Part shown: positions 1 through 64,000 of the stretch, piece by piece
Position numbering within the stretch: the stretch's first letter is position 1
Layout: each line of letters starts with the position of its first letter
Translations under genes and position numbers: made by a program
The notes under the pieces: generated by a model
Seen by the model: only the letters and a program-made list of their open reading frames with translations
The model's database searches: none
Told to the model about the DNA's origin: nothing
Assembly: GCA_965648905.1 (NCBI GenBank)
Contig: CBFGIT010000003.1
Location: 32,001 to 96,000 of the forward strand
Length of the DNA stretch: 64,000 nt
DNA from: a candidate division WOR-3 bacterium
GTDB lineage: Bacteria > Hydrothermota > Tepidihabitantia > Tepidihabitantales > Tepidihabitantaceae
Reading direction: 5' to 3'

Positions 1-113
1 CCAAGGTCAATCGTCCAAGATCAGTCCTTTCCGTGCCGGCCGTCAGCCGGCACGAGCTTGTCCAGAGCAAGAAGGGTGTCTGCCCGAACACAAGGTTACA
101 GCAAGGAGAGAAG

Positions 114-1211
114 ATGAAACACAACTGCCTACTCGCGATGGCCATCGTGGCCGTCATCACAACGGCCGCACGGGCCGACACGACGAGGGTTGATGTCAAG
201 TTGTGGCCGCCGCCCAAACAGCAGCTCACGCAGGATGACCTGTGGAACGCACAACTTACCACCTACGGTGGGCCGGTTGAGGTGCTCCTGAAAGGGTACG
301 TCATGGTCAAAGGCGACACGGTCCTGCGCGGGTTCGCAAGAAACATGCTTGTGCTCCAGAACGGCATGCGCCGGATTCAATCAACCGACATCACCGGGGT
401 GCGGGACCTGAAGGTCAAGAAGGAATACGAGGGGTTCACGGTTCGGGGCGGACAGGTTCCGGAAGGGAACTACACCTTCTGCCTTGAGGTGTATGAAGCA
501 AGCACAGGCCGCAGATTGGGCGGGGACTGCTTTGAGTTTTCGCCCGTGATTCCCGGCGCGCCGAGGCTCGTTTCGCCTAAAGACGGCGACACGATTCGCA
601 CCGCCACACCGACGTTCGTCTGGACCCCGCCGAGTCCGATGCCGAAGGGCCGCGTGACCTATGAGCTGACCATCGTCGAGGTGCGGCCGGGGCAGACCGC
701 TGAGGCGGCGCTGAGAGACAACAAACCGTTCTTCAAGAAGACCGGACTCACCACCACCAGCCTGACCTACCCGACCTCGGCGCGTCAGTTCGAAGACACG
801 CCGATTGGTGGTCAGGGCGGCGGACCCACAAAGCATTACGCGAACATGACTGAACTTCGGCGTCTGCTGGCTGAGTCGCCGGTTGACACCGCTCGGGCGG
901 CCGCACTCGGCAGAGCCCTGATGAAAGCCATCATTGAGGACGCGACCTACACCGAGCCGCCGCCACCGCCAGAGACTGAGCCAACCGGCCCGGATTCGGT
1001 GTCGGCCAAGGCATATGCCTGGCAGGTGTCCGCGGTCGCCCAAGGCTCGGCAATAGCGAGCGGCGCCGGGCTGTGTTACAAGCCCTCAATAATACGTCTC
1101 GCCGTCCCTCCATTGTTCGACGACCCGGTACCGCCACCGCCGCCGTCCCAACCATGGTGGGTCCGGCTGGGGAAGTGGCTTGACCAGAATCCGTACCCGG
1201 GCTGGCACTAA
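114..1211 (+). CDS. Secreted protein with Ig/FN3-like N-terminal module; paralog of the next gene
   Basis: ATG 114 after AGGAG. Signal peptide MKHNCLLAMAIVAVITTAARA. Shares PRL.SP.DGDT.R...PTF.WTPP.PMP.G.VTYEL..VE.R.GQ.A..AL..N.P.F....TSLTYPTSARQ and YAWQV with 1290..2918. Pro-rich C-terminus. Confidence 0.7.
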   Translation: MKHNCLLAMAIVAVITTAARADTTRVDVKLWPPPKQQLTQDDLWNAQLTTYGGPVEVLLKGYVMVKGDTVLRGFARNMLVLQNGMRRIQSTDITGVRDLKVKKEYEGFTVRGGQVPEGNYTFCLEVYEASTGRRLGGDCFEFSPVIPGAPRLVSPKDGDTIRTATPTFVWTPPSPMPKGRVTYELTIVEVRPGQTAEAALRDNKPFFKKTGLTTTSLTYPTSARQFEDTPIGGQGGGPTKHYANMTELRRLLAESPVDTARAAALGRALMKAIIEDATYTEPPPPPETEPTGPDSVSAKAYAWQVSAVAQGSAIASGAGLCYKPSIIRLAVPPLFDDPVPPPPPSQPWWVRLGKWLDQNPYPGWH

Positions 1212-1289
1212 GTCCGGTCGCTTCTTGAGGGACGCATCACTAACTCGGCTAACCGGTCATCGTCGTTGACCAAAGGAGGCAAGGTGCGA

Positions 1290-2918
1290 ATGCGTAGTCT
1301 GTCTATGGCAGCCGTAATAGCTGCAACCCTGTTCCCGGCCGTGATGTTGGCCTATCCGACCGTCAGGCTCAAGGTCCCGCCGCCGGGGCGGTACGGCATT
1401 GAGGACTTGTGGAAGGCGACCGTGACGTCGGATACGGTCTGCGACGCCTGGTTTGAAGGGTTTGTGTTCGAGGCGTCGCGCGGCCAGGTGTTCTGGGCCA
1501 AGACGAAACCTTTTCCGCTGCCGAAGGGTACGAGGCTCTACCAGTACAGAGACGTGAAGATAGACAAGACCGAGACTGTGTCCGGGTATGAGGTGTTCGT
1601 CACCCGCTCCGGGCAACTACCTGCCGGAACCTACCGGTTCGTGTTGATACTAAGGCCGTTCGGGGTAGGCGACTCGAACGAGTTCGACGCGGAGCCGATG
1701 GGCCCGCCGCGGCTGATTACGCCCCGTGACGGGGATACGGTCAGGCAGAAGTACCCAACCTTCACCTGGACTCCGCCTGCGCCGATGCCTGCCGGAGGCG
1801 TGACCTACGAACTGAGGCTGGTAGAGATAAGAACGGGCCAGTCGGCTCAGGAGGCGCTGGCCGCGAATCCGCCGTGGTTTGAGCAGAAGGACATCCGTAG
1901 CACCAGCCTGACCTATCCGACCTCAGCACGGCAGCTTGAGGACTTGCAGCCGGGTAAGATGTACGCCTGGCAAGTGACGGCGAAGGCGCGGGACGGAGCA
2001 GAGAGCAGGAGCGAAGTCCATCGGCTGAGCATGGGAGTTGATGTTCTCCCATCTGACACTTCGTACTGTGGTCCAATCGTCGAGCTTGATAGCACCAACG
2101 CCGACAGCCTCATAGTGCTGGGAAGATCTGTCGTAGTAATGGGACGAGACGATTGGCTGTGGGCCAGTGCAGAGCCCGTCATCAATCCTGCGCTGGAGCC
2201 GAGAGGTATGTTACGAGGTTCACCTGACACCTGTGTTCGCTCAGAACCGGCAGGAATCTGGCTGGACCCTCCCGTGAATTCTGCGTTCTGGCTGGGCGCC
2301 GGTGCTCGCGCTTTCCTCGAGCTTCACTGCAGAGGTAAGTCAGGGTGGTTGCGCATAGAGAGCCAGTGGTTCAATGAAGCCACAGGCGAGTGGCTGCCTG
2401 AGAAACCCACGGCCTCCACCCAAGAGCCTTGGATTGTTGGCGATGGCTGGCTGGGTTTTGTCGTCAAGATGGGCAACTCGTCTCGCAGGTGTCGCGGCAG
2501 ACTTGTGGAGCAGACAGAACCGGGCGTGTTCAAGGGCACCTACACTGGCTGGGTCTACTACTACTATGCAAAGAGCGTGTGGGGGGTCGAGAGCTTTGAG
2601 GCGGCCAGGAAGCCTTGGGAACCTTGGCCGGTCATAACTCTGGTTGTGGGGCCAGCGTCGCTGCCCCAAGGAATGCACCGGGTCAGCACACCTGCTGCGT
2701 TCAAGACCGAAGGGGATGGCTACATCCAGGAGTGTAAATGGCTGGTCGATAACCCATACGACGGTCGCATGAGGGTAAGCGTTCAAATGACCGGGCGGCC
2801 GACTGATTTGAATTCCAAGGGTAGTCTACGCTGGGTCGTATTCTGTTCAAGGCTTCCGCCAGTATCCTCGCCACATAGAGAGGACACTGATCCATATCTA
2901 CCCGGCGGTACGAAGTAG
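1290..2918 (+). CDS. Secreted protein with the same N-terminal module and an unrelated C-terminal domain
   Basis: AAGGAGG RBS, signal peptide, N-terminal ~250 aa clearly paralogous to 114..1211. Start could be GTG 1284. Confidence 0.7.
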   Translation: MRSLSMAAVIAATLFPAVMLAYPTVRLKVPPPGRYGIEDLWKATVTSDTVCDAWFEGFVFEASRGQVFWAKTKPFPLPKGTRLYQYRDVKIDKTETVSGYEVFVTRSGQLPAGTYRFVLILRPFGVGDSNEFDAEPMGPPRLITPRDGDTVRQKYPTFTWTPPAPMPAGGVTYELRLVEIRTGQSAQEALAANPPWFEQKDIRSTSLTYPTSARQLEDLQPGKMYAWQVTAKARDGAESRSEVHRLSMGVDVLPSDTSYCGPIVELDSTNADSLIVLGRSVVVMGRDDWLWASAEPVINPALEPRGMLRGSPDTCVRSEPAGIWLDPPVNSAFWLGAGARAFLELHCRGKSGWLRIESQWFNEATGEWLPEKPTASTQEPWIVGDGWLGFVVKMGNSSRRCRGRLVEQTEPGVFKGTYTGWVYYYYAKSVWGVESFEAARKPWEPWPVITLVVGPASLPQGMHRVSTPAAFKTEGDGYIQECKWLVDNPYDGRMRVSVQMTGRPTDLNSKGSLRWVVFCSRLPPVSSPHREDTDPYLPGGTK

Positions 2919-2974
2919 CAGGAGTACCGTATGCGTGCTTCCGTGCGATACCGTGACTGACAAAGGGAGGTGAG

Positions 2975-4708
2975 TTGGCAGGGTTCCCGGTAGCCCTTGT
3001 CCTGATCGCCCTCTCTGCCGGGCCGGTGCGGTTCTCTGGTTCAGCGAGTGTGTCCGGTGAGTATGGTTGGGTCTCGGGTGACCCGCTGGTCGAGCCAAGG
3101 CCGGAGCTGCGGTTCAGCCTGGACCCCACGATTTCGTTCTGGGGCTTTCCGCTTTCGCTCGGCATGAACCTGAGCACGATGGAGTCGAACCTGCGCCAGC
3201 AGTTGAACAAGTATCGGTTCTTCCTGCACCCGTCAGAGTGGGTTGAAGGGATAACGAGTCTTCCCGGGTTCGTGCTTTCAATCAAGAGCCTTGAACTCGG
3301 CTCGTGCCACCCGTCGTGGACGGCTTATACGCTCTCCGGCGCGCCGGTCCTGGGCGGCGCGTTCGAGCTGAATCCATGGTACGTCTATCTTGGCGGGGCC
3401 GCGGGTCGGGCCCAGCGCGCAGTCGTAGTCTCTGACTCGACCGAAGGCGCTTACTCGCGGATGCTCTACTCAGGCCGGTTCGGGTTCGGCAAGAAGGAGC
3501 GCACCCACTTCTTCTTGACCGGCATGTACGTAACCGACGACCCGTCGTCGCTTGAGCACAACCGGTTGCCGATGCCGGGTGATACAACCGTGCCGCCGGA
3601 CAGCTTCGAGGCGGTTAAGCCGCAGGAGAACTATGTTGTCGGCGCGGAGTTCAAGCTGCACCTGTACGATGGCGCTTTCACGCTCGAATCAGAGCTGACC
3701 GGGTCGGAATTGACCCGGGACAACCGGTTGCCGGTTGAGCGCTGGGACTGGTTGCCGGAATGGGTGGCGAGCACGTTCAAGCCGCGGATGTCAACTTCGG
3801 TGGACTACGCGTGGAAGGTCAGGCCGACCGCGAATCTGCTCAACACCAGGGTCTATGGCAGGTTCGAGTTCGTCGGGCCCGGCTACGTCTCGCTCGGCGC
3901 ACCCGGACTGCGCAAGGACAACCTGAAACTGGGCGGTGGTATCGAGCGCGACCTGTTCAACCGGAGTGTGACGCTGACCTGTGCCTACACGACCGAGCGC
4001 GACAATCTGCTCAGGCAACGCGTGACCTGGCAGGATGCGGTTGTGAACGGAGCGGAGACAACATACGTAACAAGAGAAAGGGTTCTGACCCTGAAGAGCG
4101 CGACGACGCGGTTTGCGAACTGGGAGGCAAGCCTCGGCATTTCGTTCCCGAACCTGCCGTACCTGCAGGCCGGATACTACCCTTATACGCAGGCGAGCGA
4201 CAGCCTCGATGAACTGGGCAACGCGGCATTGACCAAGACCATGAAAGGCAACGTTGTCTCGGTGAGCGCCGGGTACAGCTTCCAGACCGGCAGTCTGGCG
4301 CACTCACCAGGAGTTTCCTTCAGCTACAACGACCTGCGCGGTGACGAACCGGACATGGACAACACGAACTGGGACCTGGGCCTGAGTCACGGCCTGGGGT
4401 TCGAGTTCCCGCTGTCGCTTTTTTTGAGCGGCGGCTACAGCCGCTCTGTGTCTGCCTCGGCCAAGCCGGACGAGCGAATCTACTTCGACCTGACGCCTTC
4501 GTACACGCTGTTTCAGGTTTGGCGTAACAGCCTGACTCTCGGCGCGACCTTTGGAACTGCCACCCGGTACGACACGCGGCTTACCTCCTCATTTCCGGTC
4601 TGGAAGATTGCCGACGCGCGCCTGGGTTTTGCCGACGCTATCTACCAGGGCGACGACGGCAGCTACAACGACCTGCGCCTTACCGCGGAGCTTGCCAAGA
4701 GCTGGTAG
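2975..4708 (+). CDS. Putative outer-membrane beta-barrel protein
   Basis: Signal peptide, alternating amphipathic Gly/aromatic strands throughout, C-terminal aromatic residue (LRLTAELAKSW). Confidence 0.65.
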   Translation: MAGFPVALVLIALSAGPVRFSGSASVSGEYGWVSGDPLVEPRPELRFSLDPTISFWGFPLSLGMNLSTMESNLRQQLNKYRFFLHPSEWVEGITSLPGFVLSIKSLELGSCHPSWTAYTLSGAPVLGGAFELNPWYVYLGGAAGRAQRAVVVSDSTEGAYSRMLYSGRFGFGKKERTHFFLTGMYVTDDPSSLEHNRLPMPGDTTVPPDSFEAVKPQENYVVGAEFKLHLYDGAFTLESELTGSELTRDNRLPVERWDWLPEWVASTFKPRMSTSVDYAWKVRPTANLLNTRVYGRFEFVGPGYVSLGAPGLRKDNLKLGGGIERDLFNRSVTLTCAYTTERDNLLRQRVTWQDAVVNGAETTYVTRERVLTLKSATTRFANWEASLGISFPNLPYLQAGYYPYTQASDSLDELGNAALTKTMKGNVVSVSAGYSFQTGSLAHSPGVSFSYNDLRGDEPDMDNTNWDLGLSHGLGFEFPLSLFLSGGYSRSVSASAKPDERIYFDLTPSYTLFQVWRNSLTLGATFGTATRYDTRLTSSFPVWKIADARLGFADAIYQGDDGSYNDLRLTAELAKSW

Positions 4709-4709
4709 C

Positions 4710-4957
4710 CCGGGTTGGCTGGTGTCAGCCAGGGACCCCGCGGCAGCAGAACACAGAGTGCCGGAGCTGTATGTCGAGTCGTTGGTGACCGCGCCAGCCA
4801 CGGCAATCGCGCCATCGCGGTAGTCGATGCCGACTGCCTGGGCGTCAGCGCCGAAGTCGAATCGATGCAGCCAGAGCGTATCCTGGGCCGGGCCGACCGA
4901 AGCCGCGGCAAATACCAGGAGCACGGCCAGACTGAAATGTCCTTCTGCTGCTCTCAC
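4710..4957 (-). pseudogene. Truncated secreted-protein gene remnant
   Basis: Good RBS (AAGGAGG) before GTG 4957, signal peptide and WLHRFD..DAQAVGIDY propeller-like start. The frame then runs ~120 bp antisense into the barrel gene. Confidence 0.4.
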
Positions 4958-5129
4958 GGTTCCTCCTTAGGGGGCACAGATTGAATGGATTTCCGCTGTC
5001 CTCGGTAGATAGGTATAGTCAGACCCGTACAGAAGTCAAGCAAGTTGAGAGACTGGACCATCGGGCAGTGGATTGCGCACGCCAGACCGTTGCCTGGTTC
5101 CAGGAATCGAACGGCTCGGTCAGAAGTCG

Positions 5130-5444
5130 CTAGCGCTTTCTCTCGGCCTCGTATTCCTTTTTCTTTGCTTCGAGATCGGATTCAAGCCGCGCGATTTCGC
5201 GATACAGGCGCTTGAGTTCGTCGTCAGGGGTAATCGGTTCTTCCGGAGTCCGGGAAAGTCGGTCGTAGACCCGACCACCGAGCCGGGCCATGGCGCGTTC
5301 GATTTCACGGCTCAGGCGGAAGAGCTCGACTTTGAGCCGGCCGCGGCGTGTGAGGTCCTCGGCCTCTTTGATGGCCGAGCGGGTCGCGTCACCCAGCCAG
5401 ACCCGGACGTCATCCCACAGTGTCTCGATGTCCTTTTTTGCCAT
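5130..5444 (-). CDS. Small coiled-coil hypothetical protein
   Basis: 104-aa charged helical ORF with RBS, co-directional with the upstream gene. Confidence 0.7.
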   Translation of the reverse strand: MAKKDIETLWDDVRVWLGDATRSAIKEAEDLTRRGRLKVELFRLSREIERAMARLGGRVYDRLSRTPEEPITPDDELKRLYREIARLESDLEAKKKEYEAERKR

Positions 5445-5456
5445 TGCTGGTCCTTT

Positions 5457-7100
5457 CTACCTGGATACAAGCACAAGCTTCACTCTTGGCGTACGCCCCT
5501 GATTACTTCTACCGAACCCGGGTACGTGTTTCGGCTCCGCGAAGTAGCAGCCCGGCCCGAGCCGGTTGCCGCGACCGTCGGTCCCGTCCCAGAAGAAGGC
5601 AGCCGACTGCGGACCGTGGACCGTGGACAGGGACAAGGTGCGGACCAGGCGGCCTGCGGCGTCGAAGATCTGCACAGAGGAGACATTGGGGAAACAGAAC
5701 GTGAACTGACGTCCTATGCTCGGGACACGATCCGAATTGCCGGGCAATTCGGTCATGTCCCCGCGCTCGGCCAGGCCGGAGCCGTGACCGCGCCAGACGC
5801 ATATCGGGTTATTCGACACCGGGCCGATGTTGTCGGAGTTGAACCCGGCGACGATGTCCTGTTCGAAGAAAACCGTAACCGAGTCGCCGGTGCAGTTGCG
5901 GGCGATAACCGGGAACCGTTTCGAGGTCTGGTCGGTCGGCACCAGCTTGAACGGCTCGGTCCAGAAAAGGCCGTCGTCCGAGCAGGAGAGGAAGACATCG
6001 GCCCGAAGCAGGTCTGTGCTCGGCTCGACATTCAATGAGTCGAACTGCTCCCAGGCAACGTAGAGCCGGCCGTTCTCCTGATTCTCGCCGATGCTCGGCC
6101 GACCGCAGAGGGCGGCGTTGGCTCCGAACCCGCCAGCGAGGTTGTGCGACTCGGCCCGATGGATTCTCGACCACGTTGCCGCCGCGATGTCGTACAGCCA
6201 GATTTCGGCCGGGTTCCAGTAGGCCGAGTCGCCGATAAGCGGAACGAGCGTGGTCACAAGCAGCGGGTTGTCGCTGCGGTCCATAACGAGACCCGCGCCG
6301 ATTGCGCAGACCGTACCGGTGTCACCACCGAACGCGTCGGGCGGGGTCAGGGTCGTGATGGGTTCCCAGTTCGCGCCTGCATCGGTGGACATGCGGTAGT
6401 GCAGGGCCATCTCGGCATTGCTGCCTGACATCCAGGTCGCAACGAGCTTCCCGGACGTATGCGAGGCGATGAGGTTATGGCCGAATGCACCGGTCTGAAT
6501 CCAGCCGGTCGGCAGCTCCCAGTTGCACCAGCTTGTGCTCCGGGTGTAGAACAGGTTGTCTGACACCGCGAACTTGATGATGAGCAGATGGGTCGTGCCG
6601 TCCGCAGTCGCCGCCGCCACCGGCAGGAAGTAACCTTCAAGGTCAGGAGCGCCGTCGCAGTATGAGAAGATCCCTCCGCCAGGAGCCACGTCTTTGGCGA
6701 CAATCGGCACAAAGGTCGGCGGCATGCCGCCGGTTGAGTAGTGGCAGGCGATAAGCGCAGCGCCGTCTGCCGGGTTCAGTTCCAGCGAGCCGTACCCGGT
6801 GCGCTGGGTTTGACTGTTGATGCCCGAGGCCATGAAGTCAGGGTCGTTCCAGTTCCAGGTTCCGGTGTTGCGGTCAAAGTAGTTGTAGCGGACCGTGCGG
6901 TCCGGCCAGTTCGAGCCGTAAGGTAGCGCGCTGTACAACCAGATGACGTGGATACCGTTGGTCGGGTCCTGCGCCACCCACTGCAGGGCCGGGACCGAGT
7001 TCTGGTTGTCGAAGGTCGTGCCGCCAACCGTATCCACGATTCCGACCGGCTGGGCGACCGTCAGGCAGGTCGAGGTCAAGAGTATCGCAAAGAACCTCAT
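5457..7100 (-). CDS. Secreted beta-rich protein (BNR-like motifs) with FlgD-Ig/T9SS-like C-terminal domain
   Basis: Signal peptide, STDAGANW Asp-box, C-terminal IFDAAGRLVRTL...WDGTDGRGNRLGPGCYF. Confidence 0.75.
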   Translation of the reverse strand: MRFFAILLTSTCLTVAQPVGIVDTVGGTTFDNQNSVPALQWVAQDPTNGIHVIWLYSALPYGSNWPDRTVRYNYFDRNTGTWNWNDPDFMASGINSQTQRTGYGSLELNPADGAALIACHYSTGGMPPTFVPIVAKDVAPGGGIFSYCDGAPDLEGYFLPVAAATADGTTHLLIIKFAVSDNLFYTRSTSWCNWELPTGWIQTGAFGHNLIASHTSGKLVATWMSGSNAEMALHYRMSTDAGANWEPITTLTPPDAFGGDTGTVCAIGAGLVMDRSDNPLLVTTLVPLIGDSAYWNPAEIWLYDIAAATWSRIHRAESHNLAGGFGANAALCGRPSIGENQENGRLYVAWEQFDSLNVEPSTDLLRADVFLSCSDDGLFWTEPFKLVPTDQTSKRFPVIARNCTGDSVTVFFEQDIVAGFNSDNIGPVSNNPICVWRGHGSGLAERGDMTELPGNSDRVPSIGRQFTFCFPNVSSVQIFDAAGRLVRTLSLSTVHGPQSAAFFWDGTDGRGNRLGPGCYFAEPKHVPGFGRSNQGRTPRVKLVLVSR

Positions 7101-7114
7101 GTCGTTCCTCCAGT

Positions 7115-8698
7115 CTATCGGACCACAACGATGCTGATGTGTCGGCCCGAGTGCTCAAGGCGGTAGACACCGGTCACCAGTCCGGCAGTGCTCAATTGGT
7201 CTTCGCCCTCGGTAACCAGGCGTCCGGCAGCCGAGAACAAGCGGTATCTGCCGGGCAAGGATAGAACGTTGCCGGCCGGAAAGAAAGTGGATGTGGGATG
7301 CGCGCCGAAAAGTCGCGTAGCTTCGGACGTCTCCGGCCGCTCGGCAATGCCGGCTGCTGCGGCTGTGTACGAGTAGGCCATCGTACCAAACGGGTAGTGG
7401 CTTACCGGCACGAGATAGACCGTCTGATACGCCGTGTCGAAGCCGGGCACGCTCGCCCTGGCGTGCTGCAGCGAGTCGAGCGTCAACGTGTCGAGCACCA
7501 TGCGCCGGCCGACCGAATCATGACAGATTAGATACAGCCGGAAGTCAGCCTCGTCCGCGCCGTCAAAGGTCAGTTCCAGATCCCGGCCCCGTTGGAACCG
7601 AACGTACTCGCCAGCCCAGCGTTGCAGGCTGGCGTTGCGCGACACCGGATAATTCGAGTGGGTCGTGACGCCGAAGCGCGGCACGCGCTCGCCGAAGTAG
7701 CCGTAGCGGCCGCTGAAGTACGCGGTGTCGTTGATGATATTGGCCAGCACCCAGCCGTCGAGCACGTCCTCGAACCGCTCGAACCGGCCGGTCGCGGCAA
7801 AGCCGGCATCAACGCCCTCGATGCTTGCCTGGGGCGCGGCAACAATGTTGCGAATCAGGTCGGTGCCGACCCGGCCGCCGTACTGCTCGTAGAGGTATAG
7901 AAAGAAAAGGTAGGTCTTGATGTAGTCGGCCCATTGCCCGTTCCACGCGGTCAGGTCGTTGTCCGGGTTGGAGTTGAACCCGGATATCGGGTCAGGTGAG
8001 CCATAGAGCCACATCGCCAGCTCCGAACAGCCTTCGTCGACCCAGAGCGACTCGGCCGGGTCATAGTTCCAGTGAATCATGTGGCCGAACTCGTGGGCGG
8101 CAATCGCGATCCGATAGTCACCAGCCGGGTTCGCCGGGTAGCAGTCGAGGTAGACGCACTCGACCTCGTTTGAGTGGTAGCCGAACAGCCGCAGTGACGT
8201 CGTGTCGTAATACTCGTCGAAGAATTGCCAGAACCCGTCAAACTGGTAGCCGTGGAACTGACCGATGTTGTAGTAGAGCAGATAGATGGCAGAGTCGTTG
8301 TCAATGGCATCGGGTGGCTGGCCGAGCACGGTGGTGTTATGATACCAGACGCCGTGATGCGAGTCGCGGGGACTGGAGTTTTCGAAGCGTTCGGCGATGC
8401 GGACGACGTCCTCGGAGTCGACGACGCCGGCTTCCCACACCGAGTCGTGGACCATCACGTAGACGTGCGGGCCCAGGGCGCGGCAAGTCAGCTCGGCCTC
8501 AAACTGCTGGGGCGGCATCACGCTCATGTTCTGCAGCCACATCAGCCGGGTCTCGCCGACCCGGGGTGGACTGGCGCCGTCTCTCGGAACCGGTCGAGCT
8601 ACGGGTGCGACCGGCCGCAGCGCGTTGAAGACTTGCGTGCCGCACCGCATCGGTGCGGAGTTGGCCTGTACGGTGAGGAAGACGGTCAGTATCAGCAT
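7115..8698 (-). CDS. Secreted zinc metallopeptidase (M30/M6-like) with T9SS-like tail
   Basis: HEFGH zinc motif followed by WVDEGCSE. Signal peptide. Tail LFSAAGRLV...GVYRL. Confidence 0.75.
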   Translation of the reverse strand: MLILTVFLTVQANSAPMRCGTQVFNALRPVAPVARPVPRDGASPPRVGETRLMWLQNMSVMPPQQFEAELTCRALGPHVYVMVHDSVWEAGVVDSEDVVRIAERFENSSPRDSHHGVWYHNTTVLGQPPDAIDNDSAIYLLYYNIGQFHGYQFDGFWQFFDEYYDTTSLRLFGYHSNEVECVYLDCYPANPAGDYRIAIAAHEFGHMIHWNYDPAESLWVDEGCSELAMWLYGSPDPISGFNSNPDNDLTAWNGQWADYIKTYLFFLYLYEQYGGRVGTDLIRNIVAAPQASIEGVDAGFAATGRFERFEDVLDGWVLANIINDTAYFSGRYGYFGERVPRFGVTTHSNYPVSRNASLQRWAGEYVRFQRGRDLELTFDGADEADFRLYLICHDSVGRRMVLDTLTLDSLQHARASVPGFDTAYQTVYLVPVSHYPFGTMAYSYTAAAAGIAERPETSEATRLFGAHPTSTFFPAGNVLSLPGRYRLFSAAGRLVTEGEDQLSTAGLVTGVYRLEHSGRHISIVVVR

Positions 8699-8726
8699 TG
8701 GCTCTCCAAGTATGAACTCAAGAGTA

Positions 8727-8754
8727 ATTCTATTGGGCGCGGCCCGGATGTCAA
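8727..8754 (-). promoter_or_regulatory. sigma70-type promoter TTGACA-N16-TAGAAT for the metallopeptidase operon
   Basis: Read directly on the minus strand upstream of 8698. Confidence 0.6.
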
Positions 8755-8770
8755 AGCACCGGCCGGCGCG

Positions 8771-10651
8771 TCACTCGGACTTCAGCTCTCTGACCGTGGC
8801 GAGAAAACCACTGGGCCGGCCGCGGCCGTCGCGCAGAAGCGTCGCGTTCAGCTCAGCCCGGAAGCGCGAGCCGTCACGGCGCAGCATGACGTACTCGACG
8901 CCCTTCAGGGTTTCGCCGGCCCGGGTGCGTTCAATGTTGGTCCTGGCCCGGGCATGCTCTTCTGGTGCCAGCAGCTCAAGCGCGTTCCTGCCGAGCAGCT
9001 TCTCGGCCCGGGCCACGCCGTGCATCCGCAGCGCCTCGGACGAGACGTAGGTAATGGTACCTTCGAGGTCGGTCGCCGTGACCGCGTAAGGCAGGGCACG
9101 CAGCAATGACGCGCAGAACTCCTCGGAGTCGTGCAGTGCCTGGTCCCGGGTTCGGCGCTCAGTGATGTCACGGACCAGAACCAGAGTCGCGGGCTCGCCG
9201 GCCCAGACTATGCGGCTGGCGTTGATTTCAACCGGAACCTCGGTCCCGTCCTGCCGCACCGCGGTCAGCTCGTAGCGTGCCGGCGCTGGCTCGCCGGCAA
9301 TGCGCCGGTGCAGCCGGTCCATGACCCAGGTTGTGTCGTCTGGTCGGATGATGTCGCGGACGTGCAGACCGAGCATCTCCTCGACCGTTCGGCCGAGCAA
9401 TTCCGCACCTCGACGGTTGACGTACCGATGTCGGCCGTCGGCGCCGACGATGCCGATGCCGTCGGGCAGGCTCTCGGCCAGGGCCCGGAAGCCGGCCTCG
9501 CTTTCGACCAGCGCCCTCTCTGCCTGTCTGAGCGCGGTTAGGTCTTGCGCCATCAACATGCTTCCCTCGTGTTCGCCGGTTGGTCCGAACAGCGGCCGGC
9601 TGAGCCACGACAGAACCCGCTCCACTCCGTCCTTGGTCACGATTGCCGCCTCGAGCTCCACAGGCTCGGCCGCCGCACCGCTGGTCGAGAACAACCGAGC
9701 CCGGTCAGCCGCGTCGGGCAGTAGAAGCATCCAGACGTCAGACGCACCCTGAACCTGGTCCCGTGGGTAGCCCGTGAGCAGTTCTGCCGCCCGATTCCAG
9801 GACCGCACCCTGCCGCCTAGGTCAACGACCGCGGAGAACATGCGCGCGCTCTCGGTGATGCTCTCACGGAGCTGACTTAGTGCGGCGAGTTCGGTCAATG
9901 CCTGACGATGCTCGCTTGCGTCATTGACGACCGCCAGCAGGTAGGTGGGCGTTCCGGACTGGTCACAGACGTTGCGTATGGTCTCACGCACCCAGCCAAT
10001 CGAGCTGTCCTTTCGGACCACACGGTAGTCACGGGTAACGATGTAGTTTGGAACCGCACGCAGTTTTTCCGAGGCCCCCCGCATCCGGAGCAGGTCTTCG
10101 GGATGGATGATGTCACGCCAGCGTACGCGGCCAGACAGAAACTCATCTTCGGAGTAGCCCGTAATCTCCCGCACCGCGCCCCGCAGGAACAGCGGCGAGT
10201 AATCAAGTTGCCCGAAGAACGCGATGCCCTGGAAACTGTCAATGAACAACCGATACCGGTCTTCGACGGCACGGTGCTCAGCTTCGGCCTGCAGTCTCGC
10301 CCGGATGTCGCGCAGAACCAGAACCGCACCGACCACGGCCCCGGCCGGGACTTTCACGACCCGGGCCGACACGCCGACCGGAACCTGACTGCCGTCCGAG
10401 GTTCTGACGCTCATTTCCTTGCAGCAGAGCTCGCCCTGGGCGAACACCCGGGCAAGCGCCTCATTGAGCTGTGCCGCGGGTTCGAACAACGAATTCGCGG
10501 CCTGGCCCTCGAGCCCGAGCGGCCCCGATTTCACCAACCGGCGGGCCGACTCATTCGCACCGATGATTGTACCTTCGGTTGAGACCACCAGCACGGCATC
10601 AAGCATCGCATCGAGGATGCTGCCGGCCTCCCAATGCAAGGAAGTTGACAT
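8771..10651 (-). CDS. Multi-PAS/PAC sensor protein (about five PAS domains) with no output domain
   Basis: Repeated D...I...N..A..L.G and R.DG......V.D(I/V)T PAS/PAC motifs. Ends right after the last PAC. Confidence 0.85.
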   Translation of the reverse strand: MSTSLHWEAGSILDAMLDAVLVVSTEGTIIGANESARRLVKSGPLGLEGQAANSLFEPAAQLNEALARVFAQGELCCKEMSVRTSDGSQVPVGVSARVVKVPAGAVVGAVLVLRDIRARLQAEAEHRAVEDRYRLFIDSFQGIAFFGQLDYSPLFLRGAVREITGYSEDEFLSGRVRWRDIIHPEDLLRMRGASEKLRAVPNYIVTRDYRVVRKDSSIGWVRETIRNVCDQSGTPTYLLAVVNDASEHRQALTELAALSQLRESITESARMFSAVVDLGGRVRSWNRAAELLTGYPRDQVQGASDVWMLLLPDAADRARLFSTSGAAAEPVELEAAIVTKDGVERVLSWLSRPLFGPTGEHEGSMLMAQDLTALRQAERALVESEAGFRALAESLPDGIGIVGADGRHRYVNRRGAELLGRTVEEMLGLHVRDIIRPDDTTWVMDRLHRRIAGEPAPARYELTAVRQDGTEVPVEINASRIVWAGEPATLVLVRDITERRTRDQALHDSEEFCASLLRALPYAVTATDLEGTITYVSSEALRMHGVARAEKLLGRNALELLAPEEHARARTNIERTRAGETLKGVEYVMLRRDGSRFRAELNATLLRDGRGRPSGFLATVRELKSE

Positions 10652-10903
10652 CTAACCTCGCCCTTGTCCGGAAACAGCGCCTTCAGTCCCGCTTCCGGCG
10701 ACGATGCCGCCGGGCAGGGACTGCCTTTCTCGCTTCCGAGCGAGCAGATTGAACACCGGCCCGGCCGTGAACGCGTCGGCGTGCCGGGTTGGGGCCAAAC
10801 TCATGATGTCTTGTCTGCGGTGCGGCTCAGGCCGTGCCCGCACAAGAGAGGCCGATGCCGCTCCGCTGGCCGGCAGGGCACCTGCCGGCATTCTTGCTGC
10901 CCC

Positions 10904-10986
10904 AAGATAACACCAGGATCCGGTTTGTCAAGCTCGAATCGTCCCAATGTGCCGGATTTGACATCCAAGACATGACCGGCTACAAT
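10904..10986. promoter_or_regulatory. Divergent sigma70-type promoters: minus TTGACA-N16-TATCTT (10931..10904) and plus TTGACA-N17-TACAAT (10958..10986)
   Basis: Near-consensus hexamers in the divergent intergenic region. Confidence 0.6.
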
Positions 10987-11012
10987 TGCCCGGTCTGTTT
11001 GCGGCGAGGGCG

Positions 11013-12002
11013 ATGCTTGGGCATCGTGCCTCGCTTCGTCTTGACAGAAAGAACCGGAGTCAGCTTCTGCGTTACTGCATCGTCGTCTTCACAGCTCTGC
11101 TCGCCGCCGGACCGGTGCCGGCAGCGAGCTTGAGTGACGGTATCGTCCATCAGAGAATCGACCCAAGTCTGCGCGTCGAGGTCAACGGTCAGGAGTACAC
11201 CTGGGGTCAGGTCGGCCGTTTTGTGCTGCCCGGCGACACTCTGCGGCTTCGGATAGTCGGCAGCTCAGCCGGGAGCGGTTGGGTTGCTTCGGCCGGCGAG
11301 TTGTTCGAAGCCGACGGAGCCACGTGCTGGGTAGCACCGGACCAGATCGGGCTGTGTCAGCTTATCACTGCCGTTGGCGCTGCAACCAAACACATCAACG
11401 CCTTCGTCATGATCCCATACGACAGCCTGAAGAATGGCTATCTCCGTGGCGTCCGCGTCGGCAAGTACCCGGGTTCCAGTCCTTTTCCCAATTTTACCAA
11501 GCCGCGTGGATTCATCATGGTCACGCCTGAAGTGCTGGACGTACCCGTGTCCGACCGGTACGTATTGCGGGACTTCGTGCCGAGGCAACCAGAGTGCTTC
11601 CCGAACTTCATGGCCTTGCGTGAGGAACTGCTCATCAAGCTGGAGCTGTTCACCGACCTGGTGCAGGCCCGGGGCTACCAGTGTGACAGACTGACCGTCA
11701 TCAGCGGCTTCCGCTCACCGTATTACAACCGCAGGAACCGCTCCGGGCGCAACAGCGCCCATGTCTATGGCGGTGCGGCCGACCTCATCGTCGATGCCAA
11801 TCACGACGGGCACATGGATGACCTCAATCATGACGGCGCGGTGAACCGGCGTGACTCCAAGCTGCTGGCCGGTCTGGTGGACGAGCTGGAAGAACGGCAT
11901 CCGGAGCTGGTCGGCGGCTGCGGCTGGTATTCACGGACCCGGTACCGGGGTCCTTTCATCCACGTTGATGTCCGCGGCGCGCCGTCGCGCTGGCATCAGT
12001 GA
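11013..12002 (+). CDS. Peptidase M15A-like (D-Ala-D-Ala metallopeptidase family) secreted protein
   Basis: SGFRSPYYN, SAHVYGGAAD and FIHVDVRG zinc-ligand motifs. Ca-binding-like DANHDGHMDDLNHDGAVN. Start uncertain. Confidence 0.75.
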   Translation: MLGHRASLRLDRKNRSQLLRYCIVVFTALLAAGPVPAASLSDGIVHQRIDPSLRVEVNGQEYTWGQVGRFVLPGDTLRLRIVGSSAGSGWVASAGELFEADGATCWVAPDQIGLCQLITAVGAATKHINAFVMIPYDSLKNGYLRGVRVGKYPGSSPFPNFTKPRGFIMVTPEVLDVPVSDRYVLRDFVPRQPECFPNFMALREELLIKLELFTDLVQARGYQCDRLTVISGFRSPYYNRRNRSGRNSAHVYGGAADLIVDANHDGHMDDLNHDGAVNRRDSKLLAGLVDELEERHPELVGGCGWYSRTRYRGPFIHVDVRGAPSRWHQ

Positions 12003-12685
12003 GGACTAGTCCACTTCAGTCAATCAGCCTGATTCTGCTTGCCATTCTGGTGATGGCATGGGCCGAGTTCTACCTGCCGATTCGCGAGGGTCTTCAGGTG
12101 GATATCGTGCAGGTCGCGGTACGGATGTATCGTACCCGGCTGGCAACCGCGGCTCTCCGAGAGCAGCTCCCACTGCTTGGACAGAAGACCGCGGACCTCA
12201 CCGCGCAGTTGCAGGACCTCTCCCGTCAAGTCGCCAGCGCCTTTTCCAACGAGCTGTATCTTGTGGTCAATCCGGCGACAAACCGGTTGGCCATGCGCCG
12301 CGGCCAGAACGTGCTGCTCGAGGCGACGATTTCAACCGGGAGCAATGACTCACTGGCGCGCACGGGCAGGAAATGGGTCTTTCGTACCCCGCGCGGAGCC
12401 ATGACCGTGCTGCGCAAGAAGAAGGACCCGGTCTGGGTGAAACCGGACTGGGCGTTTCTGGAAAAAGGAGAGCCGGTGCCGCCGTGGAACTCGCCCCTGC
12501 GGCGCGAGAAGGGCGTACTCGGTGACTATCTGCTCGATTTGGGTGGCGGAGTAATGATTCACGGCACACCGATGGAGCACCTGCTCGGCCGCAGCGTCAC
12601 GCACGGCTGTATCCGGGTCGGCAGGCAGGACCTGAAAGTGCTGTACGATTCGGTGCCGGTCGGCACCAGGGTGTACATCTTCTGA
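11999..12685 (+). CDS. L,D-transpeptidase (YkuD family)
   Basis: IHGT...SVTHGCIRV catalytic motif, TPRG and PVW.KPDW motifs, N-terminal TM and coiled coil. Confidence 0.88.
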   Translation: MRTSPLQSISLILLAILVMAWAEFYLPIREGLQVDIVQVAVRMYRTRLATAALREQLPLLGQKTADLTAQLQDLSRQVASAFSNELYLVVNPATNRLAMRRGQNVLLEATISTGSNDSLARTGRKWVFRTPRGAMTVLRKKKDPVWVKPDWAFLEKGEPVPPWNSPLRREKGVLGDYLLDLGGGVMIHGTPMEHLLGRSVTHGCIRVGRQDLKVLYDSVPVGTRVYIF

Positions 12686-13338
12686 TGGCGACCGGGTTCA
12701 GGAACCTGCTGAGCGTCCTGGCCACCGTGTTCGCTGGGCTGGCCATCACCCGCCTGGCAGATGCGGTCGGCAAGCGCGAGCTCGTGCGGGCCGCGAGTGA
12801 GGTTCAGGCCGAGCATGACTCGGTGCGGGCTGAGTTCGATGCCCTGGAGTTGACCAGCCGGCGTCTGAAAGAAGACCAGGAGTTCCTGAGCTTTCGACTG
12901 GCCTCTTTCTCCAAGCGGGAGCCGTACTTGATTCTCGAACGGGGACGGAGCCGCCTGACTCTCGCGGTCGGCGACAAGACCATCCTGGAGACAAAGTTCC
13001 GGCTGCGCGGGCCGGAACATGCTCAGGAAGAACTGGCCCGTCTTTCCGGAGCAACGCTCGAAGTACTGGCGACGCGGGCCAACACCAACTGGTATCGGCC
13101 CGACTGGCTCTATCGCCTGGAGGGGGTCGAACCGCCGCGCGACTCTGCGGCCCGCATCGTAGCTAACGCCTTTGGTCCGGGTGAAGTTTTCCTCGGCGGC
13201 GACATCGTCATTCACGGGCCAGCCAGCGAAAACGTGCCGGCTGAGGCGATCGACCACAGCTACATTGAGCTTGACACCAATGCGCTCAAGACCGTGCTCG
13301 AAGCGGTCAAGCCGGGCACCGCGGTGCGCATTCGCTAG
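12685..13338 (+). CDS. L,D-transpeptidase-like paralog lacking the catalytic Cys
   Basis: WYRPDW, IVIHGP and GTAVRI match the upstream paralog, but HGCI is replaced by HSYI. Confidence 0.7.
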   Translation: MATGFRNLLSVLATVFAGLAITRLADAVGKRELVRAASEVQAEHDSVRAEFDALELTSRRLKEDQEFLSFRLASFSKREPYLILERGRSRLTLAVGDKTILETKFRLRGPEHAQEELARLSGATLEVLATRANTNWYRPDWLYRLEGVEPPRDSAARIVANAFGPGEVFLGGDIVIHGPASENVPAEAIDHSYIELDTNALKTVLEAVKPGTAVRIR

Positions 13339-13349
13339 AGTCCCGCCCT

Positions 13350-13377
13350 TTGACTTACCGTCGGCACACGCTAGGCT
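13350..13377 (+). promoter_or_regulatory. Promoter TTGACT-N16-TAGGCT for tRNA-Ser
   Basis: Hexamers about 70 bp upstream of the tRNA. Confidence 0.5.
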
Positions 13378-13447
13378 TAGGGCGCGATGCGCAACATTCG
13401 CTGGCGGAGCAGGACAGCCACGAGCGCAGCACGAAGAACCGCATATC

Positions 13448-13534
<87 letters not shown>

Positions 13535-13640
13535 TTTTACCACTGGATGGAATGGCTGGCGGAAGCATGTCAGCAGATGGGTCGCGACACGGGTTCTTTT
13601 CGGCCACAAGGCCGAAGATTCGCTGTCCGCTGCGCTCCCA

Positions 13641-13660
13641 TTCGAATCCCACCCTCTCCG
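13641..13660 (+). repeat. Exact 20-bp copy of the tRNA-Ser 3' end (att-like)
   Basis: TTCGAATCCCACCCTCTCCG is identical to 13515..13534. Confidence 0.85.
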
Positions 13661-13762
13661 CTCCACTTGTGAAAGACGATGAGCAAGCGCCCGTGACGAA
13701 TCAAGACCCAAGACCCAACACCCGATTCGAACCCGGCGGTACGACGGGCCAGAGGGCACTCT

Positions 13763-16480
13763 ATGCGTGACCGAAAACCGGCCGTACACATCGACCCGGT
13801 CTGCAAGATGCAGGTGACCGGAGGCACCGAGGCAGCCCGGCGTGACTACGACGGCAGAACCTACTACTTCTGCAGCAAGGTGTGCGCCCGGAAGTTCATA
13901 GCCGACCCGGAGCTGTACCTCGGGGCACAGACGAAGTCAGAAGACGCAATGCGGAAGGCAGAGGGCAGCGTTCAGGAGTCGGCCCGAACCATCGATGCCA
14001 AGCCGACGCCGAGCTACCACGTCGACCCGGTCTGTAAGATGCAGGTCATCGAAGGACGCGAGGCCGGCAGGTGGGAGTACAAGGGAAAGGCGTACTACTT
14101 CTGTAACGTGAGCTGCCTGAGGCGGTTCCGGGCTGAACCGGAGAGGTTCCTCAGCGCGGAGAAGTCAGAAATCAGAGTGCAGAATGCAGAAGCCAAGACC
14201 ACGGGACCCGAATCGACATTGCCTGAACCGGTACTGCTTGAAAAGCCCGAACTGGGCAAGACCGAGACCGTCACGCTATCGGTCAGCGGGATGACGTGCG
14301 CCAGTTGTGTGGCAACAGTCGAGAAAGCGTTGAACCGACTCCCCGGTGTGAAGACCGCAACCGTCAACTTCGCCATCGAGAAGGCGATCGTCGAGTTCGA
14401 CCCCAAGGTGACACCGGTCGCGGCACTAAAGCAGGCAGTGACCGAGGTCGGCTACGATGTCCGACCCGACGAAACAGAACTGGATGACCGAGCCGAAGTC
14501 GAGCGTAAGCGGGCGCAGGACCGGCTGCTCTGGGCCTGGTTGCTGGCATTGGTGCCGATGCTCTTCATGGTGCTGCACTGGCTCGGCCTGCACCACATGC
14601 CGTGGATGGTCTGGCTCGACGTGGCGTTCTGCGCCGCGGTGCTCTTTGGTCCGGGCTTGAACACCTTGAAGGGCGCGTGGGGTTCGGTCCGGGCCGGCTC
14701 GGCGTCAATGGACGTGCTGATTGTGCTCGGCACTGGTGCGGCCCTGGTCTCGGGTCTTGCGGTCATCGCCGGCCTGCCCATTAAGAGTTTCGCCGACGTC
14801 GGCGGCATGATTATGGCCGTCAGTCTTACCGGGCGTTACATCGAGGCCCGCGCCAAAGGTCGGGCATCGCAGGCAATCCGCCGGCTCGTAGCCCTTGGTG
14901 CACGTACTGCCCGGGTCCAACTGGTCGACGGCGTTGAGAAAGAAGTCCCGGTTGCACAACTGAAAGTGGGTGACGTGATGGTTGTACGGCCGGGCGAGAA
15001 GATTCCGACCGACGGTCGCATCGTTGAAGGCAGCACCAGCGTGGACGAATCGCTCGCAACCGGCGAGTCGTTGCCGGTCGAGAAGCGGGTCGGCGACCAG
15101 GTCATCGGTGCGACCGTGAACGGCAATGGTTTCATCAAGGTCGAGGCGACCCGAGTGGGCAGGGACACGTTTCTCGCTCAGGTGGTCACGCTGGTCGAGC
15201 AGGCCCAGGGTTCCAAGGTTCCGGTTCAAGCACTCGCGGACCGAATCACGGCAGAGTTCGTGCCGGTCGTACTCGTGGTTGCTCTCGTGACGTTCCTCGT
15301 CTGGCTGTTCCTCGGTCCGAACCTGCGGCCGGTGCTGGTCTGGGCCGGCCGGCTCCTGCCCTGGGTTGACCCGGGCCTGCCCGTGTTTTCGCTGGCGTTC
15401 TCTGCCGCGGTTGCGGTACTCGTAATTGCCTGCCCGTGTGCTCTGGGTCTTGCGACGCCGACTGCCTTGATGGTCGGGTCGGGCATGGGTGCCGAACGCG
15501 GCATCCTGTTCCGGGCAGGTGAAGCGATTCAGACCTTGAAAGACGTCCGCGCGGTCGTTCTTGACAAGACTGGCACAATCACCCAGGGCCGGCCTGCGGT
15601 CACCGACGTCGTGCCCGCACTGGGGACCACGGACACCGACGTACTCACGCTGGCCGCGTCGGTCGAGCAGGGTTCAGAACACCCAATCGCCGAAGCGGTC
15701 GTGGCTGCGGCGCTGGCCCGGAGTCTGAAGCTGCCAGTGGCAACGGACGTGCAGGCAGTTCCCGGACAGGGCGTGAAGGGCCGGGTCAAGGGAGTCGAGG
15801 TCCGGGTCGGCAAGGAACTGCTGCTCAAGGATTGTGGTATCGATTGCCGCGACCTGACCGAAGCAGCCAATCAACTCAAGCAGCGGGCACGAACCGTGCT
15901 CTATGTTGCGGCGAACAACCGGCCGGTCGGCGTCATCGGCGTTGCCGACACGGTCAAACCCGACTCGGTTCGGGCAATTGCCGAGCTGAAAGCCCTGGGC
16001 ATCGTGCCGGTGATGCTGACCGGTGACAATCAGGAGACCGCCACTCAAGTCGGAGCCGAAGCAGGCATCAGTCGCATCATCGCCGAGGTGCTGCCGGCTC
16101 AGAAACAGCAGGTCGTGGAAGAACTGCGGAGAGAATTCGGTACTGTGGCAATGGTCGGCGACGGCATCAACGATGCGCCCGCACTCAAGGCAGCCGATGT
16201 CGGTATTGCCATCGGCACCGGCACGGACGTGGCAATCGAGTCGAGTGACGTGACGCTTGTACGCGGCAGTCTCCTGGGTGTGGTCGCGGCAGTCAAGCTC
16301 TCCCGGGCAACGTTCGCCAAGATACAACAGAACCTGTTCTGGGCCTTCTTCTACAATGTTGGGGCGATTCCGGTTGCGATGCTCGGCCTGCTCCATCCGG
16401 TCATTGCCGAAGTTGCCATGGCCCTAAGCTCGGTGAACGTCGTGACCAATTCCCTGCGTCTGCGCCGCACCCGGTTGTAG
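13763..16480 (+). CDS. copA: Cu(I)-translocating P1B-type ATPase with two N-terminal YHS domains and one HMA domain
   Basis: DPVCKM...YYFC x2, [33 protein letters not shown] and MALSS. Confidence 0.93.
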
Positions 16481-16499
16481 CTGCCAACTGAACCACGTG

Positions 16500-17528
16500 A
16501 TGAGGATAGTGAGCATCGCCGGACTGTTCGCGACCGTGCTCCTGGCGTCGGATACGCTTGACACGACCAAGCCGCGGCCCGATTCACGGATTGTTGTCAT
16601 CTCGTGGGTTGGTGACATCTACCTTGCCGGCTCAGTCAACACCATGGCCCGGTTGAGAGGCATAGACTATGTGCTCGCCGGCGTGAGCGATACGCTCAAG
16701 GCCGACAGCCTGACCGTCGGTAACCTCGAAGGTTCAGTGTCCACAACCGGAAAGCCGGAAAAAGGCAAGCAGTACACGTTTCAGTCGCCACCTGATCTGC
16801 TCGACGGACTGAAGAGCGGCGGTATCGAAATGGTCTCTCTGGCCAATAACCACGTGCTCGACTTCGGCAAAGAGGCGCTCCTGGAGATGCTCGGGCACCT
16901 GAGTGCTGCCGGACTGAGGTTCGGCGGTGCCGGAGTGAGCATCGATTCAGCGTCTGCCCCGGCCCGCTTCACCATCGCCGGGCAGAAGGTGGCAGTCCTC
17001 TGCTTTAGCCGGGTCATCTCAAACCAGAACTGGCACGCGGGTTCATACACACCCGGCGTGGCCGGGGCATACGACCCGACTCGGTTGCTGGCCAGCATCG
17101 CTGCGGCCCGGGACTCAGGTGCGATTGTGGCGGTCTATCTGCACTGGGGCAAGGAAAAGAAGGACCGGCCTGAACCCTACCAGCGGCTCTTGGCTCACCG
17201 CTGCATCGAAGCCGGCGCTCACCTTGTGGTTGGCAGTCATCCCCACGTGCTTCAGGGGTTCGAGTTCTATCAGGGCAGGCTGATTGCCTACAGCCTGGGC
17301 AACTTCGTCTTCTCCAACCGCGACCACCGTCCCACAGTCATTCTCCGGACCACGTTCCGGGGCGACAGTCTTGTCTCAGCTACGATTGTCCCGTGCCGGA
17401 TTTCCTATCTCCGGCCCGAGGTCATCGAGGATAAGACCGACCGACAGCAGCTCTTCGATTATCTGACGTCGATTTCGTCGAACGTTGCTGTCGACCGCGC
17501 GGGTCAGATCGCTCGGTCGCAACCGTAA
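16500..17528 (+). CDS. CapA/PGA_cap family metallophosphoesterase
   Basis: GD, NLE, LANNH.LD, HWG, GSHPHV and YSLGNF motifs. Confidence 0.88.
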   Translation: MRIVSIAGLFATVLLASDTLDTTKPRPDSRIVVISWVGDIYLAGSVNTMARLRGIDYVLAGVSDTLKADSLTVGNLEGSVSTTGKPEKGKQYTFQSPPDLLDGLKSGGIEMVSLANNHVLDFGKEALLEMLGHLSAAGLRFGGAGVSIDSASAPARFTIAGQKVAVLCFSRVISNQNWHAGSYTPGVAGAYDPTRLLASIAAARDSGAIVAVYLHWGKEKKDRPEPYQRLLAHRCIEAGAHLVVGSHPHVLQGFEFYQGRLIAYSLGNFVFSNRDHRPTVILRTTFRGDSLVSATIVPCRISYLRPEVIEDKTDRQQLFDYLTSISSNVAVDRAGQIARSQP

Positions 17529-17533
17529 CAGGC

Positions 17534-18433
17534 TCACTCCAGACAGACGTTTTCGCCGGACTTGCACTCGCCACACTCAAGCTCCAAAGTGACGTGGTTG
17601 AGCGTGAAGTTCTCGGCCAGGGCGCGCTCGAGGCGTGAGAGGAGCGGGTGATATGAACTGACCGGGCCGTCGGTCACCACGAGGTGGGCCATCAGCGCCC
17701 GCTCGCCTTCCCCAAGGGTCCAGATGTGCAGGTCGTGGATATCCTTGATGACCGGGTCGAACCTCAGGACAAACGAACGCACGGCGTCGAAGCTCAGGTC
17801 ATGCGGAGTTGAGTCGATGAGGATGCTCGCCGACTCACGGAACACCGAGTATGCGCCGTACAGTACGAACCCGCTGACCCCAATCGACAGCAGCGGGTCG
17901 ACGAAGTACCAGCCGGTCAGACTGATGATCATGCCGCCGACAAGCACCGCCCCCCACCCAAAGAAATCCTCAAGCAGATGCCACATCGCGGCCCGAATAT
18001 TCAGGCTGGTCTGGTCCCGGCGCAGCAGCAAGACGGCCAGGCCGTTCACTGCCAGGCCGACCACGGCCATGATGATGAGTATCGGGCTCCGGACCGGCTC
18101 GGGGTGGAACAGGCGCACAACCGCGGCCCGGAGCACAAAGGCGGTCAGGCCGACAAGGATCACCGCATTAAGGAAAGCGGTCAGGATGCGTACCTTGCGA
18201 TAGCCGAACGTCCGGCGACGGTTCGGAGCACGCTCCGACATCCGCAGCCCGAAGTACGACAACCCGAGCGCGACCGCATCACTGGCATCGTGCAGCGCGT
18301 CTGCCACGAGCACAAGCGAGTTGGCCACAAGACCAAATACCAGCTCGGCCCCAGCAAAGCCAAGGTTCAAGGCGATGGACAAGAGCAGACTGCGCCCCTG
18401 CCGGACGTGGGCGTGATGGTTGTGGGCTGTCAT
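17534..18433 (-). CDS. czcD: Cation diffusion facilitator (Zn/Co/Cd efflux)
   Basis: His-rich N-terminus, ADALHD, TFGY, N.RAA.WHLLED, HDLHIW. Confidence 0.88.
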   Translation of the reverse strand: MTAHNHHAHVRQGRSLLLSIALNLGFAGAELVFGLVANSLVLVADALHDASDAVALGLSYFGLRMSERAPNRRRTFGYRKVRILTAFLNAVILVGLTAFVLRAAVVRLFHPEPVRSPILIIMAVVGLAVNGLAVLLLRRDQTSLNIRAAMWHLLEDFFGWGAVLVGGMIISLTGWYFVDPLLSIGVSGFVLYGAYSVFRESASILIDSTPHDLSFDAVRSFVLRFDPVIKDIHDLHIWTLGEGERALMAHLVVTDGPVSSYHPLLSRLERALAENFTLNHVTLELECGECKSGENVCLE

Positions 18434-18461
18434 AGGCCGGATATGTTATGCGAACGTGGGG

Positions 18462-19730
18462 TCAGCGCAAGCCTCGCCGGACCAACGCGACCGGCAGCTT
18501 CTCGGTTCGGGATACGCCGCCTTCTCGATACTCAAGCCAGACCGCATAGATCCCGGCTGGCAACCTGTCGCCTCGGTCCTGCCTGCCATCCCAGAACAGA
18601 ACTCCTCGTTCTTCGGTTATGGTCAAGTCCCGGCAGATAGTGCGCACTGCCCTGCCAGCCAGGTCAAACACGGCCACATTCAACCTGCCGCCAGTTTTCG
18701 CGACCCGGTACACGATGACGAGCGTATCTTCGATGCCATCACCATCCGGGCTGAAGCTGAGCCGGTCGAGAGTCAGCAGACGGTCGCTGCCTCCCGGCCG
18801 CAGATAGACACGGCGCAGGTTGTTGAGCGTATCCCGGTCAGCCGGACACAGAAGACACGCTGCCAGGTACGCATTGGTGCGCGGAACCGTGAACTCGACC
18901 GGCAGCAGCGAGTCCTCTCCCGGCTCAAGCTCCCAGCCGGCAAGCGAGTCCACGCGCTCGCCCGGCTCCAGGTGTAGCACCAGCGACCAGGTCTTATCTG
19001 AGACAAAACCCAGATTGGCGACGCGTACACTTGCCCATGCCCGCGTCCTTGGTCGCAACGACTCACCAACGGTCAGCTCGGTCACGGCAAGGTCCAGATA
19101 GGAAAAGATGCTGTTGGGTGAGCCAGGCGTGCATCGGGCCGAATCCAGACAACGCGTCCAGTTCCCGGCCATGTCTTCGTCTTCGACCCGGATTCGTTCC
19201 CACGAAAAGCCGTCACCCGCGTCACCGGGCAGCGAATCGGTCGTGTCGCATGGTGTGCCAAAGGTGCTTGTGTCCTCAAAGCCGTAGGCCGACGATGCTA
19301 CGAGAACCAGCGGGTCGTTGCCAGCCAGACCATTGCCGATGGTTGTGTTGCCGGTTGTCAGTATCAGTGCACCCGGCCCGAACCGGTACGGCTGGACATA
19401 GCCGCCGATCGGATTCGGGTCAGTGTATTCGGAGTCAAGGACCACGGCGAAACAGCCCGGATTCAGCCATGTCGTACCCAGCCGCACTGCCGGATTCTGG
19501 CGCAGAATCGATGAATCGGTCCAGGCAACCAGCCGGTCGGTCGCGTCGCCGTCGTTGATGGTCCAGCCGGCAAGGTCAACTGCATACCGTGACCGATTGT
19601 ACAGCTCTACGAACTCATTGCGGTCCTCGGGTGCATGCGCGCCTGAGGCACCGGCCGGATTCGCCATCACCTCAGTGATGACGACCCGGCTCGTGCTGAC
19701 AATCAGGGTAACCAGCAGTCCGGCGTACAA
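18462..19730 (-). CDS. Secreted lamin-tail-domain protein with FlgD-Ig C-terminal domain
   Basis: VVITEVMANP..EFVELYN..VDLAGW, TPGSPN, FSPDGDG, VFDLAGR, WDGR...GIY. Confidence 0.8.
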   Translation of the reverse strand: MYAGLLVTLIVSTSRVVITEVMANPAGASGAHAPEDRNEFVELYNRSRYAVDLAGWTINDGDATDRLVAWTDSSILRQNPAVRLGTTWLNPGCFAVVLDSEYTDPNPIGGYVQPYRFGPGALILTTGNTTIGNGLAGNDPLVLVASSAYGFEDTSTFGTPCDTTDSLPGDAGDGFSWERIRVEDEDMAGNWTRCLDSARCTPGSPNSIFSYLDLAVTELTVGESLRPRTRAWASVRVANLGFVSDKTWSLVLHLEPGERVDSLAGWELEPGEDSLLPVEFTVPRTNAYLAACLLCPADRDTLNNLRRVYLRPGGSDRLLTLDRLSFSPDGDGIEDTLVIVYRVAKTGGRLNVAVFDLAGRAVRTICRDLTITEERGVLFWDGRQDRGDRLPAGIYAVWLEYREGGVSRTEKLPVALVRRGLR

Positions 19731-19736
19731 CAGTTC

Positions 19737-19764
19737 AGAGTAGTCTCGGGGTTGTCCGTGTCAA
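19737..19764 (-). promoter_or_regulatory. Promoter TTGACA-N16-TACTCT, probably driving a leaderless mRNA
   Basis: Only 6 nt separate the -10 box from the TTG start at 19730. No SD. Confidence 0.55.
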
Positions 19765-19939
19765 GCAGACCGAGGCACTCCGAATCTGGGCATAATTCTG
19801 GGGACAGGTTTGTTAGTCAAGCCGTGCGTTAACTGCTCTCTTCTGTGACAAGGTTGACGACGGCGTCGGCCCGGCTTCTGCTGTCCCGTCGCTTTCGATA
19901 GGTGTGATGGCATGCTGCGACCGTGGGTCGGCCCCACGC

Positions 19940-20850
19940 GTCGGCACTCGCTGTAGCAGCGCCCGTCCCGCACCAAGGCACAAAGCAGCCGCACCAGCCG
20001 GCACGAGACTGCGGTTAGCGCAACGTTCTTCGGCTTGCCCCGCGCCACCAGCCTGGCATAGTACGGCTGCAGCGGCCAGCCGCGCCTGGCGTGCTGCACC
20101 GCCACCATGTACAGCGCCCGCCGCAACTGCGACCGGCCCCGCTTCGAGATGCGCCGGCTGCTCCGATACTGCCCCGAGTTGGTCTGATACAAGAATTGAG
20201 CCCAGCCAGCTTCAGTACTGCGGCCGCACAACTGTACTGCCCAAGCCCACCCGTCTCGGCCAGAATGACCGCAGCGGTCATCGCCCCGACTCCCTTCACA
20301 CTCATCAGGTAACGAGCCTCTGGAAGCTGCTCCAGCAGGCGCGCAATCTCTGCCAAGCCAGCGATGCGCCTCTCGAGCACGGCCAAGGTCGCAAGCATCT
20401 CACTCAGGCTGCGTTCCTGGCCGGCACTGACCGCCAGTGGGCCGATTGACTCATCGCCAGCCGCCTTGAGCCGCTTGAGCTTAGCCAGACTGGCCCGGGC
20501 CGCTCCGTCCCGGATCAGGAGCCGGCGCATCTCAGCCGCAGAGTGCGCCCGAACAGCACCAACCGTGCCGAACCGGCCCAGGACCAATCGGGCACTTGGC
20601 CGCTTGAGGTCAGGAAACACCGTCTCGAACTCAGGAAAAAGCACGTCCACGGTCTGGTGCAGGGCATTGAACCAGCCGGTCTGCTCCTTCACCAGCCGCG
20701 CCCGCAAGTTGACCAGTGCGCGCAGCTCGAGGCAGATGTCGGACAGCTCGACAAAGCCCAGGTATTGGCCCCGGACCACGAGGTCGGCAATGATGAGGGC
20801 GTCCTTACTGTCGCTCGCACCGCTTGAAAGCGGGACAGCTTTCCTGTCAA
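19940..20850 (-). mobile_element. IS110-family transposase remnant (5'-truncated, frameshifted near 20195)
   Basis: D.KDA.IIA, SVKGVG..TAAVILAE and LAGLN in one frame. SG....RISKRG...LRRALY and KPKNVALTAV..RL in another frame. N-terminal RuvC part missing. Confidence 0.85.
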
Positions 20851-21146
20851 GTTCGGCTCCGGCATCGGCATAATCATATAGCACTCATAGCAATTCGGGG
20901 GACATGATACGGGATTTTGGGTTGTCAATATGCGGCCGTGGTCATGCGGCACGAGGCGAAGCCGGCTGGACCTTCCTGTGTTTCACAACGTGAAGAAAGC
21001 GGTGCTGATGAGATAGCCAGTCGCAGACAGCATACGGCACACAGGATACAGGGCAGGGCGGCGAGCGAAATCTTGCCGCCCTGCTCTTGTTCGAATGGGG
21101 CCCACGGCTATGCCAGAAATGGCCGGCCTCTGACCAGAGAGTTCCT

Positions 21147-21422
21147 CCTGCGGCTTGCGGCGCGGATCGGAAGGCGGCTTGCCGAGCGGCTCCTGAAGCG
21201 GATTGGTAAGCGACGCCCGAATCGATTCTGGCTGCGCACCCGAGAGCGCAGTGCCGAGCCACAAGGAGAGCCGAAAGGACTGCGCCTCGGGTCGCGGCAG
21301 CCACCGGGGCTCGGGCCGCGCCGGCCTGAGCCGCAGGGAAAGCCGCAGGGAAAGCCGCACCGAGAGCGCTTCAGGGTTCGCTATGGGTAGCGGTTCCCTG
21401 AGCCGTATGGGGAACCGTTCCC
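21147..21422. repeat. Degenerate 12-bp-period tandem array (23 units)
   Basis: 19 of 23 units have GC(G/C) at positions 4-6. Includes an exact AGCCGCAGGGAA duplication. Confidence 0.6.
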
Positions 21423-21609
21423 CCTGGGGGTTCAGAATACCGGCCCGCTTTCGGCTAACTCCGTGATACTTTGAGGGTTGAGTCTCGAAACCGGCCAAAT
21501 CGCCATTATACAATTTTGCTGGGTGCCCTTGAGTCGCTGTCTGTGAGACGCACAAAGACGCCTCTGCGGTTTCTGCCTGGACGCAGGCCAGCCGCTCGCA
21601 AGTCCCGAG

Positions 21610-22902
21610 TCAAGGCCGGTTGCCGCTCAAACCAAGCAGGCGCAGGACCTCACCGGCAAGGTAGAATGAGCCGGCAAAGACGACAGGAAATGACGAGTCA
21701 CGCGCAATGGACACAGCGGCAGGCAGGCTCTCAGCAGTAACATAGGAGACACGCAGGCGCGTGAAGACGCGGCCCAGTTCTGCCAGTGGCAGAGCACGGG
21801 GAGAGTCGGGTCGGACCAGCACCGCGCTGTGTATCCAGCGGGTTAGTGGCCGCACGGTCTCTTTGACCAGCTTGCCGCGCAGCGAGCCGTAGACCAGTAT
21901 CACCCTTTGATTCAGGTGGTCGCGGATGACATCAGCCAGTGCTCGCCCAGAATCCGGGTTGTGGCACGAATCAACCATAATGAACGGCCTGCGGGAAACA
22001 ACCTGACACCGGGCCGGAATCATGACCTTTGCCAGGCCGCGCCTTACCCCGGCCAGTCTGATGCGCGGGTCATGCTCTGCGAGCAGGCCGAGTACGGCCA
22101 GCGCGGTCTGGCAGTTCTCGACCTGGTGCCGGCCCAGCAGAGGCAATCGGAACACAGCCCGGCCCATGTCGGTGCAGGCGGAAAAACGAGTGCCGGTTCG
22201 GGTCGGCAGTATCGGGCCGATGCTGGTTGCGGCCTCGGCGCGGTTCAGCATTGCTCTGGTGGCGTGGGCACACCGGCGCAGCTCAGCCAGCGCGTCTGGT
22301 TCCTGCCGGCCGACCACGACCGGCCTGCCCGGCCGCATGATGCCCGCTTTCTCACGCGCGATTTGCCGCCGGGTGCTGCCCAGCACCTTGACATGGTCCA
22401 GACCGATGCGGGTAATGACCGAGACCTGCGGCTCGGACAGATTCGTCGCATCCAGCCTGCCGCCGAGGCCGACCTCGACGATGCAGTAGTCTGGCCGGCG
22501 TCGGGCGAACAGGTCAAAGGCCATGGCCGTGGTCAGCTCAAAGTAGCTGACCGGCTGCCGGCGCACCAGCGGGACGAACCGTTCGACCAGCCGGGCGAAT
22601 GTCGCCGGCGGGACCGGCACACCGTTGTACTGAATCCGCTCGCGCACATTGTGGACATGAGGCGAGACGAACAGGCCGGTTCTTAGCCCGCAGCCGCGCA
22701 GAGCCGCATCGAGCATGTAGCAGACCGAGCCTTTGCCTTTGGTGCCGGCCACGAGCACGACCGAGTCGAGCTTCTGCTGTGGGTTGCCGGCCAGCCCGAG
22801 CAGGCGCCGGATGTTGTCGAGCTTGAACCGGTCGCGCGGTTTGGCCTGCTTCTCGTAGTTCACAAGCGCGTCGAGAAAGGCGACCGCGTCAGAGAATCTC
22901 AT
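21610..22902 (-). CDS. folC: Folylpolyglutamate synthase/dihydrofolate synthase
   Basis: AGTKGKGS, SPH...RERI, EVGLGGRLDATN, DH...LG, EKAGI, DSCHNP. Confidence 0.92.
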   Translation of the reverse strand: MRFSDAVAFLDALVNYEKQAKPRDRFKLDNIRRLLGLAGNPQQKLDSVVLVAGTKGKGSVCYMLDAALRGCGLRTGLFVSPHVHNVRERIQYNGVPVPPATFARLVERFVPLVRRQPVSYFELTTAMAFDLFARRRPDYCIVEVGLGGRLDATNLSEPQVSVITRIGLDHVKVLGSTRRQIAREKAGIMRPGRPVVVGRQEPDALAELRRCAHATRAMLNRAEAATSIGPILPTRTGTRFSACTDMGRAVFRLPLLGRHQVENCQTALAVLGLLAEHDPRIRLAGVRRGLAKVMIPARCQVVSRRPFIMVDSCHNPDSGRALADVIRDHLNQRVILVYGSLRGKLVKETVRPLTRWIHSAVLVRPDSPRALPLAELGRVFTRLRVSYVTAESLPAAVSIARDSSFPVVFAGSFYLAGEVLRLLGLSGNRP

Positions 22903-23680
22903 CGTCTTGCTGACTGCTGCGCAGCTCGATGCCACGGCAACTCGACCCGAGGAAACCGGCGAGCACGGCCACATGCTGCCGGCCAGCCTCGTGGCCGGCA
23001 AGGAGCTCTGACTCGATTCTGGCCAGCGCCTGGGTCAAGTTCAGCCCCGAACGATACACGAGGCGGAACGCATGCCGCAGCGCGGCCAGCTCCTCGGGCC
23101 GGAAACCGGCACGCCTGAGCCCGACCGCATTCAGTCCGCGCACCCGGCAAGGGTTGCCCGCCGCCAGCACAAAAGGCGGAATGTCCTTACCCACGTAGGA
23201 ACATGCGCCGACCATAGCCAGCCGCCCGACACGGCAGAACTGGTGTACGCCCGTAAGACCACCGATATTCGCGCCATCACCGACTTCAACGTGGCCGGCC
23301 AGTTGGACACCGTTGGTCAGTACGCACCCGGAGCCGACCCGGCAGTTGTGGGCAACATGCACATAGGCCATAACCATGTTGTTGTCGCCGATAACCGTGC
23401 TCGTACCTTCACCGCATGACCGGTGCACCGTGGCGTACTCGAAGAACTGGTTGTCCGAGCCGATCTGCACTTCGGTCGCCTCGCCCTGGTACTTGCGGTC
23501 CATCGGCCGGCCGCCGACAATCACGCCCGAAGCAAACCGGCAGCGCGCACCAACTGAGACGCGACCTTCGAACCGGCAGAACGGTCCGACTTCGGTGCCC
23601 GGCCCAAGTTTCACCTCCGGGCCAATCAGGGGCGAGGTGTCGACCGCTACCTCAGCATGCCCAAAACGACCGCTTCGCAC
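22889..23680 (-). CDS. lpxA: Acyl-ACP--UDP-GlcNAc O-acyltransferase
   Basis: Hexapeptide repeats, TVHR, HVAHNC, LAGHV, HQFCRVG, KDIPPF, GLNAVGLRR. Start uncertain. Confidence 0.9.
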   Translation of the reverse strand: MRSGRFGHAEVAVDTSPLIGPEVKLGPGTEVGPFCRFEGRVSVGARCRFASGVIVGGRPMDRKYQGEATEVQIGSDNQFFEYATVHRSCGEGTSTVIGDNNMVMAYVHVAHNCRVGSGCVLTNGVQLAGHVEVGDGANIGGLTGVHQFCRVGRLAMVGACSYVGKDIPPFVLAAGNPCRVRGLNAVGLRRAGFRPEELAALRHAFRLVYRSGLNLTQALARIESELLAGHEAGRQHVAVLAGFLGSSCRGIELRSSQQDDEIL

Positions 23681-24081
23681 GCCAGTTCCGAACCGACTAC
23701 TATCTGTCCTTCAATCTTGTAGACCGGCCCTTTCTGACCGACGACCGTGGCGGTGATGGTCATCCGGTCACCGGGCCGGACAATGCGGCGGAATCGCGCC
23801 CGCTCGATGCCGGCAAAAAGGGTATCGCGGCCCGCGCGTTCGGTGCGCCTGGTCAAGACGAGCAGGATTCCAGCCTGGGCAATCGTCTCCACCATCACGA
23901 CACCGGGCAGCACCGGATTGCCCGGGAAATGACCAACAAAGAAGTACTCATCATGCCGGACGTCGCGATACGCTTCTATCAGGTTATCTTCCAATCGGGT
24001 CACCGCGTCAACAAAGAGAAACGGCTCGCGGTGCGGCAGGTATCGTTTCACCGCTTCGCTATCCATGACTATGTCCGACAC
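23647..24081 (-). CDS. fabZ: 3-hydroxyacyl-ACP dehydratase
   Basis: LPHREPFLFVD, FFVGHFPGNPVLPGV..VE..AQ. GGAGG RBS before GTG 24081. Confidence 0.93.
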   Translation of the reverse strand: MSDIVMDSEAVKRYLPHREPFLFVDAVTRLEDNLIEAYRDVRHDEYFFVGHFPGNPVLPGVVMVETIAQAGILLVLTRRTERAGRDTLFAGIERARFRRIVRPGDRMTITATVVGQKGPVYKIEGQIVVGSELACEAVVLGMLR

Positions 24082-24851
24082 ATCTCCTCCAGTTCGCGCA
24101 CCAGCGCGAGGTTCATCCGGTGATTGGAATTGCAGACTTCGATACTTGCCAGTATCGGCCGGCCCAGCAGCCAAAGGTCGCCCAAGAGGTCAAGAACCTT
24201 GTGGCAACCCGGCTCATTAGGCATGCGTTCATGCTTCGGGAATACCCAGCCATCATTACGCTTCAGCGGAAGGCCGAGCCTGAATCGTTGACGGAACTTC
24301 CATACCGGGCCCTCCACCGGCCCGAAGGTCCGGGCTCTGACCAGCCTGGTTCTGAAGGATTCCGGCGTGACGTCGATGACCTGGTCGTACGGGCCGTAAC
24401 CCGGTGCCCACCCGTAGACTGCAACTCTCAGCCCGCTGCCGGGCGCGACGAAGTAGCACGAGCACTTCGCATCCAAAGCCCAGTGGCAGCCGGTAATGGG
24501 CACTGCCTCCTGGACCAGTTCTCTTGTGCCGGCCCGATTCAAAGCGTGATAGAAGAGCAGACTGCTGCCGTCGCCCAGTGGTAGCTCGTTCCCTTCCACG
24601 TCCACGCCCAAGTCGGTGATACCGAGTCCGGCGCAGGCTGCCATCAAGTGCTCAATCATGTAGATGCGGTGCCGGCCCCGACCGATGCAGGTACGATTCT
24701 CGTACTCAGAAGCCCGTCTCGGAGTGGCCAGGATGCTGTCGTTGAAGACGATTCCCTCTTGACCGGGCTTCAGCCGCACCTTGACCGGGCGCTGGCTGAG
24801 CAGGCCGATGCCACTGACGCTGGTCGGGCGGCAGATGGTGCGGCGATTCAC
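24069..24851 (-). CDS. lpxC: UDP-3-O-acyl-GlcNAc deacetylase (divergent)
   Basis: RRTI....SGIGL, IEHLMAA, E.P.GDGS, ARTFG, HKVLDLLGDL. Confidence 0.85.
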   Translation of the reverse strand: MNRRTICRPTSVSGIGLLSQRPVKVRLKPGQEGIVFNDSILATPRRASEYENRTCIGRGRHRIYMIEHLMAACAGLGITDLGVDVEGNELPLGDGSSLLFYHALNRAGTRELVQEAVPITGCHWALDAKCSCYFVAPGSGLRVAVYGWAPGYGPYDQVIDVTPESFRTRLVRARTFGPVEGPVWKFRQRFRLGLPLKRNDGWVFPKHERMPNEPGCHKVLDLLGDLWLLGRPILASIEVCNSNHRMNLALVRELEEMCRT

Positions 24852-25495
24852 GAACCCCTGCCGTACTGCCGCCAGAGCCGCGCCCAGAAGCGCTTCATCG
24901 CGCCGTGTGGCCGCGCCGGGATTCCGGAGTAGTGCGCACCGGCCGGAACTGAACGGAATACCGCAGACTTGGCATGGATAACCGCATCGTCGCCGATCGT
25001 CACGTGGTCGCTGATACCTACTTGCCCGGCAAGCTGTACGCGGTCGCCGATTCGGACGCTACCGGCAATGCCGGTCTGAGCCACGATGATACAGTCCTGG
25101 CCGATGACGACATTGTGGCCGATGTGAACCAGGCAATCGACCTTGGTGCCCCGGCCGATTCGGGTCTCGCGTCCGGTTCTGGCCCGGGCGATGGTGACGT
25201 TGGCTCCGATGTCAACGTCGTCCTCAATGACAACCCGACCGTCATGCTCGAGCCGGTGATACCCGTCGGTCCGTCGCTCGTACCCGAATCCGTCGCAGCC
25301 GATAACACCGCCCGGCCCGATGCGCACGCGCGCCCCGACCGATGCCGGGCCGATGATCACGGCATGTGGTTGAACGATTGTTCCGGGTCCGATTGAGACC
25401 CCGGAGCCGATGTACACGAACGGACCAAGTCGGACGTCCGGGCCGAGCCGCACGTCATCAGCGACCCACTGAAGAGGTAACCCCGGGCTATTCAA
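24848..25495 (-). CDS. lpxD: UDP-3-O-(3-hydroxyacyl)glucosamine N-acyltransferase, short form
   Basis: IG.DGFGY, IGANVTI.R, KVD.LVHIGHNV.IG, AQTGIAGS, GQVGI.DH, G.PA. Probable TTG start overlapping the skp stop. Confidence 0.85.
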   Translation of the reverse strand: MNSPGLPLQWVADDVRLGPDVRLGPFVYIGSGVSIGPGTIVQPHAVIIGPASVGARVRIGPGGVIGCDGFGYERRTDGYHRLEHDGRVVIEDDVDIGANVTIARARTGRETRIGRGTKVDCLVHIGHNVVIGQDCIIVAQTGIAGSVRIGDRVQLAGQVGISDHVTIGDDAVIHAKSAVFRSVPAGAHYSGIPARPHGAMKRFWARLWRQYGRGS

Positions 25496-26435
25496 TGCTG
25501 CCCAACAGCACGCGGACGACTTTGCCGACCTCCTGCTGCAGGTCCTCGACCCGGCTGGCCGCACCTTCCTCAGTCTTGAGCAGGGTTCCCAGCCGAACAT
25601 TGGCAAGTGACAGTGTGAACTGGACCCGCCGGTCCTGTTTGCCCGCGCTGCCGAACACGACGAAGTCAGCATCAAGTGCCCGGGCCGCCTCAAGCGCGGA
25701 CTCCAGGACAATCTGCTGATTCTGCAGGCCACGGCCGGTCAGTTGCTGGTCAACCTTGGCGTTGGCAACCATGTCGGTGCGTGGGGTTGAACGGACGAGG
25801 TCATAGACGAACTGCCGAATCTGCGCTCCGATTCGGTCCTGCTGTGCCTGGTCGTCCCGGTTGTAGACCGGCATGATCGCGTAGACCTGCTTACCCGTGC
25901 CGCTCGGTGTCACCGGCGCGTACTCGCGGTTCAGGTCTTCGATGATACGCTCGGTCAGGTCGAGACCGGCTTGGCTGTAGACGATGCCGGCCTTGCTGGC
26001 GTCCAGTACCAGAGCATAACCTTCCTCAACCGCCACGCGGTTGACCGCGGAGTCGATCTTCTCGACAATCGGAGCAACCAACTCCTTGTTCTTCTGGTCG
26101 ATGCGGCCACCCTTGGAGTAGACCTCGGCGACATAGCCGTCGTAGCGTCGCTTGCGCTGGTCAACCTCGGCCAGCTTGGCACGCTTGCCCTCTTCTGACA
26201 AAGTCAGTTGCTGGGAGTCGTACTCCTGCTTCGCCTGTTCATAGTCCAGCTTGAGCGACTCGACCCGGGCCTCGAATTTGGCGACCGCGGCGTCGAGTTC
26301 CTTCTTGGCTTCAGCCGCGGCCTCGAGCTTGGCAATCACTCGGTCGGTGTCAACGTAGCCGACCTTGAACTCCTTGGCCAGCAGCAATGGGCTGATGGCC
26401 GACATCACAAGAACCATTCGCCGCAAGCAGCTCAT
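25488..26435 (-). CDS. skp: OmpH/Skp chaperone with an extra C-terminal alpha/beta domain
   Basis: KVGYVD, coiled coil, VA..EGY.LVLD....VY....DLT. About 140-aa extension. Confidence 0.8.
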   Translation of the reverse strand: MSCLRRMVLVMSAISPLLLAKEFKVGYVDTDRVIAKLEAAAEAKKELDAAVAKFEARVESLKLDYEQAKQEYDSQQLTLSEEGKRAKLAEVDQRKRRYDGYVAEVYSKGGRIDQKNKELVAPIVEKIDSAVNRVAVEEGYALVLDASKAGIVYSQAGLDLTERIIEDLNREYAPVTPSGTGKQVYAIMPVYNRDDQAQQDRIGAQIRQFVYDLVRSTPRTDMVANAKVDQQLTGRGLQNQQIVLESALEAARALDADFVVFGSAGKQDRRVQFTLSLANVRLGTLLKTEEGAASRVEDLQQEVGKVVRVLLGSIE

Positions 26436-27709
26436 GTTTCCTCCTGGGTTTGAATCACGGGAACGCCGGCGAGTCTCGTTAAGTCTGACCGCACCACCAG
26501 CACCTTGGCCGGCCGACCCGGCCGGATGCCCGACGAGTCCGCAAGGTGCAGCCGCAGATAGTTGTCGGTCAAAGCAGTTTGGCTCGTTTCGACCACTGCC
26601 GGACGGATGGTCCCGATGAATCGTTCTTCGTAGCGACGGCGCAGTTCAACGGCCAGACTCCTCAATTCGTGCACCCGGCGGCGCACTGCGCTTGAGTTTC
26701 TTCCGGACCGCGCGGGCGGCACGCTCGCGCCGGGCCGGGCCGAAAATGAGAAGACGTGCAGATAGGCGAGCTGCAGTTCCCGAACAAACTCGCAGGTTCG
26801 CTCAAACTCGGCCGAACCCTCGGTAGGGAAGCCGACGATGACGTCGGCGCCGATGCAGACATCAGGCCGTACCGACCGCAACCGGGTCACAAGTCGGCTG
26901 AAGTCGGCCGCAGTGTACTCTCGGCCCATCGCCCTGAGCACGCCGTCGTCTGCCGACTGCAGCGGTAAGTGGACGTGCGGGCAGATGCGTGGCTCAGCAA
27001 ACGTCTCAAGCAGTTCATCGTCGAACGTATCCGGCTCGATTGAACCAAGCCTGATTCTCGACTCCGGACTGACGCCGAGCAGCCGCCTGAGCAGCCCGGC
27101 CAGCCTGGTTCCATCCGGGTCAGCATACGTCCCAAGATTGAGGCCGGTCAAGACCAGCTCGTAGAATCCTTCGGATAGCAACTGCTCAACCTGAGCCACA
27201 ACACTCGCGGCCGGCACGGAACGCGGCATCCCTCTCAGGCGCGACACAACGCAGTAGGTGCAGCGTCGGGAACAGCCATCCTGTACCTTCAGAATTGCCC
27301 GGCTCCGTGCCGGCTCCGGACACAGTCCGGCAATGACCTGCTGCTTGTGCTCGTTGGTCCAGACCTCGTCCACACCCGGCAGCGCCCGAACCCTGCCCGG
27401 CGCGCGTTCAGCAAGGCACCCGAGCACCACCACCCGCGGTTTCGGCCGCAGCCGCACGACGCGATTGATGAGCTGGGTCGAGCTGCGGTCCGCGGCGGCG
27501 GTGACCGTGCAGGTGTTGACGTAGCAGACATCGGCGGTCGCCGGGTCGTCGTGAAGAGCGACGCCCTGCCGGAGCAGACTCCGGCGCAGGGCGTCACTCT
27601 CAGACTGATTCAGCCGGCAGCCGGCAGTGAGGACCGCCGCACGTGCCGCGGTGCTGAGGGCCGACTCGGAGCTAGCGTTCCTCTTCGAATTCGCGCAGAT
27701 GGTCCTCAA
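26432..27709 (-). CDS. mtaB: MiaB-family radical-SAM tRNA methylthiotransferase (MtaB-like)
   Basis: GCRLNQSES, NTCTVT, KVQDGCSRRCTYC, HLPLQS, D.IVGFP. Start uncertain. Confidence 0.85.
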   Translation of the reverse strand: MRTICANSKRNASSESALSTAARAAVLTAGCRLNQSESDALRRSLLRQGVALHDDPATADVCYVNTCTVTAAADRSSTQLINRVVRLRPKPRVVVLGCLAERAPGRVRALPGVDEVWTNEHKQQVIAGLCPEPARSRAILKVQDGCSRRCTYCVVSRLRGMPRSVPAASVVAQVEQLLSEGFYELVLTGLNLGTYADPDGTRLAGLLRRLLGVSPESRIRLGSIEPDTFDDELLETFAEPRICPHVHLPLQSADDGVLRAMGREYTAADFSRLVTRLRSVRPDVCIGADVIVGFPTEGSAEFERTCEFVRELQLAYLHVFSFSARPGASVPPARSGRNSSAVRRRVHELRSLAVELRRRYEERFIGTIRPAVVETSQTALTDNYLRLHLADSSGIRPGRPAKVLVVRSDLTRLAGVPVIQTQEET

Positions 27710-29441
27710 GCGTGAACCGGTCGGTCAGTTCGTCTTCCCGGTAGCGGTCGCGGTCCCGGCCCTCCTGCCGCTCGGGTTCTTCTTCGGATTCGAGTTCCGG
27801 ATGCAGCGCCCGCTCGCTCAGCGCAATCCGGCGATACTCGGCATCAATCCGGATGACCTTGAGTTCGAGCTCCTCGCCGATCTGATACTTGTCCTTGGTC
27901 TTCTTGCCGCCCCGGCAGAGCATGTTCACCGGCACGAAACCCTCGATGCCGTGGTTCAGCGCCACGACCGCTCCAGGCTTGGGCAGGTCGACAATCCGCG
28001 CCCGGACCACGTCGCCTTCCTTCAGTTCCCGGCTCAGCCGGTAGAACGGGTCTTCCTGCACCTGTTTCAGGCCCAGGGTGATACGTCGGTTCTCCTTGTC
28101 AAGCCCGAGGATGATCGTCTCGACCTGCTGGCCCTTCTTCAGCTCCTCGCGCGGGTGCTTGATGCGCTTCGTCCACGAGATGTCGGCGTTGTGAATCAGT
28201 CCTTCGATGCCCTCCTCGATCTCGACGAACGCGCCGAAGTCCTTGAGGGCACGAACCCGCCCGGTGACCCGCTGGCCGACATGGAACTTGTCCTCGACCA
28301 GGGACCAGGGGTCAGGCAGGGTCTGCTTGAGCCCGAGCGATATGCGCCGATTCTCCTTGTCGATGTTGAGCACGACCGTTTCGACTTCCTCGTCGACCTG
28401 GACAATCTGGGACGGATGATGCACCGACTTGGTCCAGGACATCTCGGAGATGTGAATCAACCCTTCAATGCCCTTCTCCAGCTCAACGAACGCGCCGTAC
28501 TCGGCCAGCGTCGTCACCCGGCCGCGAATCCGCGAACCGACCGGGTACTTCTCCTCGACCCGCTCCCACGGGTGAGGCTGGAGCTGCTTCAAGCCGACGG
28601 TAATCCGGTTCGTCTGCGGGTCGGCCGACAACACCTTGACCTTGAGCTCGTCGCCGACATTGACAACCTCGGTCGGATGGACGACCTTGTTCCAGGCCAG
28701 GTCGGAAATGTGGAGCAGCGCATCGACGCCGCCGATGTCCACAAACGCGCCGAAGTCGGTGATCGTCTTCACCGTGCCGTCAATCACGTCGCCGACCGCG
28801 AGCCGGCTGAACACCTCGCGCCGCACCTGCTCCTGCCGTTCCTCTAGCAGTATCCGGCGGGAAACGACGATGTTCTTCTTATACCAGTTGACCGAAAGGA
28901 TTCTGACCTCAATCTGCTTGTTCAACAGCTCATCGAGATTGAGCACCGGCCGCAGGTCAACCTGCGAGCCGGGCAGAAACGCATCCAGTCCCAGGATTTC
29001 GACCGCCAGCCCGCCCTTCACGCGCTTGATGACCGTTGCCGGCACACCCTCGGCGCTCTCCGACTTCTGCTTGATGGTCTCCCAGGCGAGCTGGAAGTCG
29101 GCCTTTTTCTTCGATATTACCGGGAACCCGTCGCGGTCCTCGAGCAGGTCAACGTAGACCTTGACTTCCCGGCCTTCCTCGGCCTCGGTCTGGTTGCGAA
29201 ACTCCTCCAGCGGCAGCACACCCTCGGCCTTCAGGCCGATGTCCACAAGCACGGCATTGGGCAGCTTCTTGATGATGCGACCGGTGACAATCTCACCGGG
29301 CCGCAGCGTCGGAAAAGAACTCGCGTACAGGTCAGCCATTGACCGCTCGGCGACCGGTGCCGTCATTCCGACGGTCTGCCCGAAGCTATCAGCCTGGGGC
29401 GGGTGTGCGGTGCCACCATTGGGGATTTCATCATTCGACAT
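27672..29441 (-). CDS. rpsA: 30S ribosomal protein S1
   Basis: Six S1 repeats (AFLPGSQVD, DFGAFVD.GG, GLIHISE.SW). Confidence 0.97.
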   Translation of the reverse strand: MSNDEIPNGGTAHPPQADSFGQTVGMTAPVAERSMADLYASSFPTLRPGEIVTGRIIKKLPNAVLVDIGLKAEGVLPLEEFRNQTEAEEGREVKVYVDLLEDRDGFPVISKKKADFQLAWETIKQKSESAEGVPATVIKRVKGGLAVEILGLDAFLPGSQVDLRPVLNLDELLNKQIEVRILSVNWYKKNIVVSRRILLEERQEQVRREVFSRLAVGDVIDGTVKTITDFGAFVDIGGVDALLHISDLAWNKVVHPTEVVNVGDELKVKVLSADPQTNRITVGLKQLQPHPWERVEEKYPVGSRIRGRVTTLAEYGAFVELEKGIEGLIHISEMSWTKSVHHPSQIVQVDEEVETVVLNIDKENRRISLGLKQTLPDPWSLVEDKFHVGQRVTGRVRALKDFGAFVEIEEGIEGLIHNADISWTKRIKHPREELKKGQQVETIILGLDKENRRITLGLKQVQEDPFYRLSRELKEGDVVRARIVDLPKPGAVVALNHGIEGFVPVNMLCRGGKKTKDKYQIGEELELKVIRIDAEYRRIALSERALHPELESEEEPERQEGRDRDRYREDELTDRFTLEDHLREFEEER

Positions 29442-30283
29442 TAGACGGATACCTCCTGAACAGGATTTCGGACAATCTTAGCGACTTCTCTCACCACCCA
29501 CGATGGGGTAGACGAACCGGCAACGATGCCGACATGCCGGCTCTGTGCCATGACTCCACGCGGCACGTCCGCCGTGCGTTCAGCGAACACCACACGCCGG
29601 CCCGCGTCGCGGGCGATGTCAGCCAGACGGGAGCTGTTGGCGCTGTTGCGTCCACCGACCACGACAACCAGATCCACCTGTCGGGCAAGCCGGTCGGCCG
29701 CTTCCTGCCGCGCCGCGGCTTCCTCGCAGACGGTGTCGAAAACTCGCAGCTCAGTATAGCGAAAGCGACTGAGATTGGCAACAGCCTCCCGGAACCTCGA
29801 CCGTGACATGGTCGTCTGAGCAACGACCCCGACCTTACGTCCCTCCAGACGCATCCGCGGGTCCCATACCCGACCGGCCCGGCCGGTATGGCCGAGAATT
29901 GACCTTACTTCCGGATGGTCGCGCTCGCCGACAACGACGACCACATAGCCGTTGTCCTTGAGCCGCCGGGCAACGTTCTGAACCTTGCGTACATAGGGGC
30001 ACGTGGCGTCAATCGTGACGATGCCGAGGCCTCGGCACCGCTCCAGAACCCGGGGTGGACAGCCGTGTGCCCGGATTACGAGCGCACCCTCGCGCATCGG
30101 GCGGACCTGCGCCACGGCTCTGATGCCGTCGGCTGCCAGCTCTTCGAGCACAAGCGGATTGTGCACCAGTTCACCGAGCGTCGAGACCCGGCCGTATCGT
30201 TCCTTCCCGGCCTTGGCGAGCCGGATCGCCCGTTCGACACCGAAACAGAAACCGGTTGGACGGGCAATGGTAACACGCGGCAT
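29441..30283 (-). CDS. ispH: 4-hydroxy-3-methylbut-2-enyl diphosphate reductase
   Basis: GFCFGVERA, VHN, IRAHG, DATCPYV, HPEV, QTT, SANS, AGSSTP. Confidence 0.95.
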   Translation of the reverse strand: MPRVTIARPTGFCFGVERAIRLAKAGKERYGRVSTLGELVHNPLVLEELAADGIRAVAQVRPMREGALVIRAHGCPPRVLERCRGLGIVTIDATCPYVRKVQNVARRLKDNGYVVVVVGERDHPEVRSILGHTGRAGRVWDPRMRLEGRKVGVVAQTTMSRSRFREAVANLSRFRYTELRVFDTVCEEAAARQEAADRLARQVDLVVVVGGRNSANSSRLADIARDAGRRVVFAERTADVPRGVMAQSRHVGIVAGSSTPSWVVREVAKIVRNPVQEVSV

Positions 30284-31065
30284 CAACTACCGCCTTTGGC
30301 CATCAGACGGATGCAGTCGGCCACGGCCTGAGTGAGTCCGTCGTAGCCGGTCCGGTCACGGCTGAACCGGTCGGGCAGGACCGGGGTGCCGAACGAAACG
30401 CGAATGGCTGTTGGCCGAGTCGGGCGGCGGCGAAAACCCCGACGCACAAAGTCACGGTCCACCCAGTACGACACGTTGGACCGGTCCACGCCCGTAAGGC
30501 ACACCGGGATGACCGGCACACGGTTACTCAGCGCCAGGAAACCGATACCTGGCTGAAACTCCTGCAACTCGCCAGTTCTGCTCCGAGTCCCTTCAGGAAA
30601 CAAGACGATTGTCTTTCCTCTTCTGAGTAGCCAGGAACACTGCTTGAGTGCGGCCGAATCTGCTCCGCCACGCCGTACCGGCCAGGCGTTCCAGGTTCGA
30701 ATCAGCCAGGCGAACATCCGCGATGCTTTGAACAGCTCTTCCTTCGCCAGAAAATGAATCTCCCGGGCCGCAGCCATGCCGACAATCAACGGGTCGAAGT
30801 TGGACACATGATTGGCTGCAAGAATCTGGGGCCCACTCAAGAGGTTGTTCCGGCCCGTGACCCGCAGACGCAGCACCAAGCGGGCAAACGGGTAGGTCAA
30901 CAGCAGTCCTGCCCGCCACCTGAGTTTCAAACTGCAGCTCCGGTCTGCTCCGGCTGACTTTCCCGCATGTTGATATCTGGGCCCTGCAATCTGCCTTGCC
31001 TCTGTCTTCCGCTCGCTACCCTTTGACCCGGCAGCATCTGTCGAGCTGCCGTCGAACCAGGTCAC
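30283..31065 (-). CDS. plsC: 1-acyl-sn-glycerol-3-phosphate acyltransferase
   Basis: NHVSNFD, FLAKEEL, FPEGTRS. True start may be further downstream. Confidence 0.88.
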   Translation of the reverse strand: MTWFDGSSTDAAGSKGSERKTEARQIAGPRYQHAGKSAGADRSCSLKLRWRAGLLLTYPFARLVLRLRVTGRNNLLSGPQILAANHVSNFDPLIVGMAAAREIHFLAKEELFKASRMFAWLIRTWNAWPVRRGGADSAALKQCSWLLRRGKTIVLFPEGTRSRTGELQEFQPGIGFLALSNRVPVIPVCLTGVDRSNVSYWVDRDFVRRGFRRRPTRPTAIRVSFGTPVLPDRFSRDRTGYDGLTQAVADCIRLMAKGGS

Positions 31066-31765
31066 ACACGACCGCGACCTGCTCGTCGATTGTCAGTTCG
31101 GTCGTGTCCACCAGGAACGCGTCCTTGGCTCGGCACAAAGGACTCATCCGACGACGGGAGTCGATTCGGTCGCGCGTCGCCAGATTCGCCCGCACTGAGG
31201 CAGCACTGACTCTCCTGCCCTGCTGCCTCAGCTCCAGTTGCCGACGCCGGCTGCGCTCTTCATGGTCGCACACCAGGAACACTTTGACCTGGGCCTGAGG
31301 AAACACAACGCTGCCGATGTCACGGCCTTCGCAGACCACCATGCGCCCGCGGGCAAACCGTCGCTGCTCGGCCACGAGCTTCCGGCGCACCGCGGGAATC
31401 GCCGAGACCTGAGACACAAGCGCACTCACCCGGGGCTCGCGCACCGCCTGGGTCACGTCTCGACCATCAAGCACCACGCGCAGGTGGTCTTTCGCCCAAG
31501 CAACCGCGACCCGCGTACGCGCCAGCAGTCTGGCCAGCGCCCTGGCGTTCCTTGGCTTGATGCCGGATTCGATGACCTTGAGCGTCACCGCCCGGTACAT
31601 CGCTCCGGTGTCGAGATAGTCAAGTCCGAGCCGAAGCGCACAGTGTCGAGCGGTTGTGCTCTTGCCCGAGCCGGCCGGCCCGTCAATCGCCACGACGAAC
31701 CCGCCTCCTTGGTCAGTCGTCCGAGTTTCCCTTAATGGTTTCGAACCCTGCTGGTCCGGTCTCAT
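31016..31765 (-). CDS. cmk: Cytidylate kinase
   Basis: AIDGPAGSGKST, DTGAMYRA, EGRDIGSVVFP. ATG overlaps the upstream stop. Confidence 0.95.
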   Translation of the reverse strand: MRPDQQGSKPLRETRTTDQGGGFVVAIDGPAGSGKSTTARHCALRLGLDYLDTGAMYRAVTLKVIESGIKPRNARALARLLARTRVAVAWAKDHLRVVLDGRDVTQAVREPRVSALVSQVSAIPAVRRKLVAEQRRFARGRMVVCEGRDIGSVVFPQAQVKVFLVCDHEERSRRRQLELRQQGRRVSAASVRANLATRDRIDSRRRMSPLCRAKDAFLVDTTELTIDEQVAVVCDLVRRQLDRCCRVKG

Positions 31766-32235
31766 TCGACCTGGCTCAACGCATACTGCTGGGCCAGTTG
31801 CAGTTGCATCGCCCACAGCCGTGAGGCGATTGCCTGGGCGATTACCCGCATCACGACATACCCGAGCTTCGGGTCCTCGTCAAACGCCTGTTGCAGCCGG
31901 GCGCTGTCAAACTCAAGGAAGGTGCAGTCGGTCAACGCCCTGCCACTGGCAGTGTAGTGCGGATTGCCGATGATGCCGGACCACGCAAACACGTGCCCGG
32001 GCCCGACCGTTGTCACAACATAGCTCTTCTTGGTCACACCGAAGTCCAGGTCGAGTACGACCCCGAGCCTGCCGCTCACGAGGATGTAGAACTTGTTGGC
32101 CGGCTGGCCCTGAACGTCAATCAGTTCATTGGCCTTGGCCTGGCCGACCCGGGCAATGGCGGACGCCCGTTCGAGGTCCTCGTCGCGCAGTTCGCTGAAC
32201 TCAGGAATTGACTTGAGGAACGACTTCACGTCCAT
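31762..32235 (-). CDS. Stand-alone cyclic-nucleotide-binding domain protein
   Basis: FLKSIPEFSEL, QG.PA.KFYILVSG, GPGHVF, YTASGRALTDC. No HTH. Confidence 0.82.
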   Translation of the reverse strand: MDVKSFLKSIPEFSELRDEDLERASAIARVGQAKANELIDVQGQPANKFYILVSGRLGVVLDLDFGVTKKSYVVTTVGPGHVFAWSGIIGNPHYTASGRALTDCTFLEFDSARLQQAFDEDPKLGYVVMRVIAQAIASRLWAMQLQLAQQYALSQVE

Positions 32236-32370
32236 ACAGACCTCCAATGGTCAGAATACTCTCTCCCCAAACTACCCGACCGGCTGCCACTTGTCAAGCT
32301 CGCGCTCGTGTCGGCGTAGAAACGGTCAGTGCCGCCAGTGACTTCTAATGAACCATCGGCTCGGCGTTGA

Positions 32371-32398
32371 TTGACTTAGGGCACGGGCGTGCTATCAT
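32371..32398 (+). promoter_or_regulatory. Promoter TTGACT-N16-TATCAT
   Basis: Hexamers in the divergent intergenic region upstream of 32493. Confidence 0.55.
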
Positions 32399-32492
32399 TA
32401 GGTTGGACGCGAAGAACGTCCACGGTTACGTCTTGAGATGAACACAAAGGGGCGGGGCTTTGAGGGCTCCGCCTGCATTTTTCGGAGGCACC

Positions 32493-32813
32493 ATGCGCGG
32501 TCCTTATGCACTGCGGCCACTACAGGTCGACATATCGGTTCCCTGCCGGGTCGGCGGCGTCTACTGCCTCGGCCGGGAGCCAAGACAGATTGCGTACATT
32601 GGTCGGGCTGAACGCGACCTGCGCGAAGCCTTGAAGGCGCACGCGGCCGAGTACTTGTACTTCTGGTATGAACCGGCCCTGACCCCGCGTGAGGGATTCA
32701 TAACCCAGTGCTACGAGTACCATCGATACGCCGAGCGAGGTGAGCTCAAGGATGTTAGTCACCCCGTGGCACCGGACCGGGTTGAACAGAAGTGCCCGAT
32801 TTGCGGCAAGTAG
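32493..32813 (+). CDS. Small GIY-YIG-like protein
   Basis: GGVYCL...IAYIGRA..DLREAL and C-terminal CPIC. GGAGG RBS. Confidence 0.55.
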   Translation: MRGPYALRPLQVDISVPCRVGGVYCLGREPRQIAYIGRAERDLREALKAHAAEYLYFWYEPALTPREGFITQCYEYHRYAERGELKDVSHPVAPDRVEQKCPICGK

Positions 32814-33041
32814 CGCACCGGCCGACTCGGCCGTCGTTCTGGACGCCTGATCTTCCCGCCTGCCGGCGCTGATTGGCACAACTCCCCGCCAGCGGCACGA
32901 CCGTGAGGGCAGTTGTTGACATCGCGCCTGAGGGGATATAATTACTGGTCGAACTCATGGTTATCGAGAGCGACATCGCCACCACCATTCGGGATGGCGC
33001 TGTCAAGTCTGTCATTACACTCTTACCTTAAGGAGGTCCGC

Positions 33042-36000
33042 ATGCACAGCGTGAGCGTTCTCGCTCTGGTATTCGCCGTCTCTCTCGGCTTTGCCGGCAA
33101 CGTGACTCAGACGTTTTCCTATTCGTCCGAGGCGTTGAAGCTCGGCACCGAGAGCGGCTACACAACCGTCGGCTTTGCCGGCTATCCTCATATCGACAAA
33201 CTGGGCGCACCCGACCTGCCCGTGGTCCCGGCCCAGGTCGTGATTCCTGCCACCGCCGAAGTCACTGGCATTGACGTTCTGGAATTACGTGAGGAACCGG
33301 TTCCCGGCAACTACACCGTTGTTCCGGTCCAGTATCCGCAACCGTACATGGAGAACCCGCCGCAATTCCCGTTTGTTGAACCCAACTCTTCCTACTACGG
33401 TATTGACGGCCCGTTCCCGGCTCAGGCTGCCGAATTTGTTGCGGTCGGGACCAAGTCCGGCTATCGACTGGCGGCGTTACGGGTTTTCCCAGTCCGCTAC
33501 AACCCGGTCACCAGGACTCTTTCGGTCGTCACCCGGCTTGTGGTGCGGGTGAACTATGTTGAAGGCAAGGTTCACGTCGCCCGGCGCAGCGAGTTGCAGA
33601 TTGCGATGCACGGCAGCGAGGTGAAGCACTTGGTGCTCAATCCGCAGGATGTTGACCGCTTTGCTCCACCCAAGAAGACCCATGAATACGGCTCGGCCTT
33701 CCTCCCCGCGGGCACGTACGAACACGTCATCCTCACCCATCGCGGCTACCGCGACTCGCTCGTCGGCCTGCGCGACTGGCGCACCCGGCAGGGCTGGCGC
33801 TCCAGGATTGTTGAGATTGACTCGGTCTGTGCGACTTATCCCGGTGTTGACACCGCGGACAAGATGCGCAACTTCTTGAAGGACGCCGAGACGACCTGGT
33901 CAACGGTCTTCTGTTTCATCGCCCGCAAAGACTGGCCCGCCAACCAGTTCCGCCGCGCCTACGGGAACGTGTCGGGCTACCCGGTCGAGAACATGCCGTC
34001 CGACATGTACTTCTCGTGCCTCGACGGCTCTTGGAACGCGGACGGCGACAACATCTGGGGCGAACCGACCGACTCGGTCGACTGCTACGCCGACATCCAC
34101 GTCGGCATGGTCACGCTCGATGGCGTCGGCGAGATGCAGCGGTACCTCGCCAAGGTCTTCCGTTACGAATTCACGCCCGATACCGGCTGGTTCTGCAAGG
34201 CACTGCTCGGCAACGATGTCACGTTCTCCAACGAATTCAACGATTCGATCGCCGCGGCCACGCCGACTCCGCCCTGGTTCGACCTGAAGATGTACACGAC
34301 CGGCGGCATGGTCACGCCCTCGGTCCAACGCTACGTCGACTCGCTCCAGTCCGGCTATCCGATAACCGCGGTCATTGCTCACGGCTCAATCGACCTGTAC
34401 GGCATGGGCGGTAACGTCACTTCGCCGATTATGAACGCCCTGACCAACGTCAACAAGCTATCGATGATCACCGCGGTCTGCTGTCACACCGGCGAATGGG
34501 ACGCGACCGGCAACACCAACGGCGACTGCATCGCCGAGAACATGGCTTTCCACGCACCCAACGGCTTCATCGGTGTAATGAAGAACGTCCGCTACGGCTG
34601 GGTCCGGGTCGCCGAGTACTTCAACTACTCCATCTGCTACGGCCTCCTGGGCTACCGCACACCCCGCCGCATCACTCAGGGCGAGGCGCTCTCCTATGGC
34701 AAGGACTACTGGTACCCTCTGGTTGCGGTGACGACCGACACCTCGAAGTTCCGCTACGAGGCATACGAGCGGACGCTCTTCGGCGAGCCGGCCGTACCCA
34801 TCTGGACCGGACGTGCCTACAGTGCGTCGGTCACCAAGCCGGCCGCCATCAACATCGGCTCCGGGATTCCGGTGAACATTACGGTGACCGATGGCACCAA
34901 CCCGGTTGACTCGGCCATGGTCTGCCTGGTCAAAGGCGAGGAGACTTTTGCCCGTGGATTCACCGACATGTCGGGCCAAGTCACCCTGCTCGTCTCGCCC
35001 CTGACCCCAGGCATGATGCAGCTCACCGTCACGGGTGCGAACAACTACCCGTACCTTGATTCCATCGTGGTCATGGCCGCGGGCAAGTTCGTCTCGTACC
35101 TGCGCTCATCGGTCAACGACTCGGTCGGCGGCAACGGCGATGGCATCATCAATCCGGGTGAGTCGTTCCGCCTGCCCACCTGGGTGAAGAACTACGGGAC
35201 CCAGACCGCGAACAACGTCACCGGACGGCTGATTACCCACACCGCCGGTGTCACAATCACCGATTCGGTCAAGTCATTCGGCAACGTCGCCGGCGGCGAT
35301 TCGGCCTACAACAGCCAGGGGTTTGGTCTGACCGTGGCCACCGGCCTGCCCAACGGCTATGCCATCCCCTGCTCACTCGTCTGCAAAGACAACCTTGACT
35401 CGACCTGGGTCTCTTATCTTACGCTCCGCGTCGGCGCGCCGGTGCTCGCGTTCGTGTCCAAGGACATCCGCGACTCGCTCGGCCGCAACCCGAACGGCAA
35501 GCTCGACCCGAACGAAACCGCGGACTTAGTCGTCACCATCCGCAACGCGGGACTGGGCAACGCCTACAACGTCCGGGCCGTGCTGCGCTCGGGTGACTCG
35601 CGCCTGACCGTGCCCGATTCTGAAGCGGTCTACGGCACGGTGCTGCGCGATTCAAACGCCACCAACCACGCTGACCACTTCAAGGTCACGGCCAGCGCCT
35701 CAATACCGATGGAGACTCCGATCTCGTGCACTCTTGACATCTATGCCGACGCCGGCTACTCCGGCAGTCAGGTCTTCACGATTATCGTTGGCGAAATCCG
35801 CATCTGCGACCCGATTCCGGACGGTCCGCGCCAGCCGGCCCTGTACTGGGCGTACGACGACGTAGACTCCACCTACACCGAGTGTCCGCGGTTCGCCTGG
35901 ATCGAGTGTCGTGACCGCGGCACGCGTCTGACCCTTTCCGACGACCAGACGGTCGTGGTCAGTCTGCCGACCGGTTTCGGTGCTCGATACTACAACCAGA

Positions 36001-36788
36001 ACTATACCCAGGTTTCCATCTGCGGCAACGGTTGGGTTGCTTTCGGTTCGACTACGACTTCGGCCTATTCCAATACCAGCCTGCCGACGACCACGGTTCC
36101 GATGCCGACCCTGTTCATCAACTGGGACGACATCTATCCGCCGACCGGTGGCGGGGTCTGGTACTTCCACGACACCGTGAACCACTGTTTCGTGGTCGAA
36201 TGGGATTCGGTCGCGTACTACTCCACCCGCACGAACTTCGACAAGTACGAAATCGTTATCTTTGACACGACCGTGGCGGCTGCGGACGGCAACTCCGAAA
36301 TCCTGTTCCAGTACCTGACCGCGGTTCAACCCGGTACGTCGGCGACCGTCGGTATTCAGGACCCGAGTCAGCAGATTGCTATCCAGTGCATCTTCGACGG
36401 AACATACACACGTGGCGTCTCACCCTGGATTCCCAACCATGCCGTCAAGTTCACGACTGACGCACCGAGTGTCGGTTTCGCCGAACCCGAGCTTGGAGCC
36501 AGCCGTATCCCGAAGGCCCTCAGTCTGACCGCATCGCCCAACCCGGTGCGACGCAGCGCAGCACTGCGCTGGCAAATGCCCTTTGCCGGCCGGGTCCGGC
36601 TTTCGGTCTACGACGTCAGCGGCCGGGTTGTCCGCGTGCTGGCCGAAGGCACCATGGACGCCGGCACCTACTTCACTTCCTGGGACGGCAGGGACGAGGT
36701 TGGCCGCTCCGTCGCCACTGGCACCTACCTGTTCAAGCTCGAAACCGAGTCCGGGCTCAGGACGGTCAAGTCGGTCCTGCTGCGCTAG
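33042..36788 (+). CDS. Gingipain-like C25 cysteine peptidase with propeptide, Ig-like repeats and FlgD-Ig/T9SS-like tail
   Basis: G.P.LP propeptide, SD.YFS.LDG.W, IAHGS (His), AVCCHTG (Cys), LFGEP, two GNGDG/N.NGKLDP.E modules, PNP...VYDVSGR...WDGRD...GTY. Confidence 0.88.
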   Translation: MHSVSVLALVFAVSLGFAGNVTQTFSYSSEALKLGTESGYTTVGFAGYPHIDKLGAPDLPVVPAQVVIPATAEVTGIDVLELREEPVPGNYTVVPVQYPQPYMENPPQFPFVEPNSSYYGIDGPFPAQAAEFVAVGTKSGYRLAALRVFPVRYNPVTRTLSVVTRLVVRVNYVEGKVHVARRSELQIAMHGSEVKHLVLNPQDVDRFAPPKKTHEYGSAFLPAGTYEHVILTHRGYRDSLVGLRDWRTRQGWRSRIVEIDSVCATYPGVDTADKMRNFLKDAETTWSTVFCFIARKDWPANQFRRAYGNVSGYPVENMPSDMYFSCLDGSWNADGDNIWGEPTDSVDCYADIHVGMVTLDGVGEMQRYLAKVFRYEFTPDTGWFCKALLGNDVTFSNEFNDSIAAATPTPPWFDLKMYTTGGMVTPSVQRYVDSLQSGYPITAVIAHGSIDLYGMGGNVTSPIMNALTNVNKLSMITAVCCHTGEWDATGNTNGDCIAENMAFHAPNGFIGVMKNVRYGWVRVAEYFNYSICYGLLGYRTPRRITQGEALSYGKDYWYPLVAVTTDTSKFRYEAYERTLFGEPAVPIWTGRAYSASVTKPAAINIGSGIPVNITVTDGTNPVDSAMVCLVKGEETFARGFTDMSGQVTLLVSPLTPGMMQLTVTGANNYPYLDSIVVMAAGKFVSYLRSSVNDSVGGNGDGIINPGESFRLPTWVKNYGTQTANNVTGRLITHTAGVTITDSVKSFGNVAGGDSAYNSQGFGLTVATGLPNGYAIPCSLVCKDNLDSTWVSYLTLRVGAPVLAFVSKDIRDSLGRNPNGKLDPNETADLVVTIRNAGLGNAYNVRAVLRSGDSRLTVPDSEAVYGTVLRDSNATNHADHFKVTASASIPMETPISCTLDIYADAGYSGSQVFTIIVGEIRICDPIPDGPRQPALYWAYDDVDSTYTECPRFAWIECRDRGTRLTLSDDQTVVVSLPTGFGARYYNQNYTQVSICGNGWVAFGSTTTSAYSNTSLPTTTVPMPTLFINWDDIYPPTGGGVWYFHDTVNHCFVVEWDSVAYYSTRTNFDKYEIVIFDTTVAAADGNSEILFQYLTAVQPGTSATVGIQDPSQQIAIQCIFDGTYTRGVSPWIPNHAVKFTTDAPSVGFAEPELGASRIPKALSLTASPNPVRRSAALRWQMPFAGRVRLSVYDVSGRVVRVLAEGTMDAGTYFTSWDGRDEVGRSVATGTYLFKLETESGLRTVKSVLLR

Positions 36789-36807
36789 TCCGCACAGCAC
36801 TTCTCAG

Positions 36808-36840
36808 GCAGGGGCGGGCATAGCCCGCCCCTGCTGTTTT
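36808..36840 (+). terminator. Rho-independent terminator
   Basis: 12-bp stem GCAGGGGCGGGC/GCCCGCCCCTGC followed by TGTTTT. Confidence 0.85.
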
Positions 36841-36923
36841 CGTTGTCAGCACCGACGCAGACTCGGTGCTTGATGGTAAGCTGTTCTTCGCAGGGCACAC
36901 GTCGCCAACGTCAGCCGGTCACG

Positions 36924-36951
36924 TTGACAGTGCCCGAGGACGCCCTATAAT
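36924..36951 (+). promoter_or_regulatory. Promoter TTGACA-N16-TATAAT
   Basis: Perfect consensus hexamers upstream of 37099. Confidence 0.75.
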
Positions 36952-37098
36952 TCTTTGTCGGACGGCTTGAGCTGTTCCGACAATTGCTGATGAGAACACC
37001 GCGAGACTGGCGAATCTGTCGAGCACCGTTGGCAGGCTTTTCGGCTCCAGGTCCTGACCTGGACCGCGTGAGTGCTGCAGGCCTGCGAGGAGGATGTA

Positions 37099-40000
37099 AT
37101 GCGTAAGCTGGTTCTTGGATTGACTCTGGTTGCCGCAGTCAGCAGCGGCTACACGCTGCTGAGCGAAAGCTTCGATTCCACCTGGACCCCGAACTCACCG
37201 CCGGCTGGCTGGCGGATTTTCCACACCGACACAACGAACGTCGGCGACGATGACTGGCACCGTGATTCGGCGCGGGCACCTTGGGACAATCACCCGACGG
37301 CTTTTGCTGCCATCCTGCCGAGCGCAACGCCGGACAGTACGCCGGATTCGTTGATATCGCCGGTCATTGACTGCCGTGGGTACGAGCACGTAACATTGCG
37401 CTGCAGCACGAATTTCTTGCCCGTGCTGGCGGGCCCATCGACGGCACGGATCGTCTATTCGATAGACAGTGGCGTCACTTTCCCCTACACGGCTCGGAAC
37501 TACAACGATACGACCGGCACGATTGCCGAGTCACTGTTCCTGCCTCAAGCCCGGAACCGGGCTGGCGTGGTTATCGCTTGGGTATTCGATGGTGATCTGA
37601 ACGACATCGGCTGGTGGTACCTCGACGACCTTGTGCTGACCGGCGACTCCATACCGGTAACCGATATCGCCTGCACAAGGATTTCCGTACCCTTCGATTC
37701 GATGACACCGGGCGTGATGTTTCCGCACGTCTGGTACCAGAACCTGGGCGACACGAACCAGTACAATATCCCGGTGGCGTGCAGCCTGTACGACGCGGCG
37801 ATGAATCCGCTGTTTGCATGGAGTGATACCGTTGACTCGCTTGTGGCTGGTGCACCCGAGCAGGAAATGGTTTTCAGCGTGCCGTGCACGCTGGTTGCAG
37901 GCAGCTACTATTTCAAAGCATGGCACAGATTGGCGGCCGATGACGACCGTTCCAACGATACTCTCGACTTGAACTTCACGGCCGTCTGGCGAACCGACAT
38001 CGCCTGCACCCGAATCACATCGCCGCCGCCGGTCATGCCTCCCGGTGTGTTGACACCGCGGGTCTGGTTCCAGAACCTCGGTGACACCACGTTATACAAC
38101 GTGCCTGTGGCATGCAGTCTCTATGACAACGCGATGAACCCGCTCTTCGAATGGATCGGCACGATTGACAGCCTGGCGGCTGGCGCGCCGGAACAGGAGC
38201 TTGTGTTCGCTGCCCCCTGTACCCTGGGGCTGGGCGACTACTATTTCAAGACTTGGCACGAAGCTCCGTTCGACGACGACCGCAGCAATGATACTCTGGA
38301 CTGCAACTTCACGGTCGCACCCAGAACTGACATCGCCTGCACCCGAATCACATCGCCGCTTCCAACCATGCGCCCCGGCAGTCTATTCCCCAGGGTCTGG
38401 TTCCAGAATCTAGGGGACACGACTCAATACAACGTTGCTGTTGCCTGCTCGCTCTACGACAGTACGATGACCCCAATCAACGGCTGGAGTGGTCTGCTCG
38501 ACAGTCTCCTAGCTGGTGCGCCCGAGCAGGAAGAGGTACTTACGCCGGCCTACATGCTTACCGTCGGCAGTTACTACTTCAAGGCCTGGCATGAAGCTCC
38601 GTTTGACGACGACCGCAGCAACGACACCCTGGGTCTCAGCTTCGTGGTCGCGCCGCCGGGCAACGTCGTCTTCGCCGAGGACTTTGATGCGTTCTGGTCA
38701 ACCAATGCCCCGCCGCCGGGCTGGCGCATTTTCCACACCGACACGGCTAACAAGAACACCGATGACTGGCACAGAAAGAACGCCGGCTTCTCGCCGTGGA
38801 TAAACCACCCGACCCCATTTGCGGGCATTTACCAGAGCGCCAGCCCTGACCCGACGCCTGATTCGCTCATCTCCCCGGTCTTCAGTTGTGCCGGCTACCG
38901 GAACATCGTCCTGGTCTGCAGCACCTATTTCTGGCGTCTGCCCGGAGCAGCTTACCGTGCCGAAATCCGCTATTCGACCGACGGCGGACTCACCTTCCCG
39001 AACGCGCACACCCTTCGCCAGTACCAGTTCGGCAGCAGCAGCTTCCCGGTTCAGGAGTCGTTCCGACTAAGAAATGCTGCTGGTCAACCTAATGTTGCGC
39101 TCGCGTGGATCTTCGAAGGCGACCTCGGTCAGATTCAGTGCTGGTATCTGGACGACGTCGAGGTCATCGGAGAACCAGCGCCAGAGTACGACATCGCCTG
39201 TACACGGATTGTCGAACCGCTGCCGATGATGTTCCCGGGTGACCTGACGCCCCGGCTGATGTTCGCAAACCGGGGCGACAGCGACCAGTACAGCGTACCG
39301 GTGGCGTGCAGCCTGTACGATGCCGCGATGAACCCGCTCTACGGCTGGACCACGACAGTCGATACCATGCTTGCGAACTCGCCCGAGATTGAAGTCACAC
39401 TGGCTCCGCCCTATCCGCTTCCCCTGGGAGACTACTACTTCAAGTGCTGGCATGAAGCCGCGCTCGACGAGAATCGGGCCAACGACACGCTTGAGCTGGA
39501 CTTCTCCGTCTCGACGCTGAGCATGATGCACTACGACGACGGCTATGCCGCGACCTATCATTCCTGGCCGGTCGGACACTGGGGTTGGGGCGTCAAGTTC
39601 ACGCCGACCGCCTATCCGGTATACATCGAGTCCCTGATGGTGTATCTGGCCGCACCGGCCAACCCGAGCCACTGCCGGTACCAGTTGGCCGTGGTTCGGC
39701 CCGACAGCATGGGCCGTCCCGGTGAGATGCTGCTCAAGACACCGGTGCTTGATGCGACTCCGTCGGCCACCGGCTGGCAGGCAACGTTCATGGCCGACGT
39801 CGGCGAGCACCTGGTCATCGACTCGGGCAGCTTCTACGTATTCTATCTCCAGGTCGGCGAACCACCCGAATGTCCCAGACTCGGCCGCGACAGCGCTCGG
39901 ACTCCGGGCGTCACGTACTGGCAGTGCCGCGGCGGCAACTACCGGCCCGACTCAACCAACGGCGACTACATGATTCGGGTCTGGCTCGACAACACCTCAA

Positions 40001-42663
40001 TCACCCCGCCGAACTACGACCTGCGCACCCTGGACGTGGAGTTCCCGGAGTACGACTTCGTGCGGCGACCGTTCAACCGGCCGATGTCGGTTGCGGCGCG
40101 GATTCAGAACTTCGGCACCACCGACCTGATTGGACTCAGCCTGCCGGTATCCTGCACCATCTTCGGCGTGACGAGCGGGCAGTTGTATGCCAACACTCAG
40201 CGCCTGCCCGACCTCCGGTCTGGTGAAGACGTCCTGATTACGTTCCCGCCCTGCACTCTGACCGTTGCCGAGCAGTGCTCGGTGATCGTCTCGGTCTACA
40301 ACGCATCCGCACCGGACGACGAGCCGGAAAACGACAACAAACGGTTCACAACCGACGTCCTCAAAGGAGCCTACACCGGCTCAAGCCCGCTCAACTATTC
40401 CTGGATCGACTCGGATACGACCTTTGGACCGGCCTACTCTTGGATTGACACGGCCGGCTTCAATATCGCCCCGAACCTCGGCGACGAACTCCGCATCAAC
40501 ATCCCGACCTACTTCTACTTCCCGTTCTACGACAGTATCTACAACTATGTCTTTGTCTCGGCCAACGGCTGGCTGTCGATGGGAACCAGCAACCCGGGCG
40601 GGACCGGTGACTCCCTGCCCCGACGCCTGCCCGACGCGCCCGCGCCCAACCTCGCGGTCTACCCATACTGGGACAACCTTGCCATGGGCCCGGGGTTTGG
40701 CAGCGGGTATGTGTTCTACAAGACGTTCGGAACTGCACCCAACCGGTACTTTGTCCTGACGTTCCAGGACATGAACCGGGTCGGCACGGACACAACCGAC
40801 AAGGTCACATTCCAGGTCATCATCAACGAGAACGGCATCATCACCTTCCAGTACAAGGATGTCACCTGTGGTGACCCGACATTCGACTACGGTCGCATGG
40901 CCAGCATCGGTCTTGAGAACGGAACCGGAACCGACGGGCTCTGCTACCTCTATGCCCGGCCCCCGATGTCCACTGCGGTCAATGACCTCGCCAATCGGCT
41001 CACTCCCGGTCGAGCAATCAGCCTGTTCCGCATCCGGCGCGACGCTGCCGCGCTCGAGGTCGTCACACCAGAAGCATTCGACTTCCCAGGGCCGCTCACC
41101 CCAAGAGTCAAGATACAGAACTACGGCACGGTCACGGACTCAATCCGCGTGTTTGTTCGCATCAACCCGGTCTACTCCTGGAACACGACCATCACCGGAC
41201 TGGCCCCGGGCGAAAGTCTGGTGATCCCCTGCTCGACCTGGTACGCCACGGTCGGCACTTATACTGCGGTCTGCTCAACCGGTATGGTCGGCGATGTGGA
41301 CAGCTCCAACAACGTGGCGAGCAAGTACTTCACCATCTCGAACTGGGCGCAGCGACCGGACATTCCCGCAGGCTGGCGTCGGCGTAGGGTCAAGGACGGC
41401 GCTCTTGCCTGGGCCTCGACCACACGCCGGGTCTACGCGATGAAGGGTGCTAACTCCAACGAGTTCTGGTACTATGACCCAGAAACCCGCATCTGGGACA
41501 CACTTGCGCCGATGCCGACCGAACCTTCGGGCAGCCGGGCCCGCGACGGCAATGACCTTGCCTTCGATGGCACGTTCGGCTCTGACGGCCGGCTCTGGGC
41601 CATCAAAGGTGGCGGCCGGACCGACTTCTATTACTACAATATCGCCCGCGACAGTTGGGCGCCATGTAGACCGATGTTCGTCAACAACCGTCAGCTCGGC
41701 CGTATCTCGCGTATGCCCAAGAAAGGCGCGGCAATCGCCTTTGTGCCCGGCCACTCTGCTCTGGGCGAAATCTACGCCATCCCCGCCAACGGCACCAACG
41801 ACTTCCTCCGCTACGATGCAGCCGGCGACACTTGGAACTTCATCTACGACGGTACAGGCAACGTCATCGATATCCCATCATTCGGGGCCGGCCGGACCAA
41901 GTGCAAGTTCGGCTCAGACTTGCGATACGACCCGGACCACGACAAGTTGTATGTCGTCAAAGGTTCCAACACCCTCGAACTCTACGGCTACGACCTGGCG
42001 CTCGGTGCCTGGACCGACACGCTCGACCAGGTCACGCTTCTCGGCCCGACCATGCGCAAGGTCAAGTCCGGTGCGTCGCTCGCCTACTACAACAACCGTC
42101 TGTTCCTGTTCAAGGGCGGCAACACTCAGGAATACTGGCGCTACGAGATAGCCTATGACAGTTGGACCCGGATGACCGACATTCCGCGTGCGCTTGTCGG
42201 ACGCCGGGTCAAAGTCAAGCGCGGCTCGTCCCAGGCTGTGGCTGATTCGACCATCTTCTGCCTCAAGGGTTCTTTTGGGCTTGAGTTCTGGGAATACCTG
42301 CCCGCGGGCGACTCTTACCGGCCACCGATGATGCTGGCCGATGCCGGCCGCGAAGGGGTCATGGCCCGGCCCGCGAGACTGAGCCTGACCCGGCCGTTCC
42401 TCACCGCGTATCCGAACCCGATGCGCTCCAGCCTCGTGCTTGAGTACAACCTGACCAGTCCAGCCCTTGTTCGACTCCGGGTCTACGACGCAGCCGGACG
42501 CACCATGCGTCACCTGGTCGATGCACCCCGACTCAATGGTCTGCATCGGATCCGCTGGGATGGCTGCGACGGTCGTGGCCAGGTTCTGGCCGGCGGCATC
42601 TACTTTGTTGAACTAAAGAGCGGCGATGTCCGTCTGACCGAGAAACTGGTTATCCAGCGCTAG
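37099..42663 (+). CDS. Large secreted modular protein: two adhesin-like jelly-roll modules, CARDB-like repeats, Kelch-like propeller and FlgD-Ig tail
   Basis: Two E.FD..W....PP.GWRIFHTD...DSLISP modules, four DIACTRI...ND repeats, KGG/KGS..EFW.Y repeats, YPNP...WDG..GIY. Confidence 0.8.
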   Translation: MRKLVLGLTLVAAVSSGYTLLSESFDSTWTPNSPPAGWRIFHTDTTNVGDDDWHRDSARAPWDNHPTAFAAILPSATPDSTPDSLISPVIDCRGYEHVTLRCSTNFLPVLAGPSTARIVYSIDSGVTFPYTARNYNDTTGTIAESLFLPQARNRAGVVIAWVFDGDLNDIGWWYLDDLVLTGDSIPVTDIACTRISVPFDSMTPGVMFPHVWYQNLGDTNQYNIPVACSLYDAAMNPLFAWSDTVDSLVAGAPEQEMVFSVPCTLVAGSYYFKAWHRLAADDDRSNDTLDLNFTAVWRTDIACTRITSPPPVMPPGVLTPRVWFQNLGDTTLYNVPVACSLYDNAMNPLFEWIGTIDSLAAGAPEQELVFAAPCTLGLGDYYFKTWHEAPFDDDRSNDTLDCNFTVAPRTDIACTRITSPLPTMRPGSLFPRVWFQNLGDTTQYNVAVACSLYDSTMTPINGWSGLLDSLLAGAPEQEEVLTPAYMLTVGSYYFKAWHEAPFDDDRSNDTLGLSFVVAPPGNVVFAEDFDAFWSTNAPPPGWRIFHTDTANKNTDDWHRKNAGFSPWINHPTPFAGIYQSASPDPTPDSLISPVFSCAGYRNIVLVCSTYFWRLPGAAYRAEIRYSTDGGLTFPNAHTLRQYQFGSSSFPVQESFRLRNAAGQPNVALAWIFEGDLGQIQCWYLDDVEVIGEPAPEYDIACTRIVEPLPMMFPGDLTPRLMFANRGDSDQYSVPVACSLYDAAMNPLYGWTTTVDTMLANSPEIEVTLAPPYPLPLGDYYFKCWHEAALDENRANDTLELDFSVSTLSMMHYDDGYAATYHSWPVGHWGWGVKFTPTAYPVYIESLMVYLAAPANPSHCRYQLAVVRPDSMGRPGEMLLKTPVLDATPSATGWQATFMADVGEHLVIDSGSFYVFYLQVGEPPECPRLGRDSARTPGVTYWQCRGGNYRPDSTNGDYMIRVWLDNTSITPPNYDLRTLDVEFPEYDFVRRPFNRPMSVAARIQNFGTTDLIGLSLPVSCTIFGVTSGQLYANTQRLPDLRSGEDVLITFPPCTLTVAEQCSVIVSVYNASAPDDEPENDNKRFTTDVLKGAYTGSSPLNYSWIDSDTTFGPAYSWIDTAGFNIAPNLGDELRINIPTYFYFPFYDSIYNYVFVSANGWLSMGTSNPGGTGDSLPRRLPDAPAPNLAVYPYWDNLAMGPGFGSGYVFYKTFGTAPNRYFVLTFQDMNRVGTDTTDKVTFQVIINENGIITFQYKDVTCGDPTFDYGRMASIGLENGTGTDGLCYLYARPPMSTAVNDLANRLTPGRAISLFRIRRDAAALEVVTPEAFDFPGPLTPRVKIQNYGTVTDSIRVFVRINPVYSWNTTITGLAPGESLVIPCSTWYATVGTYTAVCSTGMVGDVDSSNNVASKYFTISNWAQRPDIPAGWRRRRVKDGALAWASTTRRVYAMKGANSNEFWYYDPETRIWDTLAPMPTEPSGSRARDGNDLAFDGTFGSDGRLWAIKGGGRTDFYYYNIARDSWAPCRPMFVNNRQLGRISRMPKKGAAIAFVPGHSALGEIYAIPANGTNDFLRYDAAGDTWNFIYDGTGNVIDIPSFGAGRTKCKFGSDLRYDPDHDKLYVVKGSNTLELYGYDLALGAWTDTLDQVTLLGPTMRKVKSGASLAYYNNRLFLFKGGNTQEYWRYEIAYDSWTRMTDIPRALVGRRVKVKRGSSQAVADSTIFCLKGSFGLEFWEYLPAGDSYRPPMMLADAGREGVMARPARLSLTRPFLTAYPNPMRSSLVLEYNLTSPALVRLRVYDAAGRTMRHLVDAPRLNGLHRIRWDGCDGRGQVLAGGIYFVELKSGDVRLTEKLVIQR

Positions 42664-42784
42664 AAGTCCAGTCGCGGGATTGGCCTGCGGCGCACTATCC
42701 TTGCGGGGCGGCCTCCAGGCCGCCCCGCGCGTATAGACCCGGGTCAGATTGACGGCCGTAGCTGGAAGCGATAGGATTAGCCCA

Positions 42785-43435
42785 GTGCGACTAGCTATCG
42801 CGTTCGCGTCCGTACTGCTCTTTGCCTGCGGCAGCCGCAGCGCGAAGCTGCGCGCCCAACTGGCCGACCCTGACCCTGACGTGCGCATCACTGCGGCCAA
42901 AGCTTTGGGCGAAGCCCGGGACACCGCCGCGGTGATGAAACTGGTCGAGATGCTCAAGGACTCGATCCCTGACGTCCGCAAAGAAGCAGCCCGAGCTCTG
43001 GGCAGAATCGGCGACCGACGCGCGGCCCGACCTTTGGCCGACTTCTACGAGCAGGAAAGAATCGAGGACGTAGCCGATGCTGGAGCGCGGGCTCTGCTTA
43101 GCCTCGGTCATGCTGCGGTTGATGAGTTCATCCGCCTGACCCGCTCATTCCGGCCCGGCATCCGGGCCGGTGCGGCGCGCGGTCTGGGCAGACTCGGCAG
43201 CCGGGCCGGAGTGGACCCGCTCATTCGGCTCCTCGACGACCGTGAAGAAGACGTTCGAATTGCCGCGATTCACGGACTGCGTCAGATTGGTGACGCACGC
43301 GGGCTCGATGCAATCGCCCGCAAGGTCGCGGATGAAGACGAGGATGTCGAGTCTGCGGCCGAACGCGCGCTGAGCGGCCAGGGGTACGAAGAAGAGCTGA
43401 ACCGCACCCGTCGCATCGTCCGCCGCTTCCGCTGA
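42785..43435 (+). CDS. HEAT/PBS-lyase repeat lipoprotein
   Basis: Lipobox LFAC, repeated VR..AA.ALG.IGD. Promoter TTGACG-N17-TAGGAT (42749..42777) just before the GTG. Confidence 0.82.
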   Translation: MRLAIAFASVLLFACGSRSAKLRAQLADPDPDVRITAAKALGEARDTAAVMKLVEMLKDSIPDVRKEAARALGRIGDRRAARPLADFYEQERIEDVADAGARALLSLGHAAVDEFIRLTRSFRPGIRAGAARGLGRLGSRAGVDPLIRLLDDREEDVRIAAIHGLRQIGDARGLDAIARKVADEDEDVESAAERALSGQGYEEELNRTRRIVRRFR

Positions 43436-43441
43436 ACCGCG

Positions 43442-43993
43442 ATGACAGCCGGCAAACGGCAACGCACGACTATTGGCCGCTGGCTGTATCGCTGGCGCGC
43501 ACCGCTCGGCGTGCTCGGATATCTGGCTGCCCTTACTCTGAGTGATTTCTCAGTCACCGCGCTGGTCTTCGGTCTGCCGCTGGTCTTGTCGGGGCTGGTC
43601 CTGAGGTTCTGGGCCGCAGGTTACATCGGCTCGCACGGCCGGGGGAAGGAAATCCGGGTCGTTGAACTGGTGCAGCGCGGGCCATACCGTTGGACCGCCC
43701 ATCCATTGTATCTGGGCAACGGTCTACTGGTTGCTGGGGTGCTTGTGGCGCTTGCGCCGCCGTGGTGGCTGAGACTGGCCATCGTTGTGTTCTTTGTCAT
43801 CGAGTACTCGCTGATTGCGCAGGTCGAGAACGAGGAACTCCAGGCTTCGGTCTTAAGTCGGCAGACAGAAGTGGAAACGTGGCACATGCGTCGTGCCGTG
43901 GGCGAATGGCAGACCCTTGCCACCACAACTGCCGCCCTGCTGCTTGCTGCGTTCGTTGCCTGGCTCAAAGCCAGACCAGCCGTGCCTGCCTAG
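43442..43993 (+). CDS. ICMT/PEMT-family membrane methyltransferase
   Basis: LRFWAAGYI, LV.RGPYRWTAHPLYLGN, E..EL. Confidence 0.8.
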   Translation: MTAGKRQRTTIGRWLYRWRAPLGVLGYLAALTLSDFSVTALVFGLPLVLSGLVLRFWAAGYIGSHGRGKEIRVVELVQRGPYRWTAHPLYLGNGLLVAGVLVALAPPWWLRLAIVVFFVIEYSLIAQVENEELQASVLSRQTEVETWHMRRAVGEWQTLATTTAALLLAAFVAWLKARPAVPA

Positions 43994-45315
43994 CGCGGCA
44001 GAATCCTGAGTCTGGCGGTAAGTGAGACGGTCCGGTCCAGCTCAAGGTCGCGCACACGCGCGACAATCAGATAGCTGCCGGGCCGCAGGTTCATGGTGTG
44101 GAGCCGCTCGACCACTGTTGCCGAAGTGCCCGGTCCAGAGACAAACCGAGGCGGGGTGGCTGCAAACGCAAGCTGGCGGCTTGACTCCTCGATGAAGTCG
44201 TACTCAATCTGGAGCCGGTGCCGGCCACTCGAATCCTGGCCAAGGTTGTAGACCTGGTACAGAACATAGCACGTTCTTCCGCTCTCGATGCTCGGTTCGA
44301 CCATCGGCACGAGCCGCTGCCAGCCATGCCCGACAAACTGGGGGCTCTGGAAAGCCGAGTCGGCCAGTGAAAAGAATACCACGTCTGATGACAACTGAGC
44401 CCGTCGAACATAGTCGAGCAGGTTCAGCTCCCGGTTCACAACCGACCCTGCTCTGCCGTCAACGGTCACGGCTGAGACCCGGACTGTGTAGACGTCGACC
44501 GGCAGGACCAATGCCTCACGACCAACCGCCAGCCTCGAGCCCACGCTCTCTTCCGGCACCGACGTGCCCAACCAGGAAGCGACTGTCCGGCGTGCGCCTT
44601 TGCCCCGCGGCACGAACTCAGCAGCAAGATGGATTAGCGGCTGCGACCGGCCGAAAAGCCGCGCCAGTTTGGCAAGCGGTACGCCAAAGTGCAGCTCGAC
44701 CTGAACCGAGTCGTCCTTCTGACCAAGGCGGCCCAGCGCGACCGCCAGATTCAACTGCTCGGCACCCGCGTTCAACTGAGGCGGAGTTCGGCCCAGGTCA
44801 ACCGGTTCAAGCGCCGGCATCGTGACGCGCGGCCCAAACTCCGAGCTGCCCACAGCCCGGTAAGCAACACCGGTCTTGACATAATCGAACTGCAGCCCAA
44901 GGCTGTCGTAGGTCCATACCTCTGCTGCTGGAACCACGACGGTGAGTGACTCGGTACGGGTCGTCTTCGGCTCAAAGACCTCACGCCGGGCCGGGCCGAA
45001 CCTGATGTAGGTCTGAACCCGCTCATCACCGAACAGGTCAAGCTGCCCGTAGAATCTCCGGGCCTGAACTGCTCTCTCCTGATACAGGCTGCGGTCTGCG
45101 GCAAAGGGCGACTGCTTCCAGAACCAGCTAAGGTAGTCGGCCCGGCCCGCCTTTGTTCCTGCTGTCAGATAGGCTGCGCCTGCCTCAGGCGCGATGCTCG
45201 CAAGGATGACGTACTCAAGCTTCTCGGCATCAGCCAGCGCATCACCAGGCGTGAGGGTCTTGACCTGAGAGCAGGCAAAGGCCAGCAGCCAGCAGACGCT
45301 GGGTAGTACGCGCAT
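43990..45315 (-). CDS. Lipoprotein with a degenerate GWxTD-like N-terminal domain
   Basis: Lipobox LAFAC, FW, ER...A, D.R..TYIRFGP, EVWTY. Ig-like C-terminus. Confidence 0.55.
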   Translation of the reverse strand: MRVLPSVCWLLAFACSQVKTLTPGDALADAEKLEYVILASIAPEAGAAYLTAGTKAGRADYLSWFWKQSPFAADRSLYQERAVQARRFYGQLDLFGDERVQTYIRFGPARREVFEPKTTRTESLTVVVPAAEVWTYDSLGLQFDYVKTGVAYRAVGSSEFGPRVTMPALEPVDLGRTPPQLNAGAEQLNLAVALGRLGQKDDSVQVELHFGVPLAKLARLFGRSQPLIHLAAEFVPRGKGARRTVASWLGTSVPEESVGSRLAVGREALVLPVDVYTVRVSAVTVDGRAGSVVNRELNLLDYVRRAQLSSDVVFFSLADSAFQSPQFVGHGWQRLVPMVEPSIESGRTCYVLYQVYNLGQDSSGRHRLQIEYDFIEESSRQLAFAATPPRFVSGPGTSATVVERLHTMNLRPGSYLIVARVRDLELDRTVSLTARLRILPR

Positions 45316-45330
45316 CACTAGTCGGCGCAG

Positions 45331-47037
45331 CTATTCAAGCATCGGGATTCTGATGCCATGCTCTCGCGCCACCTCTCGCGCGTCTTCATACCCGGCATCA
45401 GCATGGCGGCAGATTCCAGTGCCCGGGTCGTTCGTCAGCACGCGCTTCAGGCGCTCGTCCATCTCGGGCGTGCCGTCACAAACAATCACCTGACCAGCGT
45501 GGATTGAGTAGCCGATACCAACCCCACCGCCATGATGGATTGAAACCCAGGATGCACCGGACGCAACATTGAGCATCGCATTGAGCAGCGGCCAGTCTGC
45601 CACTGCGTCCGAACCGTCCAGCATCGCCTCGGTCTCGCGGTTCGGCGATGCGACCGAGCCGGTATCAAGATGGTCCCGGCCGATAACAATCGGCGCCTTG
45701 ATTCGGCCCTCGCGCACGGCTCGATTGAACGCCAGCCCGGCTCGTTCCCGCTCGCCGTACCCGAGCCAGCAAATTCGGGCCGGCAGCCCCTGAAAAGGTA
45801 TTGCCTCGCCTGCTTTCTTCAGCCAGTTGAGTAGCGGTCGGTTGTCCGGGAACAACTCGGCAACAATCCGGTCAGTCTCAGCGATGTCTGCCGGGTCACC
45901 AGAGAGCGCGACCCAGCGAAACGGCCCCTTGCCCTGGCAGAACAGGGGCCGAATGTACGCCGGAACAAAACCCGGATACTTCCATGACCCGACCTTGCCC
46001 GGAGTCCTGATTTCTGCCTCAGGCAGAAGCCCGCCCTCGACCGCCTTGCCCCGCAGATTGTTGCCGTAGTCGAAAGTCACTGCTCCCATCGACTGAAGTC
46101 TAAGCATCAACCGGACGTGCTCAGCCATGGTCTGGTACGAGGCTTGGCGGTATGCGGCCGGGTCTGCCTGACGGAGTCTTAGCGCCTGCTCAAAAGACAT
46201 CCCAACCGGCACGTACCCGTTCAGCTCGTCATGGGCTGATGTCTGGTCTGTAAGGATGTCAGGCACAACCTGGCGGCTGACCAGACGCTTGAGCAGGTCC
46301 ACAATGTTTCCGCACCAGGCAACCGACCATGCCTGACGTCTTGCCTTCATATCCAGCGCACGGTCAATCGCCCTGTCCAGGTCATCAATCCGTTCGTCAA
46401 GATAGCGCGGTTTCTGGCTTGCCATCCGGCGTGCTATCCGGCTCGGGTCAACCTCAGCGCCAAGATAAGCTGCACCGGCCATGGTTGCAGCCAGGGGCTG
46501 GGCTCCGCTCATCCCGCCCAGACCGCCTGAGACGACCAGCCGGCCCGAAAGGTCACCTGACCCAAAGTGCCTCACGCCCGCCGCCACGAATGTCTCGTAT
46601 GTCCCCTGCAGGATTCCCTGAGTCCCGATATAAATCCACGACCCGGCGGTCATCTGACCGTACATCATCAGACCGGCCTGTTCCAGCTCATCAAAGTACG
46701 GCTTGGTCGCCCAGTGCGGTACGAGATTGGAATTGGCAATCAGCACGCGCGGTGCGTGCGGCGCAGTACGGAACACGCCGACCGGCTTGCCTGACTGCAC
46801 CAGCATCGTCTCGTCGTTTTCGAGCGAACGCAGCGTGCGTACCAGCGCATGAAAACAGTTCCAATTCCGGGCGGCGCGGCCGGTTCCGCCGTAGACTACG
46901 AGTTCCCTCGGATTCTCGGCTACCGACTCATCCAGATTGTTCATGAGCATCCGCAAGGCCGCCTCCTGATGCCAGCCCTTGCAGGACATGGTCAGGCCGC
47001 GCGGCGCGGTGACGGGTCGATATTCAGCGTTCGTCAT
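45331..47037 (-). CDS. hutU: Urocanate hydratase
   Basis: [52 protein letters not shown]. Confidence 0.97.
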
Positions 47038-47262
47038 CAGTGATACCTCGACAGATGATAGACAGCGCCCAGGTCAATGCAAGCCGGACGAAACCGCTTG
47101 ACCGGTCCCCCGGTCATCACTCCTCGCCAACTCCTTTGCTTGACAGCACGTCTGGTTTCGGTTAAATCATGTCCAATTGACTGCTGCCGGTCCGGTCGGC
47201 TGTGGCCGCGCCGCCGGTCTGCTGGCTGGTCAACAGAGCAAGACCGAGCTTAAGGAGGTTTG

Positions 47263-48249
47263 ATGCACTCGACGTTTGATGAAGGTAAGCGGAAACGCAG
47301 TGGCAACAGAAGCCTGGCCTTAGTGCTGGTGCTGGCTGTTGTCGCCCTGGCAGTTGTGATTGTCGTGCTAGTAGCCAAGTCCGGTGACGGTCGGACGGTC
47401 AAAGTGCCGGAATTGAAAGGCAAGGACATGACTGCGGCAGCCGAGCTTGCCGCCAAGAGCAGTCTTGTTGTCAAAGAACAAGCTCGGGTGAAGCACGACA
47501 CTGTGCCGGTTGGATGCGTTGTTACCCAAGTTCCAGACCCAGGCACCAAGGTTGAGAAAAACGACACTATCTTGGTGACGGTCAGCCGGGGCCGGATGAG
47601 CAATGTCCCGGCTCTGGCCGGGTTCAAGAAAGACGATGCACCCGCCGAACTGGGCCGGGCTGGGCTGTCTTTGGGCAAGGTGAGCGTGGCCTCGTCGAAC
47701 GAGTTCCCGGCGGGCAGAATCATCAGCACGAGTCCGGAACCGGGAACTGAGGTCGAGCCAGACAGGCCGGTGGACATTGTTGTCAGTTCCGGGCCCAAGG
47801 TCGTGCCGCCACCGCAGGTTCCGACGTCGTTCCTCCGACCCGGGATGCGGCTTTCGTCAGTCGAGTTGAAAGAGCCGGACAGCCGCGGGTTCAACCTCGC
47901 AGTCGGGGTCGAGGTCGACAATCCCAATGCCATTGCCGGCGCAGTCAAAGGCTTCTACTACAAGCTCGAGGTTGACACCTTCTTCCTGGGCGACGGAAAG
48001 TATCTCTGCAACGTACCACTGAACCCGAACGAGAAGACGCAGGTATCGATTCTTGTCAACATCCGGCATGACCATATCGGTCCGGCCGCGGTCGCGCTCC
48101 TACGTCAGGGTGCGGTTGACTACCGCGTCCGCGGCTACTACGTCCTTGAGGCCCAGGGCGGCCGCTCATTCGAGTCCGTCTCCGCAAGCGGAACCTTCAA
48201 CCTTGCCGACAAACTCGGGCCGTATCTGAGGAGGATCTATGGCAACTGA
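47263..48249 (+). CDS. Membrane-anchored 2xPASTA + LEA_2 domain protein
   Basis: N-terminal TM, two VP.L.G...G.V/II.Q/T.P.PG..V...VS.G PASTA repeats, V.NPN LEA_2 motif. AAGGAGG RBS. Confidence 0.8.
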   Translation: MHSTFDEGKRKRSGNRSLALVLVLAVVALAVVIVVLVAKSGDGRTVKVPELKGKDMTAAAELAAKSSLVVKEQARVKHDTVPVGCVVTQVPDPGTKVEKNDTILVTVSRGRMSNVPALAGFKKDDAPAELGRAGLSLGKVSVASSNEFPAGRIISTSPEPGTEVEPDRPVDIVVSSGPKVVPPPQVPTSFLRPGMRLSSVELKEPDSRGFNLAVGVEVDNPNAIAGAVKGFYYKLEVDTFFLGDGKYLCNVPLNPNEKTQVSILVNIRHDHIGPAAVALLRQGAVDYRVRGYYVLEAQGGRSFESVSASGTFNLADKLGPYLRRIYGN

Positions 48250-48736
48250 AGATACTCGTTGCTCATCACTCATGACTCCTCACTCATCACTCATCTTCCT
48301 CTGCTCATTACTCATCGCTCTGTCTCTTTTCACCGGCTGTGCCACGCTGATGAGGGGTACAGCCGGTGCTATCCTGCTGCAGATGGCGCCGATCGGGCTC
48401 GAGCTCTTCGAGCTGCCGGCCAAGCTCGACCTGAAGGTCACCAACCCGTACCCGGTCAACGTCCGCATCTCCAACGTCAAGTACGAGGTGCTGATTGAGG
48501 GCAGGTCTATTGCCCGGGGCGAGCAGGCGAGTGAAACCATCGTACCCAAGGAAGGCTCGGTCGTGCTCTCAGTACCGCTGTCCATCAGTGCCGGTGAGGC
48601 GCTCTCCGGCATCAAGACCACACTGACCCGGCGCGGGGTCAAGTACCAGGTACGCGGCTCCTACACGGTTGCGTCTGAAACCGAGAGCGAGTTCCGGGTT
48701 TCGTCGCTTCTGAAACCGCTGCTCAGGCGAAAGTGA
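48239..48736 (+). CDS. LEA type 2 family lipoprotein
   Basis: Lipobox FTGC, LKVTNPYP, Y.V.I.G..IA.G, YQVRGS. Confidence 0.75.
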   Translation: MATEDTRCSSLMTPHSSLIFLCSLLIALSLFTGCATLMRGTAGAILLQMAPIGLELFELPAKLDLKVTNPYPVNVRISNVKYEVLIEGRSIARGEQASETIVPKEGSVVLSVPLSISAGEALSGIKTTLTRRGVKYQVRGSYTVASETESEFRVSSLLKPLLRRK

Positions 48737-48772
48737 AATGAGCATACCCGGGCGGGCGACAAGTTGTCGGCC

Positions 48773-50122
48773 ATGATTGGTTCAACTGTCGGGGACTACC
48801 GTGTCACCGAGAAGCTCGGGGCCGGTGGGTTCGGCGTTGTGTACAAGGCCGTGCACCGCATGTTGGAACAGGAAGTCGCCATCAAGACCCTGGACCCGAT
48901 TCTCACCCGCGACCCCAAGTTCCGCCAGCGGTTCTTTGACGAGGCCCGGACCCAGGCCCGGCTCAAGCACCCGAACATCGTCGTACTGCACAACTTCTTC
49001 GAGTACGACGGCCAGTACTTCATCGTGATGGAATACGTCGAGGGCGTGAATCTGGCCGGCGGCCAGTTCGCCCGCACCCTTTCCGACCTCATCAAGCCGG
49101 GCCCGATTCCGGAACCACGAATCATCGCCATTGCCCGCCAGATTCTCGACGGTGTAGGCTGTGCCCACGAACACGGCGTGCTCCACCGCGACATCAAGCC
49201 CCTGAACGTTCTCCTGACCGAGAAAGGGCTGGTCAAGATTGCCGACTTCGGCATCGCCAAGATTGTCGGTGGCGACACGAGCGTATCGGTCTCAGGCACG
49301 CGGGTCGGCACTGCGCCTTACATGTCGCCCGAACAGGTACTGAACGAACCGCTCACCCGCGCGTCAGACATCTACTCTCTCGGCATCACCCTGTATGAGA
49401 TGGCCGTAGGCGAAATTCCGTTCAAGGCAACCTCGACCGAGTCGATTGAGAAACAACACCTGTACGCGCCGCCGCCGCCCCTGCGCAAACGCAACCCTTG
49501 GATTTCCGAGAACTTCGAAGCCGTGGTCCTCAAGGCACTGGCCAAGAAGCCGGAGGAACGGTTCCAGACCTGCGAAGAGTTTTCTGCCGCTCTTGAGGGA
49601 AGAGGCACGGCACCGCAGCCGCGACCTGTGTCTCAACTCGAAGTCACCCGGCCCGAGCCGCCTGCGCCGCGCTCTGAGCTGAGTACTCCGCGCTCTTCGC
49701 CCGTCGATTCTCGCGACCCCGCATCCCGAAACCGCCGTCGGGCCGGGTTGTACATCGGACTGGCAGCAGCAGCTATTGCCGCAGCCGTGGGCATTGGCCT
49801 GCTGCTCAGGCCGAAGCAGGCGCCACTGCCAGAGTCGGGGCCGGCCCGCGTCGAGATGCCCGAGCTTGCCGGCATGGCACTTGCGGACGTGCAGGATGCA
49901 GTACGGCAAAGAGGACTGGTTCTGGTCGGGGTAGACAGCATTCTGACTGACGACGTTGCCAAAGGCAGGGTCGTTTCCTTTTCGCCGGGTGCCGGCACCA
50001 GTGTCATGCGGGGCGACTCAGTACGCATCACCTATTCCTGGGGTCGCAAGACCTGTCCGGACTGCAGCACCCCCCGAAACAAGACTGCCCGATTCTGCAC
50101 CAAGTGCGGGTACAAGTTCTAG
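48773..50122 (+). CDS. Hanks-type Ser/Thr kinase with TM, PASTA and C-terminal zinc ribbon
   Basis: GAGGFG, VAIK, HRDIKPLN, DFG, GT.PYMSPEQ, TM, PASTA, CPDC...FCTKCG. Confidence 0.92.
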   Translation: MIGSTVGDYRVTEKLGAGGFGVVYKAVHRMLEQEVAIKTLDPILTRDPKFRQRFFDEARTQARLKHPNIVVLHNFFEYDGQYFIVMEYVEGVNLAGGQFARTLSDLIKPGPIPEPRIIAIARQILDGVGCAHEHGVLHRDIKPLNVLLTEKGLVKIADFGIAKIVGGDTSVSVSGTRVGTAPYMSPEQVLNEPLTRASDIYSLGITLYEMAVGEIPFKATSTESIEKQHLYAPPPPLRKRNPWISENFEAVVLKALAKKPEERFQTCEEFSAALEGRGTAPQPRPVSQLEVTRPEPPAPRSELSTPRSSPVDSRDPASRNRRRAGLYIGLAAAAIAAAVGIGLLLRPKQAPLPESGPARVEMPELAGMALADVQDAVRQRGLVLVGVDSILTDDVAKGRVVSFSPGAGTSVMRGDSVRITYSWGRKTCPDCSTPRNKTARFCTKCGYKF

Positions 50123-50132
50123 CGATGAACCG

Positions 50133-50167
50133 CTGACGGCTCACAGCCGACAGCCTACAGCAATCAG
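50133..50167 (+). repeat. Heptamer array (CnnACAG-like x5)
   Basis: ctgacgg ctcacag ccgacag cctacag caatcag. Confidence 0.7.
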
Positions 50168-50227
50168 CGAATGCCCTCTCCCTCGACGGGCGCTGCGCCA
50201 GCTACGCGCCGGGTCGTCTGCTTCCTG

Positions 50228-50255
50228 TTGACACGGCACAGCAGTCAGCTACATT
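50228..50255 (+). promoter_or_regulatory. Promoter TTGACA-N16-TACATT, probably leaderless
   Basis: 6 nt separate the -10 box from the GTG at 50262. Confidence 0.55.
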
Positions 50256-50261
50256 TGACCG

Positions 50262-51776
50262 GTGCCGCAGACATATCCTGCTCCGCGCTCATCACCCGCT
50301 GCTCGTCGTTCATCCCTCGCTCATCGTCTTGTCCTCATCTCCCTTCACTCACTACTCATCACCCTCCTCCTTTTTTCGCTCGCCGCGAAGAAGTGCCCGC
50401 AGTGCGGCCGGGAGTACGACGACAGCCAGAACTTCTGCGCCGAGTGCGAGGATGCTGAAGGCAGGCCGGTGCGGCTCAGGGCCGTGCCGGCAAAGCCCAG
50501 GGAGAAACCGAAGGTGCAGGGAACCGTGATTCTGTCCGGCGACACCCTCGTTGTTTTGTCGACTCCGTCCGGTGCCGCAGTCAAGGTTGATGACCGGTAC
50601 GTGGGTAATACGCCGGACACTCTGGTCGGTCTGGGCCTCGAAGTGGGCGTGCACTCAATCCAACTGAGCGCACCCGGCCATACCGACTTCACGACCGAGC
50701 TCGAAGTCCGTCCGGTCGTACCGGTCGCAGGCCGGGTTCTTGCTGCTCCGGAAAGCCTGTTCTTCTTCTCCGAACCAGTCGGTGCCGAAGTGCTGCTCGA
50801 CGGCAGACCGGCAGGCAACACGCCGGACACTGCGGTCGGGCTCAAGCCGGGCAGGCACGTCGTGGTAATGAACCTGACCGGCTTCCTGCCCTGTACCACC
50901 GAGGTCGAGGTACCCTTGCCGGTCAAGGTCTTCCTCGGCCGAACCACTGCGGGCCACGAAGAGTGGCTCTGGCTCAAGGATTCGTCAGTAATGGTAAGAA
51001 TCCCGGCGGGCGAGTTTGAAATGGGCAGCGCAACGGCCGACGACCCACGTGACGAGCGACCCCTGCACCGGGTATACCTTGACGAGTACCTCATCGACAA
51101 GTACGAAGTCACCAACCACCAGTTCGAGAAGTTCGTGACCGAGACCGGATACAAGACCGAGGCTGAGAAAGCCGGCGTTGGCTGGTACTTTGTGACTCAG
51201 ACACCAAAATGGGAAGCAAGAAAAGGAATAAGCTGGCGGACTTTCTTCACGCCGGAAAGGAAAGACCATCCGGTCGTGCTCGTTTCGTGGAACGACGCCA
51301 GGGCCTACTGCGACTGGGCTGGCAAGAGACTGCCAACCGAGGCTGAGTGGGAAAAGGCAGCGCGTGGCACTGGTACGAGGACATTTCCCTGGGGTGAGGA
51401 ACCACCAGACGCAGGCGGTGTGAACCGGGTCAACTGGGGACGGGGCATGAGACGGGAAGACCTTCTCCGTGACGGCTACGAACATACTGCGCCGGTCGGT
51501 ACCTTCCCTGCCGGCTCGTCGCCTTATGGCTGCATGGACATGGCCGGCAATGCTCAGGAGTGGTGTAACGACTGGTACGACCCGGACTACTACAGCACCT
51601 CAAGAACCACAGGCCGGAATCCGGCCGGGCCGGACTCAGGCTCAGCCCGGGTCCTGCGCGGCGGCTCGGCCTACAGCCAGACAAACGAACTCCGCTGTGC
51701 CGACCGCTTCTTCTGCCCGCCTGCTGCTGCCTATGACATCATCGGGTTCCGCAGCGCAGCAGGCACTGCCAAGTGA
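50262..51776 (+). CDS. Zinc-ribbon + 2xPEGA + FGE-sulfatase (CLec) protein; not a current target of this DGR
   Basis: CPQC..FCAEC, two S.P.GA.V..D....G.TP PEGA motifs, IPAG.F.MG, KYEVTN, RLPTEAEWEKAARG, DMAGN, RVLRGG, GFR. Confidence 0.88.
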   Translation: MPQTYPAPRSSPAARRSSLAHRLVLISLHSLLITLLLFSLAAKKCPQCGREYDDSQNFCAECEDAEGRPVRLRAVPAKPREKPKVQGTVILSGDTLVVLSTPSGAAVKVDDRYVGNTPDTLVGLGLEVGVHSIQLSAPGHTDFTTELEVRPVVPVAGRVLAAPESLFFFSEPVGAEVLLDGRPAGNTPDTAVGLKPGRHVVVMNLTGFLPCTTEVEVPLPVKVFLGRTTAGHEEWLWLKDSSVMVRIPAGEFEMGSATADDPRDERPLHRVYLDEYLIDKYEVTNHQFEKFVTETGYKTEAEKAGVGWYFVTQTPKWEARKGISWRTFFTPERKDHPVVLVSWNDARAYCDWAGKRLPTEAEWEKAARGTGTRTFPWGEEPPDAGGVNRVNWGRGMRREDLLRDGYEHTAPVGTFPAGSSPYGCMDMAGNAQEWCNDWYDPDYYSTSRTTGRNPAGPDSGSARVLRGGSAYSQTNELRCADRFFCPPAAAYDIIGFRSAAGTAK

Positions 51777-52282
51777 AGTTCATTTCTCCCGCTCACGACC
51801 CATCGCCCTCGGCTCCTCGCTTCCCTCTCAGCACCCTCCATTCATTACTCATCACTCTCTTCTTCCTTTCCGGCTGCAATCTACTGCTCAAGCCGGCCGA
51901 GGTCGAGCTGGTCGGACTCGCGTTCTCGGGCGAGCGGGTGGTTGACTTAAGCGTCAGGATTCGCAACCCCAATGCAGTCGCAGTCCGGGCGTCAGAGGTG
52001 GAGTACACGGTAAACATCGGCCCAGAGGTCATCGGCCAAGGCAGGACATCTGAAGTCATCAAGCTTGGGCCCAGGGGCTCGGTGGTCACCCGGTTTCCGC
52101 TGAGCTATGACCTGGCAGCGATGGTGCGGGCCATACCGCAGCTTACCCGTGACACGGTTGTCTGCCAGGTGCAAGGCAGCTACCGGCTCGAAGCACTCCT
52201 GTTCCGCCCCAAGCTCAGGTTCGCAGTTGAACGGCGCGTGGCAGTGAAGCATGAGTTGCTCAACATCCTGAGAGGCAAATGA
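51773..52282 (+). CDS. LEA type 2 family lipoprotein
   Basis: Lipobox LSGC, VRIRNPN, EYTVNIG..IGQG. Confidence 0.75.
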   Translation: MKFISPAHDPSPSAPRFPLSTLHSLLITLFFLSGCNLLLKPAEVELVGLAFSGERVVDLSVRIRNPNAVAVRASEVEYTVNIGPEVIGQGRTSEVIKLGPRGSVVTRFPLSYDLAAMVRAIPQLTRDTVVCQVQGSYRLEALLFRPKLRFAVERRVAVKHELLNILRGK

Positions 52283-52295
52283 GACAGACAAGCAG

Positions 52296-54764
52296 ATGAC
52301 GAAGCTGAAAGTACTCATTGGCCCGAACCCGGGTCAGGAAATCGAAGTCACGGGTGCGGGCGTGCTGTTCGGCTATCGCGGTGAGAAGCTGAGGGCCGCG
52401 GCTGCGAACCGCGCTGCGTATGGCCTGCCCGAATCGGGCGAACTCAGGCTCGTTGAATACCAGGACCCAGGCCATACGTTGTCCGGCCTGCATGCCTGGG
52501 TCGGGTTCAACCGCCAGGGCGAGCTTGTGGTCCGGGACCTGGGCTCAAGGAACCACGTCTATGTCGGTTCAAGCGACGAGCCGGTCAAGGAGGCGCGGCT
52601 CAGGCACGGCGACAAAGTCAGGCTTTGTCGCGGCGGGGCAGTGACCTTCTCGGTCGAACTCGAAGAGCAGCCTGCCTGTGGCGCGACAATCCACGGCCCA
52701 GTGCCGTGCCCGGCGCCCGGGCAGCCTGCGGTCGTGAAGATGCCCGGCAACGTGCTCACCATCGGCCGGGCCCCGGACAACGACCTTGTGCTCGACTTTC
52801 CCCAGGTGTCGCGCCACCACTGCCGGATTGTGCGCCAGGACGACGGCACGCACATTCTTGACCTGAACTCGACCAACGGCACTTTTGTCAACGGCCATCG
52901 GGTGAAACAGGCCCGGCTTGCGGTCGGCGATGTCATCAACCTCGGTTCCTACGCGCTCTGCTTTGAGCAGGACCGGCACTTCAGCCAGGCCAGCCCAGCC
53001 GGTCGTGCCAGCCTTGTCTGCCACGACATCCGCAAAGCAGTCAAAGACAAGGTCATTATCCAGGGCATCTCGTTTGTCTCCTGTCCGAGCGAGTTCACCG
53101 GCCTTGTCGGTACCTCAGGCTCGGGCAAGACCACGCTCCTGAACGTCATCACCGGCTACGACAACACCGCGACCGGCCAGGTGCTGCTCAGCGGGGTTGA
53201 CCTGTACGAGCACTACGATGCTCTGCGCGGCAATATCGGCTACGTGCCGCAGGATGATATCATCCACCGGACTTTGACTGTGGAACAATCGCTCTACTAC
53301 ACTGCCCGGCTCAGACTGCCGGAAGACACGACCAAAGACGAAGTTCGGCGCCGGGTGGACAAGGTGATTGCCGACCTTGGTCTGGAAGGCTGTCGTCACG
53401 TGCGCATCGGTGACCCGGTGAAGCGCGGCATTTCCGGGGGCCAGCGCAAGCGGGTCAACCTTGCTCAGGAACTCATCACCGAGCCGGCCTGTCTTTTCCT
53501 GGACGAGCCTTTGTCCGGGCTCGACCCCTCGACCGCGGTTGAAGTTACCGAAGTCCTTGCCGACGCGGCCCGCAGCGGCCGGAGCGTCATTCTCACCACG
53601 CACAACGTCGAGTCGCCCCGCACCTTTGAGGTGCTCGGGCTGGTGCTCCTGATTCATGCCGGCCGCCTGGTCTACTATGGCCCGGCCCGCGAGGTCTTCG
53701 ACTACTTCGGATTCGGCCGCGACTACCCGCCCACTGTCCTTTCTCATCTCCAGGGCAAGTACTGTCCCAAATGCGACCGGGCGTTTGTCAAAGCCACAGG
53801 CCCGGTGCGCGACTGCCCGGGCTGCCACGAAGACCTCTACAAAGACCCGGAGTACTGGGAAACGAAGTTCCGCAATTCTGCCTGGTATGCAAAATACGTG
53901 GCCGGCCGAATGGAGGTGAGAAGCGTCAGCACCGGGGTCGGCCGCAAGGTCAAGCGCCAGCAGGCCAACGGACTGCGCCAGTGGTGGATACTGGTTCAGC
54001 GCTACTGGAAGATGAAACTCGCCGACACTGCCGGCACCGCGGTCCTGATGGCCCAGGCCCCGGTCATCGCCGTGCTCATCGGCCTGGTGTTCGGCAACAA
54101 AGGCTACCAGTACATGGGCGGGGTGCTGTTCATGATGGCACTCGCTGCCATCTGGTTCGGCGCAACCAACTCCTGCCGCGAAATCGTGGCCGAGCTTTCG
54201 GTCTACCGCCGCGAGCGGATGGTCAACTTGAAGATTGCGCCCTACATCCTTTCCAAGGCATTTGTCCTTTCGGTCTTTCTGCTGGTCCAGTGCCTGGTGC
54301 TTGCTACCATCGTCAAGCTGATGGTCAAACAACTGCCCGGCAGCATACCGGGTTTCACTGCGGTGCTCTTGCTCGGCGCGGTTGGCGGCTCAAGCATGGG
54401 CCTGCTCATCTCGGCCCTGCTCTCCTCGACCGAAGGCGCGATGGGTCTGGTCCCGGTCACACTCATACCTCAGGTCCTCTTTGCCGGCATGGTTGTGTCC
54501 TTGCCTCAGCTCGGCCCGATGAAGTTCCTGGCCAACTTCATGGTCTCGCGCTGGGTCCTTGATGCGCTCTCTCATTTCAGTACCAGGACCACCGGCGAGG
54601 TCATCACTGCTCTGGCCGCGACCGAAAAGGGCGGAGCAATCTTCTACTGGTTCGACGAGATGCCGAGCCTCGGCATGTCGCTCGACGTCCTCATCCTCCT
54701 TGTGCTCACCGTAACCTTCACCATCCTCACCGGCATCGCGCTCAAGGCGAAGGACATAGTTTGA
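52296..54764 (+). CDS. FHA-FHA-ABC ATPase-ABC2 permease fusion (Rv1747-like architecture)
   Basis: FHA motifs (GR.PDND, VSRHH, DLNSTNGTFVNG; first FHA degenerate). Walker A GTSGSGKT, ISGGQRKR, FLDEP. Multi-TM C-terminus with REIVAE...YRRER. Confidence 0.9.
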   Translation: MTKLKVLIGPNPGQEIEVTGAGVLFGYRGEKLRAAAANRAAYGLPESGELRLVEYQDPGHTLSGLHAWVGFNRQGELVVRDLGSRNHVYVGSSDEPVKEARLRHGDKVRLCRGGAVTFSVELEEQPACGATIHGPVPCPAPGQPAVVKMPGNVLTIGRAPDNDLVLDFPQVSRHHCRIVRQDDGTHILDLNSTNGTFVNGHRVKQARLAVGDVINLGSYALCFEQDRHFSQASPAGRASLVCHDIRKAVKDKVIIQGISFVSCPSEFTGLVGTSGSGKTTLLNVITGYDNTATGQVLLSGVDLYEHYDALRGNIGYVPQDDIIHRTLTVEQSLYYTARLRLPEDTTKDEVRRRVDKVIADLGLEGCRHVRIGDPVKRGISGGQRKRVNLAQELITEPACLFLDEPLSGLDPSTAVEVTEVLADAARSGRSVILTTHNVESPRTFEVLGLVLLIHAGRLVYYGPAREVFDYFGFGRDYPPTVLSHLQGKYCPKCDRAFVKATGPVRDCPGCHEDLYKDPEYWETKFRNSAWYAKYVAGRMEVRSVSTGVGRKVKRQQANGLRQWWILVQRYWKMKLADTAGTAVLMAQAPVIAVLIGLVFGNKGYQYMGGVLFMMALAAIWFGATNSCREIVAELSVYRRERMVNLKIAPYILSKAFVLSVFLLVQCLVLATIVKLMVKQLPGSIPGFTAVLLLGAVGGSSMGLLISALLSSTEGAMGLVPVTLIPQVLFAGMVVSLPQLGPMKFLANFMVSRWVLDALSHFSTRTTGEVITALAATEKGGAIFYWFDEMPSLGMSLDVLILLVLTVTFTILTGIALKAKDIV

Positions 54765-54799
54765 TGACCGCCACCAGCTCACAGCCGACAGCCCACAGT
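54765..54799 (+). repeat. Heptamer array, left arm of an inverted pair
   Basis: tgaccgc caccagc tcacagc cgacagc ccacagt. Confidence 0.75.
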
Positions 54800-54803
54800 T
54801 AGT

Positions 54804-55169
54804 ATGCGGGACATCAGAAGCTATGCCGTGTTCAAACTGGCAGACAGACTGGTGCTGGACGTGTACCGGGCCACCGCGCGATTCCCGAAAAGCGAGCTGT
54901 TTGGTCTGACATCCCAGATGCGGCGGGCAGCGTACTCGATTCCCATGAACCTGGCTGAAGGCGCGGCCCGGCGAAGCCAGAAGGAGTTCGCCCGAGCGGT
55001 AGACATTGCTGTCGGCTCTTGCGAAGAAGTGCGTTACCAGCTACATCTCGCGGCCGAACTCGGCTACCTGGAGCGTACGATTGCCCACAGAATCGATTCT
55101 GAGTATGAACAAGTCAAGAAGATGCTGTCGAAGCTCTTGCAGCGGCTGTCCGAGACCCCGGAGCTGTGA
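54804..55169 (+). CDS. Four-helix-bundle protein (23S rRNA-IVP family, Avd-like fold)
   Basis: VY..T..FPKSELFGLTSQMRRAA.SIP.N.AEG.AR, GS.EE..YQL. Confidence 0.92.
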   Translation: MRDIRSYAVFKLADRLVLDVYRATARFPKSELFGLTSQMRRAAYSIPMNLAEGAARRSQKEFARAVDIAVGSCEEVRYQLHLAAELGYLERTIAHRIDSEYEQVKKMLSKLLQRLSETPEL

Positions 55170-55190
55170 GCTGTCGGCTGTAGGCGGTCA
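55163..55190 (-). repeat. Heptamer array, right (inverted) arm
   Basis: Reverse complement reads tgaccgc ctacagc cgacagc tcacagc. Confidence 0.75.
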
Positions 55191-55193
55191 GCG

Positions 55194-57140
55194 ATGATTG
55201 GCTCCACCGTCGGCAACTACCGCCTCGTCGAGGAAATCGGCCGGGGCGGAATGGGCACGGTGTACAAGGCTGTGCACGTGCGCATCGCGGAACAGGTTGT
55301 TGCCGTGAAGCACCTTGCGCCCCTGCTCATCTTCGGCGACTCAGGCGCGGCCCAGCGGGCCAAAGAAGAAGCCAGCTCTCAGGCCCGGCTCAAAGACCAC
55401 CCCAACATCGTCTCGCTCTACGACTACGTCGAGACCGGCGAGGGGCTGTTCCTGATTATGGAGTACGTCCGCGGAGTCCAGGGCATGCGCAACATGGCCG
55501 AGCTGGTCCGGCGCTGCGGGCCTCTGCCTCTGGACGAGCTGAAGCGACTGTTCGGCCAGGTTCTCTCCGCGGTCGGGTTCGCGCACAGACAGGGCATCAT
55601 CCACCGCGACCTGAAGCCCCTGAATATCATGCTCTCCGAGTTTGGGGCCAAGGTCGGCGACTTCGGTATTGCGCGGATTGTGTCCGGCGACACCAGCGTC
55701 TCGGTCTCGGGCCACCGCGTCGGCACTCCGGCCTACATGTCGCCGGAGCAGGTGCTGTACAAGAAACTGACTCGGGCGACCGACATCTACTCGCTTGGCT
55801 GCACCCTGTATGAACTGGCAACCGGCAGGCTGCCGTTCAAGGCTTCGGAAACCTCGTCCTTCTTCGAGGCGCACTTACAGGACCCGCCAATTCCGCCGCG
55901 CTCGGTCAACCCGGCGCTTCCTGAGCGGCTTGAACAGGTCATCCTCAAAGCCATGGCCAAGAAACCGCAAGACCGGTTCCAGACCTGCGAAGAGTTCGCC
56001 GCGGCGCTCCAGAGAGTGGGTGTGGCTTCGCAACCGCGGCCCGAACCGGCTGAACCACTACCAGACAAGACCAGACCCGAGCCGGAGCCGACCCCGAAGC
56101 CCCAGCCCGGACCCCTGCCTGAGTTGCAAGACGAAGCGCGAAGGCCCAGGCGCGGCCGCCGGGCGGGGTGGCTGATTGGCCTGAGCCTTGCCGGCGTGGT
56201 CGCGATTGCCGTGACTGCGGCCTTGGTCCGCGCTCCTCGCTCCTCGCCCAGCGTTCAGCATTCCTATTCCTCCCCGGGCCGTGAGCTGTCAGCGGAAAGC
56301 GGTTGGCGTTCTCTGGGCCGCAACGCTCAGGGCTATGACGAAATCCTCTGGCTCAAGGACTCGTCGGTGATGATACGAATCCCGGCCGGTGAACTCTGGA
56401 TGGGCAGTGCTGAGGGCGAAGGTGCCAGCGACGAGCGGCCGCAACACAAGGTCTACTTGAGCGAGTACTACATCGACAAGTACGAGGTGACGAACGAGCA
56501 GTTCGAGCGGTTTGTGAAAGCGACCGGCTACCAGACCGATGCCGAGCGGCTCGGGTCAGGCTATGTCGATGACAAGGGCTCCTCGAAATTGATAGACAAG
56601 AAAGGCGTGAGCTGGCGCACTTACTATGGCTACGCCACGAGAAACCACCCGGTTGTGCTCGTGTCGTGGAACGATGCCAAGGCCTATTGTGACTGGGCGG
56701 GCAAGCGGCTGCCGACCGAGGCCGAATGGGAGAAAGCAGCGCGTGGCACTGACGCGCGCAAGTATCCCTGGGGCAACAGCGAACCCGACGGAAGTCGGTG
56801 CAATTACGCAGACAAGAACACCGACTTCTTCTGGCGCGATGCCAACGATGGATACGCTCAGACTGCGCCGGTCGGCACGTATCCTGCTGGTGCTTCGCCC
56901 TATGGCTGCATGGACATGGCAGGCAATGTCTGGGAATGGTGCAATGACTGGCGTGACGGAGACTACTGCAGCACAAGCCCGAGCAACAACCCGGAAGGGC
57001 CGTCGTCTGGCTCGTTCCGCGTCCTCCGTGGCGGTTCCTGGGCCCTCGATGCCAGGTTCCTGCGCTGCGCTCGTCGGGCCGGGGGCGTTCCATCGCTCCG
57101 GACCTACTTTCTGGGCTTCCGTTGTTCCTTGCGTCAGTAG
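55194..57140 (+). CDS. Receptor Ser/Thr kinase-TM-FGE/CLec protein; DGR target 1
   Basis: GRGGMG, VAVK, HRDLKPLN, DFG, GTPAYMSPEQ. RRPRRGRR then TM WLIGLSLAGVVAIAVTAALV. FGE domain. C-terminal VR. Confidence 0.95.
   Translation: MIGSTVGNYRLVEEIGRGGMGTVYKAVHVRIAEQVVAVKHLAPLLIFGDSGAAQRAKEEASSQARLKDHPNIVSLYDYVETGEGLFLIMEYVRGVQGMRNMAELVRRCGPLPLDELKRLFGQVLSAVGFAHRQGIIHRDLKPLNIMLSEFGAKVGDFGIARIVSGDTSVSVSGHRVGTPAYMSPEQVLYKKLTRATDIYSLGCTLYELATGRLPFKASETSSFFEAHLQDPPIPPRSVNPALPERLEQVILKAMAKKPQDRFQTCEEFAAALQRVGVASQPRPEPAEPLPDKTRPEPEPTPKPQPGPLPELQDEARRPRRGRRAGWLIGLSLAGVVAIAVTAALVRAPRSSPSVQHSYSSPGRELSAESGWRSLGRNAQGYDEILWLKDSSVMIRIPAGELWMGSAEGEGASDERPQHKVYLSEYYIDKYEVTNEQFERFVKATGYQTDAERLGSGYVDDKGSSKLIDKKGVSWRTYYGYATRNHPVVLVSWNDAKAYCDWAGKRLPTEAEWEKAARGTDARKYPWGNSEPDGSRCNYADKNTDFFWRDANDGYAQTAPVGTYPAGASPYGCMDMAGNVWEWCNDWRDGDYCSTSPSNNPEGPSSGSFRVLRGGSWALDARFLRCARRAGGVPSLRTYFLGFRCSLRQ
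57008..57132 (+). repeat. DGR variable region VR1
   Basis: 125 bp, colinear with TR. 24 mismatches, all at TR adenines. Confidence 0.97.
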
Positions 57141-57212
57141 TCTTATCTGTGAATCTGGTAATCTGGGAATCTGAATATCTGGTCTTCCTACAGCGGCGGC
57201 GAAGCGGCCGCT
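57133..57212 (+). promoter_or_regulatory. DGR target-recognition region 1: IMH end, 5xATCTG array and GAA-loop hairpin
   Basis: 57110..57189 is identical to 60401..60480. Hairpin AGCGGCGGC-GAA-GCGGCCGCT (57192..57212) has one mismatch. Confidence 0.75.
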
Positions 57213-57225
57213 CGCGCGCATTTCT

Positions 57226-57576
57226 ATGGCAAAGACTGAGTTCCTGGTGATTCAGCGGAGCTACGATTTCACGAAATGGCTGCTTCAGCACACGCAGAAG
57301 TTTCCTAAGTCGCTTCGCTTCTCACTGGCGGTCAGAATGGAGAACCGTATGCTGGAGGCGCTGGAGTCAGCAGTGGTTGCCAACATGAAGCGGGACAAGC
57401 TCACGTTGCTGGCGCGGGCTGATGAGGCATTGGAGTCGCTTCGGATACTGGTGCGGCTCAGCTTTGAGATGAAGGTGCTGGCCGCCAACTCCTACGAGTA
57501 TGCGGCCAGGGAACTGGATGAAATTGGCAAACTTCTGGGCGGCTGGATACGGCAGCAAAGCCGGCCGACCGGTTGA
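57226..57576 (+). CDS. avd: DGR accessory variability determinant
   Basis: YD...WL.....KFPKS.RF.L..R, L..LR.LVRL, YE.....L.EIGKLLGGW. Immediately precedes TR. Confidence 0.92.
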   Translation: MAKTEFLVIQRSYDFTKWLLQHTQKFPKSLRFSLAVRMENRMLEALESAVVANMKRDKLTLLARADEALESLRILVRLSFEMKVLAANSYEYAARELDEIGKLLGGWIRQQSRPTG

Positions 57577-57591
57577 GGGCACAGGCAGAAA

Positions 57592-57716
57592 TGGCTCGTA
57601 CCGCGTCAACCGTGGCGGTTCCTGGAACAACGATGCCAGGAACCTGCGCTGCGCTAATCGGAACAGGAACGAACCATCGAACCGGAACAACAATCTGGGC
57701 TTCCGTTGTTCCTTGC
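57592..57716 (+). ncRNA. DGR template repeat (TR)
   Basis: Reads GSYRVNRGGSWNNDARNLRCANRNRNEPSNRNNNLGFRCSL with 11 AAY codons and 29 adenines. Lies between avd and RT. Confidence 0.97.
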
Positions 57717-57746
57717 AGCAGTTGCAGCATGACCGCCGAACTGATG

Positions 57747-57768
57747 CCGCCGGTTCACGGACCGGCGG
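57747..57768 (+). other. Hairpin in the TR 3' spacer (DGR RNA structure)
   Basis: CCGCCGGT-TCACGG-ACCGGCGG, perfect 8-bp stem. Confidence 0.6.
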
Positions 57769-58046
57769 ACTGCGGCGAGCGGCTACTGAAGTGCCTGTTT
57801 CCTGAGTCTGCGCCACTCTTCCCGCCGTCTTTGCGAGGGCTGCGGATTGAGGCGCGGTGTAGACCAAAATGGAGGAGTCCGGGTGCCGGCAATTGAGCGG
57901 TCTTCGTCAGCCAAAGTCGGCACCCGGGCGCTGACGCCGGCGACCCCTCATTACATGAGGGACACTGGGGAAGCAAGCAGGGCGTTCAGGGTGACTCGGC
58001 GGTGTTGTGTTCTCGAGCCGCCGGCTAGGGGTCGTCGGGCCGGGCA

Positions 58047-58319
58047 CCGGCGACTCCTCGGAGACCCTCGGAGTGACAGCCCCTCTGTCATTCCGAGGAA
58101 CGAAGCGACGAGGAATCGCCGGGCTGCAGAGCAACTCGGAGTGACAGCCCTTCTGTCATTCCGAGGAACGAAGTGACGAGGAATCGCCGAGCTGCAGGAC
58201 AACCATGAAACAGTATTACGTCCCCCCTTCCGCCTTCCGCCGACCGGCGACTCCTCGGAGAACCTCGGAGTGACAGCCCCTCTGTCATTCCGAGGAACGA
58301 AGTGACGAGGAATCGCCGG
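58047..58319. repeat. Three REP-like palindromic repeats (58047..58122, 58135..58189, 58244..58319)
   Basis: Core CTCGGAGTGACAG-CCCYT-CTGTCATTCCGAG followed by GAACGAAGYGACGAGGAATCGCCG. Copies 1 and 3 add an outer CCGGCGACTCCTCG arm. Confidence 0.9.
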
Positions 58320-58322
58320 CCG

Positions 58323-59372
58323 ATGCCGCCCAGTCTTAGCGGGTTGTTCGACCGACTGACGAGCTTCGACAACCTGCTGGCCGCGTTCCTGAAGGCCCGA
58401 CGCGGTAAGCGCCTCAGACCGGCGGTCGCTGCGTTCGAGTTGGACCTTGAACACGAGCTTCTCCGGCTGCAGGACGAACTGACTGCCGGCACCTGGCGGC
58501 CCGGCAGCTACCACAACTTCTACGTCCACGACCAGAAGCGCCGGCTGGTCACCGCAGCATTTTTCCGCGACCGGGTCGTGCACCATGCTCTGCTGAACGT
58601 ACTGGAGCCGGTGTTCGAGCCTTCGTTTCTCTACGATTCGTATGCCTGTCGCCGCGGCAAAGGCCAGCATCGAGCGATTTGCCGCTACCAGCGCTGGTCG
58701 CGTGGACACCAGTACGTCCTGCGCGGCGACATACTCAAGTTCTACCCGAGCGTTGATCACGCGATTCTCCTGCAGTTGCTGAGCCGGAAGATCCGAGACC
58801 GAAGAGTCCTTGCCCTGTGCACGATGATTGTCCGGAGTGGGACCGGAATCCTGGACTCGGAGTATCGGATTACCTGGTTTCCGGGTGATGACCTGTTCTC
58901 GCCCCTGGGGCGACCGCGCGGCATTCCCATCGGCAACCTGACCAGCCAGTTCTTTGGCAATGTCTACCTGAATGAGCTGGACCACTTCGTGAAAGAGCAA
59001 CTGTGCTGCCGGTGCTACCTACGGTACATGGACGATGTCGCGGTGTTCGGGGATGACCCGAGGTCACTGGCGCTGGCAAAGCGGCGTATCAGCGAGTTTC
59101 TGGCCGGCCTGCGGCTGACCCTGCGCCCGGAGAAGACGCGCGTCTGGCAGACCGGCGACGGAGCCGAATTCCTCGGGTTCCGCGTATTCCCCGGGCATCG
59201 GCTGGTGCGTAAGGCCACGGCCTATCGGTACGGCCGGCACCTGAGACGGTTGAGTCGCAGGCAGGTGCGTGCATCTCTGACTGCCTGGTTCGGGCACGCC
59301 TGCCACGCCGATTCGTTCCGACTGAACGCCGAGCTTCTGAGACGGGCCGGGCTGCTCGCCGTGTGGTGTTGA
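58323..59372 (+). CDS. DGR reverse transcriptase
   Basis: NL..AF.KARRGK, KRRL, FRDRVVHHAL, SYACR.GKG.H, DI.KFYPS.DH, GIPIGNLTSQFFGNVYL, YLRYMDD, FLGF. No maturase or endonuclease domain. Confidence 0.97.
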   Translation: MPPSLSGLFDRLTSFDNLLAAFLKARRGKRLRPAVAAFELDLEHELLRLQDELTAGTWRPGSYHNFYVHDQKRRLVTAAFFRDRVVHHALLNVLEPVFEPSFLYDSYACRRGKGQHRAICRYQRWSRGHQYVLRGDILKFYPSVDHAILLQLLSRKIRDRRVLALCTMIVRSGTGILDSEYRITWFPGDDLFSPLGRPRGIPIGNLTSQFFGNVYLNELDHFVKEQLCCRCYLRYMDDVAVFGDDPRSLALAKRRISEFLAGLRLTLRPEKTRVWQTGDGAEFLGFRVFPGHRLVRKATAYRYGRHLRRLSRRQVRASLTAWFGHACHADSFRLNAELLRRAGLLAVWC

Positions 59373-59396
59373 CAAGCCTGTCCTGCTTGCTAGATT
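59369..59396 (+). promoter_or_regulatory. Promoter TTGACA-N16-TAGATT overlapping the RT stop, probably leaderless
   Basis: TG precedes the -10 box. 6 nt separate the -10 box from the ATG at 59403. Confidence 0.6.
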
Positions 59397-59402
59397 TACC
59401 GC

Positions 59403-60431
59403 ATGCAAAGGCAGACGAGGAGCGGGTTCCGCGTTTCGCGTTTGGTGCTCATCGTTCTCCTCGGTCTTTTCGTCCTCCTCTCCCTCGCCGCGAAGAAGTG
59501 CCCCAAGTGCGGCAAGGAGTACGACGACGACCAGAACTTCTGCGCGATGTGCGAGGACTCCGCGGGCGGGCCGGTCCGGCTCAAGCCGGTCGAGAAGCCC
59601 AGACCCAAGCCCAAGGCGCCAAGAGCCGAAAGCTCACAGCCGCAAGCTCCGGCCGGGACACAGTATGTCTCGCGGGGCCGCAACGCTCAGGGCTATGACG
59701 AAATCCTCTGGCTCAAGGACTCGTCGGTGATGATACGAATCCCGGCCGGGGTCTTCACGATGGGCTCAGATGACGGAGGGAGCGGCGAGAAGCCGGTGCA
59801 CCAGGTCTATCTCGATGAGTACTACATCGACAAGTACGAGGTGACGAACCGCCAGTACAAGAAGTTCTGCGACGCAACCGGCCGGAGTTATCCGCCTGAC
59901 CCGGACTTCCTTGCCATGGCTAATTACATCACGAACTACCCATCTTACCCGGTTGTCAATGTCTCATGGGAAGACGCCAAGGCCTACTGTAACTGGGCCG
60001 GCAAGCGGTTGCCGACCGAAGCCGAATGGGAGAAAGCAGCCAGAGGAACAGATGCGAGGAAGTATCCGTGGGGCAATTCGGAGCCGAATGCCGGCGGAAT
60101 CTACCGGGCGAACTACGACCCCGGGAGCTACACCGAAGACGGGTATGCCCGGACAGCCCCAGTCGGCTCCTTCGAGCGCGGCGCGAGTCACTACGGCTGT
60201 CTGGACATGGCAGGCAACGTCTGGGAATGGTGCAATGACTGGTATGACGAGAACCACTACAACGCAAGCCCAAGAAACAACCCGCAAGGCCCTTTGTCTG
60301 GCTCGTACCGCGTGCTCCGTGGCGGTTCCTGGGGCATCGATGCCAGGTACCTGCGCTGCGCTTATCGGTTCAGGCTCGATCCTTCGTACCGGAACTACTA
60401 TCTGGGCTTCCGTTGTTCCTTGCGTCAGTAG
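59403..60431 (+). CDS. Signal/TM + zinc-ribbon + FGE/CLec protein; DGR target 2
   Basis: Hydrophobic N-terminus, CPKC..FCAMC, FGE motifs, C-terminal VR. Confidence 0.95.
   Translation: MQRQTRSGFRVSRLVLIVLLGLFVLLSLAAKKCPKCGKEYDDDQNFCAMCEDSAGGPVRLKPVEKPRPKPKAPRAESSQPQAPAGTQYVSRGRNAQGYDEILWLKDSSVMIRIPAGVFTMGSDDGGSGEKPVHQVYLDEYYIDKYEVTNRQYKKFCDATGRSYPPDPDFLAMANYITNYPSYPVVNVSWEDAKAYCNWAGKRLPTEAEWEKAARGTDARKYPWGNSEPNAGGIYRANYDPGSYTEDGYARTAPVGSFERGASHYGCLDMAGNVWEWCNDWYDENHYNASPRNNPQGPLSGSYRVLRGGSWGIDARYLRCAYRFRLDPSYRNYYLGFRCSLRQ
60299..60423 (+). repeat. DGR variable region VR2
   Basis: 125 bp. 16 mismatches at TR adenines plus one synonymous C>G near the 5' end. Confidence 0.97.
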
Positions 60432-60503
60432 TCTTATCTGTGAATCTGGTAATCTGGGAATCTGAATATCTGGTCTTCCTCTAGCGGCGGCGAAGCCGCC
60501 GCT
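60424..60503 (+). promoter_or_regulatory. DGR target-recognition region 2: IMH end, 5xATCTG array and perfect hairpin
   Basis: AGCGGCGGC-GAA-GCCGCCGCT at 60483..60503. Confidence 0.78.
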
Positions 60504-60538
60504 CGGCCGCAAAAAAGGGGGCAGCCTGCAGCCGACTG

Positions 60539-60594
60539 CGTGCAGCCAACAGCCGACAGCTTACAGCCATCAGCCGCCAGCGTACAGTTATCAG
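60539..60594 (+). repeat. Heptamer array (NNNNCAG x8)
   Basis: cgtgcag ccaacag ccgacag cttacag ccatcag ccgccag cgtacag ttatcag. Confidence 0.75.
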
Positions 60595-60969
60595 CCTGTG
60601 GCTGAATGAGTTAGACGGCTTCGCTCGGAACGGACCAGTAAGCCTCGAACTGACGATGACTTGCCTGAGACCTGGGTCAGGGAGGGGCCGTACCCTACGC
60701 CGTAACTACGTCTCCGACTCAAAGTGCGGTTGAGCTGGCGCTTGCCTTTGTCTTACCCGGTCTTATGCCGCGCGATGTTGCCGAGGCCTTACTTCACATG
60801 TTGTCTTGGGTGCTGTCTCGACCGATGCCGCGGGCAGAAGCTCAAGCAGCAAAACAGGCAGCAGCTCGTGCAGGTAGTCAGGCAGTTACGTCAGCGGGTC
60901 TCTGAGCGTCGATGTCGGCGACTTGGCCGGCGTCAGCCCGATAATCACGCCCGGTTTCATGCAGGTATT

Positions 60970-63318
60970 CTACCGGGCGAAAACGAGCTTCGTAACGGTC
61001 GTTGATGCCGACCGGGTGCGGAGAAAGTAGACGCCCGGGGCAAGTCGGCCCAAGTCGTTTGAGCCGGACGAAAGGTCCACGACCTTGCGGCCGTCTGCGG
61101 CCAGGAGTGATGAGCCGTGTTCGGTGACAAAGAGAAGCCGACGTGCGACGACAGTTCTCGCTCCAGGCGTCGGCCCTTGCCGACGGTTCTCGGCCAGCGC
61201 AGCCGCGGTCGTGTCGCGGATAACCGTGATGCTCGAACCCGTGCTGTTTGCGACGTAGACTCGGCCGCGGTTCTGGTTGTGCGCCAGACCAATCGGGCCG
61301 TAGCCGACCCCAAGCGTCTGTTCCACGGTGTTGGTAGCGCAGTTGATGACCGTGACGTTGTCGCTTAGGGAGTTGGCGCAGTAGACCCGGTTGTGCGGGC
61401 GGTCGTAAAGTAGTGCGTTCGGGCCGTCGCCGACCGAAGCCGCAGCGACGACTGCGAGCGCGGCCACGTCTACAACCGAGACCTGGTCGCTGCCGTTGTC
61501 GGCGACGTAGACCAGAGGCCCGGGGCCGCTTGTGAGCGCGCTTGGCATCAGGCCGACCGCAACCGTGCCGAGCACGCTGTCACCGGCCGCGTCGATCACC
61601 GAGACGCTGGCGCCACCGTTGTTGGCACACGCAATTCGGCCGGTCGGCTGGTTCAGGCAGAGGGCATCCGGTCGAATGCCGGTAGTGATGGTCGTGCGCG
61701 GCTGGTGCGTCAGGGCGTCAATGACGGTGACGGTATTGGAAGAGGTGTTGGCGCAGTAGACCTTGTCGCCATCCGGCCCGACAAGGAGTGCCCGCGGACG
61801 TGAGCCGACCGGAACCGTGGCGATGACCGAGTCAGTCCGGCAGTCTACGACCGAGACTGTACCCGAAGTGTTGTTGGCGCAGTAGACCGCGCGTTCAGTC
61901 TCATTGGCGACGAGGGCGGTTGGTTTGCCGCCGACCGGAATACGGGCAACGACTGTGTCGGCCGACCCGGCGATGACCGTGACTTGGTTGTCGGTTGCGC
62001 AGGCGGCATAGACCTTATCCATGCCGAGCGCGAGCGCGGTCGGATTGACCCCGGTGCGGACCGTCGCAAGGACACGGTTGTCTTCGCCGCTGATGACCGA
62101 AACCGTGCTGCTCCACTGGTTGGCCGAGTAGACTTTGTTCTGTTCGGCGTGCCAGACGACCGCTCCGGGCCAGCATCCGAGCGGGACCGTCGAGCGCACC
62201 GCGCTGGTCGCCGCATCAATGACTGTCACGTCGCAACTGTGCCAGTTGACGCAGTAGACCCGACCCGCACCTGGGTCACAGGCAATCGTCCAGGGATAGT
62301 CGCCGGCCAGAACCGTGGCGATGACCGAATCGGTTCTGGTGTCAATCACCGACACACTGCCCGCACTCTGATTGGCACAGAAGACCCGGCTCGTGGTCGA
62401 ATCAAAGCACAGGGCGACCGGTCGGTCCCCAACCCGCACCGTGGCGAGCACGCTGTCGCCGAGCGCGTCAATCACGGTTACATCGTCGGTGTTCATGTTG
62501 GCGCAGTAGACCTTGCCGGCCGGGCCGGGAATGAGTGCCCGGGGCGTGTTGCCGACCGGTAGAGTCGCGACCACGGTGTTGGTCAGCGCGTTGATGACCG
62601 TGACCGAGTTGTCGAGCGCATTGGCACAGTAGACCCGGTCGCCGGCCGCGTCACAGCAGAGCAGCCGCGGGGTCAGGCCGACCGGAATCGTGGCCAGGAC
62701 CGTATCGGCTCTGGCGTCCACTACCGTTACCGTGTTGTCTGTCTCGTTCGCGACATATATCCGATTCAGCCTGCTGTTGCCGGCGACAAAGCAGGGTCGA
62801 GCGCCGGTCCGGACCGTGCCGAGCAAGGTGTTGGTCACGCCGTCAATCACGCTCAGACGGCCCGCAGTGTACATCGCGCAGTAGACTTTGTTCCCGGTCG
62901 CGTTGACGGCCAGAGCACAGGCCGACCAGCCGATACTGATATCCGCAAGGACCTCAAAGGTCGCGCCGTCAATCACGGTGAGCAGGTTGTCGTAGTAGTT
63001 GGCGCAGTAGACCTTGTTGGCGGCCGGGTTGTAAGCCGCGTCAATCGTGAAGTAGCCGGAGCGCACCAAGGCGAGCTTGTCGCCCCGGATGCCGTCAAAG
63101 ACGATGGTGCGCTCGCCTTCCTGGCCACTGACAAAGACCGCATTGTTGGCGGTATTGACCGCGATTGCCCGCGGACTCAGGAGCCCGCCGAACGAGTCGG
63201 GCAACGTGATGGTTGTCTCAAGGAACTGGGCCGACCCGACCGAGACCGCAAACCACCACGCGGCCAACCGAACGGTGACCACCAAAGCTTCAGGAGCGGA
63301 CCGGCACCAGGGCATCAC
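60970..63318 (-). CDS. YVTN/YncE beta-propeller repeat surface protein with T9SS-like tail
   Basis: About 16 repeats of KVYCAN....V.VID.....V.A...VG..P. Tail DGRKV..L..G.ND...LAPGVYF. Confidence 0.88.
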   Translation of the reverse strand: MMPWCRSAPEALVVTVRLAAWWFAVSVGSAQFLETTITLPDSFGGLLSPRAIAVNTANNAVFVSGQEGERTIVFDGIRGDKLALVRSGYFTIDAAYNPAANKVYCANYYDNLLTVIDGATFEVLADISIGWSACALAVNATGNKVYCAMYTAGRLSVIDGVTNTLLGTVRTGARPCFVAGNSRLNRIYVANETDNTVTVVDARADTVLATIPVGLTPRLLCCDAAGDRVYCANALDNSVTVINALTNTVVATLPVGNTPRALIPGPAGKVYCANMNTDDVTVIDALGDSVLATVRVGDRPVALCFDSTTSRVFCANQSAGSVSVIDTRTDSVIATVLAGDYPWTIACDPGAGRVYCVNWHSCDVTVIDAATSAVRSTVPLGCWPGAVVWHAEQNKVYSANQWSSTVSVISGEDNRVLATVRTGVNPTALALGMDKVYAACATDNQVTVIAGSADTVVARIPVGGKPTALVANETERAVYCANNTSGTVSVVDCRTDSVIATVPVGSRPRALLVGPDGDKVYCANTSSNTVTVIDALTHQPRTTITTGIRPDALCLNQPTGRIACANNGGASVSVIDAAGDSVLGTVAVGLMPSALTSGPGPLVYVADNGSDQVSVVDVAALAVVAAASVGDGPNALLYDRPHNRVYCANSLSDNVTVINCATNTVEQTLGVGYGPIGLAHNQNRGRVYVANSTGSSITVIRDTTAAALAENRRQGPTPGARTVVARRLLFVTEHGSSLLAADGRKVVDLSSGSNDLGRLAPGVYFLRTRSASTTVTKLVFAR

Positions 63319-63323
63319 GCCAA

Positions 63324-63360
63324 GAGCGGGCGGGGACAGAACGCAACATCCCGCCCGCTC
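63324..63360 (-). terminator. Intergenic hairpin (possible terminator or attenuator)
   Basis: GAGCGGGCGGG / CCCGCCCGCTC 11-bp stem, weak U tract. Confidence 0.4.
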
Positions 63361-63372
63361 AGTTCATGAGTC

Positions 63373-63999
63373 CTATCTCAGGACTGAGGTTGTCACGCGA
63401 CTGGTCACGGCTCCGCGTGTCAGTTCGTAGATGTACAGGCCGCTGGCAACCGGTTGGCCTGAGTCGTCAGCAAGGTCCCACTGGACCGTGTTCGCTCCGG
63501 CCGGCATTGTGCCCGTAACCAGGGTCCGTACCAGCCGGCCTGCGGCCGAGCAAACGCGCAGACTGACCGGCCCGGCCTGGGGCAGCACAAACCGCACCGC
63601 ACTCGCGTGGGTAGCCGGATTGGCTCGGGCCAGCGCCAGCCCGAGCGGAACGGGTGGCTCCGGCTCAGCAACGCTGACCAGATAGGGCTCGATCCAGGAC
63701 CGGATGACGTACTCGTCAAATCCTTCCATGCCACCGACCACAATCATTGCCGTGTCAATCACGTAGTTCAGCGGAATGTAGCCGTTGATGCGATACTGGT
63801 TCCAGGCTGTGCCGTTGTCACCAAAGAATGGGAAGCTGAACTGACGGGCGTAGTAGCGAACCGTGGTCATGTCGTCCCAAGCGTTGATTGCCATCGGCAG
63901 GAACCCCTGGTCGCGGTAGTCGTCGTACATCGCCTGGACTCGCGGTAACTCCGCGAGGCAGCCCTGTCAGCCCGAATACCAGAAGAACAGTTGAATTGT
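63373..63999 (-). CDS. Putative selenoprotein: TlpA/redoxin-like domain (UxxC) + FlgD-Ig tail; 5' part lies outside the window
   Basis: Reading through the UGA at 63969..63967 gives TIQLFFWYSG-U-QGCLAELPRVQAMYDDYRDQGF...IPLNYVID. SECIS-like hairpin at 63957..63939. Confidence 0.8.
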
Positions 64000-64000
64000 C

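Follow-up and report, generated by a model that had tools for sequence, protein, structure and literature searches.

Organization of the gene cluster

In the window, i.e., the whole DNA stretch of 64,000 nucleotides analyzed, 11 tightly spaced co-directional genes were found on the + strand (successive gaps of -11, 36, 139, -4, 13, 39, 24, 85, 725, and 30 nt). They are flanked by a urocanase gene and a gene for a beta-propeller protein, both on the opposite strand. Pfam analysis recovered all domains listed in the initial annotation, in the same order, and the observation as such is confirmed. Topologies were assigned by a hydropathy script, which gave six transmembrane (TM) helices for the ABC protein and, in other proteins, single TM segments or signal anchors.

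The first gene (47263..48249) encodes a membrane-anchored protein (TM residues 20-38) with two PASTA domains (E 1.9e-26), a weak LEA_2 match (22.5 bits versus a cut-off of 25.4), and no kinase domain; it is followed by the gene for LEA_2 lipoprotein A (48239..48736, lipobox LFTGC, E 2.6e-12). Orthologues of the former were found in the related loci L004/L091, L005, and L094, and of the latter in L004, L005, and L094. The third gene (48773..50122) codes for a Hanks-type Ser/Thr kinase with a TM segment (residues 329-347), one PASTA domain, and a C-terminal Zn ribbon (PASTA kinase), and the fourth (50262..51776) for an exported paralogue composed of a signal/TM segment, a Zn ribbon, two PEGA domains, and an FGE-sulfatase domain with C-type-lectin (CLec) fold. 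LEA_2 lipoprotein B (51773..52282, lipobox LSGC, E 1.5e-10) is encoded immediately 5' of the gene for an Rv1747-like half-transporter with two FHA, an ABC_tran, and an ABC2_membrane domain (52296..54764, FHA-ABC). The lipobox Cys of lipoprotein B is invariant in all six aligned sequences, including that from the Ignavibacteria locus L012. The initial annotation had regarded the LEA_2 proteins as envelope partners of the system, for which their adjacency is the one argument; LEA_2 domains are common, being found in 148 of 272 genomes from the phylum, and in genome G037 no LEA_2 gene adjoins the exporter gene.

A four-helix-bundle protein of the Avd superfamily (54804..55169, 23S_rRNA_IVP, Pfam E 1.3e-34; NCBIfam TIGR02436, 119 bits, above cut-off) is encoded next, immediately 5' of the gene for a second Hanks-type Ser/Thr kinase with a TM segment (residues 327-345) and an FGE/CLec ectodomain (55194..57140, FGE kinase). 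The same order is found in L003, L005, and L094; the 23S_rRNA_IVP family has 11 matches in the window's genome. The cluster is completed by genes for the Avd accessory protein (57226..57576, bAvd E 2.1e-22; NCBIfam DivGenRetAVD, 111 bits, cut-off 80), a DGR reverse transcriptase (RT; 58302..59372, RVT_1 E 5e-19), and an exported protein with a Zn ribbon and an FGE/CLec domain (59403..60431).

The DGR and its variable targets

Canonical DGRs, such as those of Bordetella phage BPP-1 (Mtd) and Treponema (TvpA), comprise an RT, Avd, a template repeat (TR), adenine-specific changes in the variable repeat (VR), a VR at the C-terminal end of a CLec domain, and a GC-rich hairpin 3' of the VR. All of these elements are present in the window. 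A publication on canonical DGRs is that of Guo et al. 2011 (PMC3240598). The RT has a YMDD motif (residue 242) and an IGNxxSQ motif (residues 210-216), with orthologues in genomes G001 and G021. The TR (57592..57722), with 31 adenines chiefly within AAC/AAT codons, lies in the 725-nt gap together with repeats; a 77-nt mini-repeat is present in three copies between TR and RT start (58046..58319).

The DGR is genuine, and past adenine mutagenesis is evident: VR1 (57008..57138) in the FGE kinase gene differs from the TR at 26 positions, 25 of them TR adenines. In VR2 (60299..60429) of the exported Zn-ribbon-CLec protein, 17 of 19 mismatches fall on TR adenines, and 20 of 21 in the remote VR3 on contig C9. 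The latter belongs to an exported Zn-ribbon-CLec paralogue with subtilase and serpin genes as neighbours. The Zn-PEGA-FGE gene is not a DGR target in this genome, as its C-terminal end has no TR match and gave no hit in an A-to-N TR search.

VR1 is followed by an ATCTGG-type repeat spacer and a slightly degenerate GC-rich hairpin (57139..57215, hairpin 57193-57215), and VR2 by a repeat spacer and a 9-bp GC hairpin with GAA loop (60430..60503, hairpin 60483-60503); the element of VR2 also follows VR3. In contrast to canonical DGRs, the hairpin is located ~53 nt past the stop codon behind the spacer, which is retained across genera and was also found 3' of the FGE kinase gene in L094, G019, and G021. 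Further differences are the three mini-repeats between TR and RT and the second Avd-superfamily gene, that of the four-helix-bundle protein, 5' of the target.

In G021, the TR-RT gap is only ~120 nt, compared with the mini-repeat-filled gap in the window; all 24 VR mismatches fall on adenines, and the DGR targets each of the cluster's three FGE genes. The FGE kinase gene of L094 retains VR, spacer, and hairpin, and no RT is present in this locus. Because VR and 3' element persist on the kinase gene of an RT-less locus, the association between DGR and kinase is tighter than RT presence indicates. RT and Avd are absent from G019, where the target hairpin is decayed; therefore, the module works without the DGR.

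Two paralogous receptor kinases

Both kinases retain the VAxK, HRD, and DFG motifs that mark an active kinase (VAIK in the PASTA kinase, VAVK in the FGE kinase) and contain a TRPE motif, at T295 and T293, respectively. In the kinase tree, the PASTA kinase (97/96) and FGE kinase (100/99) clades are sisters at 92/92, to the exclusion of two other included kinases of the genome and ten further kinases, nine adjoining distant FHA-ABC genes and one from G180. The cluster kinases are sister paralogues.

A juxtamembrane T-x-P-[DE] motif is common to both kinases, with the pairs TRPEP/TRPEP in the window's genome (G000), TIPDP/TIPDP in G021, and TRPEP/TQPEP in L094; in G021, the juxtamembrane stretches of the two genes share 95% DNA identity. 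Counting against the mechanism proposed below, the motif is short, lies in a Pro-rich linker, and is absent at this position from G037 as well as from one kinase of G019. Hanks kinases are promiscuous. Three further Pkinase matches were found outside the cluster in G000, and the cluster kinases therefore need not be the sole inputs; a PP2C gene was not detectable in this genome. The PASTA domain that led to the assignment of the first kinase as a peptidoglycan-binding receptor of fixed specificity is present; as a general rule this assignment is doubtful, because in both kinases of G019 and in that of G180 the PASTA domains lie between kinase domain and TM segment, i.e., on the cytoplasmic side according to hydropathy.

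The FHA-ABC transporter

The transporter comprises, in this order, a divergent FHA-1, a canonical FHA-2, an NBD with Walker A, signature, and Walker B motifs, a Zn ribbon (CPxC..CPxC), and a six-TM domain of the ABC-2/ABCG type. Residues 245-762 align with ABCG half-transporters (8i38, E 6e-50), and the top PDB match of FHA-2 is FHA-2 of Rv1747 (6cah, E 3.5e-15). The FHA-2 motif GR..SRHH..NG is invariant in five of five orthologues. In FHA-1, the Arg of the GYR motif is not kept in G021 or G037, which counts against the mechanism proposed below. A further point against it is the short linker between the FHA domains, with about 25 residues and a single roughly conserved Thr (candidate T131). 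FHA domains occur in just 11 of the 66 genomes of the order, and in five of the six carrier genomes (G000, G001, G019, G021, and G037) the two in FHA-ABC are the sole FHA matches; the sixth, G047, has three besides this pair.

In Mycobacterium tuberculosis, the pknF-Rv1747 operon likewise places a Hanks kinase gene next to one for a single polypeptide that has two FHA domains at its N-terminus, followed by an NBD and a membrane domain of the ABC-2 type, and PknF phosphorylates two linker threonines of Rv1747, resulting in activation (Spivey et al. 2011, PMC3138270). The likeness, judged from domain order and the structure match of FHA-2, suggests a related system in a different lineage; one orthologue is labelled 'candidate division WOR-3'. 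The operon has a single receptor kinase, the cluster two, of which one has a DGR-diversified ectodomain; the cluster also adds LEA_2 lipoproteins, the PASTA-LEA_2 protein, and exported Zn-ribbon/PEGA/CLec proteins. The window transporter has a conserved Zn ribbon between NBD and membrane domain, and its inter-FHA linker is much shorter than that of Rv1747 with its two mapped Thr sites.

Conservation of the cluster in relatives

Of 272 genomes from the phylum, six contain an FHA-ABC orthologue, all of them from a single order. The cluster is rare and therefore of accessory rather than core function, but it is conserved; the initial annotation had named lack of conservation in relatives as a refutation, which the loci do not bear out. 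In all five related loci with visible neighbours (L003, L004, L005, L006, and L094), a Hanks kinase gene is at most one gene away from FHA-ABC. An FGE-type kinase is present in four of them, the contig of the fifth stopping 72 residues into the kinase, and in these four (three genera and a metagenome contig) it is likewise at most one gene apart from FHA-ABC. Lipoprotein B was found in four of the five loci. The core of PASTA kinase, FGE kinase, FHA-ABC, and LEA_2 lipoprotein (four of five loci) recurs in G001, G019, G021, G037, and the metagenome contig L094, and synteny spans four genera. As this gene set recurs in relatives, the arrangement is beyond chance. G019 and G021 additionally contain a membrane-anchored PP2C within the cluster, which would complete a kinase/phosphatase/FHA circuit. 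The adjacency of kinase and FHA-ABC is widespread: among 37 distant FHA-ABC loci, 17 contain a kinase, in 10 cases within 3 kb.

In G001, the RT gene lies beyond the genes of lipoprotein B and FHA-ABC, on their other side, and the cluster of G021 has a third VR target at its opposite end. Thus, DGR parts interleave with the module.

A proposed envelope phospho-signalling module

With moderate confidence, we interpret the cluster as a PknF-Rv1747-like module for phospho-signalling at the envelope, with lineage-specific extensions, in which a DGR-retuned kinase and a PASTA kinase drive FHA-regulated export. Two paralogous single-pass Hanks kinases, both presumably active, would carry a PASTA/Zn-ribbon ectodomain and a CLec (FGE) ectodomain, respectively; in the latter, the neighbouring DGR would rewrite the ligand-binding tip. 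Both kinases would autophosphorylate the shared juxtamembrane T-x-P-[DE] and/or phosphorylate the inter-FHA linker Thr (candidate T131), and canonical FHA-2 would read these phosphothreonines and switch on export by the ABCG-like half-transporter, as in Rv1747. The DGR (Avd, TR, RT) would also vary the two exported Zn-ribbon-CLec paralogues in the cluster and on C9, and the LEA_2 lipoproteins, like the PASTA-LEA_2 protein, probably serve the module as accessories outside the cytoplasm. The convergence of both kinases on the exporter, already proposed in the initial annotation, is indirectly supported by the FHA exclusivity in five of six carriers, the sister paralogy, and the shared motif, with phosphorylation and binding themselves being predicted. 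Likewise, the phospho-transfer from kinase to exporter (and who phosphorylates whom), the action of the transporter as an exporter together with its substrate, and the roles of LEA_2, PEGA, and Zn-ribbon domains are putative.

Two unrelated units might instead lie side by side, a housekeeping PASTA-kinase/FHA-ABC envelope module and a DGR cassette whose kinase signals to unlinked substrates, their adjacency resulting from local kinase duplication without a shared output. The RT-less module of G019 and the remote, non-signalling target on C9 fit such a scenario, as do the kinase-FGE fusions that are very common elsewhere with no known FHA-ABC link; in G180 and G074, DGR RTs adjoin kinases, and an FHA-ABC orthologue was not found in either genome. 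We nevertheless consider it unlikely in view of the constant proximity of FGE kinase and FHA-ABC, the interleaved DGR parts in G001 and G021, the five carrier genomes without another FHA reader, and the juxtamembrane motif common to both kinases.

If the cluster served in conflict or defence, its periplasmic lectin sensors diversified by the DGR, kinase-bound and free, would detect foreign molecules, such as surface structures of phages or competitors, and a kinase cascade would elicit a protective or suicidal response via the transporter. Such a role would match the interpretation of DGR targets as 'antigen sensors' in multicellular bacteria. Fusions of DGR-CLec sensors with kinases or NTPases have been taken as conflict-system sensors (PMC7159879, PMC10907252). 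The patchy, accessory spread (6 of 272 genomes) and a second cluster of FGE, kinase-AAA, AAA, Hsp70-like, and GrpE genes on contig C51 of the genome would also fit. However, the PADLOC matches, to kinases, ABC-ATPases, and RTs, were all generic and none was at system level, Pfam revealed no effector domain such as a nuclease, TIR, caspase, or pore-former domain within the cluster, and no mobile-element or defence-island genes flank it. PASTA, LEA_2, PEGA, and the ABCG-like exporter point to envelope physiology, rendering a defence function improbable.

FHA domains often bind phosphorylated juxtamembrane regions of kinases; a reversed, Bce-like flux sensing, with FHA-ABC as scaffold or co-sensor docked on the phosphorylated kinases, transport activity tuning kinase output, and the true output elsewhere, would agree with such common docking, with the T-x-P-[DE] site on both kinases, and with the absence from the cluster of a transcription factor gene or any other gene with an evident output role. 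Such sensing is nevertheless very unlikely, because Rv1747, the sole studied homologue, is itself the regulated, phosphorylation-activated party (PMC3138270), and because the transporter has a roughly conserved Thr in its linker, which fits intramolecular regulation.

Relation to known kinase-CLec and multi-FHA systems

DGR variable proteins with an N-terminal Hanks Ser/Thr kinase and a C-terminal VR-bearing CLec/FGE domain, along with extra CLec-only targets including remote ones, are known from cyanobacteria (Vallota-Eastman et al. 2020, PMC7517822) and a MAG survey (PMC11661182). In the parts of these works considered, no downstream partner is named for the kinases; the term 'FHA' is absent from PMC11661182, and PMC7517822 does not belong to the papers in which DGR, kinase, and FHA co-occur. 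In contrast, the window kinase is a single-pass membrane receptor that has an FHA-ABC exporter and its sister, the PASTA kinase, as fixed neighbours. The initial annotation knew of no description of the arrangement; the combination of a DGR-diversified kinase with an FHA-ABC exporter was not found in print, but its separate parts are known, as kinase-CLec DGR targets and PknF-Rv1747 are published. Within the proposed signalling module, the cluster suggests an output of hypervariable bacterial kinases that can be tested.

Multi-FHA operons of the FCB group share several features with the cluster. In the Ignavibacteria MAG locus L012, PP2C, Hanks kinases, Zn-ribbon proteins, and a LEA_2 lipoprotein just 5' of FHA-ABC are encoded on one strand. 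This locus differs by five FHA proteins, including VWA-FHA, Zn-FHA, trypsin-FHA, and a three-FHA ABC protein, and by the lack of an FGE domain, DGR, and PASTA; its FHA-ABC is only ~35% identical.

Organization of the cluster

The region 47263-60431 contains 11 genes, all co-directional, and is bounded on both sides by genes of the opposite strand that encode a urocanase (45331-47037) and a beta-propeller protein (60970-63318). Pfam analysis recovered every domain named in the initial annotation, in the order proposed there: TM-PASTA x2-LEA_2, a LEA_2 lipoprotein (LEA_2 A), kinase-TM-PASTA-Zn ribbon, Zn ribbon-PEGA x2-FGE, a further LEA_2 lipoprotein (LEA_2 B), FHA x2-ABC NBD-ABC-2 membrane domain (FHA-ABC), a four-helix bundle (23S_rRNA_IVP), kinase-TM-FGE, Avd, the template repeat (TR), RT, and Zn ribbon-FGE. 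Intergenic spacing ranged from -11 to 139 nt, with the exception of the 725-nt Avd-RT gap that contains TR and repeats. Scans gave four promoter-like sites (1.9 expected) and 13 terminator-like sites (11.3 expected) and were thus uninformative. N-terminal anchors or signal peptides were predicted for the exported proteins using a hydropathy script, and lipoboxes were present in both small LEA_2 proteins.

The cluster is best explained as a module of the PknF-Rv1747 type, in which two paralogous receptor kinases, one of them with a DGR-hypervariable input, would feed a single FHA-gated ABCG-like exporter; we consider this assignment somewhat better than even.

The FHA-ABC protein contains the only FHA domains found in the genome

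The FHA-ABC protein (52296-54764) combines two N-terminal FHA domains, an NBD, and an ABC-2/ABCG-type membrane domain in one polypeptide, as determined with Pfam. Residues 245-762 aligned with ABCG half-transporters (AtABCG25, ABCG2, ABCG1); Walker A, signature, and Walker B motifs were all present, and six TM helices were predicted by the hydropathy script. FHA-2 is canonical, with G-R158, S172-R-H-H, and N194-G invariant in 5/5 orthologues; we take these residues to have the roles assigned to them in phosphothreonine binding. Its top match among solved structures was FHA-2 of Rv1747 (6cah, E 3.5e-15). FHA-1 is divergent, with Ser, His, and Asn kept and a variable loop Arg, and just past it lies a roughly conserved threonine, T131, as candidate phosphorylation site. 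A search of the window's genome (3.0 Mb, 99.6% complete) for FHA gave no matches beyond the two domains in the ABC protein. The same exclusivity was observed in the relatives G001, G019, G021, and G037, and three other FHA matches were found in the relative G047; overall, FHA occurred in 11 of the 66 genomes of the order.

A Cys4 Zn ribbon (residues 490-510) separating the NBD from the membrane domain on the cytoplasmic side was invariant among the orthologues. The cluster has further Zn ribbons, located C-terminally in the PASTA kinase (49982-50122) and also in the FGE proteins (50385-50450 and 59490-59555); these are predicted to be extracytoplasmic, those of the FGE proteins following the signal anchor. 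Complex prediction for LEA_2 B (residues 36-169) with a dimeric ABC membrane domain (545-822) returned no answer (score 0.00), which weighs neither for nor against an interaction.

The two cluster kinases are paralogues

Both cluster kinases retained the catalytic motifs, and one TM helix each was predicted by the hydropathy script; they account for two of the five Pkinase matches in the genome. In a maximum-likelihood tree of 22 kinase domains, the PASTA-kinase clade (support 97/96) and the FGE-kinase clade (100/99) were sisters (92/92). The rows outside this pair, several of which were flagged as long-branch, comprised two other kinases of the window's genome, a kinase from G180, another genome of the phylum, and nine kinases encoded next to distant FHA-ABC genes. 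A kinase-PASTA-FGE protein from G019 was placed within the FGE clade, suggesting that a duplicated PASTA kinase gained the lectin domain. A juxtamembrane T-x-P-[DE] motif was common to both kinases of a genome, and in G021 the DNA of this stretch was 95% identical between the two kinase genes. Though short, the shared motif would fit a docking or phospho-acceptor site common to the kinases.

The PASTA kinase of the window has a single PASTA domain after the TM and did not reach the PknB/Stk1 equivalog level (NF033483, 340 bits versus a cut-off of 450). PASTA domains are regarded as extracellular. In the two G019 kinases (L004:12752-14938 and 15699-18728) and the G180 kinase (L087:5-1459), PASTA lies between the kinase domain and the sole TM, by hydropathy on the cytoplasmic side, which is unusual. 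A single-TM PP2C phosphatase is encoded in the clusters of G019 (L004:11446-12630) and G021 (L005:10482-11888); in the 99.6% complete genome of the window, none was found with PF13672 or the G021 protein as query.

A DGR with three targets

The DGR is genuine and has three targets. TR (57592-57722) matched two stretches of the cluster: VR1 (57008-57138), which terminates the kinase-FGE gene and has 26 mismatches, 25 of them at TR adenines, and VR2 (60299-60429), which terminates the Zn-FGE gene and has 19 mismatches (17 at TR adenines). A whole-genome search with TR, in which each A was treated as N, located VR3 on another contig of the same genome (C9:86554-86684, minus strand; 20/21 mismatches at TR adenines). 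Its host gene encodes a 372-aa Zn-ribbon-FGE paralogue (L092:8555-9670, minus strand) and is neighboured by subtilase and serpin genes. By comparison with TR, including the A-to-N search, the DGR of this genome does not target the Zn-PEGA-FGE gene (50262-51776). The two FGE-sulfatase domains bearing VR1 and VR2 were assigned by Pfam with E 1e-69 and 3e-67, and the VRs form their C-terminal ends. RT and Avd are intact. The RT (RVT_1, E 5e-19) carries the motifs YMDD (residue 242) and IGNxxSQ (210-216); SQ in the latter is typical of DGRs. Avd scored 111.3 bits against the NCBIfam model DivGenRetAVD (cut-off 80). Some 460 nt downstream of VR3, a 63-nt stretch (C9:86029-86091) was 92% identical to TR with the adenines kept, and possibly represents what is left of a TR.

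Each of the three VRs precedes a common 3' element. It consists of a spacer of ~55 nt containing ATCTGG-type repeats and, behind it, a GC-rich hairpin; the hairpins following VR2 and VR3 have a 9-bp GC stem and a GAA loop, and the one following VR1 is slightly degenerate. The spacer between stop codon and hairpin, TCTGTGAATCTGGTAATCTGGnAATCTGAATATCTGG, occupies 57139-57192 and 60430-60482 in the window and also occurs in the metagenome contig L094 and in the G019 and G021 loci (L004, L005). It is near-identical in these four genomes or contigs from three genera, and its conservation above that of the surrounding coding sequence hints at an additional cis element that serves in target recognition. 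To our knowledge, no such element has been described for DGRs.

Between TR and RT, a mini-repeat of 77 nt that contains an inverted repeat (GTGACAG..CTGTCAT) occurs three times (58046-58319), the third copy overlapping the RT start codon; the TR-RT gap of G021 is merely ~120 nt. The mini-repeat is probably widespread because it showed very high depth in one RNA contig set.

Conservation of the cluster within the phylum

A full-length FHA-ABC orthologue was found in 6 of 272 phylum genomes including that of the window, all of them in its order (6/66 genomes, 4/26 genera). The gene association put forward in the initial annotation proved to be conserved in relatives, with a Hanks kinase at most one gene away from the exporter in all five loci that show neighbours. 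In four of these five loci an FGE kinase was present (the fifth contig is cut off), and LEA_2 B was likewise present in four.

The G021 locus (L005) contains the complete cluster with gene order unchanged, plus a membrane-anchored PP2C. Its kinase VR differed from TR at 24 positions, 24/24 at adenines, and all three cluster FGE genes are targets. The 5.9-kb contig of G001 (L003) encodes RT, LEA_2 B, FHA-ABC, the four-helix bundle, and kinase-FGE, so that the exporter is flanked by DGR parts on either side. That the cluster reflects the mere juxtaposition of two units is a reading we regard as unlikely. Some loci have signalling genes and no detected RT. One is that of G019 (L004: PASTA-LEA_2, LEA_2 A, PASTA x4 kinase, LEA_2 B, kinase-PASTA-FGE, PP2C, FHA-ABC), in whose genome searches for RT and Avd found neither; its target retained the spacer with a decayed hairpin and thus looks like a fossil. 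Another is L094, the single relative found in a metagenome scan with the FHA-ABC protein. It carries the full signalling set and two four-helix-bundle genes with no RT within 7.5 kb downstream, and its kinase gene, which ends in a VR-like stretch ahead of the conserved spacer and a hairpin that is still intact, is thus a DGR target served from elsewhere. The G037 contig (L006) encodes PEGA/Zn proteins, a PASTA-Zn kinase, FHA-ABC, and, at its end, the start of a second kinase; G047 is represented by a 1.6-kb fragment only.

Further DGR RTs of the phylum were found on short contigs of G180, G074, and G075, with kinases alongside in G180 and G074. All three LEA_2 matches of the window's genome lie inside the cluster; as a cluster-specific marker LEA_2 was ruled out, the family occurring in 148 of 272 phylum genomes. 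The matching public runs all consisted of contigs, with no RNA run among those listed; the best-matching DNA run (labelled hot springs metagenome) shared 0.15 of the sampled window words, and the matching pieces from the runs were mostly conserved-domain fragments from other organisms.

FHA-ABC loci beyond the phylum

Relatives of FHA-ABC outside the phylum were at most 41% identical (Myxococcota, Planctomycetota, Bradymonadales, and Ignavibacteria), a value from a scan that may omit records near the window's genome, close relatives having been obtained by a separate genome search. Among 37 distant near-full-length FHA-ABC loci, a Hanks kinase was present in 17 (within 3 kb in 10), an FGE domain in one at a distance of 8 kb, and RT in none. 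A LEA_2 lipoprotein was encoded directly upstream in one locus, L012 from an Ignavibacteria MAG, a large multi-FHA operon comprising Zn-FHA, VWA-FHA, PP2C, M48, LEA_2, FHA x3-ABC, trypsin-FHA, TPR, and two kinases. Pfam analysis of 144 flanking ORFs from 27 of the 37 loci agreed with these counts. The survey indicates that the pairing of kinase, PP2C, and FHA-ABC, sometimes with LEA_2, is older and wider, and that the FGE/DGR addition is specific to the window's lineage.

Possible functions and relation to published DGRs

A role in conflict or defence appears doubtful. PADLOC analysis of the cluster yielded generic matches alone (kinase PD-T4-6, mad6; ABC-ATPase; RT) and no multi-member defence system. 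A reversed logic, in which the system senses flux, is improbable. The PknF-Rv1747-type module would extend an established regulatory logic (PMC3138270, in the part available) to a distant uncultured phylum, here with two paralogous sensory inputs. Across genera, the hypervariable kinase is locked beside the genome's only phosphothreonine reader, which is itself part of an exporter, and this linkage suggests an output of hypervariable kinases that is specific and open to test. Since few components are involved (a kinase domain, the FHA region, and a handful of threonines), it is amenable to in vitro tests without culture.

A more far-reaching and speculative model, which we hold at low confidence, takes the cluster for an evolvable sense-and-export circuit. 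In this model, the ligand pocket of one periplasmic receptor kinase would be continually rewritten by the DGR, as would free Zn-ribbon-CLec proteins; the latter may act as exchangeable co-receptors by docking, Zn ribbon to Zn ribbon, on the tail of the PASTA kinase. A new ligand would then lead to phosphothreonine formation, recognition by the sole FHA reader, and activation of the ABCG-like exporter together with the LEA_2 lipoproteins. Such a circuit, if true, would couple a hypervariable input to an export output that stays fixed, and a DGR-diversified kinase would for the first time have a defined downstream effector.

Kinase-CLec proteins as such have precedents. The accessible text of PMC7517822 describes them as the commonest multidomain variable proteins in cyanobacteria and terms the class unique to that phylum; the available portions of a 2024 MAG survey (PMC11661182) and of PMC10907252 report Pkn1/PknD-annotated targets with CLec VR and Pkinase among the target domains in Thiohalocapsa, respectively. 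Kinase-FGE fusions were abundant in public data under a standard NCBI name. As far as the accessible text of the literature goes, published ideas on the output of DGR kinases are general, e.g. pathway tuning or antigen sensing. No DGR joined to an FHA-ABC exporter was found in the literature, although supplements of DGR surveys may list such targets, and neither was a DGR with an ABC transporter and PASTA or a DGR in WOR-3; the accessible main text of PMC8144416 (Roux 2021) contains none of the words 'kinase', 'signaling', and 'transporter'.

Additional elements

Tracts of the heptamer (CTCATCA)n were present at 48262-48317, 50348-50361, and 51841-51854, with seven matches versus 0.38 expected in the 64-kb window. 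They were confined to the 5' ends of three genes, LEA_2 A, Zn-PEGA-FGE, and LEA_2 B, in the part that codes for the signal peptide, and encode a common HSLLITL there; the tracts at gene starts in L094 were longer than those of the window. Leader sequences with a repeat unit of 7 nt are a classic set-up for slipped-strand phase variation.

Four-helix-bundle (23S_rRNA_IVP) genes were located at 54804-55169 in the window, L094:7303-7638 and 12570-12890, L005:5297-5719, and L003:4280-4660. All five lie directly upstream of an FGE-domain gene, and L094, with no RT in the vicinity, keeps them too. In the window's genome, the family has 11 matches; the cluster member may be a second Avd-like accessory.

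The same genome contains a second FGE-rich cluster on contig C51 (L093:1-12995), which encodes FGE, an 803-aa kinase-AAA fusion, two more AAA proteins, HEAT-repeat, GrpE-like, and Hsp70-like proteins, further FGE proteins, and a weak Avd/IVP-like protein (715-1017). This cluster could represent a DGR target array that has degenerated, or else a system of the conflict type; its stretch 554-650 was 73% identical to TR.

Follow-up and report, generated by a model that had tools for sequence, protein, structure and literature searches.

A repeated motif downstream of the VRs of Avd-containing DGRs: a candidate part of the target site

Introduction

The target site described for the DGR of phage BPP-1 consists of a (GC)14 segment, a 21-bp IMH and a hairpin with a GRNA loop (Guo et al., 2011, PMC3240598), and in that system it is the 21-bp IMH that sets the directionality of homing (PMC3240598). 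A hairpin, in the form of inverted repeats, was predicted in just 34 % of the DGRs considered by Wu et al. (2018, PMC5758913). How the cDNA is routed to the VR while the TR is spared is poorly understood, even after determination of a cryo-EM structure (10.1101/2023.10.23.563531). The DGR literature that we searched, mostly as freely accessible text and in its main text only, including PMC3240598, PMC5758913, PMC12875486, PMC4372165, PMC4891356, PMC10907252 with its preprint, PMC7517822 and 10.1101/2023.10.23.563531, gave IMH sequences and hairpins, and no motif array downstream of the VR was described there. The present study concerns such an array in a stretch of 64,000 nucleotides from a candidate division WOR-3 bacterium (hereafter the window), and its counterparts in related loci.

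Results

The DGR of the window and its post-VR cassette

The window contains a complete DGR with the order target-avd-TR-RT-target (Table 1), in itself an ordinary one, and RT relatives at 43–55 % identity also possess TR/VR pairs. In both targets the FGE-sulfatase domain ends no more than four residues from the C-terminus; target 1 has in addition a predicted membrane segment, and a sigma-70-like site lies ahead of target 2 (59369–59396). Differences from the TR fall at TR adenines in 24 of 24 cases for VR1, in 16 of 17 for VR2 and in 19 of 19 for the VR of a third target on contig C9 (see below). The TR corresponds to both VRs up to 57716 and diverges from 57717, the equivalent point on the VR1 side being 57133, and the constant end of VR1 that precedes this boundary may by analogy be the counterpart of the (GC)14 segment of BPP-1. 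The 3′ flank of the TR holds neither an array nor a hairpin of the GAA-loop type. A 77-nt palindromic repeat is present three times at 58046–58319; the copies separate the TR spacer from the RT and overlap the predicted RT start. The region 47260–57140, upstream of the DGR, encodes a PASTA protein, a second Ser/Thr kinase, a non-diversified FGE-PEGA protein, LEA_2-type proteins and an FHA-ABC transporter, and this signalling cluster suggests that the variable kinase–CLec protein feeds a phosphorylation pathway. A stand-alone four-helix-bundle gene (54804–55169) is situated between inverted heptamer arms at 54764–55193.

Table 1. Features of the DGR in the window (positions are those of the whole stretch)
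Feature	Position	Strand	Evidence or remark
Target gene 1: Ser/Thr kinase and FGE-sulfatase (CLec-type) domain containing VR1	55194..57140	+	Pfam Pkinase 8e-52, FGE-sulfatase 1e-69
VR1	57008..57132	+	24 A-only differences from TR
VR1 constant 3′ end, TR-identical	57110–57132	+	Sequence comparison
Target-specific linker with stop codon, unlike TR 3′ end (IMH versus IMH* boundary)	57133..57144	+	Sequence comparison
Array 1: five ATCTG units, 8-nt period	57145..57181	+	Starts 57145, 57153, 57161, 57169, 57177
Hairpin 1: G+C-rich stem, one G-G mismatch, GAA loop	57192..57212	+	−9.4 kcal/mol as DNA
avd, 116 aa	57226..57576	+	NF033474 111 bits, cut-off 80
Template repeat (TR)	57592..57716	+	Sequence comparison
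DGR reverse transcriptase (RT), open frame, YMDD	58302..59372	+	RVT_1 5e-19
Target gene 2: zinc ribbon and FGE-sulfatase domain	59403..60431	+	Domain search
VR2	60299..60423	+	Differs from TR at 16 A and at one non-A position (one C)
Array 2, same sequence as array 1	60436..60472	+	ATCTG at 60436, 60444, 60452, 60460, 60468
Hairpin 2: perfect 9-bp stem, GAA loop	60483..60503	+	−13.0 kcal/mol as DNA

A preliminary description of this DNA had reported an 80-bp identity following the two VRs, five ATCTG steps of 8 nt, two GAA hairpins (the first mismatched, the second perfect) and divergence of the TR, and all of its coordinates hold. The maximal exact match is 57110–57189 with 60401–60480 (80 bp), ending 49 nt past the stop codons, and the cassette is, as had been proposed, a target-specific 3′ element composed of an IMH-like end, an array and a hairpin. 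The target with the mismatched hairpin, target 1, has the highest number of adenine changes (24), the other two targets of this DGR having 16 and 19. Of the listed sequencing runs that contain this genome, none was of RNA, and the one DNA run, in which its share was small, gave no reads over the VRs or the cassette. Array 1 has a G+C content of 38 % against 62 % for the genome. Three or more ATCTG motifs at period 8 occur at only three sites in the 3.0-Mb genome, each directly 3′ of a VR, which argues that the array is not a product of chance. Fixed-period arrays of any 5-mer in at least four copies number 71 in the genome, 63 having period 7 and four having period 8, and these last four are the three DGR targets and one microsatellite. 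No terminator-like site was found on the plus strand between 56900 and 60700, and neither hairpin is followed by a sense-strand T run, unlike an intrinsic terminator. A search of 54000–61000 with the Rfam covariance models gave no matches up to E 1, and the idea that the array pairs with the avd-TR-spacer RNA was rejected, the longest complementarity (6 nt) being at the level of shuffled sequence.

Remote targets and a second DGR

Searching the genome with the cassette, a check proposed in the preliminary description, located a remote target on contig C9, an FGE gene with the same cassette and with a VR that shows 19 A-only differences from the window TR, so that the array is present at three of three targets of the window DGR and offers a means of finding remote DGR targets. 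The C9 array has two differences, both outside the TCTG core. In this locus (G000:C9:85919–87670, minus strand; L001) target 3 and its cassette are followed by a fragment of a decayed TR and by the final ~30 codons of an RT; the locus is a collapsed DGR. The C9 VR differs from the local TR relic at positions other than A, but from the window TR at A only, which suggests that diversification takes place in trans.

Contig C51 carries a second DGR, with an Avd that is 37 % identical to that of the window and has Asn66 and Tyr54, and with three targets (minus strand; VR ends near 12540, 5520 and 1125). All three VRs are followed on their 3′ side by a different, T-rich 8-nt array, its periodicity being judged by eye. 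Two of the three targets have a GAA-loop hairpin, which at the third is replaced by another palindromic element. With the window RT as tblastn query, no RT for the C51 DGR was found in the assembly, in which this contig ends ~550 nt past the TR. Inspection by eye detected no array at three non-target FGE genes of the genome, and in the locus set described below the array was present at none of three FGE genes without a VR (one of them the same gene of the window) versus 35 of 45 targets.

Conservation of the array

Simple co-duplication had been named in the preliminary description as the meaning of an array that was dispensable or confined to these targets. Ahead of the VR, targets 1 and 2 share only 24 of 47 four-fold silent sites, which rules out co-duplication of the whole genes, and despite this distance they are identical over the 57 nt past the part templated by the TR. 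A smaller distance separates targets 1 and 3 (58 of 72 silent sites shared), so copying of gene ends does occur. In a locus from another genus of the same family (L026), the four-fold sites shared with the window amount to 63 of 140 for RT and 22 of 44 for Avd, and 35 of 37 array bases are kept at two of its three targets, the two differences falling outside the TCTG core; the third array, which is truncated, keeps 22 of 37. Retention of the array at near-saturated RT silent sites, taken with the divergence of targets 1 and 2, argues against simple co-duplication. The inter-motif spacers are conserved in L026 as well, beyond the needs of a model of CTG plus any spacer. One diversified target of this locus (L026:12337 onward; 23 A changes) has an array of only three units and a 21-nt tandem duplication in the place of the hairpin. 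In G001, which belongs to the same genus and whose RT is 72 % identical, the RT gene sits where a contig ends and no TR match was obtained; no TR/VR pair was found in G069 or G247.

Distribution of arrays among DGRs

The locus set comprised 220 loci found with the window RT, with TR/VR pairs in 158, and a chain was defined as at least four identical 3-mers, 7–9 nt apart, within the first 80 nt of a flank. Among metagenome relatives, chains followed the VR at 34 of 52 loci, followed the TR at 2 of 44 and preceded the VR at 0 of 51, where shuffles predict 1.5; post-VR chains were found at 13 of 67 viral loci, 2 of 7 close genome loci and 1 of 85 distant genome loci. Far from being atypical, as had first been thought, the array is therefore the rule in the Avd-containing group, and since arrays follow most VRs of such DGRs, the absence from homologous targets that the preliminary description had considered was not observed. 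Loci with an Avd match had chains in 41 of 65 cases and those without in 5 of 82, Avd having been searched on the RT strand only; two of these five (L178 and L189) later matched Avd. These counts overstate the support, because kin among the loci are not independent.

At Asp66 loci in which avd does not adjoin the VR, a CTG chain was present after the VR in 33 of 43, after the TR in 2 of 43 and before avd in 1 of 43, the last of which rules out a translational operator of avd. The array is confined to the sense strand, opposite-strand CAG chains being found in 0 of 127 cases, and the first CTG lies a median of 12–13 nt past the end of TR/VR homology (IQR 7–18 nt). A match between five repeats and the pentameric Avd, as first suggested, fails as a fixed rule, the 126 CTG arrays having three units in 12 cases, four in 67 (the mode), five in 36 and six to eight in 11. 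An exact 8-nt period was likewise rejected as a general rule: spacing was 8 throughout in just 8 of the 126, 7 throughout in 21 and mixed, mostly 7 and 8, in 97. The array is more constant across relatives than the hairpin, a G+C-rich example of which was found after 34 of 53 cellular and 18 of 51 viral arrays, against 13 % in shuffles, by a detector that misses mismatched stems. The commonest loop downstream of the arrays is the C-GAA-G triloop (11 of 52), a stable DNA loop.

Viral scans with the window Avd or the four-helix-bundle protein as sole query gave no matches. Five phage DGRs with Glu54 in Avd (L382, L393, L419, L420 and L584) have two CTG units after the VR and then T-rich TTG/TTAG units, possibly a further variant of the code considered below. 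Two loci (L201 and L284) have an in-frame sorting tail 3′ of the VR, which we take from its motif to be PEP-CTERM-like; any array there would fall outside the 100 nt of flank that were analysed, and both were scored as misses or misclassified.

Covariation of Avd residue 66 with motif type

The Avd columns that track array type are occupied in the window by Asp66, Asn53 and Met54. Column 66 was the best predictor of motif type, with an accuracy of 0.93 (58 classified of 69 loci) against 0.88 for the best RT columns. The prediction that Asp goes with CTG and Asn with T-rich motifs was set before new sets were analysed; the definition of T-rich was revised after the data had been seen, the CTG half being left unchanged. 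Loci in which no VR could be detected (118 of the 303 with Avd in the first set, 13 in the second) and duplicate Avd sequences were excluded. In the first new set, the 81 Asp loci comprised 60 with CTG, 4 with other motifs and 17 unclassified, and the 22 non-Asp loci 1, 11 and 10, respectively; in the second, the corresponding figures were 29, 0 and 15 for 44 Asp loci and 0, 4 and 4 for 8 non-Asp loci. Overall, CTG chains were found at 125 of 171 Asp66 loci and 1 of 51 with other residues, at least two CTG within the first 60 nt at 158 of 171 and 7 of 51, and 42 of 171 and 27 of 51, respectively, were unclassified. The counter-examples are L455, which combines Asn66 with a CTG array, and four Asp loci with CT-pyrimidine chains.

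On a tree built without the columns in question, residue 66 changed about seven times. An independent-pairs test of the code, with 5–7 pairs, gave means of 2.6 concordant, 0 opposite and 2.4 without difference and was not significant (p 0.25), and a reversal to Asp in the lineage of the window, hinted at by a fast tree, was unsupported (AU p 0.43). Among 83 stand-alone four-helix-bundle genes the association of Asp with CTG did not reappear clearly (2 of 4 genes with Asp versus 15 of 79 others). The correlation between residue 66 and motif is real, whereas direct reading of the motif by Avd would be a further and unproven step.

Discussion

The array probably belongs to the poorly understood signal that directs where a DGR writes, and its occurrence after most VRs of Avd-containing DGRs makes it a concrete candidate for the missing targeting signal. 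That it serves homing seems to us quite likely from the comparisons made here. With slightly better than even confidence we further propose that the array functions within the DGR target site, where it would extend the target-specific half of the IMH by several units and be read single-stranded by the homing complex. The assignment to the target site rests on its location after VRs and not TRs, its restriction to the sense strand, its fairly constant spacing from the point where TR/VR identity stops, and its conservation. A strand-specific motif whose spacing wobbles between 7 and 8 nt, out of step with the double helix, would fit a single strand laid on an oligomer better than duplex DNA. The sense strand might be exposed through replication, transcription or extrusion of the hairpin, and the array would then hold the complex of RT, Avd and RNA/cDNA beside the GC-rich segment where the cDNA pairs; the TR, having no array, would be spared. 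It is the sense strand with which the cDNA pairs. In Escherichia coli, homing is favoured if this strand serves as template for lagging-strand synthesis (PMC12875486), but in the BPP-1 phage the orientation of the target is immaterial (PMC3240598), which counts against the step involving a replication strand.

The most speculative step concerns the reader, which might be the wide end of the ring formed by Avd, with at most one motif per subunit and no requirement for all five, residue 66 together with residues 53–54 helping to set CTG versus CT-pyrimidine. We put sequence-specific reading of the array by Avd at somewhat short of an even chance. A link between array and Avd is plausible through co-occurrence and residue covariation, not through repeat number. 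The model of a homologue (L195) has helices at 6–23, 27–53, 58–80 and 86–110 and matches bAvd (TM 0.88); with the topology taken from these helix limits, residues 53, 54 and 66 and the C-terminus of Avd would all be located together at one end of the helical bundle. The cryo-EM complex has the spacer RNA running over the narrow end of Avd and a C-terminal fusion at the wide end (10.1101/2023.10.23.563531), yet bAvd has been reported to bind DNA and RNA with no detectable sequence specificity (PMC5758913), which counts against reading by Avd. More doubtful again, and rather unlikely in our estimation, is the fuller proposal that Avd is a sequence-specific address reader and not a non-specific scaffold, its free wide face binding 3-base motifs that form a single-stranded series downstream of the VR, residues 66 and 53–54 setting the motif and the 21-bp IMH of BPP-1 representing a minimal array. 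If this were true, the two DGRs in one cell (Asp and CTG on C3 and C9, Asn and T-rich on C51) would each be confined to its own set of targets, and an exchange of array and Avd could give a target a new address.

The array might instead work in the target mRNA as a binding site in the 3′ UTR for a protein, either Avd or one of the host (Rho, for example), that would govern termination or mRNA stability or recruit the RT complex to a gene under transcription. Ring proteins that read spaced RNA motifs are known (TRAP and Rho), the array is strictly on the sense strand, and stand-alone Avd homologues have period-7 arrays on a flank at 22 of 26 loci. Flipped-out RNA bases inserted between Avd protomers, seen in the cryo-EM complex (10.1101/2023.10.23.563531), would also suit this reading. 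We nevertheless consider it decidedly unlikely, as the array keeps its place relative to the point where TR/VR identity stops, it is not an operator of avd and neither hairpin has a terminator-like T run on the sense strand. The commonest loop, moreover, is one that is stable as DNA.

Two readings dispense with a protein reader or with function. An A+T-richer spacer could ease opening of the target and extrusion of the hairpin, its period arising by slippage, in keeping with the low G+C content of the array, the abundance of short-period arrays in the genome and the importance of hairpin distance in BPP-1 (PMC3240598). Such a spacer would not have to keep motif identity and strand across distant lineages, to persist where no hairpin was detected or to be rare in loci without an Avd match, and we regard it as quite improbable. 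The array could also be a passive passenger, the relic of a repeat arm from an ancestral four-helix-bundle cassette that was duplicated together with VR-bearing gene ends. Avd is a four-helix-bundle homologue, and recent copying of gene ends, as between targets 1 and 3, could explain the identity of the three paralogous cassettes; but the conservation in L026 exceeds what a passenger would be expected to show, the array is retained after VRs while its sequence turns over between lineages, and arms upstream of stand-alone genes are rich in purines, in contrast to the array upstream of avd, which has its motif in the opposite sense. This last reading appears very improbable.

The cassette can be compared with the target site of BPP-1 (PMC3240598). 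The order of parts is alike, with a TR-identical GC-rich end, target-specific sequence and a GC-rich hairpin that are absent after the TR. In the window the TR-identical segment is GC-rich and not GC-only, and VR-specific sequence begins at 57133, as an IMH of the BPP-1 type requires. The hairpin lies 59 nt past the point where TR identity ends, against 25 in BPP-1 and 4–34 bp from the VR end in the phage set of Guo et al. (PMC3240598); the 9-bp stem fits the 7–10 bp GC-rich stem of that type, but the 3-nt GAA loop, in place of a 4-nt GRNA loop, and the 59-nt gap do not. The gap holds five motif units, where the published account of BPP-1 describes no repeat units (PMC3240598). The 21-bp IMH of BPP-1 nevertheless contains CTG, CTG and TTG at 10- and 7-nt spacing, the middle CTG is missing from the IMH* and column 66 of bAvd is occupied by Asp; seen post hoc, this IMH could be regarded as a two- or three-unit array.

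Cellular DGRs with FGE/CLec targets, namely clade 5 of Dore et al. (2024, PMC10907252), those of cyanobacteria (PMC7517822) and architecture B1 of Wu et al. (2018, PMC5758913), share the target-avd-TR-RT order, and likewise have C-terminal FGE/CLec VRs and kinase-fused and dispersed targets, the likeness to clade 5 being one of features and not of tree placement. In the published accounts of these systems cis features are merely supposed to activate remote targets, and no motif array is mentioned (PMC10907252, PMC7517822, PMC5758913). The archaeal DUSEL4 DGRs (Paul et al., 2015, PMC4372165) have a GRA triloop hairpin 3′ of the VR, as in the window, but it is situated inside the target gene, and an array is not part of their description (PMC4372165). 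Stand-alone four-helix-bundle genes (PF05635) share the Avd fold and have a motif of ~7-nt period beside the gene; theirs is set in two inverted arms with a strict period of 7, in contrast to the single post-VR array of DGRs with a period of 7–8. The cassette of the window was ruled out as a heptamer-flanked four-helix-bundle cassette, consisting as it does of one array of period 8 that goes with the VR instead of avd. The array may, even so, connect Avd with these unexplained repeat-flanked four-helix-bundle genes.
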